Shown one piece after another: positions 1 to 64,000 of a stretch of 64,000 bases of DNA. The notes beneath the pieces were generated by a model. The model saw only the letters and a list, made by a program, of their open reading frames with translations. It did no database searches and was not told the DNA's origin. The number at the start of each line of letters is the position of its first letter. The first letter of the stretch is position 1. The position numbers and the translations under genes are program-made. Origin of the DNA: Dicyema japonicum (Eukaryota > Animalia > Dicyemida); assembly GCA_011109175.1 (NCBI GenBank), contig RDEW01000001.1:245343-309342 (forward strand), read 5' to 3'.

Positions 1-115
1 GATGATCGACTGTTTGCAGTTGCACAATCTATTTTAATATTTTTTCCTCAATTTTTAAATTCAGACTATACACAAGATAACTTTTGAACAACCCGTGAAA
101 ATTAAAAATGAAATG

Positions 116-1049
116 TTAATAATCAAGTAATATTAATCTAGTAGGTTCGATTGGTGTTTCCCTCCTCTTGTAGTGAACAGTGGCAATAATTATAATTGTA
201 GTAAAAATGATCGAAATAATACTACTGATTAGCACCGTTCGAATAATTGATTTACTTTTAACTGGAGTATTGAGATTTTGAATTATCTCTTTTCGAATTG
301 ACTGTTTAGTTATAATTTGAGTATAAACATTTGTAAATGTGGCTCTTTGTGGATGTGAGAATTATTAATAATAGGAATCGTCACTTTGAGTAGGGCGTTT
401 AATTATAATAGAAGTTTGGTTAATATTTCGATAGACTGTCTTATATGTATAATTTGAACAATATTGCCCTAAAATAAATAAGTACAATAACCCTGATATC
501 CAATTACTCTATTACTGATTATTTTGGTTCTAAAACAAGAAATATTGAGAGAAACGTCGGAAGAAAATTTTTTAAAAATAATTTGACAATATATTCAAAG
601 AGTTCATCAATCAATTGCCTGTGAAGGGTAATAGTATAATTAATATTATCTACGAATGAATAACTATATTTACAAATAGATAGTTTATCTTTCCTAGGTA
701 ATATTGCCCACCAGGCACCAAAAAGAACGTAAAATATAAAATAATATTTTGTGATGATAAAATAAGAATAATTTTATCTTTTAATGAAATTCTATGTAAG
801 TTTGAATTTACCTTATTAAATATGAAACTCATATTCTAATATTAATAGAAAATTACAAACTTTATGATCTTTCATGTATGTTACTTCTACAATTCCTCTT
901 AAAAATGCTTTATTTGTGCATTCCAAGGATTTAAATATTTCAAATTACACATTCTATGATAGTTATTTAAATCACCAAAGTCAACATTAGTATAAACCAT
1001 TTGATATAGAATTACAGGACTTAAAATAATTAATAATTCATGTCCACAT
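116..1049 (-). pseudogene. Single-domain LAMP-like type-I membrane protein gene (frameshifted; relative of the 42-64 kb array gene)
   Basis: Hand splicing of 21-24 nt GT-AG introns gives a signal-like segment (ELLIILSPVILYQMV), then CTNKAFLRGIVEVTYM|..IILYFTFF..QYYLGKINYLF|..YCQIIFKKFSSDVSLNISCFRTK..GYQG|QYC, a Thr/Ser/Ile-rich stalk, a TM segment (VLISSIISIIFTTIIIIATV) and tail HYKRRETPIEPTRLILLDY*. Several frameshifts are needed to join these. Confidence 0.5.
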
Positions 1050-1199
1050 AATGATAAGGTCATTTATAGGTTATCTTTTATTTATTTATGGGTTATTTTA
1101 TAATTATTAATAATATATAAATAAACTATTAATGTTATTAACTTTTTCCTTGTCTGTTTGGGCATTTAGTTGGTTGCTTCGTTCTATAACTCATTTTTT

Positions 1200-3430
1200 T
1201 GATTTGTTTGGAAAACAACTCGAATATCTCATCATTCGATTTTGGTTGGGGACATGAACGCAAAGCATGTTGATTATGGATGTGTTACAACAAATCAGGA
1301 TGGAAAATGTCTTATAAAGTGGATGGAATCAGGAGAATTGAAAATTTTGACGTCAGCAGAAATAAATCACTATGCAACTTATAGTGGTGATAAACTTGGA
1401 TTGTTCATAATGCCTCTGACGATGAGTGAAATGTGTGATCCTCCATATATCGAAAATGACATAGGAAGTGACCACATCCCACAAACGATTGAATTAAAAA
1501 CTGGTCCGGTTTACACACGACAGTTATTCATTGGATATGATGTCAGCAAAATTGATTGGAATCACTTCAATTTCTACATCAGGCTGAAAATTGGTAATGT
1601 TTGTGATTTGGGGATTTCGAAACCGGAAGATATCGACATTCTGGATAACAAAATAAGATCTTTGTTGTTAAGTTATCTGGAAAATTATGGAAAAAGAAAA
1701 AATCTGTTGCCGCAGGAAAATATGATAATAGGAGTAGAAGAACGCTCTTTGCGTCAGGAGAAGAATAAGTTAGAAAATAAATTAAAGAGGTGTTGGGATA
1801 TCTTCGACTCTCAAGAACTTAAAATGCAGATCAAGTTAGTGAAGAAGAAAATAATGGATGTTGTAAAGAAGAATGAAGAAAAAGTATGGAAAAGAGAATG
1901 TTCAAAGTTACGTCGACAGAACCCAAAATTTTGGAAACTATATGCAAGAATGAATTCTCCCAGTAATAAGAATGAAGAAATATCTCTCAAGTCAGATGAT
2001 GGTCTCACTATTCCAAAAGAAGAAATTCCAAATGTTTTACGTCGACAATTGTCCAAAATTCAAGAGATAGATCCGGCATCTTTTATTCCGATAGAAGTAC
2101 AAGATACAAGAAGTAGTTATAAAGAAAAGTCGAAACTGAGTGGTCCCTTGTGTCATCCTATAACGCTGGAAGAAATAAATGCTGCAATTAAGGGTTGCAA
2201 AAATAAAGCACCAGGGTGGGATTTTATCCCAATGAGTATTTTCAAGAACGCAGGCCCAATTTTGATTGAGTGCCTAAAAATATTATATAATTCTTCTTGG
2301 AGTTTTGGTCATGTTCCAGCTTATTGGAAACGAACAATTGTACGCATGGTTGTGAAAAAAGGAAAGCCAAGGTCAAAAGCAGATAGTTATAGGCCAATTA
2401 GCCTAGTCTGCTCAATATCGAAAGTTATGGAAAAAATTGTTTTCAATCGTCTATCAAGGCATGTTGAGGATAATAATTTTCTCTCTGATAATCAACTGGG
2501 ATTTCGGCATAAAAAAGGGACTGGAGATTGCTTTAAAGAGCTAAGATCTGCAATCGAAATTTCACGAAATAAAAAGGAATTTCTTACAATAGCATGTTTG
2601 GATATAACAAAAGCGTTTGACAGTGTTTGGCACTTTGGACTTGTTGATACGTTGTCAAAAGCAGAAATTGGGAAAACTGCGTTATTATGGATAGAAAACT
2701 TTCTTTCAAAAAGAAAGTCATATATACGTGTTGGAAATTTAATTTCAAAGAAAATTGAATTGCGAAGAGGAGTTCCACAGGGTTCAATTCTCAGCCCGCT
2801 ACTCTTCAATTGCGTAATGAGAGATTTGCCGAAAACAGAGAGCGTAAATAGTCAAATGATTATTTATGCTGATGACATTCTTGTGCTTGATTCAAGCATG
2901 AATAAACAAATTTCATGGAAAAGGGTGGAATCCCATATTACTAAGATTGGAAAGTGGTGCCAAAACAATGGGTTGACTCTATCGAGGGAAAAAACAACAG
3001 TCACTTGGATTGCAAGTAAAAGAAAAAATATTAATCAATGTGTGAATACTGGGGATATAAAAATCTCTGAAACATTGAAGTATCTCGGATTGTTGATAGA
3101 CCGAAGAGGATCTTTCAAGGAACATATTAAAACACGAAGAAAGAAAGCTACAGGAATGTTGAAATCTTTAATTCGATTTCATTTGGAGCCTGAAACTTTT
3201 CTTTTTGTGTATTCGGCGTGTGTTGAACCATTCTTGATATATGGTTATCAAGGATGGTTTAGAACAAAAGAAAGTGATGTCTTTGTCAAAAAATTGGAAA
3301 AGTCCAGAAGATTTGCGATTAAATTGGCATATGGACTGGACTTAAAATCTAATATCGAAGAGGATTACGACCTGAAAGTCAGAAAGATAGAAAAATTATT
3401 ACATCACTTATGGAAAATGTGATGTAATTT
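1200..3430 (+). mobile_element. 5'-truncated non-LTR retrotransposon (LINE, APE-type, Jockey/I-like)
   Basis: ORF starts inside the AP endonuclease (VGDMNAKH, GSDHIP) and continues through the reverse transcriptase; no ORF1 present. Confidence 0.9.
1242..3422 (+). CDS. LINE ORF2 fragment: APE C-terminus + reverse transcriptase
   Basis: Uninterrupted 726 aa with KAPGWD, YRPISL, QLGFR, LDITKAFDSV, GVPQGSILSPLLF, YADD and KYLG motifs. Confidence 0.93.
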   Translation: MVGDMNAKHVDYGCVTTNQDGKCLIKWMESGELKILTSAEINHYATYSGDKLGLFIMPLTMSEMCDPPYIENDIGSDHIPQTIELKTGPVYTRQLFIGYDVSKIDWNHFNFYIRLKIGNVCDLGISKPEDIDILDNKIRSLLLSYLENYGKRKNLLPQENMIIGVEERSLRQEKNKLENKLKRCWDIFDSQELKMQIKLVKKKIMDVVKKNEEKVWKRECSKLRRQNPKFWKLYARMNSPSNKNEEISLKSDDGLTIPKEEIPNVLRRQLSKIQEIDPASFIPIEVQDTRSSYKEKSKLSGPLCHPITLEEINAAIKGCKNKAPGWDFIPMSIFKNAGPILIECLKILYNSSWSFGHVPAYWKRTIVRMVVKKGKPRSKADSYRPISLVCSISKVMEKIVFNRLSRHVEDNNFLSDNQLGFRHKKGTGDCFKELRSAIEISRNKKEFLTIACLDITKAFDSVWHFGLVDTLSKAEIGKTALLWIENFLSKRKSYIRVGNLISKKIELRRGVPQGSILSPLLFNCVMRDLPKTESVNSQMIIYADDILVLDSSMNKQISWKRVESHITKIGKWCQNNGLTLSREKTTVTWIASKRKNINQCVNTGDIKISETLKYLGLLIDRRGSFKEHIKTRRKKATGMLKSLIRFHLEPETFLFVYSACVEPFLIYGYQGWFRTKESDVFVKKLEKSRRFAIKLAYGLDLKSNIEEDYDLKVRKIEKLLHHLWKM

Positions 3431-3771
3431 TTGGGGTCCAAACGAAGTAGAGACATGTGGTGTCTCATAAAATGACCCTACACGATGAATACAAACCCAC
3501 TTAATTAGTTTTGGTTCAGGTTTTGGTTTCTTTACAGTAATTAGTTTTGGGGTTTGTTAGAAAATAAAATTTGTCTTGTCTTGGTCTTGAACAACAGTAG
3601 GCTCCGTGGTGCCACTGGAGCTACAATACAAAGGAATATATTACAAGGTTGAGAAACATACTGCAGGCCGAATAGAAATATTCTACAAAAACGAAGGAAC
3701 CTTTTGGGGGACGCAGCAGCAAAATGGTCAAAATCTCCGGATATTTTCCAAGTTGGACCTAGTACCCACAC

Positions 3772-3988
3772 CAATTGATCCCTACATTCGTATCCGGGTC
3801 TACACGGGACTTTGTTAGCCAGGCCATTGATCTCTACAGGACCTGGACTACTGTGGATGTCATACTCGAGTTGGCACTTACAGGGGGTACCAACATTAAT
3901 TGTTCCCTAAATTCGAATTGGGATCTACATGGGACTTTGTTAACCACATCATCGGTCCCTGCAGGACGGTTTGGGACCACCGTGGAAT
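3772..3988. repeat. Degenerate ~125-bp tandem duplication
   Basis: aattgatccctacattcgtatccgggtctacacgggactttgttagcc versus aattgttccctaaattcgaattgggatctacatgggactttgttaacc. The minus strand reads KVPCRSQFEFREQL and KVPCRPGYECRDQL. Confidence 0.6.
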
Positions 3989-5779
3989 AACATACTGGGG
4001 AAAGGACCTACAAAGGGAGAACTAACTGGAAATGGGCGTACTGGCTTTGTACCTACAACGTTCTGGAGATAAATTAGTAATTCGATGGATATCAAGGATA
4101 AGGGTACCCGGAGGAACTGTCCATGCCAACCGGCGGAGTTACCTATTCCATAACTTGTTGTTTTAATTCATTTTCAAATTTCAATGAACAACAGTCGTCC
4201 AACACTTGTGAATACTAAAATTTACCTCCAGGATTTTTTGATTTGCTGAAGGGGGTTTTTGTATTATTTTTTGAGGTTGATTTTTCATCTTAGTCTTTCG
4301 AAATGTGATTGACTTTTTTGGGTATTTGATAGTAGATCATCCATTATCCAAAATTGTAGTAAATCCTTGTGCTACTCCATTTTTATCTGGATGTCTCTAC
4401 TCTAAACGACTTTCTGTAGATGTACGGAATCATATTTACCTGAGGATGTAATACCACGGACTCTCCTCCCAATAAGTGTTATGGTCACTGAATTAAATGT
4501 AAATTACCCAAAGTATTGATTTCTAATCGTATATCACCCTCGACTTAGTAAACCCCACATTTCCTCACGATCGCTATCGAGGTCAACTGGAGAGTCACTT
4601 TGTTTCACGAACGTCATTTTTTCTGAGTGTAGCCAGACGTCCTAGGCTCTTGAGAAAATATAGACTTATGCTTCACTTTTGTAGACAAAATAGTACATAA
4701 CGTGAACAGATTTGAAAGTCTTTGTATGTCATTTTACCTATATACCTTTTTTTCCTCGATTGTACTTGTACCACACCCGACGATGTTAAATAGAGAGTAC
4801 AACACATATGGACTCACATACTAGTGACTTACTCTATTTGCCGTTTCCATCTAGTGACTTAACTCTTGTCCAAGCCTACATCCTCCACCATTGTAGCGAG
4901 TCAGACAGACTCCAGTGATGTTTGACAATATCATTAAGTGAAGTATATCTCGGAATCTCGCCGCGTTTATTTAGAAAGAAATAGCATGTTGTCCATATGC
5001 ATCGATCGTTTTACTACATATTTCAAACTCATTGATTCTTTCCCCGCTTCACCCGTGAATCCCAGTATTGATTCAAACATTTCAGTGTTATGTCAAATTT
5101 ATCTTCACTTTCGACTTTTTAGGTAATCGCAGACATTTGAGTACTCTGTATATGAACATTTTGACTGATGGTTTTCTGGAGTTCAAAATTCGGGGCGTAA
5201 TTGATCTGTAAAAGAGTACGGAAATAGTTGTTTGGCCCCGATATGGCTATCAAATTTGACCTTGCAGAGATTCGGTAGGTTAACGGAAAATTTGTTTAAG
5301 GTGCACGCGAATTACATAGTTCAGTTTTTAAGTTGACATGCACTCCCTCAAAATGAAGAGGCATATATGTGTGCCCTTCATTTCCACACCTATGAATTTT
5401 GTTCCGTTCTTTTGTTTTAAAGTGTGTACAAATACTGAAGTCTTCGATTATTTGGTAATATCGAGGGCACTGCTACTCCTCAGTCTCCAAAATTGCCGTC
5501 CTCTATGTGACTGCAAATCTTTGACTATGAGAAAAAGATTGGACTCAGTGCTCATTTTCTTAGTGATCTCTCACGTGTAAAACTGTCAAAAAGTTGTAAA
5601 TGTTTTGAAATGTGGTGTTTTTAAATCTACTACCTACACTCAATAGAGCAATCAGGCATTAATTGTTGTTGCTCTAATATTAAAAAATAAAAAATAATTT
5701 ATTAAATGTAATACAAAATCATATCTTTTTGTCACGAGGTCTGTATGGACGTTTAGGTCTGGGATAATAATCAATATGT

Positions 5780-8394
5780 CTATAATAAACAAAAAGGTAA
5801 ACTGTGGTCTTTGTTGAAAAAGCTGAGGTCGTTGATAGTATCTGTAATAAGTTGGTGGAATTGTGCCTGACTAATGGGTGATTGATTATGTGAAGGACTA
5901 ATCATAGACCTAAATCTTCTATTTTGGAAAGCATTATTGCAATTGTTTCGTTTATTCAATTGTGCAGCAAACATCTTCTTAAAGTCACTGCAATAGATGG
6001 CCTTGCATTGATCATTAAAGCATGTTTGAATATGTGTTTTGTAGATATTAATAAGTTTGTTACATGACTTGCAACAAGTTCCAAGATGACATGTCCTGTA
6101 ATGTGGAATCAAATAGTGTCTGAATTTCCAGCAAGTCTGATTCTTGCAATTTGCATTATTGCAGGTGAGAATATGATCAAAGTTAGGTGCATTGTTATTA
6201 TAAATTTTGATTAATGGGTGATTATGTGTAATACTATTAAGACATGTAGAACACAAATCAAAATCCTTGCATATAGTACAGTGATGTCTCTGAATAGTAA
6301 TAGTTTTGTTACAATTATTACAATAGTAAGGATTAGATGATAAATGTAAATCAATAAGAATAGAGAACGTAGAAAATTTGGCTCTTCTATATGATGAGAA
6401 TTCATAATTTTTATCTCTACAATAAGTGAGGAAGGAATCTCTAGTATCTGTGATATCCGAATGAATGACTGGATCAGGATCAGTTATAGTCGTAATATTG
6501 CTGTTTAATTCAATCACAAAAAATAAATTTTTGTGTTTATCCAAAGTATTTAAAAATAAATCATTAATAGTTTTCTTATTTTTCTTCTAAAAATATAATA
6601 AAAGATTACATCAAATTGTAATTTAATAATTTCTTCAAATCTACAAGGCCAGAAATCCCCATCAAAGTAAGGTATTTGATTTGGTGAATAATTCATATCA
6701 ATAACATGGGTATTCAAATCCTTTATTAACAATATAATAATACCTGATATCCCCTAATAATATTTTGAGTTATTGCACTATTCAACATCACTTTATACCA
6801 ATCTGATAATTTCTTTGCATTGGGAATTTTTTGTTGTGGTGGATGTGAATGAAATATGTAGTCATCTCTGTCAGACGGAGGACATGCCCAAATATAAACC
6901 CTCAAAAATCATAATAAAAATATAAAAATACCCCATATTGCGTACATAGTCCATATATGATATTAATATTTCATGATATATCCGTGTTCTAATGAATTGG
7001 CATGATAAATAATTAACACTATCCAAATATGCTATATATACACATCTATTATTAGGACTAGGACAGTCTGATCCATACTCCTGTATTTGCAATGAAAAGA
7101 ACATTATTTCAACATCATTCTCTTCCTGTATAAAATATATAGTCTTTAATCTATATCCATAACTCTCTTCTCCCTTATATTTTTCCTTCATATATGGCTT
7201 CACTACACTTTTCTTTTCTGTACACGAAAGTACTCGCACATGAATATACAGTCCACTTGGTAATAATCTATTTATTCTATCCTCAATGTAATCACTCACT
7301 CTTGTTCTTCCAAGGTCTTTATTATAATATGTATATTACTTTTAGCTCTAAATCTGTTTACTTGTCTCTCTCCATTACACTCCGCACATACATAACCTTC
7401 TCTATACATATTCTCATTATACATCACACAAATCTCATGTAAACGACGGTCACATTCTTTACAAACTACAAACTTTTCATCCACCAATATATTATTATTG
7501 CATTCTTTAAACTCTGATTTATGAATATTCACAATATATTCTCCTCCCTCGTTATAACACTTTGAACAATATATTTCACTATTCCTTTCATAATACGTAC
7601 AGTCCCCACCAATCTGACAACCATTTATACAATATAGCATTTGTAAATTATATGTCATCTTCTTACCACAACAATATTTTAGCCTATTCTTCATTCCCTC
7701 ACTTATTTCAGTCGTAAATAATGACAATATTTTTATTGATGACTTGTATATTGCATGCTTACTGTTGTTGTACTCTTGCGCGTTCCTTACCATCAAATTA
7801 AAGTCTTCTATTATATCCCACGGACATACATACAACGATCGTAACAATTTATTATATATTGTCGACAAATCCATTCCTTTTTTAATAATATCATAATAAT
7901 TCTAGCATTATACACACATATATTACAGGGGCTCCATCCCTTTCACTGTTTACTGGCTCTCGAAATGCTATCCACTCTTCACTGTTCTTTAGTTTCTCTA
8001 TCACCGGCATAAACACTTCTTTTATTAATTCTATTCTTTTACTTTTCTACACATTTCACATTTTCATTACCTCTTTACTCTTTATAAATTCTTTATCATT
8101 CTTAAACTTTATACATAAATCTAACATTATTATACACTATACCATTCAGTTCCCTTGTCGCATTACATACTATATCTAATATGTTAATGATCACTTAACC
8201 TCCACACCCTTCACAACTTGTCATGTGGTCTATAAACCTCTTCATTCGCTTACAACTGTCCATACAACCATTACATACGACTGCGTGATTGTATAGTTTT
8301 ATATATATTGGGGACTATTATTTTATTGGAATAATACTTTATCTATTGTATCGTCTATTTGACGGGTTTTATTGAATTTTCGCTCAATGTTCAT
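5780..8394 (-). CDS. CREBBP: Miniature CBP/p300-family histone acetyltransferase (TAZ1-like, bromo, RING/PHD, KAT11 HAT, ZZ, TAZ2), multi-exon
   Basis: Spliced reading: bromodomain (AFREPV..P|NYYDIIKKGMDLSTI..NAQEYN), PHD (CKECDRRLHEICV), HAT (YIAYLDSV, YHEILISY, IWACPPSDRDDYIFH, LSDWYKVML, PYFDGDFWP), ZZ (YYCNNC..HHCTICKDFDLCSTC) and TAZ2. Introns at 7902-7926, 7317-7339, 6910-6931, 6721-6743, 6587-6609. The TAZ1-like 5' part (about 8000-8394) needs frameshifts. Confidence 0.92.
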
Positions 8395-10448
8395 TTGCTG
8401 CCAATCCTTAACATAAACTGACCACAAAGACTAAGTATATTTATATATTTATTTTATTATAAATAAATATTTTTATTATTTTTATAATTTATGTTTATTT
8501 TTACTCCATTTCATATTAAAAATTTTAATTTAATTAATATAATTAATGGACACCTACCTCACCTTGAACAAATTCCGTACGCTGACGTGCAATTATTAAT
8601 TAAGCGATATTATGACGGCGATACTCCGTTTATTATAATTGACACTATTATTGATATGTTGCAAATTTATACTAATCCTATCAAGATTTAATTAAATTTT
8701 GTGAATAATAGTATTCTTTTACTTCCTATTACTTTAATTATCTGTCTGAAGCTACCCAGAAAATGGCTTTCAAAATTACGATCAATCAGAATCCTCTACA
8801 GAGGGACTTCTTGGTAAACCGTTTGTTTACTGTTTGGACAACACTCTTTTTACCAAAATACGTATGTATACTGGATGATACAAAGGATGCCCTTTGTTCT
8901 TTGCAACTTTTCTGAGTTTTTCAAATCACCTTTTTGAATTTCCAGAATTTGTTCTATATCCGTTTATTGCGCCATAGTTGACCGATTTATGTGTGCGCCC
9001 GGTATTTGCCCACTTAATAGCCGATGGTCTCATACAAATTGTGGCATGGGTTATTTAACTAACCAAGTTGCAGAGAGAGGGACTTCTGAAAATTTTTACC
9101 CTCCGACGTCTCTGGAATCCGTGAAAACCGAAGAGAATGCTTTTCAATTATGAGCATTTGGTTGTGTGTTTTATAAGAGCTTGTATGGGGTCGAGGGAGG
9201 AGCTTCAGGGTGAGATGACTTCTAGTGGAGCTTCTTGGTATCACGTGAGTAGCTGGTTTAGTATTACCGTGGTTTTTGAAGTAATGTTCGAGGTTTTTCG
9301 TTTCTCCAAAAAATCAGGAAACCCACTTGAGAAAAATTTGTACTTGCCGAGATTACTGATCATTCTTAAAAAATAGCGAGTTTATCTGCAGAAATTCAAG
9401 AAGACATTTACAGACCACTTGTGGAGGTCCGGGAATTACTAGTACTGGTATCACTTAAATAGAGATCTTTATTGGTGATCTTATGAGTAGAGATTAATGA
9501 ACTGTATATTTATTAACCCAGGGTACACCGAAAAGTTAAAAACCAACACTAATTAACTGCATCTAGTCCCCATGTTCACAGAAAACCTTTCAATGTCTCC
9601 CTAGGCCATTCAGAACTAGTGGAAAAAAAGAAAATGCCGATCCCTTGCAGTTTGGGGGACCTCTAGCAGAGTGGACGAGATTAAGTGATCATTTTCTTAC
9701 CCTCGTGCAACTGTGTGTCATCTGAAATGGGTGGATCACATGACACCACTCTATAGAAAAAGTAAAAAAAAAGGAAAGAAGAGATTAGCCTGCGGAGGAT
9801 TCCCATGACCAGTCTTAAGCTCAATACAGTAATAGTCCCCACTACTAACCTAATAGTTAATGATGTCTGTTATTGGTGGTAGAAATAGATTCCATAATCT
9901 AATCATTCATAAATTAAGCTCAATTTCTGAGGATCATAACATTTTGATTATAAAGTTGACTAACTCACATTATTGCGTATAAAAAATCTGATTTAAATTT
10001 GCCAATTTGATATTGCTTCTTATTCAGGTTAACATTGCAGCAAAAATTAATAATCTTGTTTTCGTATTGATGTTGGAATTAAAAAGGAAGTTAGGTGAAT
10101 TGTTATATTCTCGTAAATCCCTTTTAAAGAGTTATTTATAAGTCCTCTATTTTCTCGTTCGAATGTCCTTGTCAAACTGACTTGACAGCTTTTGGTTTGA
10201 AGTTATTAGAACTCGTCTTATTTTTGTCCGGGACATATGTGTTAGCAAATATTTTGTAAGGTAAGATAATCAGGATGACTTTATGAGGCGACCAACAACT
10301 TTAGCTCACCAGCAAGCACACCACAGGTATATGAATGCCCATTACTCTCTGAGATGGGATTTTTAATCTCATTCGCCATTTTATTATAAAATGTTAGTTT
10401 TGTGTGTTGATTAACTTCTGACGTCATCATGAAGAAAGCTGGCAACTA

Positions 10449-10902
10449 TTAGGATGTTTGCCGTTGTAAATCTAGAGTTCTGACTGCCAAAAGATCACGA
10501 ACTCTCATCTTTCCGAAATGGATGATATTCTGAACTTTTAATCTCAAGAAATCTTTGCCACTTATTTTGTGTTTTTCAAGTGCATGAATGGCACACGGAC
10601 ACAAAGTCATGAATTCTTTCGGTCCGGATTTGTATTTTGGACGGTAAGGAGATTTTGGGGTTTTATAGTCGATGACCGACACTTTCCTGCGACGAAGTCA
10701 ATGTTTATTTTAATTATCTTAAGACTATCAAGACCACCAAGAAAGAAAGTGTTAACTCACTAATTAAGTGATCCCAGCCTCCAACATCTCTTAAATTCTC
10801 TTCGAAAGCTCTGCCAGCCATCCAACTGCATCCTGAAGCGTCTTCTTTTATGTCTGCGAGGAATATTATTGCCGATTTGAATTCCTCAGCAAGGGCTGCC
10901 AT
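10449..10902 (-). mobile_element. Possible degenerate LTR-retrotransposon gag remnant
   Basis: Short ORFs with gag-like spacing (A..W....W..LISEL...F) and a C-x-IH..H segment; no pol and no LTR seen. Confidence 0.25.
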
Positions 10903-11234
10903 TTCTCAACGTCACCGGCTCTGAATGGACTAGGGATGGATATGGTGCCTGGTTGCTACTGCCACATGATCTTTCCCTTGAGAGAGTTCATTCGCTCGAC
11001 CTTCGAAGAAGAAAAAGCAAATCTCTAATCAGAATAGGTATATTCAGTCGTCAGCACAATATCTTGAAGATATAGTTTGCTAATAGGATCGAAGGGGCGC
11101 TTTTTACGATAGCTTTTAGGACGTTCGATATGTGTGAAAAGAAATAATTTAAGAACCACGTCACCAGTTCAACCAAAACAGGTTGGCTTAAGATTTCAAA
11201 TAAAAAATTATACTCTGGCACAATAGATGCCAAT

Positions 11235-11581
11235 ACGTATCGACATTATTGAATCAAGATGGAAACTATAAGGGCACGTGCTTAGAATGGACATAAACGC
11301 CCCTGCAAATATAATAATAGATAATTACTTTAACAATGAGAGCAAACCATCGTTAAGAGGAAGGCCTAGAGTCATTCTCCCTGTGACTCTAAACAAGTAC
11401 TTAATGGAATTAAAAGAAAACTTAAATCTGCAGAAGACCTAGAAGATCTACGAACAGATGCACACAGCAGAGGCCGATGGAGACGGCTAGTGAAACAAAT
11501 TTTGAAACGTGTGGCACAAACGGACCTTAGTTATGGAACGTTCTTTGGTTCTGTGAAAGTGCTTTTTAATAATAATAATAT
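11235..11581 (+). mobile_element. 3' end of an RTE-clade LINE
   Basis: IESRWKL*GHVLRM..RGRPRVILP..RWRRLV followed by a (taa)n tail. Confidence 0.8.
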
Positions 11582-11609
11582 TAGGACGTTCCATTTTTGA
11601 AGACCAATA

Positions 11610-12655
11610 TACAGCACGACCCGCCCCAATAGAAAAGTGCCCCGAATATAGAGGGTATATATAATTCTTACATTTTAAAACGATTATTTGTATTTTTAAT
11701 AACAAAATATGTTGTTTCGATTGCGTATTAGACATGTGTGCCATAGAGGGACGTCACCACCTCAACCAAAAATCGGACAGGAGGGGATGGGAAAGGCTAA
11801 TTAAGAGGATTGTTCGGACGCGGCACGAATAGAATTATAGTTTATATGATTCTATGTAGTTGCTTATAATAATAATAATAATGTTGTTTCGATAAAAAAG
11901 AGGATTTAATTTATGTGAAATAATCAGTTATTTGAACCAAGTATTATACTTTTTTCTTAGAATTTTTGAAATTTTTATTCAGAATTCATAGTATTCTTTG
12001 AGCCTTTCAGGGCAAGTATTGAATAAAGAAGTTTCGAGATTATTCATTATTGAATCTTTTAAACATAACCCTTCAATGTCATCATTTTCATTACAAGTTC
12101 TATTATCTTCAATTCCGTTTATTTCAAATTCAATTAACCCTGAGACATGTTTATCAATTAATTCAGAAGTTTGAATATTCTTGAAATTTGTGGCACGGTG
12201 CATTATCCATATGTTTTTTGACCATTTCAAAGTTTATTTTTGTAACCATTTATCAAAAATATCAGTCGTCATCCAATCATTTTTGACGCTGTGTACAAAA
12301 CCTAAAAATAACCTAATGAAATATACCCCATAATCCTCAGAACTTCTTAAATGAGAGTTCATCAGAGCATAATTGTGTTTTTGATACCCCTTTCCGATTT
12401 CTTTTTTAGTTCGTGAGACAGTTCCTTTAACAATATTGTATAATTGACAAATTTTTTTTTCTGACATATTTTCTTTCGTTAAAGAATCGGAAATCTTCTG
12501 TTTCAGGTGGCGACTAAGCTTCGCAGGCATGATTAAAAATATTTTAAAATTAATTAAATATTTAAAAATGAAATAATAAATTTTAATATTATCGATTGAA
12601 AAAGTGCCCAATAAGCAGGGTTTGTATTTTAAATTTAGGCTTCTATTGGTCAAAA
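11610..12655 (-). mobile_element. Internally deleted pogo/Tigger-like DNA transposon
   Basis: CENP-B-type HTH start (MPAKLSRHLKQKI..ICQLYNIVKGTVSR) fused to a DDE_1 motif (NDWMTTDIFDKWL). TA-CAG end at 11610-11614; subterminal aaagtgccc..ata..aggg motif near both ends. Confidence 0.65.
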
Positions 12656-12699
12656 ATTTTTGATTGAGGTGGTGACGTGCCTCTCTTGCACCTATGTCT

Positions 12700-14755
12700 G
12701 CAAAGGATTCAGAACAAATAATGACCTGACCATCCTAACCTTCAATGTCAGAGGCCTGAATAACGTGGCTAAGAGGCAGCTTCTATGTTCCGATGTTGAG
12801 AAATACCGGGGTTCTGTATGCTGCCTGCAGGAGACTAAAATAAAAAATGGACTCGATGAAACACATGCAAATTACAGGTTACTATTGCTTTCCTCGGAAT
12901 CGAGGCATTATGGACAAGGCTTTGCCATACACAAGGACTATATTCCCAGAGTATATCGTTACTGGAAAGTCAATGACAGAATCAGTGTCTTACAACTACG
13001 TACAAGATCAAGCAGAAATTCGAGGAGACTAATCTCAATTATCAACGTTTACGCACCACACAGTGGACGTATCCTAAAAAATCCCGAAGAACTTGACCTG
13101 TTCTACAAGGAATTGGGAAGGACATTAACAGACTGCTGTTCATTATACTTATTGTTTATTGCCCGGGACTGGAATGCGAAAATGGGAACCTGTAGAGGAA
13201 ATGAAAGCTTCATTGGCCAGCACGGAAGAGGAATCAGAAACTTCCCCGGAACCATCTTGGCAGAGTTTTGCCAGGCATTTGATCTGTTCCTATGTAATAC
13301 TGGTTTCCAACTTCCCGCACGTCATAAAACGACATGGACTGGGCAACGACTTCTACCTATCAAAGGCTCTATTAACATTTTCAATCAAATCGACTACATC
13401 ATCTGTCGAGTCAAAGAAAAATCACTCCTACGTGACTCGAGGTCTTACGGAGGTGTAGCTATCGACAGTGATCAAAAGATAGTCTCTGCCAAGTTTACAA
13501 TGAGGACTTTGACTGACCTAATAAGAAGAGAGCCAAAAGTAGATGTAGGAAGAAGCTATAAAATGGAACTACTGTGTTACTCTACATCGATCAGAGACAA
13601 CTACCAAATATCAATTACGAAATTTCTCAGAAACCTGGATCCCAGACTTTTTCTAGGAGGCACCTGGGCGGAGACAATGAAAGGGATCTTCTCGGCAGCA
13701 AATGGGAGTATCGGAACCTGGTCCCAGCACTGTTTAAAAAATGTATACATCCAGATGTTCCCCCTCATTAAGAACAAAGGGAACTAAGGATTACAACTGG
13801 AAATACGTCTGATCCGGACAGGAAACAAATCTTGAAGTCTAAGAAGATCCACCCAGAAAACCATAAAGATTTTGAATAAGAAGCACGCCACTAACCTACT
13901 ACTTGATCAACTCTATGTTTATAAAAAAGAATACCCAGCTTTTGGATCCGGACTATTAACACCAATACAAAAACCTAACAAGCATGCTGGGTTTTTGAAA
14001 ACCTACGTCCAATAATCCTGCTAAACACCTTACGGAAACTTCTGGCATTAGTTACGCTGAACCGAATCAGAGAACAAGTGGACAACTATCTATCTCCTAG
14101 TCACAGTGGATTCAGGACAGGAAGATCCACTGCAGATGTAGTATGGAGCCACAAGTGGCGCTGCGCTATCAACCAGAGATTTGAAAGTGCAACGACAGTC
14201 TAGACCTCTCTAGGGCCTTTGACACGGTCCTTCGTGGTCTACTTCTCAAGATACTGAAACAATTCTTGGACCCAGATTCTGTCAATATGATCAGAGTGTT
14301 GCTATCTAACACGAAGCACAGAGTGCGGGTCGGTAAGACGTTATCCCGTGAATTTACGTGCAATGTTGGTACTCCCCAGGGAAATTCCTTCTCGCCCCTG
14401 CTATTTATCATATATCTGAAGGCAGCACTACGAGATCTTCTGAAGTTCTATGATGGCAACATCGTCGAAATTGCCTATGAGGACGACGTCGACTTTGTGT
14501 CAGAAGACAAATCTGCCTACTTCGACTTCTCGAGCTGGCCCCTGCTGAGCTGAACAGATGGTTCCTTGGAATGAATATTGCAAAAACTGACATTGTGGAA
14601 ATCAGGAGAATGGAAAGCAGATCAAGTGAAACATGGCGAAAAACAAACAAACTTGGCTTTTTACTTGGAGACAGTCAAGATATTGCCAGAAAGAAAGCCC
14701 TCACTTGGGTAACGATGAACAAGTTGAAGAAAGAGTGAATTGACAAACGACGATC
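12700..14755 (+). mobile_element. RTE-clade LINE: intact APE endonuclease ORF (12660-13787), RT deleted and degenerate
   Basis: TFNVRGL, CLQETK, INVYAP, DWNAK, QIDYI, DSDQ; later SRAFDTV, GTPQGNSFSPLLFIIY, AYEDD. Confidence 0.9.
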
Positions 14756-14849
14756 CTGTGAAAAATCCTATCTCCTTCTCCTGGAGACGTGGATTGTGTC
14801 TTGCATTTAGTCCAGGACTGACATCGATTATTGCCCATAAATAGAATTT

Positions 14850-15690
14850 GAAAAAATGTCAGCTAACTACGACGTTTTATTCAATCAAATTTGGATATTG
14901 CCTTAATTCTAGAGGCGAAACTAACTCATAAAAACGTGACTCCATTTTTTCCAGAATATTCCGTCTTCCATAGAGACAGAAAATATAGAAAAGGTGGAGG
15001 AATCAGATCAATGTAGTGGAGTTATCAAACAGGATATTGATTTTTTCAAAACTGTGATACCTCCCCAACCCGGTCCCTCAAGGATCTCTACACTATCAAT
15101 GGTACTATTCAATCTATTTACAAGCAACCTTTAAACTCTCAAAACACCATGCCGAAGATCTCATTGTGGCACCGTGATCACAAAGATGCTACGCAGAGGG
15201 TTCAAGAGATCCTCGACAATAGGAATCCTGGTTTCTCAAGAACCGCATGGACACTTCTCCTGGGAAGTCGAACACTAGCTATCTCTTTCTATTACCAGTT
15301 TACTTGAATGGAGAACTGACCTCGATAAGAAGAACCTCTCTATCCGTGGAGTCACATTCGACCCTCTGATGACGTTTTGCATCATGTGCATACATTAGTT
15401 TCTCGAGTCCAAAAAAAAGGGATCCTCAAAACCTTAGCTAGATCTCCAAAGTTTTTTCCTAGAATTATACAATATATCCTAACGTAACCGAATTACATCC
15501 CCCTGTTAAATACACTAAATGTCACAAAAATGATGGAACATCTCGCGGACAGACAGAATAACTTCTTAAAAATGGCTAGGTCTTCTGGAAGCCCCCTTGA
15601 AGAGGACATTTTTGCGTACCATGAGAATGCTCGTAAATTGGACACTCGTAAAAAATTCCAGATAACCCCGAAACAGAAGGAGATGCTGAA
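14850..15690 (+). mobile_element. Highly deleted LINE remnant (APE start joined to post-RT region)
   Basis: LDIALILEAKL..YSVFHRDRKYRKGGGI, then LPVYLNGE..GVTFDPLMTF. Confidence 0.55.
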
Positions 15691-16979
15691 TTTATAAATT
15701 ACTTTTATTAATATCAGTCGATTGTTGCCCCAGTTTGAATCTGTACATTACCCCCACCTCCATTTATGAGTCTGTGTACGTCCGATTGGAACTTTTTTAT
15801 TTTATTCAAAAACCAGTGATCCAGCCACTATCGGGGACCACATTTTTTAGGCATTTGAATATTTATCATTTATATTGATCTTCCATAAATCTTTGAACCT
15901 CCATAGTTCGACCTCACTGACATGTATAGACAGCTACAAGCGTCAACCTGAGTGTTGTGAGCATCCCTTAGAATCATTGACGGTCATAAAAGTATTTGAT
16001 TGGTAATGTCACCAAATTGGTCAGGAAAGGTAACCTTAACCAGGATATCGAGCAGATTTGCGATAGGATTCTTATGAAACCTCAATCAAGAGTTTACTTC
16101 AAATCTTCTATTGGCGGGGATCTTCTGGGCCTTCTCACTAATGGAATAAAACAATATTTTCTCAGTGACTGTGGACACTGTGCTAATAGCATTTATCGCA
16201 TTAGTTTTTAGAATTCCCTCCCAATCAAAGCAGTTATTAAACCCAATATTTTACAAGTTAGCTCAACCCCCCTCAAATATTACTCAGATAAACGTGGTAG
16301 CGTAATCTGAAAGGCCATTATAAGGACTATCCGTAAACGTTCATTTATTCAAATAAAACTCAAGCAGTCTGCATTCTCTAAGCTTCCTCAGGAAAGCTAG
16401 CATCTCCCGTTAATAGAACTGCTTCAACTGTAGATTTGATGGGTCAATTATTTTATAGGAACAAAACAGCCGATCATTCAGAATTCCAAATTCTTTTTTA
16501 ATATATTTACCCCCCGTCTTTTCAAGTGAAGTTAACTGGTGGATGACAAGATAGTAACTACCAAAAGCGGACAGTTCAGCATTCAAGTATGTCTGGTGTG
16601 GAGCAGAAATTGAAGGAGAAACAAAAAATATCAAGTCTTCTAGTCTGCTAGAAGGCAGGAGAGGCACGACATCTATTGTCGATTTTGTTTATGTAGTCTA
16701 GTAAAGCCATATCTGTAAAAGGTGGTCCACGTTGATATAAATTGGTTTTAGGAGTGCGAACTTTGTGGGCTTCATGTGGATAATCTGCTTGTGAAGAAAA
16801 CTGCCCATATTTGTAATAAACAAACCCAACCTCTGACCAGTACCAAATGACCGCCGAATAATTTAATTGGTGGTGACTAAAGGACGAATAACAAGATACC
16901 ATTCCCAGATATCATTGAAACATTAACTTAGCTCTTCATTAAAACAAAGCATAGATTTTTGTTAATTCATAAAAGTGTT

Positions 16980-17127
16980 TTAATAGAGCCTTTTCACGAG
17001 AGCCATAGTATTTATAGCTCCGCATAGGCAGGACACACACTTTATTTAAGTAAAGAACAGCTAATTTTAACTAATCGTAGAACCAAGGAATGATCTTCAC
17101 TTTTTTTTTTTCTTGTGTGAGTGTCCT
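16980..17127 (-). mobile_element. 5'-truncated copy of the tRNA-derived SINE at 36611
   Basis: Reverse complement matches about 36776-36922; flanked by the 10-bp direct repeat taaaagtgtt (16970-16979 and 17128-17137). Confidence 0.85.
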
Positions 17128-17869
17128 TAAAAGTGTTCCACCTCATTAAAGAAATAATAATTAATTTTTTTCAATAATTATATTATTTATTGGAAGAAAA
17201 TCATAAATCTTAATTCATTCAAAATATTATGTTTCAAGACAAATTTTTTTCCATAATATCACCGTTAAGCTTAGAAAATACAAACTAAGTGATTTAGGGT
17301 CTCAGATTGTCTCGTTGTTCCTTCCTTGATCCGTTGGTTTCCTAATCATTTTGGATCTCCAGGGGTGTCGTTTTGTCTCCGTTTTGTCCGTAGACAACTT
17401 CCCTTTTTAGTGTAGGCAGAAATTTCTGAGAACTAGTCTAAGAGATCGAAACCCCCCATGAGGTCATGCATATGAAATGAATGACTCAATAAATTGAAGT
17501 AAAGCTTTTTTATTTCCGATTTTGCATAACCGTTAAATTAAAGTAGGTTGATTTTTCTCCAATTTGCTTGTCACACTTACCACGTTCAAAGAGACACAAA
17601 ATTTGTATCAAAGATAACTCAGTGGATTCTTTGTCATTAAGTGGTTTTTCCATCTACTTCAATTGAGTTGTTTGGAGTAAAATACTTTACAGATGTCAAC
17701 TGAGAATAATAAGGTCTTATGATGTTTGTGCATGTGGGATAAACCAGAGCAATTAAGGTCCCTCAGAGAGAGGAGGTTAATTGTAGATAATCTATTAATT
17801 TTGAATCAATGCTGGAACGGTTTATCAGGAAGAAATTCGTTGACTTTCAAAACAACAATCTTCTAAACG

Positions 17870-18300
17870 TTTTAGACTGGATCGGAGATGGGTCCTTTTT
17901 CGGCTTTCCAGTATTCAATATTGGCCAAATGTTCTCAAGTTACCATAATGTTGAAATTTAATTATGACTTTTATAAAATTATAGACTTTGGGCAGTGTAG
18001 TGATTCTTCAATTCCCAAGATTTTTCAAGACCAGGATGGAAATCTCAGTAAGTCCTTGTAACCCCCTTCGGTTTTCTAAATACGAGGTTGGATGCTTCAG
18101 TCATCTTATGGTTAGTGGGCAATTTTTTACGTATTATTTTCTCAGGAATTTAGGTCCTTTCGCTGTAGTTGTCATCTTCAGACATCGGCTGATTAAAAGA
18201 ACCCATATCCATTCCTGGGTTTCATCGTTCAGGGATTTAAGACTGCTTCGAAAGAAATCTCCCCTCCTTCTAGACGACTTATATCTTTGACTATAGTCAC
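17870..18300 (-). mobile_element. Degenerate LINE RT fragment
   Basis: The minus strand gives WPILNTGKPKKDPS (cf. PILKPGK..DPSSYRPI) amid stops. Confidence 0.35.
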
Positions 18301-19069
18301 CCTTCCGAGCCCATTCGTATGACTGATGTGTCTTTTTGGGAGGTCATTGAAATTACTTCCAGAATAACATGACTAGTATAGGTGACTACCTTCCAAGAGG
18401 AATAAAGTTCTCCGATGTAGATAAGCCAAACGACTGTCCGTAAAACCCAGAATGATCAGTCAGCGAGTTTGTAGATACAAGACGGATTACTCTCTCAAGA
18501 AGATCCCTTTGATCTTCAATAAAATAAATTTATGGTTACTTCTGACGTCATAAATGACGGACCAATTTGTTTTAGAAAGAAGTTGGGAACGGAATGTAAT
18601 GTCTGACAAGGTTAATTGAGGTCCTGTAAAAAGTTCTCATGTTTTTGGAAAAGTCATTGAAGATTACAGTGAGCCCGTCTGCGGCGGCAGTAAATTTCCT
18701 TTTACATCGGCGGGTTGGCTTGATGGAGTTTCAGATCTCCACCAATCAAGTCGCAGGTGAAGCTCCGATCGGCTTATGTTAAATCAAAAAAATAGGGGTA
18801 GTGTCAATAAGCGATACCTTCTGTCAATCTTGAATTTTAAAATAAGTACTTTTCAATAATTTTCACTTTAACTATGTTCACAATCAGTTGATCATTTGGC
18901 ATTTGTCGGTCGGGCACGAGTTGTTTTAGGGAAAAGAGCTAATGGTTCTTTTTCGCGATGTAGCAAATGATCCCACTGCTCCATCAAAACCTTCGCGACT
19001 GATGAATCACATGACGCAACTTTGAAAATTAAATTTTGGTGCACCACAAGACGGACTCTCATTAATTGA

Positions 19070-20200
19070 ATTTATTATTTTTATCAGAAAATAACCCCAC
19101 TTTATTTAACAAACAATAAAAAAAAAAAGTTAATATATTTAATCAACAACCTTCCTCGCCTGCCTGTTCGCCAGCCTCCTCAGGCAGGTTCGATTCTGGT
19201 TGCTGAAACAACTCCGAGAGCGCATTGTCATATTGAACCCTCTGCCCATATGGCATCTCAGAGCTCTGCCTCCTATACTCCAGTGTCAAGCTCTCTAGGG
19301 TCCGCTTTAACACAGTGGACTGTAGATAGGCCTGGAGCTTCCTATCACCCCCAACTGCTTCAGATAACCCTTGTGGTACTTTGTTGCAATTCCTTCCCAC
19401 GTCATTACTATAGGAATAACGAGGACCTTGCAACCAAACGTCTGCCCCATCTCGTTTGCAAGAAAGTCATACTTCCTTTTTTTCTCCACCTCCACAGTCT
19501 GCAAACGGTCTTGAGACGTGATGCCAATCTCTATGATAAGGACTTGGCCAGACTCCTTATCGTGTACTAAAATGTCCTGTTTATTGTGCTTGACTAGCAC
19601 CGAGATACGGATAACACTGTTTACCATTACTTGGACCTTGGTGTTCTCAACTACAGATTGCACCTTATAGTCCGCAACTTTCTGGTGTGGCGAATACCGT
19701 ACTTATTTCATAGTAGGGGAGGAAGAATCCATACTACCTCATTATATTTCAAACATAGTCTTGGCAGAGCATGGATCAGCACCGAGTGGCTAAATAATCA
19801 ACCGACATTTTCCTTGACATATAACGGAGATATTTATTTGTTGATCGACACCAAAAAATATTGCGGTCTTGCATACACGTGTACAACGCCTCCGATCAAG
19901 GTGAGTTGTCACCGTATTTTAGCCATATTGTCGACGACTTAAGGTCGACATGTGGGTTGTCCAATGCTCTGAAGAGGACCTTATGAAGGCTTTTTAAGTT
20001 GATCTTTTCCATCAAATTATTATATTGTAATTCGATCAACGCCTTCACATTTACTAGCCCACCATCATCAACACCATACTTAGCAGACAAAAAAGGTCTG
20101 ATAGTGCCTAGGTGGTTGCCCGTGTTTTCTCGGTCGTTATTATGGCGTGCTTCCTAGTCTCATCTAGTGTCATAGTCCACAAATATCACAGTTCTTCCAT
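19070..20200 (-). mobile_element. 3' part of an RLE-type (R4/Dong-like) non-LTR retrotransposon
   Basis: Restriction-like endonuclease motif HNKQDILVHDK..LIIEIGIT..EVEKKRKYDFL, preceded by a degenerate zinc-knuckle region and LHKVLF..STIWLKYG; frameshifted. Confidence 0.85.
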
Positions 20201-20337
20201 ATATCACGTTGGAGAGTCAGTAACGTAATCAGGAGCGTCGCATCATAGTTTGTGACTAGTCTCAAACTTAGAAGAGGTTGAAGGATCACATTATTAATAA
20301 GAGAATATCATGTTAGTTTATGTGAGTCAGTCACGTG

Positions 20338-23300
20338 TTAAAATTTAAATATATTTGACGAGACCTTAGCAAAGAAAAACTTCCAAATAACAGCGGAAGC
20401 AATTCCAACGAATGCCACGGATCCCAACGAAATTCCAAGAATGAGCGGGAGTTTATTGGATCCTCACTTTAAAATAAACCAATCCATTACCGGTCCTCCA
20501 TATACGACTTTGTCCTCATAAATTAAGCTTGTAAGGGCAGCACTCTGATCCGCAAAATGTAAAATATTATTTTGCTTTAAGAATGCGGCAAACAGAGTGC
20601 CAGCATCGTCCATTTCGGTGATATTTCCTTCAATCACCACAGTGACCCTGAATGTCCCTTAACTTAACTAGATTAGCTGTACCGGGGGATAGTTGGAAAT
20701 TCACAAAATTGATATCCGAAAAGTTCAAACTGATGTAATTAAACAAGGTGGCTTCAATCTGGAGAGGATTGACTTGGAGGTGGGAGATATTTCTGTCTAA
20801 TTCCATGACTATTGGTTTACTGACCGATAAATTCCAGTCAAAGTCTAAATCACAAAAAACGAAGACTGCTGTTGTGGACTCGAATGATTCTGCTTTGTGT
20901 GGAAATATTGTAGTCGTTGGGATGACTTGCAACCTGAACATTCAGGATATAAAATCCAATCTGAGAAAGTGGATAATATGAGACGTTTAAAGATCCATTG
21001 ACGATTTGCTGTTGGATGGGAGCTAATCGAGTATATTGGAACACTTTGGTGTCGGCAACGTCGATCTGGTATGTCCAATTTGAAATCTGAGGTGTACTAC
21101 AAATATACCCTCCACGATAAATTACTGATCGTCGCATTTTCGATGATGTTGAGGACTTTGATGAAACCAGATATCGGTTGGTTTATGAAGACTGTGGACT
21201 GATTGAGGAGTAAGTCAACGAAAAGCCGTCTTTTTAGAATATTTAGGGGACCAATGGAGGCTATGAATGAACTGTTCAGGGACTGGAACTATAAACACGG
21301 AAAAACCCGGAAAGTGAAATTTAAGTTATTTCCGTAAAATGGAATTCGGAGTGATGAGAAGTTAGCCGCCCCCGATATGAAACTGGCTAGGAACTGTCTC
21401 CCACTGATGACGTGGCCATTGGCGGAAATTTCAAGTTGAATCTTCCACGGGTCATACATTGAGCCGAGGATCCCCAAAGTCGCATTCTAATATATCACCA
21501 ACTACAAACATTTGGGTCCAGCATAATTAACGAAAACCAGGTTGACGAGACCGACTCTTCGTAGATTACGGATGGCCGGGATATTATGAGCAATTTGTCG
21601 GGAATCAAGATTACCTGTAGAGAATTTTGATATTGCCCCCACATGGATGTATAAGTTGGGGGAATTGGCTCTAAAATCGATAGGGTTGATATCTTAAAGT
21701 AATTCCCAGTTGTACAGAAATGTTCAGAATGGTCGAGAGACCAGTACTCTGGGCTGTGTTCAAAATAATGGAGGATATATTCTGCATTTGTTGGTCAGAC
21801 AAAAAATTCGTCGAGTTTGCGGTCTCGTTGGCTAAATTCGAAATTTCAATCAAAAAAATGTGATTTATCCTCCGACCTTTTGGCTCGGTTAGAGGACGTC
21901 TCACGGACTACATTTACGACTCTGACTTTGCTGGGGGATACTCCGAGGAATGATATTAAATTTTGTAAAACATTGGAACCGAAAAAGTCAATCTCAGAGA
22001 CGACCGATGACACTCCAATGATAACACTTTCCGTAAATTCGATGTCGACAGCCTGTGACCCCTCAAGCCGACTTGGAGGTATTTTGTGGAACGATTTCTA
22101 TACTTCCCACCAGAAATAGTTGTAGTGGGGGTAATCATGCGATCTATAAATAGTACACACTACCACTACCACTGGGGAATATAGGCACTCCGTCGATGGA
22201 GACGTTTGTCCCCTGAACTCTGTCAAAAAAGTATTCCACGACTAATTTGTCCTCAGAGTTGGCATTCAATAGTCTCAGTCTCAGATGGCGGTGCAGATGA
22301 TGTCATAAATAACTGATAAACTCTCCCTATAAAATATCCCCCAATCACTAGCAACCGGTGGAAACAATAGCATAAAACGTGGATATCCTCAATTGGCAGG
22401 TATATCCATTACACCAGCCATGATCAGCCGGTCCATTAATAAGATCAACATATCCCCCACTTCTGATGGCGATCGGGGACAACCTCCTCTTTTCTGTGTC
22501 ACTATCCATGCTCTCAATAACTAGTATGCGATATTTATCCCCACAACAGTTGTACGCCTTCCAAACAGGATTGTAAGTACAGTTCGAATTCCTTATTATT
22601 CCTGTTTGTGTCAAATTCAGAGATACCCAAGTGCTGTCTCACGTGGTTGATTGGAATCTGAGAGCCATTGGGAAATATCTTCATGCTCGTTGGAAGTCGG
22701 TAATCTCCAGTCCCCCTACTTCTATCTCCATTCCAGGCAAATTCAGACTTCGGAAAAGCAGCACAGTCCCTAGAACCGAGGAGAGTCCCATCAAGGTCAT
22801 TTATGAGTGTCTTCTTATTCCCATCACAGTCCATATCGACGCAGTCTGAAGGATTCACCTTTCTAAGATATAACTCAAATATACCCCAATGGGGGTAAGG
22901 TCATAAACAGATATTTGTCCGTTGAGATGTTGTATAAGCGGATATTTGACGTTCTTATCGGATGTTGGAAGTCATAACTCAATTTACTCGACATTATCAA
23001 CCCATCGTCAGTGGAACAACTTACTGCACCATTACTGCTCACATCCAGATCTAGTCATCAGAATAGCATAGGACCGGATAAAGTCATGAGTCCCCCCAAT
23101 GAAGGGTACGCCATTGGGTTGTTCCAATCTTTATAAGCACCCGGTAAACCCTCTGAAATGAAATTTGGAAAGAACAGTCCAACTCTGACATTTCTGTTAA
23201 TAGAACTCACGCTGGAAGAAGCCAGAGTGGAGCTCTAAGGATGAAGCTATAATTTTACAATTCTGCTGAGGACATGTAATACTAAGCCGTTTTGTGTTAT

Positions 23301-26300
23301 ATCCCTTATTACAGCCTTTTATGACTCAATCACGTTATAAGATGACGTGGAGATTACAATCTCTTCACCAATGCTCCAATCGACGGCGTCTTCTAAGTAA
23401 ATGGTCCTCTCTCCGGAAACAGCAGTTCTATTAAGCGCCGTGAAGTAAATGTTGTGATCAACACCGTGAAGATCTACTCCACCAAAAGAGGCTAAATATA
23501 GGTAATTTGATACCAATGACTTTAGTCCCCACAACAGATCCCACAATTCTTGGAAATGTTTGAGAATTGATGTTTTCTCTCAGAACAATGTCCAGTCTTC
23601 CCTGAAAGGCGTTGTCTTCTATCTCCGCTATGATACGTCCCCCTCTTATGAAGATCACTCCGCTGACAAACAAAATCTCGATATCCAGAGCGCGTTGAAT
23701 TATCAATTCCGTCAAATTTAAGAACTCCATACACGTGTAACTCTTTCAATGTTGGAAAAGCCACATCTGCTAAAACCCACGTGCCTGAATAATTAAGCGT
23801 GAAATTAACCGGCAGATATCACGACGACACTCCCATTGGATGGCATACCACCACCTGAACTTAAACTTGCGTTCCACTGATTATTTGTGTAACTCCAAAT
23901 ATTTCTGTTTGACTATCTGACATAATTGTTGGGTCTATTTCGTTGCGGGGGGAGGTTTGTAGAAACTGGGGGAGGCTCACATTTCGGGTAGAAGCATCGG
24001 TACGCATTAAATCTGACCCAAAATCTTCGAATAGACGAATACATGTGACACTGCTCGTTCTGGGGGACATCACTATTAATTAGCTTTTGACCCACCAATA
24101 TAGCTTAAAACATTCCTGGAGGAGTTATAATACCAATCTCCTTATTGTTAGTCTCCACATTCAGGGGAAGCAGGGACATTGAACGGTTAACAGTGGAAGT
24201 CGTGAAAACTCGATCGGGTTTCTCCCTCATAGACTGATACACAATGATATAACCCCCACTCTGCGCATGAAATCAATTCAAACCATTAAGTGATCTACCG
24301 CTGCTTTGTAGGAAATATTTATTGAACTCGACTCGACTGGGAATTGCAGAAACACATTGTCATTTGCCGGGACAACAGCATTCATCCTAGAGGGGAGGTC
24401 ATCCTCTTCTCTGCAAAATAGCTCGTTTCGTTGCCGTATTTCACGATTATCTTGGCATTCCTCGCTAAATAGAGGGTCGGGAGGATATCTGGCATTAAAG
24501 CGAATGAAACCGTTAAATGATAATCTCGCAAAGCTGTACCTTCTGAGGACAGAAGGATGACTGTATTCCTTGTGTATTTTGGGTATTCGTAACACAATCA
24601 GATGGGACCAAATTGGAATAGGGGACAATATTTGTCACCGAACCAGTCTGGGACCCGTCAGAGTCTGCAATGACTCCCTCGTGTATCCAATTCCATTTAT
24701 ATCTATTATTTGAATTTGTAAAGTGAATGTTTCTAATTAAATAGAGAAATCCTGCAAAAGTTAAGGAAGCTCAACTCCCACGAGTAGGTAGAGCTGGTGC
24801 CATCAATCTTTGCTTGGTAAAAGCACGAATATCCGGATTCGTTGTAATTATAGAACTTTATGTTATTCAGAGTTAATCCATTTGATAGGGAAGGACTACC
24901 CCATACCCTGAAGAAACGGGGGTTACTCCAGGAATGTAAGCTAAATCCGTATCATCAACGGTCTACCAATAATATCACTGTTATTGAGGAAAGGTCCTCG
25001 ACTTGAGTATTCCACGCTGAAGGAATTCCTCATCATTTCGATATTTGCGACTTTATTGGCGATAGTAACAAATTGTCAAATTGTAAAGCTCCCCCGTTTG
25101 CCCACTCGGCTCGTTTTTGATTGTTCCACGAAGTAAAATTTGTAAATCTCGCAACAGTGGGATTTCCATTTTTTCTCCCATCCACACGTGGGTAATAACT
25201 TGAGTAAATACCAAGGAAACTCCTTCGAAAATCCATATTCCGTACCACCCCTGAGAGTGAACCTCGTTCCCTCAAATATTCCTATTTGTCCGTTATTAGG
25301 AGCCACCGAGGGGTCATACGAAGGTCCGTCCACGGTTTTATGCAATCTGTACCTTTCAATAAATATCAGAGACATACCAAAAACCAAAATGAGTGCCTCC
25401 TGCTACTGTGTTATATCTGACTATATTATTTGGATTTGTGAGCCAATAACCAGCGGGGGTTACGTCGTCATTTAATAAGCTGGAACTTCGCTTGACATAC
25501 ACGTGCAAGTTGTACTCAAAGACGTTGTGGGTTTCAATCCCATCCTCTAGGAAAAATGCCCCGCCCATTATGTTGTAATTGACATTCCTTCTTACTGTGA
25601 TCCCATGCGTTCCTTGGAGGGGGTTAACGCATAACATACCGTGAATGTTAACAGCTCTGTTGAAACTCTCGTGAATAGCACACCCGTTGACGTAGGAATG
25701 TCTATTCCACCCCGAAAGGTGAAAATGTATTGGATATCGTCCCAGACGAAAGGCTTGGCCGACGTAGTTGAACTCAACATGTGAGATCCTCACAATTGCT
25801 TCGTCCATACCCGGATGTCTTGGAGCTATCATGACTGTTCCCCCAAATTGATCATTCCCTATTTCATCTCCCTCTCTTCCTTGAAAACAAGTCTGTACCG
25901 CGAATTGTCCTAGAATATGGTAATCACGGAATCCTACCCAACTTGAACTCATCAGGACATCTTTCTATCTTAAAGGAATAATTCAGATTTCTTGTCCCCT
26001 TGATTTTAACATTTCTTGTAAGGAGACCCACCTTGGCTCGCAAATTCACTGTCTTTCCTCGTGCATAGTTATAAGTGTAGGCAAGCTTGTGATATTTTTA
26101 AACTGATCAATCTACTTGATTGGGTCCTAAAGGGTGATTGTGGTCCGATTGGGGGATATATTTGCAATTTTATGAACTTCATTTTCTCTTGCGCTGTTCA
26201 TATCGCCGGTACTCGCAATCACGATGGTCTCATTAACCTTGACTTGACCCAATAAACATACATTCCAATCGACTGGGTCTTGAAGTTCTAGGACCATATC

Positions 26301-29300
26301 CCCGACATTGGCGGATACCACTAATCGAGTCCACGTGACATTTCTATATCTCTCTATGTATTAATAAAAGTGAAATAACCGTGAAAATCTACGTTTCCAC
26401 TTCTGACCCCGACTACATTCGATCCGAATATGGGGAACGTTTTTGACAAAAACTTTGAGTGCAGCTCTATCAAAGCTTGATGCTGGAATGGTCTGCCTTC
26501 ACTCCCAATCTAAATTAAATTTATATTAGCTTACTCTCAATGATCCGTTATTTGTGATGAAAATATTTTCCGCGTGAAGTTCGACGTCTTCTCATCAAAT
26601 GTTAGTGATCCCCCTAATTATCCTCCCTACTAATCACCGTTTATTAGAAGAATCTGAAGTACAGGTGTGTTGACGTCAAGTAGGATATTTAATCCATGTG
26701 GTATTACAACAATTTCACCAGCCTTGGGTATATCGTAACCTCCCCAGGTAAATCGCGAAGACCAGACGTTCACATACTCGAATATGACATCTGAGACATT
26801 TCTCTAAATTTATCACATCGTTTGACTAACAGCTACTGCTAATCCACTTTTCGAAGAATAAACTTGTACGGGGACCTAGCGTTTCCGTGGTGGAGACGAC
26901 TCACATTGGATCAGAGAATTGTTGATAAATCTTATGATGCAGACAGAACCGTCAATTGTGACATTGGTCGCATTCTGGTCATTCCTGGTTGTTAACAAAA
27001 CGTATTGACCTGAAACCGAATCCATAAATTGAGAGATTAGTTCCTCCCCCAGTTCCTCCTCTTTTGGGGGTAACATAGTAAATGAAGGAAGTATCACTCG
27101 AATTGTAAGTAAATTGATTGGAGTAGTTTATAATTGCTGTGCTTGTGTTTATGGTGACTGAGCAGTTCGTGTCATTTTGCGAATCTACAATAAGCATGTG
27201 AGGATCACAAGTCATCGTGGGAGTCTCAACCAGCATTTCGGAGTGATTCGACAGTGATAAAATTCTAGAATATATTCCACAAATCGAAATATTCATGTCT
27301 CGAGTGAATCCATTTCCACGCACCTGAACCACCTGCTTGCCTCCATATCCCCCTAATCAATGCAACCAAAGTCTACCTCTCCCTGGGTATATATCCGATA
27401 TGGATAGCACGTTGGTGTAGTTTTCCACAGAGTTTGAGTCTCCGTAAATAAGATGTTTGATTTTTATGGAATAATTCCCATACCCTTGGTCGGGTGCTGA
27501 ACAAGATATTATAAACAGAGAAAATGATATAATATTGCATATCTCGTTCCCTATAAGCACGATGTTGTCGCTTTCATTACCCACGAAACCTAGTTAATTG
27601 ATAGATTATTGACTACCACTCCCAGCAATTAAAATTTGAGTATTTGCACTTCCACTCATCGGCCTTACGAAGCCTATCATCGGACTTTTACTGGGTTCAT
27701 AACTAAACGCTAGTTGGTTGAAGGAATATGAGGCACTGATCACAGACAGGTTTTTACTCACACTCGTTAATAAGCGGGGTGTCAGACAAAATAACTATTT
27801 TATATACTAAAAACCCACCTCGTTTACTTGACACTGAGTTATTCTACAGGTTACGTTTTCCATAGTAGCCGTTATGTTGTTACAGTTGAATCCGAATCCC
27901 GTTATTTTTACCGTCGTTCCCCCATGGGTGCTACCAGAAGCTGGTTCTACCGTCGAGGTATATCCATAGCTATTTATCGTGTTATTCACTCTAAATTCAG
28001 CTTTCCCGTATCCTTCGACGTCCAATGAAAGCTGATGTTCTCCAACATCCAGATATGGAATCAGAAAGTAAACTCCACTTTGGGAGTTATTCAGTGAGTA
28101 GTACACCCTGTTTTGCATTCTCAATATACTCCTCCCGTTCACTGACGTCACATTTATCCCCGACAGTTTTATGGTCGTGTTTGGTCCCGTAATATTCGTG
28201 GGTTCAATTCGTAATACGAATGGCGTAAAATTTTGGGAGTAGTGGAATCCGATATTGTTAGTGTTCACTGCGTAATAACTTCTACCCCCCGTTACTTTGA
28301 CCGATATATTTAGGATGGCATCAACCGAGTGATTTTGAGTTCGACATAATATTTGAGTCCCATTTAGAGATTCGATGAAGCACGAATTGGGACCAATCCT
28401 GACTTGTGTTGAATTTACGTCGAATTTCCATCCGGTTATTGTGATCAAAGTATCTCCCTTAGTTGATCCCTTGTTAAGGACAACCGTTGATATTTCGGGC
28501 ATAAGATAAACAGAGTTCATTGAATCCTTTGAAAGTTGGAAAAGTCCGTATCCATCGTTTTTAGTCCAAACTCTCATCAGCCTTTTGTAGCCAAATGAAG
28601 AGTTCTGCAGTTCGTCCATTTTGCAGGTAATTCTAGTTTTATTGGATTCCAAGACGACGCATCGTTGGCCATCAATGCTGACGGAGTTCTGGCATGTTCT
28701 GCCACCAAAATTAGTCCCTGTATTTCCCAAATATATTATACCAGTAATGATTATACTCCCATAGAAGCCCCTATTTGGCTGGGAGACGGAGAGGATTTTC
28801 GGACCCCCACAATTTGAATAGGTAAAGTTAAAGTCAGAAATCAGGGTACAATTATTTACTATATTCGGGCAATTAGGGGGTTGAGGCTGGGTTAGACTGT
28901 TGTTTACTGATAAAATAATAATAACCGCATACATGCATATTCTGGAAGAATACCCACCATCGTCACATTTAGGGGGAACGATTCATCTGTGTTATTGACC
29001 ACATTCACGATTCCCTTCAAGAACAAATCACGGTCGGCAACGACCGGGAGAGACCAGTAAAAGTACTTCCCCGGCTTTAGAAACTGATGTTTATATGTTC
29101 CTTGTAAATTTAAAGCATGAAATACCAGAATTTGAAGCATTTCCGCTAACGAATCCCCGAGAAAGGAATTTCGTATTTGTGAGGGAGTGTGTTTGATGAA
29201 TCTTATAATTTATAGAGGTAATTCCAAGTGGAGAGAACCACTCCCACATTACATAGTCGCCAACTCGGATTGTTACTTCGTCAGGCAGCCATCGGTACCC

Positions 29301-32300
29301 CTTTCCATTTTCTATATATTAGTAATATCAGTACGTGAATGTACCCCAAGGTTTGTTACTTTTTGTACATTCGCACTCTCGGATGTTTTGCAGCTTAAAA
29401 ATGTTGAATTTACGAAATTCACTTCACATCGATGGTTCCCCAATCTTACTGAGATTTCGGAGCTATTTCCAAGACCTTCTCCACCAATGCTCAGTTCAGT
29501 TCCTCCAAAGATGGACCCACCAGTTGGGAACATTGACGTAATCTTAAACACATAAATCAAGTTGTATTGGCTGAGTCTTAATTTTCAAAACGAATACTTG
29601 TTGATTACTCCGTTTCGGGTTTTTGCCTCAAAAGAATAATTTCCGGGAGACAAAGACGGAGTAAGGAAATAGTAAGAGTAATTAGAGCAGGAAGACTGGT
29701 TGATTTCAACGTTGTTTATATTCAAGACTACAGTTTCATTTCCACATAGCAAATTACTTATATTGAGTGTTAATGTTTGACTCCCTTGGCTGAATAAAAA
29801 ACGCCAACCTGCGACACTAAGATGAGTAGGATGCACCCCCGAAACCATGGGAGTTGTCGAATCTTCGTAAACAATAATTCCAGCGTGATAGAATCTGTTT
29901 AAATTAAATAACGAAATTCTGTATATTCCAATGGACTATTAAATCGTTAAAATTTGGATACGTTTTGGATTGGGGTCACAAACGTCATTCTGTACATTGA
30001 CCTCCTTACAATCACCGCGGACTTTGAATCGACAAGGATCGTCATGTTTGCTTGGAACCCGAAGCCATTGATAGTCAAATATTCACCCCCTAAGTATAAC
30101 AGATTTAGCCACCATTGATGGAACTAACATTCCTGGAGATGTTGGTAACAGATATTTGAGGATTTAGACAAAACTCTTGGGCCAATCTGGCGTATCCGAT
30201 AGGGTCTACCAATACGGAAACGTTGCAGAGGACGTTTATGTCATTTCGAATACTTAACGAACAGTTTATTTCGTTGGGGGAAGATTGAAATGGCACACAG
30301 TCGTTCCCACCAAGCAGAATAGTATTTGATGATAAATTTGCGCTGAATAGAGTCCCTCGTAGTGTTATGTTAGTTTCGGGATTTTGTACTAAACATGATC
30401 AGTTAGTAAACTCGAAAGAGGCTCAATTGAGGTGACTGTTGGTGTAGACATGTTAGCTACTGAAAAAGAACAATTCCCAGAGCAAAGGGAAGGAGATTCG
30501 TTTATTATAACCTCAACTTGTGGCTCGGAAAACTTTTGTCTTACCATTGATTGTGGAATATACGTACGAAGGTGACCGTCAGCCACTAAATAGTGGGATA
30601 TTTGAATTCGATCATTTGATGTGTTCACCTAAAAATTCATTTGACGAATGTGACCTGAATCGATTCGGCATTCCCCTTCTACGACAGGAGAGCTATGTAA
30701 TACCGAGAATTTTCGCAGTTGGAGTACCCAGATACGTACAGTATCCCAATGTCGGGGAAATATTCCAAGACACTTTTCATGTTGGTCGCATTCAGTTGAG
30801 CTTTAATATCTCAGAAATGCTACTGTATAAGGGAATGTCGCAATACTCCCATGTAGTATGGTTCAAGTCAATGTAGCACCAAGGACCTAAGGGTTTTCCG
30901 TCGGGATTTCTGCAGAAATTATATTCTTGCCATTTACTAAAAGGCTCAACCTGAAGAATTCCATTTCTGGCATTTAAATCCGTTTTTCGTAACTGAAGTA
31001 GTCCCAGCATAATTTGTCTCCGCTACAGTGACTTTACAGTCGACGACTAAATCACGTTTATAACATTCCAATAACCTTCTGAGGCTTTGATAGTCTTCCT
31101 GTTGAAAGTGAATACTAGATCTCCTTCAGAGGGGGAGCTCATATTTGAAATTTTTTGACAGTATGGAAAATTTTGATTATTTGATATCTACGAATCACTC
31201 TATATCGCTGAGAACCATAGCAGGGGGAATATTTCCGAAGCAGTAATTCAACTGATAAGTCACGTTGAGATGATTTAAAAATTTTGAAACGCTTATACGA
31301 CGTACGGAATATTTACTCGGGGGAAGCACTCTCTGATTGGTCAAAATTGCTGAATCAATTAAATCAAAAAACATATTTTATCCGTATTTCTGCGAGTAGT
31401 GCTTAGAGAAACGAGATCATAATAGACCAGTCCCGTGTTAATCACTTCCGCCAACTTTACAAGGACGATCGACGACTGGACGTCACTCATCAGCTGTACA
31501 AGGTCAACACACTCGTAATTCCATTCCCTTTAAAGTGACAAGTCCCATATCAAACAATATTGAATCTTGTAGGGATAAATTGTATGTATTCGAGGAATAG
31601 GTTTTCCCGTCCGTAGAATATACGATATACAAGGAATTTGGGGGATATCCGTTGTAGGCAAAACACAGCTTGTTATAGAAGATTATAATTACCATTTTGA
31701 ACGTTACTATGTTGGGTTTGTTTCTCAAAGCTTCGAAATTTAAAATCTCAATTAGGTTTTTATTAGAGTGTCCCCCACAGAATGCGTTACCAAAGTAGTT
31801 ATCGGAAGTTTCAAAGTCCTCCACGAAAAATACTGAATTTGACAATTTATCGAAATCTTTAGGACACCGAATTTCATAGGCCTTCATGAGTTGTTTCTCA
31901 ATCTAATCATTAAGCAAGCGATACCTTGCTGGTATTAAAATTTAAAGAAATTGGCGGTAAGTTGTAATTTTCGCTTTTTAATAGCAAATAGTAACTCCCA
32001 GAAGTTCCATTAGCTATTTTATTGAGAAAATAGTGTGAGACAGACTCGTTTACACTCAAAAAAGAGAGTGACGTGGAATCACCTATAATAATCTAAAAAC
32101 AAACCCGGATGTATCGTGAAATGTAAAACGAAGTTTGTAGTGTTTTCAGTATTCGTATAGTTCTCTACATTTACAAGGTAATCCCCCAAGATTGGGTGTT
32201 GGTCAACTTTGGCTTGTAGAAGCTGTGACGTGTCGCTGCTTTTTAAAATTTCTAGTGTAAGCTCACTCTCAACCCGTTTCAACGCTATTGAAGCTTATTC

Positions 32301-34146
32301 GGTATTCCGCATTGGTCTTATTTTTATAAATCCGCACTCCGATGAGATCCCCAAGTGGGGACACTAATTGGTTGGGAAAGAAGCAACTCTACCCTGTAAG
32401 TTAGGTAATACATGTTGCTCTGGAATGTAGTAATAATTCATGCTAATAATCTGCTTTTCTGGGACAACCAATGGGAGGGAGATCCATTAATATGGGGATT
32501 CGAAAAGTTTGAAATCCACGCGGCAAGTGGACTCCCCGTTGTATTTTTTGAGTATAGTTATGTAATATCTTAACGTAAGTGATATCACAACCCTCTGTCT
32601 TTGAGCAAATAAAATCTCTTAAATGTATATTGGTCGCAGATTGTGACCTATGAGTGAGTACTTTGTACTGAATCAGTAAATTTGAAGCAAAATAAAGTCA
32701 AGGACTTGTCGTTCATGTCAAATTGATAGTGTCCACTTTTTGGTGGACGGAATATTCCCGATAGTCTGATACTCATGTCTCCCGTAGGAAGTTTTATGTT
32801 TCCAGACAATCCTCTAATCCTCCCATAGCCAGCATCCGCGGAAGTGTTGTTCTGTATCTCCCTTAAACTGGAAAAATTCGAAGAGGAGTTCCAATATTCT
32901 AACAGGAATCCTCGACTCCCTAAAATATCAAGGTTCAAGAAAACCGGAATAGAAGGTTCCGTTAAAGTCCTTATCCGCCTTACAAACAATTTTATGCTTA
33001 TTGATGGATCTTATCGTGCATGTTCTCCCTGCATAAGTTATACATAGCGATTCAACCCCCAACTAAAGCGACAGTGCTGTCATTGTAAAAGTTACGACCA
33101 AATATCGTCGAAATAGTACCTCCCTGTTGACTGCCCAAATTGGGGGTGATTCATGTTATTTCTACAATTAGGAATGCAGTAAACCCGCGTATGCCTCATA
33201 CTGTCCGTATTTCAGATTATTGAATAGCATTACTGACTGAGAAATCGATCTGATTGTGAAATCTTAAACAAACCTCCCATAGTTTCTGTCAATAATTACA
33301 CTCCCGTTGATTCCCCCAATCCTGACATTCGAAAGTTTACATTTGAACTTCCCATTGGTTGGGGAAGTCAAATTAAAGTCATATCTATGTTACCGATAAA
33401 ACTACGGTTCATTGGTAGTCTGATTCACAACTTCGCAGGTTTCACCCCCAAAATATATTCTAGCATTAAAAATGACTTCAACCTCGTAAATTTCGGTTTG
33501 ACTTCATTAGAGACTCCGACTTTATTGTTCAAATAAATCGTAGAGTAAAATATCCCAGTGACGGTGATGAGTTGGTCTGAAAACATTATACGACTCAACC
33601 TGGGGGAACCGTTTGAGGATCTATTTGAGTGATCTTGGGAGTGCAGTACGACCGAGTCTTGAAATCAAATTTCAAATTACAAAGAACATGCACCTACTTG
33701 CTGATTTGTCTCGGCAAATTTGATTACTCGGTATTCTTACTCCGTCCACGTGCACCAAAATGTTATAGTTCCCATAAGGCATGGTTCTAAACTGTGTGAC
33801 TTGAGTTACTCAGTGAAGCAGAATATTGCCTTGCTGTGCGTTAAATCTGTGCGGATGTTGCATTTGTAAGATTAGGTCGAGGTGTACAGGTAAACCACGT
33901 TCTCTTTGGTGTTCTGACCCCCAATATTCAACGTGAACGCTTCATCAGAGAACCTCAACTAAGTAATGGATCAAACCGTCCCCTGTTATTTCTATCAAAG
34001 TTTCTCCAGCAATGGACCCACATCGAGGATAGATGTGATCGACGTGGGGGGTTACTTTGTTTACCAAATCGAATACAATTTTGAGCGCAGGATAATATCA
34101 AAAGTGTGAATAAAGAAAGATCCCTTGGGCTCATATATTCTTGCAT
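20338..34146 (-). pseudogene. PKHD1L1: Fibrocystin-L (PKHD1L1-like) gene: IPT/TIG repeats, PA14, kringle, two G8 + beta-helix modules, C-terminal TM; many disruptions
   Basis: Signal peptide then IPT (HVDHIYPRCGSIAGETLIEITG); repeated P..GS..GGT..I.G.GF; G8 (WSSRFTWGG..P.AGEIVVIP..ILLDV); GQAFRLGRYPIHFH, FFLEDGIET, NPSDCVDMDCDG, HGWCNGYTCQLRISTFYAIV; TM LILGISLGSVAFVGIASAVIW. Many 22-27 nt GT-AG introns. In-frame TAG at 26876 and TGA at 20464 plus many frameshifts. Identity is confident; pseudogene status is less so. Confidence 0.85.
30830..31045 (-). other. Kringle domain inside the PKHD1L1-like gene
   Basis: [18 protein letters not shown]..(frameshift)..[36 protein letters not shown] matches the kringle consensus. 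Confidence 0.9.
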
Positions 34147-34258
34147 TTTATCATTTGTTTTTATATGAATCGTTTATTTTAAATTATTTATCGATTGATT
34201 GATTGTATGTATAACCATATCAACCCTTATTTGGGATTAATTTCTCAGATTAAATGAC

Positions 34259-35163
34259 ATGTCAATCACATTTCAAAACAAATTGAAATTTTCTCTAGCA
34301 ACCTACATCAAAGTGCCTTCTATGACAGCCAAAATGTTGAAAAGGAAGTATCCTGACTTTATTCCTGTGGAGACTGTCTGTGGTATGGGATTCTTGACAG
34401 TGGGGTTTTTAAATCGACTCGGGACTCAGATTTCCACGCGTTCGGACGATCTTAGTGAACTCCATTGGATATTCGAGATGAATTCTAAGATCAGTGCGGT
34501 TTGAGATTCTTCATTTAATTATACGGAATTAAGCTTTTTTTACTTTGGTAAATATATTTTTTGATTATTGGTATTTTTAACAAATATTTGTTTCTGAGAA
34601 GTGCCATTGTCTACCGTCTCTCGGGAGCTGAGCCTGATTTGTTGCTGACGATGTTGTTTATTTGTTTTTGTTTGAAAAATATATTTAATCGAGCTATTGG
34701 GGCATTTCGTCTCCAAACCCATCAAAGCCGAAACTTCGGGGGTTCGAAATCCAAATCACTGTCTTTCTACGGGATTTCGGATCGTTCATAACAAAAAAGG
34801 GGGAAAGACAACTGAATAATAAGATTTCAATCACGGAAGCTGCTACAACAATTTTTTATTCTAAAACTCGAATGAGGATTCTTGAGGAGATGTTGCATGG
34901 GGAATAGTAACAAGGTACAATGAGCTCATAGAATACATATTTCACCCACTACTTAATTTGAAGTGAAGAATGAAAGGATTGAAGACTCCTTGTGCAGTTG
35001 TTGGAAAGAGTTTTCATTCGGACATATAAGCCTGATTGAAATTAATGGAAATAATGCCGTTTCAATTATTTACAAGTGGAGTGTAAGTAACTATGGAAAT
35101 GTGACCTTTCTAAGACTTGGAAATAATGTCACGTCCTATGCCGTCGGTGTGACAGCAAACTAA
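34259..35163 (+). other. Possible fragmented unknown gene head-to-head with PKHD1L1
   Basis: A chain of short protein-like ORFs begins about 110 bp from the PKHD1L1 start; no recognisable motif. Confidence 0.25.
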
Positions 35164-36456
35164 TTTACTATAAATTGGTAAAGTCGTTTAGTATTATTCT
35201 TGGATCACCGGGTTAATAGGAAAAACCCAACTAACTAAGTGACACAGACCTCGATGGGGGAAGTCCTATCCGACGTGGACGAAATCCTGGATGGTTTGAA
35301 AATATATATGGTTAGCCGACGACGTGGTGGCATTTGAAAGAAAAGAGCTACACTTTCCTTATCCATGTGTTGAGGTGGACCAACAAGGAAGAGTCGCTTA
35401 TTAATATCTAAAAAACTAAATATGAAATTTTGGTGGACAAAATTTATTTAGTTTTTTTGGTACTGATATTTCAGTTCACTGGGTCAAAGAGAAATAAATA
35501 AAAAGTTCTCAACTAACTAAGTGATCTAAATGATCAACGAGAGGACGAGTATGAAGGGGTCGAGATTCCAGTACTGCTCTTCTTATCGGAAATGGCATCG
35601 GCTCAACCTTTTTGTATGATTGTAGATATTCTGACCCAAAACCGGCTCTGCAACGGTCTCCATTAAGAGTTTTCGTTGTAATTCTATTTTCGATCGGTTG
35701 GATATTGTCGCCTGGTCAAATAATCTTTATTGCAGCTTCCTGAGTGTGGATAGTGTTAGAGATGAGGAGTGGGAAATCAAAATCGCCACGATGGACTTGC
35801 ATAAGTCATCATTGGTCATATAAATTGGTCATAAACATCCCAACTACATGGTATAGTTAGTTAAGGCACATCCGCGTTACCAGTAAACACTGTTTATGGT
35901 TTCGCTTGTGCCATGTTTTTCGACATCCTTTCCGTTAGTTCCGTCCTTTACGTGGTCGTGCTCGTTTCTAGATTTTGTCCAGTTCGTCAGCATCTATCAG
36001 TCGGCCCCCGATCACTGCGTGATCCTCCGCGAGTTTTCTTGGAAGACAATTTCTCGGACGTTCTCTGAATGCAGGAGATACAATATGGCCGAAATATGTT
36101 TTGAAAACTCTTCCATGTCTGTTCATCCATCCGTAGAATATGTCCAAAAAGGCGCCAGCCTGATTCAAGTACGATTAGACTTATTGGTCCACAATCAGTC
36201 AGAATAGTTTATTGTCTGACATTTTCTTTGGCCAAGAGTATCCAAGAACACAAGAACACATGGCCAAGATCATGAGAAAGCATGTGCAACACGAAAAGTT
36301 AACAATCTAATTAAATTCGCCCATCTTTTTCGATCTGTTGCCATGTTCCGTAGCATATCTAGATCGTCCCCATCTGTAAGGCACTTTCCAATCCTCCTGA
36401 GATCTTCATATAGGATTACCGGCAGTGTTGTCCTCTAAAACGAAAAGCCTCTAAGA

Positions 36457-37540
36457 CAGAGGTTGTCAAACGGTGTGCCGCCTGCCAAATACAAATTTGA
36501 ATAAATTTATATACATTTTTGACCTAATTAATTTAAAAAGATAAACGAATTAAAATAATTACTAAAATTAAAATAATCATTTTTTTATTATACATTAAAT
36601 GACATTTACAGGTGGCTTAGTGGTTAGGTGTCGGGCTTAAGTGGCTTAGGCTACGGGTTCGAATCTCGCTGCTGTTCACCTGGTGGAAGGTTCCACGCAT
36701 CTACGATGCGGAAAGGGTTTGACGAGTAACGCTGTCATCAGTGAATACTCACTGCGGAACTGGATTGTCTAGAAAAGACACTCACACAAGAAAAAGAAAA
36801 AAAAGAAGTGAAGATCATTCCTCGGTTCTACGATTAGTTGAAATTAACTGTTCTTTAATTAAATAAAGTGTGTGTCCTGCCTATGCGGAGCTAATACCAC
36901 GGCTCCGTGAAGAAGGCTGTTATTATTATTAAATGACATTTACATTGGTTAACCATTATTTATTAATTTTTAATAACGTGCGCATCAACGTGCTTATATG
37001 GTAAATCAGTTCGTCGTTCTTATAAAGATTCTTATTTGTCATTTGGATGTATATGCAAAGATAAAAATAAACTACCTCAATGTCTAATTTGCATGGAAGG
37101 TTTTGGCAAATGATGCTATGGTTCCTAGCAAACTAAAGAGACATTTTACATCCAAGCATCCGGACTATTCCGAAAAATCTGTGGATTATTTTAACCATTT
37201 GAACAAAACAACTTAAGTATTATTTAGTTTTTACTATGAATCGTAGATCTGATGTTCAGTGAAACTTTTTTAAACACAAAAGAATCATTGAAATGTTCAT
37301 ACCTGATCTCAGAAGTGATAGCAAAACAACTAAGACCTCACATTATTGGCGAAAACTTGATAATCCCTGCTTGTCGTATTACTGCTCGGACTATGTTTGG
37401 TCATAAATATGAACAAAAAATAATGAAGATACCTTTGTCAAATAATACTGTTTCTCGTCGGATTTGTGCTGAAATGCGAGTGCCTCTGTCAACCATTCGA
37501 CCTGATATTGATGATATATGCAAAAACAATAATAATTAAG
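36457..37540 (+). mobile_element. Internally deleted hAT (Charlie/Buster, ZBED5/SCAND3-like) transposon
   Basis: TIR-like start cagaggttgtcaaac; BED finger PQCLICME..NDAMVPSKLKRHFTSKHP; GENLIIPAC..KIPLSNNTVSRRI spliced by deletion to C-terminal EMRVPLSTIRPDIDDIC. No right TIR found. Confidence 0.85.
36611..36927 (+). mobile_element. Full-length tRNA-derived SINE (about 317 bp) nested in the hAT element
   Basis: A box TGGCTTAGTGG (36613), B box GGTTCGAATC (36656), (tta)n tail, 17-bp TSD attaaatgacatttaca (36594-36610 and 36928-36944). Confidence 0.92.
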
Positions 37541-37560
37541 AATTCATTTTTTTATTAATA

Positions 37561-37633
37561 AAAATTTGGGCATTAAATTACCAATTTTTGTACTTAGTAA
37601 AATTTGGCATTAAATTACCAATTTTTGTACTTA
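37561..37633. repeat. Two-copy ~37-bp tandem repeat
   Basis: aaaatttg(g)gcattaaattaccaatttttgtactta present twice. Confidence 0.85.
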
Positions 37634-38699
37634 AAGAAGATACATTAGAAATGAAGAAGAAATGTATGTTTATTTTCTTCAAATTATATATATTATTTGA
37701 TTCTCACAAATAATGTTGACATGTTGCAGACAAATAACAATTTGGGATACAGATAGCCCGGAAAAGAAATATATCCAAAATATTCTTGATATGAAGCAGC
37801 TTTCAATTCTGAGAGTGAACAGCCACGAAGTGAGGGCAGCAACTAAATGATATAAACCCATTATTTTTAATTTTTGAACCATAAAATAAATAGATTATTG
37901 ATACCTAATAATTTTTGATACAAATAGAGTGGAAAACTAAGATTACCAAAATAATCCTGACATGATGCATATACCATTACAATTTTAAATGCAAAATCCT
38001 GGAGGAGAAACTTAGTCAAGAGATAAATAGGGAAAATCCTAAATTATATTTAAAAAATACAATAAGTTACACCAAAGGCCTTCAAGCTTTCACCAAAAAA
38101 TACAAATCATAAATTAAATTCAAAAAATACAATTGTTTATGGTGGACAGATGGGTTTATGAAAAAAGAAATTGGAATCCTCATATTGTAGCCAAATTTAC
38201 AAAACTGGATAAGCACTTCGAATAAATCCTTAGAGATATTTCTGGAATTTATCTTAACACCGAAGACAAAGTTTCACAAATCACTATTCTAGTGTGAAAG
38301 ATTTGCTAGAAAGCATAAGGATAAAGGAATTGTTAGTTTGATAACACCATTGATCCAAAAGTCTTTCTCGGGTAGCTGAGAATGATTCCAGAACGCGTTA
38401 GCATAGAACGAAATTGTATGCTTGTGGAATAAATAGTTTGACCCTTTAAAATCCCAACAAGGCATTGGGCGTAACTGAATAAGGAGGATCCAATAACGCC
38501 AATAGATGGAAAAAAAGAAATTCTAAACTAATTAGCAATAACAGAACATGGCGCCTCGTATCAAGTTATGGCTAAATAGTTCAGGAGAGAAATTAGTCAT
38601 GCAGAGATTTTTAGTTTCATTAGTTAGTGAAAAGCTACTTCTTGTAACCCTAAAAGTGTTTCGATTGAGCCATGCTATACAGCCATCATCGCCACACCA

Positions 38700-39115
38700 T
38701 CTTGTTGCTGGTAATCATTAGAACGTCATCCAGGTTATATGCTGTTACCAAGTTAAGACCGATTGTTTCGTAATCATCTTTTAAGCAAATTGGTAGTGTA
38801 TTTCTGGGTCTGCCTCGAAATCCGTTACTTCCGGCGCAGTAGAAATATTCTTCATTATCCTGTTACACGGCGTAGTCGCGTCCAGACAAAAAAATGTCGA
38901 ATTAGTTGTTATCTCGATAGAATGAAGTCCATGCTAATTGGAGTAGATTTACATGGAGCAGATTGTTACTCGTTTGAGATTTTTCTCGAAGAGAAGGTTT
39001 TAGTCAGTATACGTAGTTGGCTTCTGTGGCAAGTATATAGCCTCTCTAAATCGTTTTTGAGGTTGCCCGTGTTCCGGAATTGTATATTAGTATTGGCTGG
39101 ATAAACGTGTTTTTT
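38700..39115 (-). mobile_element. RTE LINE 3' fragment (inverted)
   Basis: Minus strand: IQPILIYNSGT.. and GFRGRPRNTLPICLK. Confidence 0.7.
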
Positions 39116-39124
39116 GGTGAGGTG

Positions 39125-41995
39125 GTGAAGATTCTCTGTGACGATCTGGAGAGATACGACGCATCTATTGGGTGCCTACAAGAGACGAAAGTTACTTGTA
39201 GCCTTGATGATAACTATGGCGAATTTCGAATTATATGTAAGTCGAGCGACTTAAAACATTATGAATTTGTCATACACTCAAAGTTGACAAGTGTAGTCTA
39301 CCGTATATGGAGTGTGAATGAAAGGATCTGTGTTATACAAATCCGACTAAACGACTTACCTCATTCGAAGTGCTTTCTGACAATTGTAAATGTTTATGCA
39401 CACACTGCGGGCGAGTAGCATAAGATCCGACAGAACAAGACGACTTCTATTCAACACTGTTACGGACGTACAACGAATATGATTCGTCATCACTAATACT
39501 CATTGCTCGGGATTTGAATGCAAAAATCGGGATGAAGAATAACCCGGATGATGTTTTCTTGGGAGAAGATGAACGTGGAATAAGAAACCTATCCGCGACA
39601 ATACTTGGTCACTTTTGTAAACCAAACAACCTTTTCCTATGCAATACTGCATTTACGCATCCATCCACAAAACTACGTAAATGAGAAAGAGAAGGAACTC
39701 AGAGAGAATGCTAGTCCCAATACACAACCGAATAGATTATGTCATTTGCCGGACTAAAGACAAACACCTTCTAGTAAACGCTCATTCATATGAAGGCTCG
39801 ACGACTGTCAACGACCACAAGATAGTTATTGCAACCATTACCCTGAATAAACATGCCAGCAAATACATGAATTTCAAAAATCACGAATTTGAGAAAATCA
39901 GAGGCGATTACGCGACTGAAAGGCTGATTTCCCAACCGGAGAATACTGAGAGATATCAACAATACATTCAGACTCATTTGCAGGACGTATTAGTGGATAC
40001 CACGTTAAAAGACGCCTGGAAATGCACAAAGGACATCATCAACGAAGCTGCTGAAGCATGTTTTGGCAAAAGAGAAAATAGTAAAATGCACCTAAAGAAA
40101 ATTCATCCAGATGTTCCTGAACTTACGAAAAGTCTAAAAGAAATATAAATGAAAAAATCAAATGCCTCTGACTAATAAGATAAAAGCCCTTCAAGGCGAA
40201 TGCAACGTGCCAGAAGAAAAATAAAGGGTCTGAACAAGAAGCTTTTCATAGAAGAAATAGCTTCCTGTATAGAAGAAGTGAACAAAGTGAAAGACAACGC
40301 ACAGGTGTACGTCGCTGCCCGTTTGCTGCGGCGAACAAACCGAAGTAGACTACCATAAAAGACGAGAACGGTAAGCTGATACTGAACACCAAAGAACAAA
40401 ATGAAGCCATCGCGGCTCACTTTGAGAAGCTTTTCAACATCGAAACCATAGAAATCCACCCATTTGATGGAAGACCAAGACCCCTGGAAATACCAATCAC
40501 GGCCGATAAAATTAAAACGGCCTGCCGAAAACTCAAGAATAACAGAACCCCGGACCAGATGTGATAAACCCAGAATTACTGAAATACGGCACTGACCTCC
40601 TTTTTTAAAAAATCGCTACACTACAAATTGAAATGTTTTCAACTAACTTAACTCCACCTCAGGGTAAGGAACAACTAATCCCAATACAAAATACCAACAA
40701 AAACAGAGGACAGCTCGAAAATTTGCGACCCATCATACTCTAAATTCATCACGCAAAGTCTTGGCAAACATTGTGCTTTAACGAATAAAAGGATCTGCTT
40801 ACAAATACCTACCAGATAGTCAAATTGGTTTTCGAGAAGGGAGATATACAGCTGATGCGGTCTGGAGTCACAGATGTAGGTGTGCAACATATCAAAGATT
40901 CCGTAACGCCACCAATATCGTGGGAATTGACCGATCAAGTGCTTTTGATACAGTTAATAGGAACAAATTAATGGGGTACTGAGCGGATTTCTTGATGAGT
41001 CGAGTATAAGGATGACTCGAATTCTACTTTCTAACACTGAGCTCTTTGTGAGAGTTGAAAGACCTATTGAAGAAAAAAAGAAACAAACACGGGCACTTTA
41101 CAAGAAGACTTTTTTTCCTCTACTATTCACAATTTATTTGGAAGCCGCTATGAGGGAACTTAGAGCGCTATACAAAGGAAAGACGGAAGAAGTAATCTAC
41201 GCAGACGATTTAGACCTAATTTCTGAAGACGTAAAAGTTTTGGAAAACCTATTAGAAAAAGCACTAGATGTACTAGGGAAATGGTTTCTACTGTGAACAG
41301 AGAGAAAACAGAAATCACAGAGATAAGAAGGATGAGCAACGTCCTAGAAGAGAAGTGGTGACAAGTAAAGAAACTCGGTTCACTTTTGGGAGATAGCGAA
41401 GATACTAGCCAATGCTGTGTTATATAAACTAAAGAATCTATGGCTCAATCAAAAAGGCATCGACACGAAAATGAGAATCCTATTATACGACTCATTCATA
41501 AAACCCGTACTTTTATATAAAGCTGGAACTTGGGCGACCTCATCAGCGGATGTGGAAAAACTCGACTCGTTCCACGAGGTCAGCTGCGAAAAAAAACAGG
41601 AATTACTTGGCCTACGAGAATATTGAGGAATGCTTTATATAAGAGATGCAGCACTAGACCTATCACTTAGAAGTACTGGAATCCCGATGGAACCTCTTCG
41701 GACAGGTGCTGATGATTGAATTAACATCCCCTCCTAACATATCGATGGAAACATACCATGTTAGTCAACAAGGCCGCTATCGTGGAAGACCAAGAACAAT
41801 ACTGCAAAAAGTCTTACAAAAAGACATGGTCAATATCAAAAAAATCTAATAAATGCCGACGATCTGGACATCATGAGAGCCTTGGCTAAAAACAGGTGAG
41901 CATCGTAGAAGAATGACATCTAACCTTGTTTCTTTTGCTGAACATGCGGGGCTATAATTAGTATGGCTCTCGTGAAGTGCTTAAATACATAATAA
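39125..41995 (+). mobile_element. Near full-length degenerate RTE-clade LINE
   Basis: CLQETK, VNVYAH, NRIDYV, VNDHKIV, PLLFTIYLE, IYADD, KPVLLYKAGTW, RGRPRT; many stops and frameshifts; paralogous to 12700-14755. Confidence 0.9.
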
Positions 41996-42304
41996 GCGTG
42001 TCGTATAGTTTGACAAGAAAGTTTCACTGATAAATTACTCTTTCTTATCCAGATATTGTACATTTTTGAAGTATATAGTGGCCAAGATTTTCCTTGGACT
42101 AATATCCTCAGCGTCACCTACTGAGCCGAGTTTTTTTGTATGTCTACAGATTCGTCAATCTTGATTTGGGTCGTTCAAATCGTGTGTAGTCAGTTTTTGT
42201 AAACGTTTGACTATATATTATTATAGATATTAAATAAAAAAAATAAAAAAATCATGTTAAAAATTTAAATAAAATAAAAATTGACCTAATAAAATTTAGA
42301 TTAC

Positions 42305-42710
42305 ATGAACAGAACTATTAATTTATCATATTTATTCTGTTAAGCAAAATCGTCAAAATAAAATGCAATCGGAATTATTTATTAATTGATACATATGTAA
42401 TATATAAGAATCCTTCTATAGTATATATTTCATTAACTTAAGGAATATCCGTTATTTTGGTTAAAATGGAATATACATGTAGATAACTGGAAAACTTATA
42501 GAACGTATGGTTTTTTTCAATATAATATAAATTTTACAGTTATTCCACACTTTTACAGTGAGTTTTATACTATTGACTTTATAACAGAAATTGATTATGG
42601 TACGCTTTTTGTTATACTAAGGTGGTAAACGTTATATGTTATACTAAGGTGGTATACGTTATACGTTATACAATATTTATACTATTGACTTTATAACAGA
42701 AATTGAACAC
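42305..42710 (+). pseudogene. Truncated, divergent 5' cassette of the LAMP-like array gene (copy A1)
   Basis: Same upstream AT block and signal-peptide exon as 46230, but exon 2 reads EYPLFWLKWNIHVDNWKTYRTYGFFQYNINFTVIPHFYSE. Ends in short local duplications at about 42610-42710. Confidence 0.75.
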
Positions 42711-42711
42711 T

Positions 42712-45700
42712 TCGAAATTATTTCTGATGATAAATTGGAGTCAAAGATGATGTTTCAAGGGGCGAAAAAAACAAGCCTTGATAAATCAATACATAAACAG
42801 TCATTATTAAAACAAACTATTTGTTTCATGGATTGATGTAAAGAAGGCGTAAGGCTCTGTGGACCATGGTGTTCTCTGACATGCTTTAATTGTTCAGGCC
42901 TCCAATTGTCGATTGGAAGGTTTGTGAAAAGCCTTATGAACAAATTGAAATTTACTCTAAATTTCAAAAGAGATAGTACTGGGATGGTTAAATTATATCG
43001 TTGTATATTGCAAGAGATTCGTTGTTTCTGCAGCTTTTTGTGTTAGTCATTGGTTTTTTGCGGAAGTCTAAACAATAAATTTCCAAAATTATCTATGTCC
43101 CAAATAATTCATTATTGATGACGTTTACAACCAATCTCTTACTTTTCATTAATGGTTTTAAAATATTTATTGCAAGATCACAACGATGAGGATGATAAAT
43201 GGAATCTATGAGTAGCTCAGTGTTGTTGGGCTTACAAGGAGTTCTGAGAAGTCTGCCTCTTGTGAAGGATGTAAAATCTCCAGATGGACATACCTCGAGT
43301 TTAAAAGATCAAGCTGCATCATGAAGCAGGATGTTTTGAGAACAATTACAGAATACGTCAGATTGTTACTTAATGCTGAAATCCATTTATAGCAATCAAC
43401 GAGCATGCCCTGTCCCTTTATAATTACCACATTGGCTTAATTGAACCGATTGACTGTATTGATGTTATAATGGTATTTTAATTGAATATTTTATTTATTT
43501 TTGTTAAACTTGGGAGAGGTGTTTATTTCAATTTTTCATAAAATTGAGTGTATGTTGTTTCAATGTTTGGTGATTTGATAAGAAAGTTCAGAATTTGTCT
43601 AGATAAAATGGAATCCTGCGGGTCTTTAAACATAAGAAAACATATATGACAACATTCGCAAGATTCCTTGCTTTCAAGGACAAGATGGACAACCCAAGTA
43701 AGCTTTAGCGCGATCAAGAAAATGAAAAATCTTCTACGGATAGTTTCTGAAAGTCAATTTATCCAAAACTTATAATTGTTGCTAATAAGAAAATATTGAT
43801 GTATTTGGATCGTCTGAGTAGTCTGTGGAAACAATATATTTTCTTCTTCAAGGAGGTGCATATATTTGAACGAAACAGAATGTACGACATCAAGAAGTCA
43901 GAGACTGAAGACACATTCTGTCAATTTCATAATCTATTTTCTGAGTCGATATCCCGGTGGACACATCCATAAAGACAGATACTCATGTCAGGTTCAATAA
44001 AACTCGCGTTTAGGTGGTGAATAAAATTATACTTTTTGAAATTACTTCTCAAGAACAGCTCTTGATTTTTTACTAGAGTCACATCATGTGATCTACATGT
44101 CAGGTAACGCTCGTACCAAGCTGGCACTAAAAAGGATTATTTGTTCTCTCCCACTCCAATCATTAAATTTCCAACTCAAGAAATGTATGTCTTTTAACTA
44201 TTATGGTGGTTCACATGGACTCTTGGACGTCATTACCTATTTCTCTAATCACGTAAAAAGATGCATCATGTAGAACCGTTCTGGGAACGTTAATATATAA
44301 GAACGACAATAATGTTTAATCATTTGAGTTAACTCCTCAACTTTTTTTTAATTAAATCGATATTATTATTGAGCATATGAATTGGAGAGTAGAGTCCCAC
44401 AGGGATCAATTATGAGACATCTATTATTTAACGTTCTATTGGCCAGTTTCCTGTTTCAGATGTCATCAAGTATGAAATCTCTGATATAAGTAGACTACTA
44501 CAACTGTCTGATCTGTCGAAATTGGGTGTGACTTCGGAGAAAAAAAACGATGTAAATGTGAAAGAAATTTGAGTCTCGTTTGGTCTCCAATTGAAAAGTT
44601 CAGAAAAAAATCTAATGCAAGATTCTTCAGCGGAAATGGAGAGGGAATCAGCAACGCTCCCTATGTGGAATCGATTGTATGGAATGCCTGAAGTATCTCG
44701 GAACAGCTTTTGAAAAACTGAAACTGCTTAATAAAACTTTAAACTCAGAAAGAAAATAGCACACCAGAATCGAAACGGATATTTTCATTTTTTAATTACG
44801 GTCATTCTATCACTTCTCTATGGACTTAAAGAGTGATATTACACTGCATACAAGAAGTGTTTTATCTTCCTTCTTGAAATCCGATGATTACAGGGATCAA
44901 GATTGTCACAAGCGGCTTACGAGACTTTATATGATGACGAAGATTTTCTATTAGTGTCGATAAGAGAAATAACAGAGAAAAAAATGGCAAACTACCGAAA
45001 GGGGATGTCATCATTGACTTGTATGTCCAAACGGAATGAACCATAGAGGGGTTAAGGTCGCAGTAGGAGAGTCCAAGCTATTGCAGGACTTGTGGTAAGA
45101 AACCTAAAATAATACATTCTTTACATTCCTTTAATAATAAAATTTGCTAAAGTTAAAAGAAGGTTTAAGCTCATGAACGTTCCTGACTAAGCAGAAATCG
45201 CACAACCACGACCTGTCGATATGACTTCATTGACAGAAATCTACTGCTTTCTCTAGTGGTTTAATTTTAATGACGATGTCCCCCAAAATGTCGTCTACTG
45301 TAGAAAAATCCTTAGATATGCCTGGTATAAAACATAATATCCAATTGTCGTTGCGATGAGGTGATGCACATAAAATTAAGGGACGAGTATGCATCTTGGA
45401 TTCCAGCTCAATCGCATGCTATTTCAGCACGCCAAATTTAGAATCTTAAACTTATCACTGATACGTGGGCTAAGACGGTCCTTTTTTAGCAGAATTTACG
45501 AGACGTGGATTTCTTTCTTAATTTACGCGTTTCGACAGATTCTTGATTTAATAGGATTCTACATCAGAGATGGCATAGAAACCTTAGTCAATATTCCTGA
45601 TTGCAGATTTGTCAAGGAAAAAGGAAGAATTGAGTGAGAGGTTTGTTGGATGAACAATTTTCATTCTTAGATAATTTATGCTATCGTAACTAATTCCTGT

Positions 45701-45887
45701 GGGTTTTTTAGTTTCTACAGCAGCTGGTTCAATATGAACTCTCAAGCAACACATTCGTGAATTCATATTATTCTGCAAATTAAAGTTTTGTTATGAGTAC
45801 AAACAGAATTCATATAATGTTCCCACGTGTTATGTACGGCATATTTGTTTTTTTTATTCGAGTTATTGTGCCAATGCTGGTTTCATA
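42712..45887 (-). pseudogene. Degenerate large gene B, copy 1 (tentatively SZT2-like)
   Basis: Copy-to-copy differences are often synonymous in the minus-strand frames, and a 21-nt intron (gtaaagaatgtattattttag) is present. The segments FSIGDQTRLKFLSHLHRFF and FGILLFRLPQ resemble, from memory, SZT2 N-terminal motifs. Many stops are shared between copies. Confidence 0.35.
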
Positions 45888-46229
45888 TTTCCGAGAAAGT
45901 ACACTGTGTGAATGATTTTTTATGAGTAGTCGAGCAATTTCAACTTATTTTTTCCGTAACTAAGACTCATAATAATTTATGTAGAGTTTTTTCTAGTAAA
46001 AATAATTAATTTTTTAACGACTAGAAATAAAAAATAGTAATAAATTCAGTTCCAAATAGAAGTTTTCGATATTTTTGGCAGAGATCCGAAAAAGTGTTCC
46101 AAAAAAAGAAGTGTTCCAGCCCCGAGGTCCGTTCAAATCGACGACAGACTATATTAAATAATAATTAAATAAAAAAATAAATTAATAATTTAAATAAAAT
46201 AAAATTTGACCTAATAAAAATTAGAATAA
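45888..46229. promoter_or_regulatory. Putative bidirectional promoter between gene B and the LAMP-like gene (repeated at about 52034-52372, 55571-55920, 60211-60554)
   Basis: About 340 bp between divergent starts, conserved in all four units; duplicated aaaagtgttcca motif and an AT block before the ATG. Confidence 0.4.
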
Positions 46230-47544
46230 ATGAACAGAATTATTCATTTTGTCATATTTATTCTGTTAAGCCAAATCGTCAAAATAAAATGCAGAGAGAG
46301 GAGATATATCTTAATTGATTCATATGTAATTTATAAGAATCCTTCTAAAGTATATATTTCGATAACTTTAGCAATATCCTTTATTTCAGTTAAATAAGGA
46401 ACTAACAATAGATGGCATTAATGGTAAGTATATTCTATCTGATAAAAATATAAGTTTAAAATTTATTCTACACTTTTACAATGAGTTTTATACTATTGAC
46501 TTAATAACAGAAATTGTGTATGGTATGTTTTTCGTTGTACTTTAGGTGGTAAGCGTTATACTAATATCACAACGATTTCTAAAACAAAATATGGGGAATA
46601 CTACCGATGTGGTTATGCTTATATTATTTTTTCGGATAATATATCTCTTACATTTTATTTAATCAAATTGCAATATCACGATAAAAGTAATTTGTATTAT
46701 TTTACTGGAAAAGGTTTTTATCAAAATTTATTTAGCTAATGACTGTAACCCAAATAATGACCCAAATACGCCGATTTGGTTTTTATTTAACAAAAATAAA
46801 ATCCGAGCAGTAATAAGTGGAAATATCAAAATATCATATATTGACAATAACAAAATTGTACACTTTTGCATTGATTCTTAGATAACAGATGAGCATTTCA
46901 GTGATTATTACTATAATTTTTAACACGTGTTGTTAATCGAATCCATAAATATCTTTTGATTGGAGCAAATTCTAAAATATATATTACGGTGGATAAACTA
47001 GATAAAAAATATATTATTTATAACTTTTATGTTTGTGTTGGGCATGAAAAATCTAAATGCGTTTTACTTGAAAAGCAATTTAAACAAATTAAAATGGGAG
47101 GATATTATCAATGTGGACTCATCTCACAAAACTATAAAAATGTGACTATCGAAATTTCATCTCTTAAATTACAATTTTTCCGCAATGATCTGAGTTTTGA
47201 ATTTATTGGAGATGGTAAATAATTCCGGCTGAATTTTAGATGAAGGATGCTTTGAAGAACAAATATCGAATGAAATTAAAGATAAAAAAAACATTTTTAA
47301 ACATCGTAATAAAACCGACTAAATTTTAGATGAAATAAGTTTTGAAGAACTAATATCTTCTGAAAGTACATTTGTAAAAAAACTGACGAAACATCAAATA
47401 ATTGGAATCGTATGTGGAGTTGTCGGACTACTGTTGTCATTGATTCTATTTATAATACTTACTGCAGTCATTGCCAATATTTATATCAAAATGAAATCCC
47501 GTAATGAATCACTCTTCACTGAGCCATTCCTTAAGTTAAGCTAA
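46230..47544 (+). CDS. Two-domain LAMP-like type-I membrane glycoprotein, copy A2 (six micro-introns; one 1-bp deletion at about 46920)
   Basis: MNRIIHFVIFILLSQIVKIKC signal; introns of 22, 23, 22, 24, 25 and 24 nt; repeated motif KYGEYYRC..LQYHD..FTGK|ANDC and KMGGYYQC..LKLQFF..FIGD|DEGC; TM IIGIVCGVVGLLLSLILFIILTAVIANIYI; tail KMKSRNESLFTEPFLKLS*. Confidence 0.7.
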
Positions 47545-48189
47545 TTATGATTCTCTTTCGGTTAAATTGGGTTAATGGTTTAATTTACTTAAATAATCAC
47601 TTATCAATTCTCATGATGGCAGCTGAGATTCAACAATTATCGTGGTCCACGGCCAGATATTTTCTTTAACTTGATTCCAGTTCTCTTACTTGATTCGATT
47701 TCATAAAATTTTTTTTACATTAATATACAAAATTAAAATTAGATTTTATAAATTTCATAGGACGTTATTCTCTTTTAATCTACTATTTTTAAGATAATAT
47801 TTCAAATGAAACGAATGGTTATTTAGTAGCTTGATAGAGATGCTAATAATATAGGCTTAGTAGACTATTTCATGCTGCACGCTTGGCGTATATAAAATAT
47901 CCAGCTGCAAACTTTAAAATTTATTTTTAAGAAGTTGAAATTATTTAGAAGTAATCTGCTGAATTGATTGAATGGTGACGATATCTCTATTGAACTATGT
48001 CTTATTCTTATTCTTTGGTAACTTTCAACTGCAGAGGACTTAAACAACCTCACAAGAACTACCAACTGATATGCGATTTAGCCACAAGTAAAGGATAGAA
48101 CCTGGCCTATGAATATCTCTAATGTAAACCTTCATAATAAATCAAAATCGACGTGAGGTCAGATGATATTTTTAATTAAGACATTCCAA

Positions 48190-48440
48190 TGACCAAGTCC
48201 TTCAAATTTCGTAATAGTCAACTACTTCGCACACAAAAGTGACTGATTTCCCGTAAGACCAAGAACATACTTCCGACTATCTTGAACAAGACCTATCGAC
48301 TATCCACGCCCAAAATCCTAAAATCACTCTTGTATCGTTGACACAAGGCACATATCCACCAGTGGGACCAAACAGCATCTGCAATGCGAGAGTCCCTTTC
48401 TGAACCCACTCTGTCCCGGCTTCAAAAATTAATAAACATA
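48190..48440 (+). mobile_element. RTE LINE 3' fragment within the repeat arm (inverted copy about 49822-50015)
   Basis: R.RPRT.LPTILNKDL-like remnant ending in an A-rich tail. Confidence 0.55.
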
Positions 48441-50719
48441 AAAAGATATCAGACTAAGAAATATCAAAGATTGTATTTTCCTCAATATTCCCATAATGTC
48501 ACAGGTCTTAGATTTTTTATCGCTCCCTTGTTTTTTTCTGGTTTATGCTGAAAAATCAAAATTCCATCAGCAAGTTTCAAGGGAGAATGTGTCTCAAATA
48601 CTTTCAAGGGAGAATGTGAAGTGACAAACTTAGGAGGTTGAAATGGAGAAAATCCTTGCTGTCAATATTTTCCGTTCTCTATTGAGGCTTTGCACAATTC
48701 ACTCACTCATAGATAAATTAACAGTTTCGTAAGCGTATAACCCATTTAGAAATGATGGAAGTTGTAAAAATGTGTGATTTCAGGAGGAAGAATTTTTCCT
48801 GAGTTCATGGTTTCAAGAGCAAGGGTCGTCTCAGGTTTATTCTTTTCAGTGACGGAAGTATTAAGGATTTCTTCCATATTCGTGGAATTTTGTATTTGCA
48901 TATCGAGTGGCTTAAAATTGGGTTATTGACTCAATTGTGTGGACCTGAATGCTTCAACTTCTCTATGTAGATATTATCTTCCTGGTATAACGTTTTCTTT
49001 ATAAAATTGGTCGTAGATAACACATGTTCAGTCAATGGAACTGCTTGTCCGGCCATTTATACATTCTTCAAAACTTATAGTAAGGGTTGTGGCTTATACT
49101 CTTTAGTCTATTTCTCTCCTTAATGAGGACTATTGTTTCAGAGCCGAATTTCTTGAAAAAAAACATATTGAGCGATACAGAATAACTTAAGCTCAAAATC
49201 AAACGGCCACGTTTTTTAAGGGGTGAGTTTATCCAACCTGACCAGTAGAGACAATCTTCAATGAAGTACAAAAGCCCAATCTATAAAAGCCCAAACTACA
49301 AAGCCCGAACTACAAAAGCCCAATCCTTCTGAACATGTTACACTGGATCATCAGGGATACTTGAATTGATCTCAAACTGAAAGACTTCTGATCTGGATCC
49401 CAAAATTTCCCATTATATTTGTCGCGGACTGTCTATGTCACTGCATTGAAAAGGCATTCGATTCGGACGATTCTAAGAAATGGGTACGATTATTTTATTT
49501 CCCATTAACGCTATACATACCCCGTATGAGGTGGAACGAAGAGAATTCACTTATGTCATTAGTAGAGAAGAAGGTCCACACATTCTTCTAACGAAACCTA
49601 TTGTAGACTCCGAAGAGTTCACCTACAACTCCCAAAACCATGTGAATCCGACACAGACAATCTCGGACACTTAGAGAGAGAGAGGTGCGATCCTTTGAAA
49701 GCTTTTGATTTTTCAGCATAAACCAGAAAAAAACAAGGGAGCGATAAAAAATCTAAGACCTGTGACATTATGGGAATATTGAGGAAAATACAATCTTTGA
49801 TATTTCTTAGTCTGATATCTTTTTATGTTTATTAATTTTTGAAGCCGGGACAGAGTGGGTTCAGAAAGGGACTCTCGCATTGCAGATGCTGTTTGGTCCC
49901 ACTGGTGGATATGTGCCTTGTGTCAACGATACAAGAGTGATTTTTAGGATTTTGGGCGTGGATAGTCGATAGGTCTTGTTCAAGATAGTCGGAAGTATGT
50001 TCTTGGTCTTCCGTGAAATCCGTCACTTTTGTGTTCGAAGTAGTTGACTATTACGAAATTTGAAGGACTTGGTCATTGGAATGTCTTAATTAAAAATATC
50101 ATCTGACCTCACGTCGATTTTGATTTATTATGAAGGTTTACATTAGAGATATTCATAGGCCAGGTTCTATCCTTTATTGTGGCTAGGTCGCATATCAGTT
50201 GGTAGTTCTTGTGAGGTTGTTTAAGTCCTCTGCAATTGAAAGTTACCAAAGAATTAGAATAAGACATAGTTCAATAGAGATATCGTCACCATTCAATCAA
50301 TTCAGCACATTACTTCTAAATAATTTCACCTTCTTAAAAATAAATATTAAGGTTTGCAGCTGGATATTTTATTTACGCCAAGTGTGCAGCATGAAAAAGT
50401 CTACTAAGCCTATATTATTAGCATCTCTATCAAGCTACTGAATAACCATTCGTTTCATTTGAAATATTATCTTAAAAATAGTAGATTAAAAGAGAATAAC
50501 GTCCTATGAAATTTATAAAATCTAATTTTAATTTTGTATATTAATGTAAAAAAAATTTTATGAAATCGAATCAAGTAAGAGAACTGGAATCAAGTTAAAG
50601 AAAATATCTGGCCGTGGACCACGATAATTGTTGAATCTCAGCTGCCATCATGAGAATTGATAAGTGATTATTTAAGTAAATTAAACCATTAACCCAATTT
50701 AACCGAAAGAGAATCATAA

Positions 50720-52033
50720 TTAGCTTAACTTAAGGAATGGCTCAGTGAAGAGTGATTCATTACGGGATTTCATTTTGATATAAATATTGGCAATGACTGC
50801 AGTAAGTATTATAAATAGAATCAATGACAACAGTAGTCCGACAACTCCACATACGATTCCAATTATTTGATGTTTCGTCAGTTTTTTTACAAATGTACTT
50901 TCAGAAGATATTAGTTCTTCAAAACTTATTTCATCTAAAATTTAGTCGGTTTTATTACGATGTTTAAATATGTTTTTTTTGTCTTTAATTTCATTCGATA
51001 TTTGTTCTTCAAAGCATCCTTCATCTAAAATTCAGCCGAATTTATTTACCTTCTCCAATAAATTCAAAATTCAGATCATTGCGGAAAAATTGTAATTTAA
51101 GAGATGAAATTTCGATAGTCACATTTTTATAGTTTTGTGAAATGAGTCCACATTTATAATATCCTCCCATTTTAATTTGTTTAAATTGCTTTTCAAGTAA
51201 AACACATTTAGATTTTTTATGTCCAACACAAACATAAAAGTTATAAATAATATATTTTTTATCTAGTTTTTCCACCGTAATAAATATTTTAGAATTTGCA
51301 CCAATCAAAAGATATTTATGGATTCCATTAACAACACTTGTTGAAAAATTACCGTGATTATAATTGAAATGCTCGTCTGTTATCTAAGAATCAATGCAAA
51401 CGTGTACAGTTTCGTTATTGTCAATATATAATATTTTGATAATTCCACTTATTACTGCTCCGATTCTATTTTTGTTAAATAAAAACCAAATCTGCGTATC
51501 TGGGTCATTTTTTGGGTTACAGTCGTTAGCTAGATAAATTTTAATAAAAACCTTTTCCAGTAAAATGATACAAATGACTTTTATCGTGATATTGCAATTT
51601 GATTGAATAAAATGTAACAGATATATTATTCGAAAAACTAATATAAGCATAACTACATCTGTAGTATTCCCCATATTTAGTTTTAGAAATCGTTGTGATA
51701 TTAGTATAACGCTTACCTCCTAAAGTACAACGAAAAACATACCATAAGCAATTTCTGTTATTAAGTCAATAGTATAAAACTCATTGTAAAAGTGTAGAAT
51801 AAATTTAAAACTTATATGTTTATCAAAAAATATACTTACCATTAATGCCATTTAATGTTAGATCCTCAGTTAACTGAAATAAAGGATATTGCTAAAGTTA
51901 TCTAAATATATACTTTAGAAGGATTTTTAAAAATTATATATGAATCAATTAAGATATATCTCCTCTCTCTGCATTTTATTTTGACGATTTGGCTTAACAG
52001 AATAAATATGACAAAATGAATAATTCTGTTCAT
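50720..52033 (-). CDS. LAMP-like gene copy A3 (2-bp deletion at about 51825)
   Basis: Inverted copy of A2; ORFs 51042-51308 and 51384-51674 are identical to those of A5. Confidence 0.65.
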
Positions 52034-52372
52034 TTATTCTAATTTTTATTAGGTCAAATTTTATTTTATTTAAATTATTAATTAATTTTTTTTTTAATTA
52101 TTATTAAATATAGTCTGTCGTCGATTTGAAACTGACCTCGGGGCTGGAACACCAGTTTTTGGAACACTTTTTCGGATCTCTGCCAAAAATATCGAAAACT
52201 TCGATTTGGAACAAAATTTATTACTATTTTTTATTTCTAGTCGTTAAAAAATTAATTTTTTACTAGAAAAAACTCTTCATAAATTATTATGAGTCTTAGT
52301 TACGGAAAAAATAAGTTGAAATTGCTCGACTACTCCTAAAAAATCATTCACACAAAGTACTTTTTCGGAAAT

Positions 52373-52951
52373 ATGAAACCAGCATTGGCACAATAACTCG
52401 AATAAAAAAACAAATATGCCGTACATAACCCGTGGGAACATTATATGAATTCTGTTTGTACTTATAACAAAAGTTCAATGTGCAGAATAATTTGAATTCA
52501 CGAATGTGTTGCTAGAGAGTTTACATTGAACCAGCTGCCGTAGAAACAAAAAGACCCACAGTAGTTATTTACGATAGCATAAATTCTCTAAGAATGAAAA
52601 TTGTCCATCTAACAAACTTCTCATTCAATTTTTCCTTTCTCCTTGACAAATCAGCAATCAGGAATATTGACTAAGGTTTCTATGCCCTCTGTGATGTAGA
52701 ATCCTATTATATCAAGAATCTGTCGAAACGCGTAAATAAAGAAAGAAATCCACGTCTCTTAAATTCTGCTAAAAAAGGAGCGTCTTGGCCCACGTATCAG
52801 TGATAAGTTAAGATTCTCAATTTGCGTGCTGAAATAGCATGCGATTGAGCTGGAATCCAAGATGCATACTCGTCCCTTAATTTTATGTGCATCACCTCAT
52901 CGCAACGACAATTGGATATTATGTTTTATACCAGGCATATCTAAGGATTTT
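52373..52951 (+). pseudogene. 5' fragment of gene B ending at a fold-back junction
   Basis: Reverse complement of 45304-45887; switches abruptly at about 52952 to sequence matching 43247 onward. Confidence 0.6.
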
Positions 52952-55900
52952 TAGAAGTCTGCTCTTGTGAAGGATGTAAAATCTCCGGATTGACATACCT
53001 CGAGTTTAAAAGATAATGCAGCTGCATCATGAAGCAGGATGTTTTGAGAACAATTACAGAAAACGTGAGATTGTTACTTAATGCTGAAATCCATTTAAAG
53101 CAATCAAAGAGCATGCCCTGTCCATTTATAATTACCACATTGGCTTAATTGAACCGATCGACTCTATTGATGTTGCAATGGTATTTTACCTGAATATTGT
53201 ATTTATTTTTGTTAAACTTGGGAGAGGTGTTTATTTTAATTTTTCATAAAATTGATGTATGTTGTTTCAATGTCTGGTGATTTGATAAGAAAGTCCAGAA
53301 TTTGTCTAGAAAAAATGGAATCCTGCGGGTCTTTAAAAATAAGAAAACATATATGACAACATTTGCAAGATTCCTTGCTTTCAAAGACATGATGGACAAC
53401 CCAAGTAAGCTTTAGCGCTATCAAGAATATGAAAAATCTTCTACGGATAGTTTCAGAAAGTCAACTTATCCAATACTTATGATTGTTGCGAATAAGAAAA
53501 TATTTATGTATTTGGATCTTCTGAGTGGTCTGTGGAAACAATATATTTTCTTCTTCAAGGAGGTGCATATATTTGAACGAAACAGAATGTACGACATCAA
53601 GAAGTCAGAGACTTAAGACAAATTCTGTCAATTTCATAATCTATTTTCTGAGTCGATTTCCCGGTGGACACATCCATAAAGACAGATACTCATATCAGGC
53701 TCAATAGAACTCGCGTTTAGGTGGTGAATAAAATTATACTTTTTGAAATTACTTCTCAAGAACAGCTCTTGACTTTTTACTAGAGTGACATCATGTGATC
53801 TACATGTCAGGTAACGCCCGTGCCAAACTGGCACTAAAAAGGATTATTTGTTCTCTCCCACTCCAATCATTAGGTTTCCTCAACTCAAGAAATGTATGTC
53901 TTTAACTATTATGGTTGGTTCACATGGACTCTTGGACGTTATTACCTATTTCTCTAATCACGTAAAAAGATGCATCATGTAGAACCGTTCTGGGAACGTT
54001 AATATATAAGAACGACAATAATGTTTAATCATTTGAGTTAACTTCTCAACTTTTTTTTAATTAAATCGATATTATTATTGAGCATATGAATTGGAGAGTA
54101 GAGTCCCACAGGGATCAATTATGAGACATCTATTATTTAACGTTCTAATCTGTTTCAGATGTCATCAAGTATGAAATCTCTTATATAAGTAACTACTACA
54201 ACTGTCTGATCTGTCGAGATTGGGTGTGACTCGGAGAAAAGAAACAATGTAAATGTGAAAGAAATTGAGTCTCGTTTGGTCTCCAATTGAAAAGTTCAGA
54301 AAAAAATCTAATGCAAGATTTTCAGCGGAAATGGAGACGGAATCAGCAAGGCTCCCTATGTGGAATCGATAGTATGGAATGCCTAAGTATCTCGGAACAG
54401 CTTTTGAAAAACTGAAACTGCTTAATAAAACTTTAAACTCAGAAAGAAAATAGCACACCAGACTCGAAACGGATATTTTCATTTTTTAATTACGGTCATT
54501 CTATCACTTCTCTATGGACTTGAAGAGTGCTATTACACTGCATACAAGGAGTGTTTTATCTTCCTTCTTGAAAACCTAGGATAACAGGGATCAAGATTGT
54601 CACAAGCGGCTTACGAGACTTTATATGATGACGAAGATTTGCTATTAGTGTCGATAAGAGAAGTAACAGAGAAAAAAATGGCAAACTCGGATAGGGGATG
54701 TCATCATTGACTCGTATGTCCAAACGGAATGAACCATAGAGGGGTTAAGGTCGCAGTAGGAGAGTCCAAGCTATTGCAGGACTTGTGGTAAGAAACCTAA
54801 AATAATACATTCTTTACATTTTTTTAATAAAATTTGCTAAAGTTAAAAGAAGGTTGAAGCTCATGAACGTCTTCTGACTAAGTAGAAATTGCACAACCAC
54901 TACCTGTTGATATTACTTCATTGACAAAAATCCACTGTTTTCTCTAGTGGTTTCATTTTAATGACGAGGTCCCCCACAATGTCGTCTACTGTATAAAAAT
55001 CCTTAGATATGCCTGGTATAAAACATAATATCCAATTGTCTTTGCGATGAGGTGATGCACATAAAATTAAGGGACGCGTTTGCATCTTGGGTTTATTCCT
55101 GCTTATTCGCATTTTATTTCAGCACGCCGATTTGAGAAACCTAGACTTATCACTGTTACGTCGGCCACGACGCTCCTCTTTCGGCAGAATTTAAGAGACG
55201 TGGGTTTATTTCTTAATTTGCGCGTTACGACAGATTCTTGATATAATAGGATTCTACATCAAAGAGGGCGAAGAAACCATATTCACTATTTCTGATTGCA
55301 GATTTGTCAAAGAGAAAAAAAGAATTGAGTGAGAAGTTTGTTGGATGGACAATTTTCATTCTTAGAGAATTTATGATATCGTAATTAATTCCTGTGGGTT
55401 TTTTAGTTTTTACAGCAGCTGGTTCAATATGAACTCTATAGCAACACATTCGTGAATTCATATTATTCTGCAAATTAAAGTTTTATAATAAGTTCAAACA
55501 GAATTCATATAATGTTCCCATGGGTTATGTAAAGCATATTTGTTTTTTTATTCGAGTTATTGTGCCGATGATGTTTTAAATTTTCGAGAAAGTACTGTGT
55601 GAATGATTTTTCAGGAGTAGTCGAGCAATTTCAACTTTTTTTTCCGTAACTAAGACTCATAATAATTTATGTAGAGTTTTTTTATTTAAAAATAATTAAT
55701 TTTTTAACCACTAGAAATAAAAAATAGTAATAAATTTTGTTCCAAATCGACATTTTAGATATTTTTGGCAGAGATCCGAAAAAGTGTTTTAAAAACTGAT
55801 ATGTTCCAGCCCCGAGGTCTGTTTCAAATCTACGACAGACTATATTTAATAATAATTAAATAAAAAAATTAATTAATAATTTAAATAAAATAAAATTTGA

Positions 55901-57893
55901 CCTAATAAAAATTAAATTAAATGAACAGAATTATTCATTTTGTCATATTTATTCTGTTAAGCAAAATCGTCAAAATAAAATGCAGAAAGAGATATATCTT
56001 AATTGATTCATATATAATTTAAGAATCCTTCTATAGTATATATTTCGATAACTTTAGCAATATCCTTTATTTCAGTTAACTGAAAATCTAACATTAATGG
56101 CATTAATGGTAAGTATATTATATCTGATAAAATATAAGTTTTAAATTTATTCTACACTTTTACAATGAGTTTTATACTATTGACTTAATAACAGAAATTG
56201 TTTATGGTATGTTTTTCGTTGTACATTAGGTGGTAAGCGTTATACTAATAAAACAACGATATCTAAAACTAAATATGGGGAATACTACCGATGTGGTTAT
56301 GCTTATATTAGTTTTTCGAATAATATATCTGTTACATTTTATTTAATAAAGTTGCAATATCACGATAAAAATCATTTGTATTATTTTAATCGAAAAGGTT
56401 TTTATTAATATTTATCTAGCTAATGATTGTAACCCAAAAAATTACCCAAATACACCGATTTGGTTTTTATATATCGAAAATAAAATCAAAGCAGTAATAA
56501 GTGGAAATATCAAAATATCATATATTGTCAATAACGAAATTGTACACTTTTGCATTGATTCTTAGATAACAGATGAGCATTTCATTATCATTACGATAAT
56601 TTTTAACACATGTTGTTAATCGAATCCATAAATATATTTTGATTGGTGGAAATTCTAAAATATTTATTACGGTGGAAAAACTAGATAAAAAATATGTTAT
56701 TAATAACTTTTATGTTTGTGTTGGGCATGAAAAATCTAAATGCGTTTTACTTGAAAAGCAATTTAAACAAATTAAAATGGGAGGATATTATCAATGTGGA
56801 CTCATCTCACAAAACTATAAAAATGTGACTATCGAAATTTCATCTCTTAAATTACAATTTTTCCGCAATGATCTGAGTTTTGAATTTATTGGAGATGGTA
56901 AATAAATCCGGCTGAATTTTAGATGAAGGATGCTTTGAAGAACCAACATCGAATGAAATTAAAGACAAAAAAAACATATTTAAACATCGTAATAAAACCG
57001 ACTAAATTTTAGATGAAATAAGTTTTGAAGAACTAATATCTTCTGAAAGTACATTTGTAAAAAAACTGACGAAACATCAAATAATTGGAATCGTATGTGG
57101 AGTTGTCGGACTACTGTTGTCATTGATTCTATTTATAATACTTACTGCAGTCATTGCCAATATTTTTATCAAAATGAAATCCCGTAATGAATCACTCTTC
57201 ACTGAGCCATTCCTTAAGTTAAGCTAATTATGATTCTCTTTCGGTTAAATTGGGTTAATGGTTTAATTTACTTAAATAATCACTTATCAATTCTCATGAT
57301 GGCAGCTGAGATTCAACAATTATCGTGGTCCACGGCCAGATATTTTCTTTAACTTGATTCCAGTTCTCTTACTTGATTCGATTTCATAAAATTTTTTTTA
57401 CATTAATATACAAAATTAAAATTAGATTTTATAAATTTCATAGGACGTTATTCTCTTTTAATCTCTATTTTTAAGATAATATTTCAAATGAAACGAATGG
57501 TTATTCAGTAGCTTGATAGAGATGCTAATAATATAGGCTTAGTAGACTATTTCATGCTGCACGCTTGGCGTAAATAAAATATCCAGCTGCAAACTTTAAA
57601 ATTAATTTTTAAGAAGCTGAAATTATTTAGAAGTAATGTGCTGAATTGATTGAATGGTGACGATATCTCTATTGAACAATGTCTTATTCTATTCTTTGGT
57701 AACTTTCAATTGCAGAGGACTTAAACAACCTCACAAGAACTACCAACTGATATGCGATTTAGCCACAAGAAAAGGATAGAACCTGGCCTATGAATATCTC
57801 TAATGTAAACCTTCATAATAAATCAAAATCGACGTGAGGTCAGATGATATTTTTAATTAAGACATTCCAATGACCAAGTCCTTCAAATTTCGT
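52952..57893 (+). repeat. Direct duplication of about 43247-48212 (gene B minus-strand copy 52952-55570 + A4 + 3' flank)
   Basis: Paired ORFs offset by about 9.7 kb (e.g. 43927/53634, 46956/56639). Confidence 0.93.
55921..57227 (+). CDS. LAMP-like gene copy A4 (several small indels)
   Basis: Same exon/intron layout as A2; shares the A2-type variants CVGHEK, YYQC, LSFEFIGD. Confidence 0.6.
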
Positions 57894-58895
57894 CCTTCAA
57901 ATTTATGTTATCGTAAATAACTCCTCTGGGTCTTTTTGTTTCTACGGCCGCTGGTTCAATGTAAACTCTCTAGCAACACATTCGTGAATTCAAATTATTC
58001 TGCACATTGAACTTTTGTTATAAGTACAAACAGAATTCAAGGAATGATCTTCGTTTTATTACATTCAACACAAAGCTGATCAACTACACAGGCATACACA
58101 GCTTGTATAGTCACACAACAATTTCATTACAAAGATTTTCAATAAAGTATTTGAGACACATTCTCCCTTGAAACTTGCTGATGGAATTTTGATTTTTCAG
58201 CATAAACCAGAAAAAAACAAGGGAGCGATAAAAAATCTAATGTCTTAATTAAAAATTGAAATGTCTTAATTAAAAATATCATCTGACCTCACGTCGATTT
58301 TGATTTATTATGAAGGTTTACATTAGAGATATTCATAGGCCAGGTTCTATCCTTTCTTGTGGCTATCGCATATCAGTTGGTAGTTCTTGTGAGGTTGTTT
58401 AAGTCCTCTGCAATTGAAAGTTACCAAAGAATAGAATAAGACATTGTTCAATAGAGATATCGTCACCATTCAATCAATTCAGCACATTACTTCTAAATAA
58501 TTTCAGCTTCTTAAAAATTAATTTTAAAGTTTGCAGCTGGATATTTTATTTACGCCAAGTGTGCAGCATGAAAAGTCTACTAAGCCTATATTATTAGCAT
58601 CTCTATCAAGCTACTGAATAACCATTCGTTTCATTTGAAATATTATCTTAAAAATAGTAGATTAAAAGAGAATAACGTCCTATGAAATTTATAAAATCTA
58701 ATTTTAATTTTGTATATTAATGTAAAAAAAATTTTATGAAATCGAATCAAGTAAGAGAACTGGAATCAAGTTAAAGAAAATATCTGGCCGTGGACCACGA
58801 TAATTGTTGAATCTCAGCTGCCATCATGAGAATTGATAAGTGATTATTTAAGTAAATTAAACCATTAACCCAATTTAACCGAAAGAGAATCATAA

Positions 58896-60210
58896 TTAGC
58901 TTAACTTAAGGAATGGCTCAGTGAAGAGTGATTCATTACGGGATTTCATTTTGATATAAATATTGGCAATGACTGCAGTAAGTATTATAAATAGAATCAA
59001 TGACAACAGTAGTCCGACAACTCCACATACGATTCCAATTATTTGATGTTTCGTCAGTTTTTTTACAAATGTACTTTCAGAAGATATTAGTTCTTCAAAA
59101 CTTATTTCATCTAAAATTTAGTCGGTTTTATTACGATGTTTAAATATGTTTTTTTTGTCTTTAATTTCATTCGATATTTGTTCTTCAAAGCATCCTTCAT
59201 CTAAAATTCAGCCGAATTTATTTACCTTCTCCAATAAATTCAAAATTCAGATCATTGCGGAAAAATTGTAATTTAAGAGATGAAATTTCGATAGTCACAT
59301 TTTTATAGTTTTGTGAAATGAGTCCACATTTATAATATCCTCCCATTTTAATTTGTTTAAATTGCTTTTCAAGTAAAACACATTTAGATTTTTTATGTCC
59401 AACACAAACATAAAAGTTATAAATAATATATTTTTTATCTAGTTTTTCCACCGTAATAAATATTTTAGAATTTGCACCAATCAAAAGATATTTATGGATT
59501 CCATTAACAACACTTGTTGAAAAATTACCGTGATTATAATTGAAATGCTCGTCTGTTATCTAAGAATCAATGCAAACGTGTACAGTTTCGTTATTGTCAA
59601 TATATAATATTTTGATAATTCCACTTATTACTGCTCCGATTCTATTTTTGTTAAATAAAAACCAAATCTGCGTATCTGGGTCATTTTTTGGGTTACAGTC
59701 GTTAGCTAGATAAATTTTAATAAAAACCTTTTCCAGTAAAATGATACAAATGACTTTTATCGTGATATTGCAATTTGATTGAATAAAATGTAACAGATAT
59801 ATTATTCGAAAAACTAATATAAGCATAACTACATCTGTAGTATTCCCCATATTTAGTTTTAGAAATCGTTGTGATATTAGTATAACGCTTACCTCCTAAA
59901 GTACAACGAAAAACATACCATAAGCAATTTCTGTTATTAAGTCAATAGTATAAAACTCATTGTAAAAGTGTAGAATAAATTTAAAACTTATATGTTTATC
60001 AGAAAAAATATACTTACCATTAATGCCAATTAATGTTAGATCCTCAGTTAACTGAAATAAAGGATATTCTAAAGTTATCGAAATATATACTTTAGAAGGA
60101 TTCTTATAAATTACATATGAATCAATTAAGATATATCTCCTCTCTCTGCATTTTATTTTGACGATTTTGCTTAACAGAATAAATATGACAAAATGAATAC
60201 ATCTGTTCAT
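58896..60210 (-). CDS. LAMP-like gene copy A5 (best preserved; open from ATG to stop if intron 1 is retained)
   Basis: Hand translation is continuous through five spliced introns (23, 22, 24, 25, 24 nt) to ..EPFLKLS*. A 1-bp loss after intron 1 makes retention of that intron in-frame. Confidence 0.75.
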
Positions 60211-60554
60211 TTAATCTAATTTTTATTAGGTCAAATTTTATTTTATTTAAATTATTAATTAATTTTTTTATTTAATTATTATTAAATATAGTCTGTTGTT
60301 GATTTGAAACGGACCTAGGGGCTGGAACACTTCAGTTTTTGGAACACTTTTTCGGATCTCTGCCAAAAATATCGAAAACTTCGATTTGGAACTGAATTTA
60401 TTACTATTTTTTATTTCTAGTCGTTAAAAAATTAATTATTTTTACTAGAAAAAACTCCACATAAATTATTATGAGTCTTAGTTACGGAAAAAATAAGTTG
60501 AAATTGCTCGACTACTCATAAAAAATCATTCACACAGAGTACTTTCTCGGAAAT

Positions 60555-63500
60555 ATAAAACGAGCATTGGCACAATAACTCGAATAAAAAAAACAAATAT
60601 GCCGTACATAACACGTGGGAACATTATATGAATTCTGTTTGTACTTATAACAAAAGTTCAATGTGCAGAATAATTTGAATTCACGAATGTGTTGCTAGAG
60701 AGTTTACATTGAACCAGCTGCCGTAGAAACAAAAAGACCCACAGGAGTTATTTACGATAGCATAAATTCTCTAAGAATGAAAATTGTCCATCTAACAAAC
60801 TTCTCACTCAATTCTTCCTTTCTCCTTGACAAATCAGCAATCAGGAATATTGACTAAGGTTTCTATGCCCTCTGTGATGTAGAATCCTATTATATCAAGA
60901 ATCTGTCGAAACGCGTAAATTAAGAAAGAAATCCACGTCTCTTAAATTCTGCTAAAAGAGGTGCGTCTTGGCCCACGTATCAGTGATAAGTTTAAGATTC
61001 TCAATTTGGCGTGCTGAAATAGCATGCGAATGAGCTGGAATCCAAGATGCATACTCGTCCCTTAATTTTATGTGCATCACCTCATCGCAACGACAATTGG
61101 ATATTATGTTTTATACCAGGCATATCTAAGGATTTTTATACAGTAGACTACATTGTGGGGACCACGTCATTAAAATGAAACCACTAAAGAAAACAGTGGA
61201 TTTCTGTCAATGAAGTCATATCAAAAGGTCGTGGTTGTTCGATTTCTACTTACTCAGGAGACGTTCATTAGCTTCAACCTTCTTTTAACTTTAGCAAATT
61301 TTATTATTAAAGAAATGTAAAGAATTTATTATTTTAGGTTTCTTACCACAAGTCCTGCAATTGCTTGGATTCTCCTACTGTGACCTTAACCCTTCTATGG
61401 TTCATTCCGTTTGGACATACGAGTCAATGATGACATCCCCTATCCGTTGTTTGCCATTTTTTTCTCTGTTACTTCTCTTATCGACAATAATAGCAAATCT
61501 TCGTCATCATATAAAGTCTCGTAAGCCGCTTGTGACAATCTTGATCCCTGTAATCCTCGGTTTTCAAGAAGGAAGATAAAACACTCCTTATATGCAGTGT
61601 AATAGCACTCTTCAAGTCCATAGAGAAGTGATAGAATGACCGTAATTAAAAAATGAAAATATCCGTTTCGAGTCTGGTGTGCTATTTTCTTTCTGAGTTT
61701 AAAGTTTTATTAAGCAGTTTCAGTTTTTAAAAGCTGTTCCGAGATACTTCAGGCATTCCAAACTATCGATTCCACCTAGGGAGCCTTGCTGATTCCCTCT
61801 CCATTTCCGCTAAAGAATCTCGCATTAGATTTTTTTCTGAACTTTTCAATTGGAGACCAAACGAGACTCAAATTTCTTTTACATTTACATCGTTTCTTTT
61901 CTCCGAAGTCACACCCAATCAAGACAGATCAGACAGTTGTAGTAGTCTACTTATATCAAAGATTTCATACTTGATGACATCTGAAAAAGGAAACTGGCCA
62001 GTAGAACGTTAAATAATAGATGTCTCATAATTGATCCCTGTGGGACTCTACTCTCCAATTCATATGCTCAATAATAATATCGATTTAATTAAAAAAAAGT
62101 TGAGAAGTTAACTCAAATGATTAAACATTATTGTCGTTCTTATATATTAACGTTCCCAGAACGGTTCTACATGATGCATCTTTTTACGTGATTAGAAAAA
62201 TAGGTAATGACGTCCAAGAGTCCATGTGAACCACCATAATAGTTAAAAGACATACATTTCTTGCAGTTGAGGAAACCTAATGATTGGAGTGGGAGAGAAC
62301 AAATAATCCTTTTTAGTGCCAGCTTGGCACGGGCGTTACCTGACATGTAGATCACATGATGTGACTCTAGTAAAAAGTCAAGAGCTGTTCTTGAGAAGTA
62401 ATTTCAAAAAGTATAATTTTATTCACCACCTAAACGCGAGTTCTATTGAACCTGACATGAGTATCTGTCTTTATGGATGTGTCCACCGGGATATCGACTC
62501 AGAAAATAGATTATGAAATTGACAGAATGTGTCTTCAGTCTCTGACTTCTTGATGTCGTACATTCTGTTTCGTTCAAATATATGCACCTCCTTGAAGAAG
62601 AAAATATATTGTTTCCACAGACTACTCAGAAGATCCAAATACATCAATATTTTCTTATTCGCAACAATTATAAGTTTTGGATAAATTGACTTTCTGAAAC
62701 TATCCGTAGAAGATTTTTCATATTCTTGATCGCGCTAAAGCTAACTTGGGTTGTCCATCTTGTTTTGAAAGCAAGGAATCTTGCGAATGTTGTCATATAT
62801 GTTTTCTTATGTTTAAAGACCCGCAGGATTCCATTTTTTCTAGACAAATTCTGGACTTTCTTATTAAATCACCAGACATTGAAACAACATACACTCAATT
62901 TTATGAAAAATTGAAATAAACACCTCTCCCAAGTTTAACAAAAATAAATACAATATTCAGTTAAAATACCATTACAACATCAATAGAGTCAATCGGTTCA
63001 ATTAAGCCAATGTGGTAATTATAAAGGGACAGGGCATGCTCTTTGATTGCTATAAATGGATTTCAGCATTAAGTAACAATCTCACGTATTCTGTAATTGT
63101 TCTCAAAACATCAGGTATGTCCATCTGGAGATTTTACATCCTTCACAAGAGGCAGACTTCTCAGAACTCCTTGTAAGCCCAACAACACTGAGCTACTCAT
63201 AGATCCCATTTATCATCCTCATCGTTGTGATCTTGCAATAAATATTTTAAAACCATCAATAAAAAGTAAGAGATTGGTTGTATACGTCATCAGTGATGAA
63301 TTATTTTGGGACATAGATAATTTTGGAATTTTATTGTTTAGACTTCCGCAAAAAACTAATGACTAACACAAAAAGCTGCAGAAACAAGAATCTCTCGCAA
63401 TATACCACGATATAATTAAACCATCCCAATACTATCTATTTTGAAATTTAGAGTAACTTTCAATTTGTTCATAAGGCTCTTCACAAACCTTCCAATCGTC

Positions 63501-63697
63501 AATTGGCGGCCTGAACAATTAAAGCATGGCAGAGAAAACCATGGTCCACAGAGCATTACGCCTTCTTTACATCAATCCTCGAAACAAATAGTTTATTTCA
63601 ATAATGAATGTTTATGCACTGATTTATCAAGGCTTGCTTTTTCGCCCCTTGAAATATCATCTTTGACTCCAATTTATCATCAGAATTAATTTCGAAG
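60555..63697 (+). pseudogene. Degenerate gene B, inverted full copy
   Basis: Reverse complement of 42712-45887 with a ~35-bp deletion near 63113. Confidence 0.4.
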
Positions 63698-64000
63698 TGT
63701 TCATTTTCTGTTATAAAGTCAATAGTATAAATATTGTATAACGTATAACGTATACCACCTTAGTATAACATATAACGTTTACCACCTTAGTATAACAAAA
63801 AGCGTACCATAATCAATTTCTGTTATAAAGTCAATAGTATAAAACTCACTGTAAAAGTGTGGAATAAGTGTAAAATTTATATTATATTGAAAAAAACCAT
63901 ACGTTCTATAAGTTTTCCAGTAATCTACATGTGTATTCCAATTTAACCACAATAACGGATATTCCTAAAGTTAATGAAATATATACTTTAGAAGGATTCT
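63698..64000 (-). pseudogene. Truncated divergent 5' cassette of the LAMP-like gene (copy A6, partial)
   Basis: Reads EYPLLWLNWNTHVDYWKTYRTYGFFQYNINFTLIPHFYSE; same breakpoint duplications as A1. Confidence 0.75.

Follow-up and report, generated by a model that had tools for sequence, protein, structure and literature searches.

A micro-intron gene family of LAMP-like two-domain membrane proteins in the dicyemid Dicyema japonicum

Gene copies and gene model at the locus

The genome of Dicyema japonicum, a parasite of the octopus kidney with a body of about 30 cells, comprises 67.5 Mb in 377 scaffolds and 5,012 annotated genes. The window, i.e. the whole 64,000-nt stretch that was analysed, contains four gene copies with 95-99% mutual identity, two fragments of another lineage and LINE-like ORFs. 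The layout is as follows:

42227-42636, + strand: 5' fragment (exons 1-2) of another lineage, 96.6% identical to locus L012 and ~81% to the window copies
42407-64000, no strand: nested segmental duplications, inverted and direct, units of 2.9-5.8 kb, 94-98% identical
46230-47544, + strand: copy A, 7 exons and 6 micro-introns; a T-run within exon 5 lacks 1 nt as assembled
50720-52033, - strand: copy B, in the opposite orientation to A; a T-run within exon 2 lacks 2 nt as assembled
55921-57227, + strand: copy C, interrupted in the assembly by several deletions of 1-2 nt, from uncorrected reads or as a pseudogene
58896-60210, - strand: copy D, separated from B by only 8 substitutions; exon 2 lacks 1 nt at its start
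63771-64000, - strand: mirror copy of the 5' fragment at 42227-42636, truncated by the window edge

The duplication units carry the genes together with common flanking DNA. As a correction to the first-pass annotation, the four window copies are near-identical and arranged in inverted instead of head-to-tail order. As assembled, none of the four is frame-intact, each comprising an exonic deletion of 1-2 nt, which is probably a long-read error. The base missing at the start of exon 2 of copy D (position 60068) was present in short-read contigs from all four runs, and several of the bases found only in D were contradicted by short reads.

The gene model comprises the following parts (copy A, if not stated otherwise):

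46230-46349, + strand: exon 1, putative signal peptide by hydropathy, followed by the first part of LAMP domain 1
46372-46522, + strand: exon 2, with the hypervariable patch that lies in domain 1 (omega 1.5)
46546-46713, + strand: exon 3, C-terminal half of domain 1 with G.YY.C ... KLQ ... F.G
46736-46857, + strand: exon 4, with the Cys that closes domain 1, then a brief Asn/Pro linker and the opening strands of domain 2
59226-59559, - strand: exon 5 (copy D), bulk of LAMP domain 2 with an all-beta LAMP-like model, second hypervariable patch and extra Cys pair
47215-47396, + strand: stalk repeat, intron 5 + exon 6 and intron 6 + start of exon 7 as tandem duplicates of a ~91 nt unit
47330-47544, + strand: exon 7, with the stalk, a long TM of ~30 residues and a tail of 18 aa that lacks a Tyr or dileucine signal

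The six predicted introns of copy A lie at 46350-46371 (22 nt), 46523-46545 (23 nt), 46714-46735 (22 nt), 46858-46881 (24 nt), 47215-47239 (25 nt) and 47306-47329 (24 nt); all six are of the GT..AG type, with phases 0,1,1,0,1,1. The proposal of six introns of 22-25 nt was well supported by the comparison of 30 genomic copies, in 27-30 of which the ends of introns 1-5 are conserved, and by a subfamily only 28-31% identical, in which the first five introns are present in equal phases. The intron interiors are less divergent (p=0.12) than synonymous sites (0.165). The four sequencing runs behave as DNA and showed no intron-skipping joints; splicing and expression of the window genes are thus predictions from the genomic sequence.

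With canonical exon sizes the protein comprises 391 aa, in agreement with the ~390 aa first suggested, and hydropathy shows an N-terminal hydrophobic core, a TM and the 18-aa tail. Given the predicted splicing, this corresponds to a type I topology with signal peptide, single TM and short tail. The domain motifs quoted in the first-pass annotation were found in copies B and D, and its two internally repeated domains are homologous by HHalign (prob 95.7, E 1e-8), i.e. they arose by an internal duplication. Of the LAMP cysteines only the second pair is kept in each domain (~112/150 and ~265/302), while domain 2 comprises an additional pair (~239/247) which was absent from the earlier description. 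Five N-sequons are present in the ectodomain of the window copies (4-6 across intact copies), and the number of ~91 nt stalk units differs among copies.

Fold of domain 2 and relation to LAMP proteins

The LAMP lumenal domain comprises 150-200 aa in a beta-prism fold (PMC3409847). The final AlphaFold model covers exon 5, corresponding to 111 aa of the ~150-aa domain 2 (41 sequences, pLDDT 79); domain 1 is tied to it by HHalign. A Foldseek search with this model showed LAMP-3, LAMP-3, LAMP-1 and LAMP-2 at ranks 1-4 (TMq 0.50-0.57, E 0.02-0.15), the best match being DC-LAMP/LAMP-3 of the CD68 type (PDB 4AKM). VIA yielded LAMP-2 with Z 7.1 and LAMP-3 with Z 6.7 (101 of 111 residues aligned), and in the Atlas structure search LAMP3 clusters occupied rows 1-2 (TM 0.6). 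The comparison of the spliced protein with LAMP domains suggested earlier was therefore answered in part: with exon 5 as the query LAMPs ranked top, and for this 111-aa partial domain the scores are modest, each lying below significance. An earlier model from 25 sequences (pLDDT 54), replaced by the 41-sequence model, had LAMP-3 as Foldseek top and a tie in VIA.

The structural ranking is accompanied by sequence matches of relatives. The best six matches of PF01299 genome-wide are all family members; in hmmscan, run exon by exon, 13 of 41 members match, at best with E 1.8e-4 and 19 bits compared to the Pfam cut-off of 27.2 bits. The Atlas features of a natural read-through ORF of the relative L081 fell into LAMP clusters (0.92, 10/10 concordant). 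Single window exons gave no informative match in Pfam, window exon 5 no usable match by Atlas features, and the window TM, which contains glycines and no Pro, no match to PF21222, in which a Pro and two Gly are conserved. A phmmer search of exon 5 against 1.84 billion representatives returned a single spurious match (RCC1-repeat), and PDB sequence searches with profiles returned none. Searches restricted to proteins of similar length were blank, which carries little weight.

A direct link exists to LAMPs within the same genome. Four conventional, low-copy LAMP genes were found (L088 x2, L089, L090). The family profile reaches 35.9 bits with an exon of a conventional LAMP gene, and exon 3 of the window matches one of the four genes with a genome-wide E of 1.4e-4. 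Both groups share the motif K(A/L)QFFR..D...F.G and the last intron, which interrupts the frame in phase 1, three codons ahead of the terminal Cys. The conventional proteins differ in that a mucin segment rich in Thr/Pro precedes a single LAMP domain, the TM is of the canonical P-I-x-V-G type and the tail carries YxxPhi. The order of intron phases can also be reconciled with human LAMP2, for which the junctions c.397, c.556 and c.1093 and the Cys numbering presumably hold as used here. The junctions c.183+, c.741+, c.864+ and c.928+ are published (PMC5420071, PMC10821070). Altogether, domain 2 has a LAMP-like fold and the family shares common descent with the four conventional LAMPs; the LAMP-fold identity proposed at the outset, and with it LAMP ancestry, is supported by structure searches, Pfam matches of relatives, language-model features and this link.

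Compared to LAMP-1/LAMP-2 (PF01299 + PF21222; PDB 5GV0, 5GV3), which are among the top structural matches, the window family shows the same order of signal peptide, two tandem LAMP domains, TM and short tail, and the second (C-terminal) disulfide in each domain. In contrast, it lacks the first disulfide, the GYxxPhi signal and the TM proline, it has a new Cys pair in domain 2, few N-sequons where LAMPs are heavily N-glycosylated, and a stalk between domain 2 and TM, its linker comprises ~9 residues instead of a ~30-aa Pro-rich O-glycosylated hinge, and it counts >100 copies compared to ~5. The reported loss of the first disulfide holds true for the window copies, with the refinement that the conventional Dicyema LAMPs also lack its N-terminal Cys. 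The loss of the canonical lysosomal signal likewise holds for the window copies, but not family-wide: it is specific to their subfamily, since YxxPhi persists at the C-terminus in a large sister subfamily. In the tail census, the YxxPhi of the sister subfamily and of the conventional LAMPs lacks the preceding Gly.

Family size, variation and selection

An amplified family in a parasite had been proposed from the window, and the genome-wide search brought this to at least ~125 loci. Variation is clustered in two matching patches, one per domain (permutation p<0.0002). Exon 2 showed an omega of 1.51 (LRT p=0.004), a test which recombination can inflate, and the other exons 0.76-1.13 (overall ~0.93-1.0). 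The latter values are not significantly below 1, giving no significant sign of average purifying selection on amino acids. Nonsense codons are depleted ~30-fold (2 observed, ~68 expected). As assembled, 16 of 27 copies carry a frame-breaking indel in exons 1-5; the ~54 deletions compared to 4 insertions, with ~2/3 in homopolymers, are what one would expect of long reads left unpolished. Splice sites and cysteines hardly vary, and several copies have in-frame (3n) indels in common.

Tails and domains are shuffled among copies, as can be seen for the mosaic L015, with domain 1 98.8% identical to L018 and domain 2 98% to L010. Truncated fragments of the family exist as well. The similarity among dispersed copies begins abruptly at a common 5' edge, ~78 nt ahead of the ATG, while the 3' edges are variable without common terminus; a mobile element with fixed ends was rejected since only the 5' edge is common. 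An apparent intronless retrocopy at C268 with a 420-aa "open frame" proved to be an N gap. An acceptor-like site precedes the ATG; for its use in SL trans-splicing, the literature search gave no report from dicyemids.

Possible location and role of the family

On balance, we slightly favor the reading that these ~125 or more loci are a lineage-specific family of LAMP-derived two-domain type I membrane proteins forming a diversified surface repertoire. Since the conventional LAMPs would still cover the lysosomal role, the duplicated lineage may have been free to diversify. In the window subfamily the sorting signal would have disappeared and the TM lengthened, with a stalk built from repeats as a further gain; the proteins of this subfamily would therefore default to the plasma membrane, displaying two compact beta-prism domains; this surface location is inferred from sequence features. 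Exposed patches would vary via point mutation, in-frame indels and gene conversion, and new copies would arise by segmental, often inverted, duplication in birth-and-death evolution.

A less probable explanation is an expanded endo-lysosomal membrane family lining the large endocytic/lysosomal system with which dicyemids take up host urine, in which case the window proteins would travel with signal-bearing paralogs or use a non-canonical sorting signal, which is possible for their tail. This would fit the C-terminal YxxPhi and/or ExxP-Phi-Phi motif of the sister subfamily, the known expansion of endocytosis genes in D. japonicum (PMC6736024) and the normally lysosomal place of the LAMP fold (PMC3409847). 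However, 4-6 N-sequons without a Pro/Thr hinge are unlike a protective glycocalyx, a lumenal coat poorly explains hypervariable patches and domain shuffling, and four conventional YxxPhi LAMPs exist separately. That most copies lack function, having been passively amplified along with segmental duplications in a genome rich in repeats and now evolving by neutral drift, is improbable: while the overall omega, the broken frames and the truncated fragments point in this direction, the depletion of nonsense changes, the near-invariant splice sites and cysteines, the shared 3n indels, the read-error type of the deletions and the short-read correction of copy D argue against it.

We regard an origin from the V-ATPase accessory subunit Ac45/ATP6AP1 (PF05827/PF20520) instead of LAMP as highly unlikely. 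Its lumenal domain has the same fold and a C-terminal Cys before the TM; V-ATPase chains (probably Ac45) tied with LAMPs at VIA ranks 3-4 (Z 6.5 and 6.0), and an Ac45 cluster took Atlas row 4. However, Dicyema has a separate single-copy Ac45 ortholog (PF20520, E 8e-8) without sequence link to the family, whose profile matches conventional LAMPs and misses this gene, and PF01299 is the recurrent Pfam match (the PF05827 search, with no candidates, is uninformative alone). Equally little speaks for a glycoprotein of viral or transposon origin, or for AT-rich DNA that resembles a gene by chance. The sharp 5' edge and the LINE-like ORFs would fit, but the best viral structural match (E 0.08, rmsd 14) is no match, the spliceosomal introns are common to family and host gene and the 3' edges vary; in practice, the LAMP link refutes this origin.

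Variant surface families of parasites (VSG, VSP, SRS) are large multigene families with hypervariable ectodomain patches, gene conversion and a conserved anchor end. The family shares these features, which serves as a functional analogy only: the fold is unrelated and no sign of mono-allelic expression or switching was seen here. The cephalopod host is not known to have adaptive immunity. With a diversified surface repertoire, the role would be that of a polymorphic coat or binding repertoire toward the octopus kidney, which may help in recognizing and adhering to the host, in uptake from urine or in escaping immunity. More speculatively, a lysosomal housekeeping scaffold may have become a recombining variant surface repertoire of 100+ members, with subfamilies graded from lysosome-targeted to surface-displayed, two diversifying exposed patches, a role in host specificity or in escape from the innate immunity of cephalopods and possibly stage- or cell-specific expression.

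Animals have a handful of LAMP genes, humans five (PMC3409847), and our literature search found no LAMP expansion in any parasite. The main text of the D. japonicum genome paper does not name the family among multicopy clusters, and LAMP is unmentioned in the supplements searched; plausibly, annotation missed the family because of micro-introns, repeat masking and assembly indels. At least ~125 loci would correspond to ~2.5% of the 5,012 annotated genes, in an animal genome that ranks among the most reduced. The LAMP beta-prism appears usable as a scaffold for variable patches, a use of its flexible loops already raised as a possibility (PMC3409847), and the family provides concrete candidates for the molecules that underlie attachment to the host, host specificity and the uptake of nutrients in dicyemids.

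Window copies and their predicted introns

The four near-identical family copies listed below all lie within nested duplications, some inverted and some direct, whose units measure 2.9-5.8 kb and share 94-98% identity.

Family copies in the window
46230-47544, plus strand: copy A
52033..50720, minus strand: copy B
55921-57227, plus strand: copy C
60210..58896, minus strand: copy D

Most pairs among them show 58-64 substitutions. Since B and D differ by just 8, these two could be alleles placed adjacently in the assembly. The assembly searched comprises 67,542,437 bases in 377 contigs; the published description of Dicyema japonicum gives 67.5 Mb, 377 scaffolds, 5,012 genes, a mean intron of 38 bp, 49% repeats and a heterozygosity of 1.24% (PMC6736024).

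A conserved AT-rich block of 78 nt lies at 46150-46229 and also upstream of B and D. It terminates five bases upstream of the ATG in TGACCTAAT...TTAG, which resembles a branch point with acceptor and could be used in trans-splicing or by an intron of the 5' UTR. In copy C the AG of this site is absent, and in dispersed family copies the similarity begins abruptly at the block. A 5' fragment of another family lineage (42227-42700 and 63771-64000; 96.6% to the dispersed locus L012) occurs on each arm of the large inverted repeat, ends in short local tandem duplications and may be a conversion donor. In the ORF list, inspected by eye, a large micro-intron gene on the minus strand (~20600-33000) with IPT/TIG, G8-like and beta-helix-like segments was seen, resembling fibrocystin-L/PKHD1L1, as were CBP/p300-like acetyltransferase exons with bromodomain, HAT and ZZ/TAZ-like parts (5780-7874, minus strand) and LINE-type ORFs for endonuclease/reverse transcriptase that belong to two or more families (1242-3422, 12660-14553, 39080-41296).

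The six micro-introns of 22-25 nt proposed in the first-pass annotation were upheld as a predicted model. In copy A, the predicted GT-AG introns measure 22, 23, 22, 24, 25 and 24 nt (phases 0,1,1,0,1,1), and splicing them out yields a 391-aa model. Their ends are nearly invariant among 30 genomic copies compared, divergence inside them stays below that of synonymous sites, one common intron model gives stop-free ectodomains in nine copies, and the first five introns recur in identical phases in a subfamily with 28-31% identity (BLASTP E 1e-25 to 1e-31). Judged from these sequence comparisons, the predicted introns are not chance readings. Since introns below 30 nt are already known in D. japonicum (PMC13644364), micro-introns per se are not novel. 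The internal repeat was likewise recovered when the two domains were aligned (HHalign 95.7%, E 1e-8). In their respective domains, introns 3 and 5 hold equivalent positions, three codons ahead of the closing cysteine.

In the region 47215-47396, intron 6 appears to have been gained through tandem duplication of an intron-exon unit, made of intron 5 and the following exon start. The number of these units differs among copies. If intron 6 were retained, translation would end before the transmembrane segment (TM), resulting in a secreted form. At the dispersed locus L061 (G000:C24:679156-682320), the gene's 3' half is tandemly repeated, and at L081 (C112:456882) the last intron is open in frame, giving a 178-aa ORF.

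As assembled, each window copy carries an exonic deletion of 1-2 nt. Among 27 copies, frame-breaking indels comprise ~54 deletions versus 4 insertions, about two thirds in homopolymers, while genuine nonsense codons number 2 against ~68 expected from tree length under neutrality, in a rough calculation. For copy D, short-read contigs from 4 of 4 runs supplied the missing base and contradicted several D-only bases, which is supportive but no proof, as paralogous contigs at 88% likeness also aligned there. We attribute most frame breaks to errors in unpolished long reads; true pseudogenes may exist among the copies (C, fragments).

Probable descent from LAMPs

Public protein searches found no relative for the family. 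LAMP ancestry, taken alone, is nonetheless considered very probable, based on profiles, structure, language-model features and the conventional LAMPs of the same genome. Searching the whole genome with PF01299, the top six matches were all divergent family members; in hmmscan, 13 of 41 members matched (best E 1.8e-4). An AlphaFold model of the window exon 5, calculated from 41 family exons (pLDDT 79, pTM 0.71), represents domain 2 without its first strands. With this model, Foldseek placed LAMP-3, LAMP-1 and LAMP-2 in positions 1-4 (E 0.02-0.15, TMq 0.50-0.57), VIA was led by LAMP-2 (Z 7.1) and LAMP-3 (Z 6.7; rmsd 3.5-3.8, 101 aligned), and LAMP3 clusters topped the Atlas structure search (TM 0.6). 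Each of these modest scores is not significant on its own, and their weight lies in the agreement across methods, which together with the links by profile and to conventional LAMPs supports the suggested LAMP fold. Language-model features of the natural read-through ORF of L081 pointed to LAMP clusters at 0.92, with 10/10 concordant families.

A genome search with PF21222 revealed four conventional LAMP genes, one of them above the cut-off. Each encodes Thr/Pro-rich segments followed by a single LAMP domain, a P-I-x-V-G TM and a YxxPhi tail (YEEV, YEPL, YEEL, YQEI); one matches PF01299 weakly (E 0.018).

Conventional LAMP genes of D. japonicum
G000:C1:1194900-1198200: L088, two genes in tandem
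C279:430250-432200: L089
C1:1439600-1441500: L090

The family profile matched conventional LAMPs with up to 35.9 bits, the window exon 3 on its own matched one of them (genome-wide E 1.4e-4), and the last intron position is common to both groups. Those human LAMP2 introns that are recorded at c.183, c.741, c.864 and c.928 (PMC5420071, PMC10821070) have phases compatible with the family pattern. Fold and descent mark the proteins as LAMP homologs, but the window copies depart from several traits that define a LAMP: the presence of two disulfides per domain, a YxxPhi signal, the typical TM motif and a heavily glycosylated ectodomain. They are classed as a LAMP-derived family.

Ac45, tried as a source, also has the LAMP fold, but is a separate single gene not matched by the family profile, which makes an origin from it very improbable. 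This V-ATPase accessory gene (ATP6AP1) is single-copy at L091 (G000:C345:1103438-1103554; PF20520 above cut-off). A viral or mobile origin is just as improbable, as a viral fold match was absent.

Family size, tails and variation

The expected amplification was confirmed by exon searches of the genome, with 137 matches for exon 3 and at least 149 for exon 5, the latter a lower bound as 150 of 242 candidates were scored. Allowing for split hits, this amounts to at least ~125 loci over dozens of scaffolds. The text and accessible supplements of the genome paper (PMC6736024) do not name the family, and no LAMP expansion of this kind turned up in a search of the literature.

The tails form a series from conventional YxxPhi via a large subfamily with terminal Y-x-P-Phi-Phi or E-x-x-P-Phi-Phi and another with a degenerate ESIPL ending to the window type, which lacks both Tyr and dileucine signals and whose TM spans ~30 residues. 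The annotated loss of GYxxPhi thus holds for the window type, but the large subfamily keeps its terminal motifs. The first disulfide is indeed absent, but equally so from conventional LAMPs, 4/4 of which lack the first cysteine. The window subfamily has an additional Cys pair in adjacent strands of domain 2. Unlike the glycocalyx-forming LAMP-1/2 (PMC3409847), it shows few N-sequons (4-6) and a short linker of ~9 residues.

Amino-acid variation clusters in two patches, one around residues 41-65 and the other around 196-235 (p<0.0002 by permutation), each coming right after its domain's phase-0 intron; by approximate structural alignment, the domain-2 patch would correspond to the S3-L2-S4-S5 region of LAMP-3. 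For exons 1-5, omega was 0.82, 1.51, 1.00, 1.08 and 1.03, and exon 2 alone departs from 1 (LRT p=0.004, uncorrected and recombination-sensitive). Copies are also mosaic: in locus L015, domain 1 is 98.8% like L018 and domain 2 is 98% like L010, and both tail types occur on near-identical ectodomains (L006 versus B/D).

Possible role of the window subfamily

The mean omega near 1, together with strongly depleted stops and invariant cysteines, fits a constrained framework mixed with diversifying patches. Relaxed selection is also compatible with this omega; that the copies are mostly inert is nevertheless judged improbable. An endo-lysosomal role linked to feeding by endocytosis is somewhat less doubtful, though still unlikely.

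With little more than even confidence, we favor signal-less surface proteins with variable patches facing the host. Type I proteins without a sorting signal and with a long TM reach the plasma membrane, and both properties of the window type point to this destination. Conventional LAMPs would have been kept, while a duplicated two-domain lineage would have grown by segmental duplication, its window subfamily losing the sorting signal. At the plasma membrane, the variable patches may contact the kidney epithelium of the host, constituents of the urine or the host's immune lectins.
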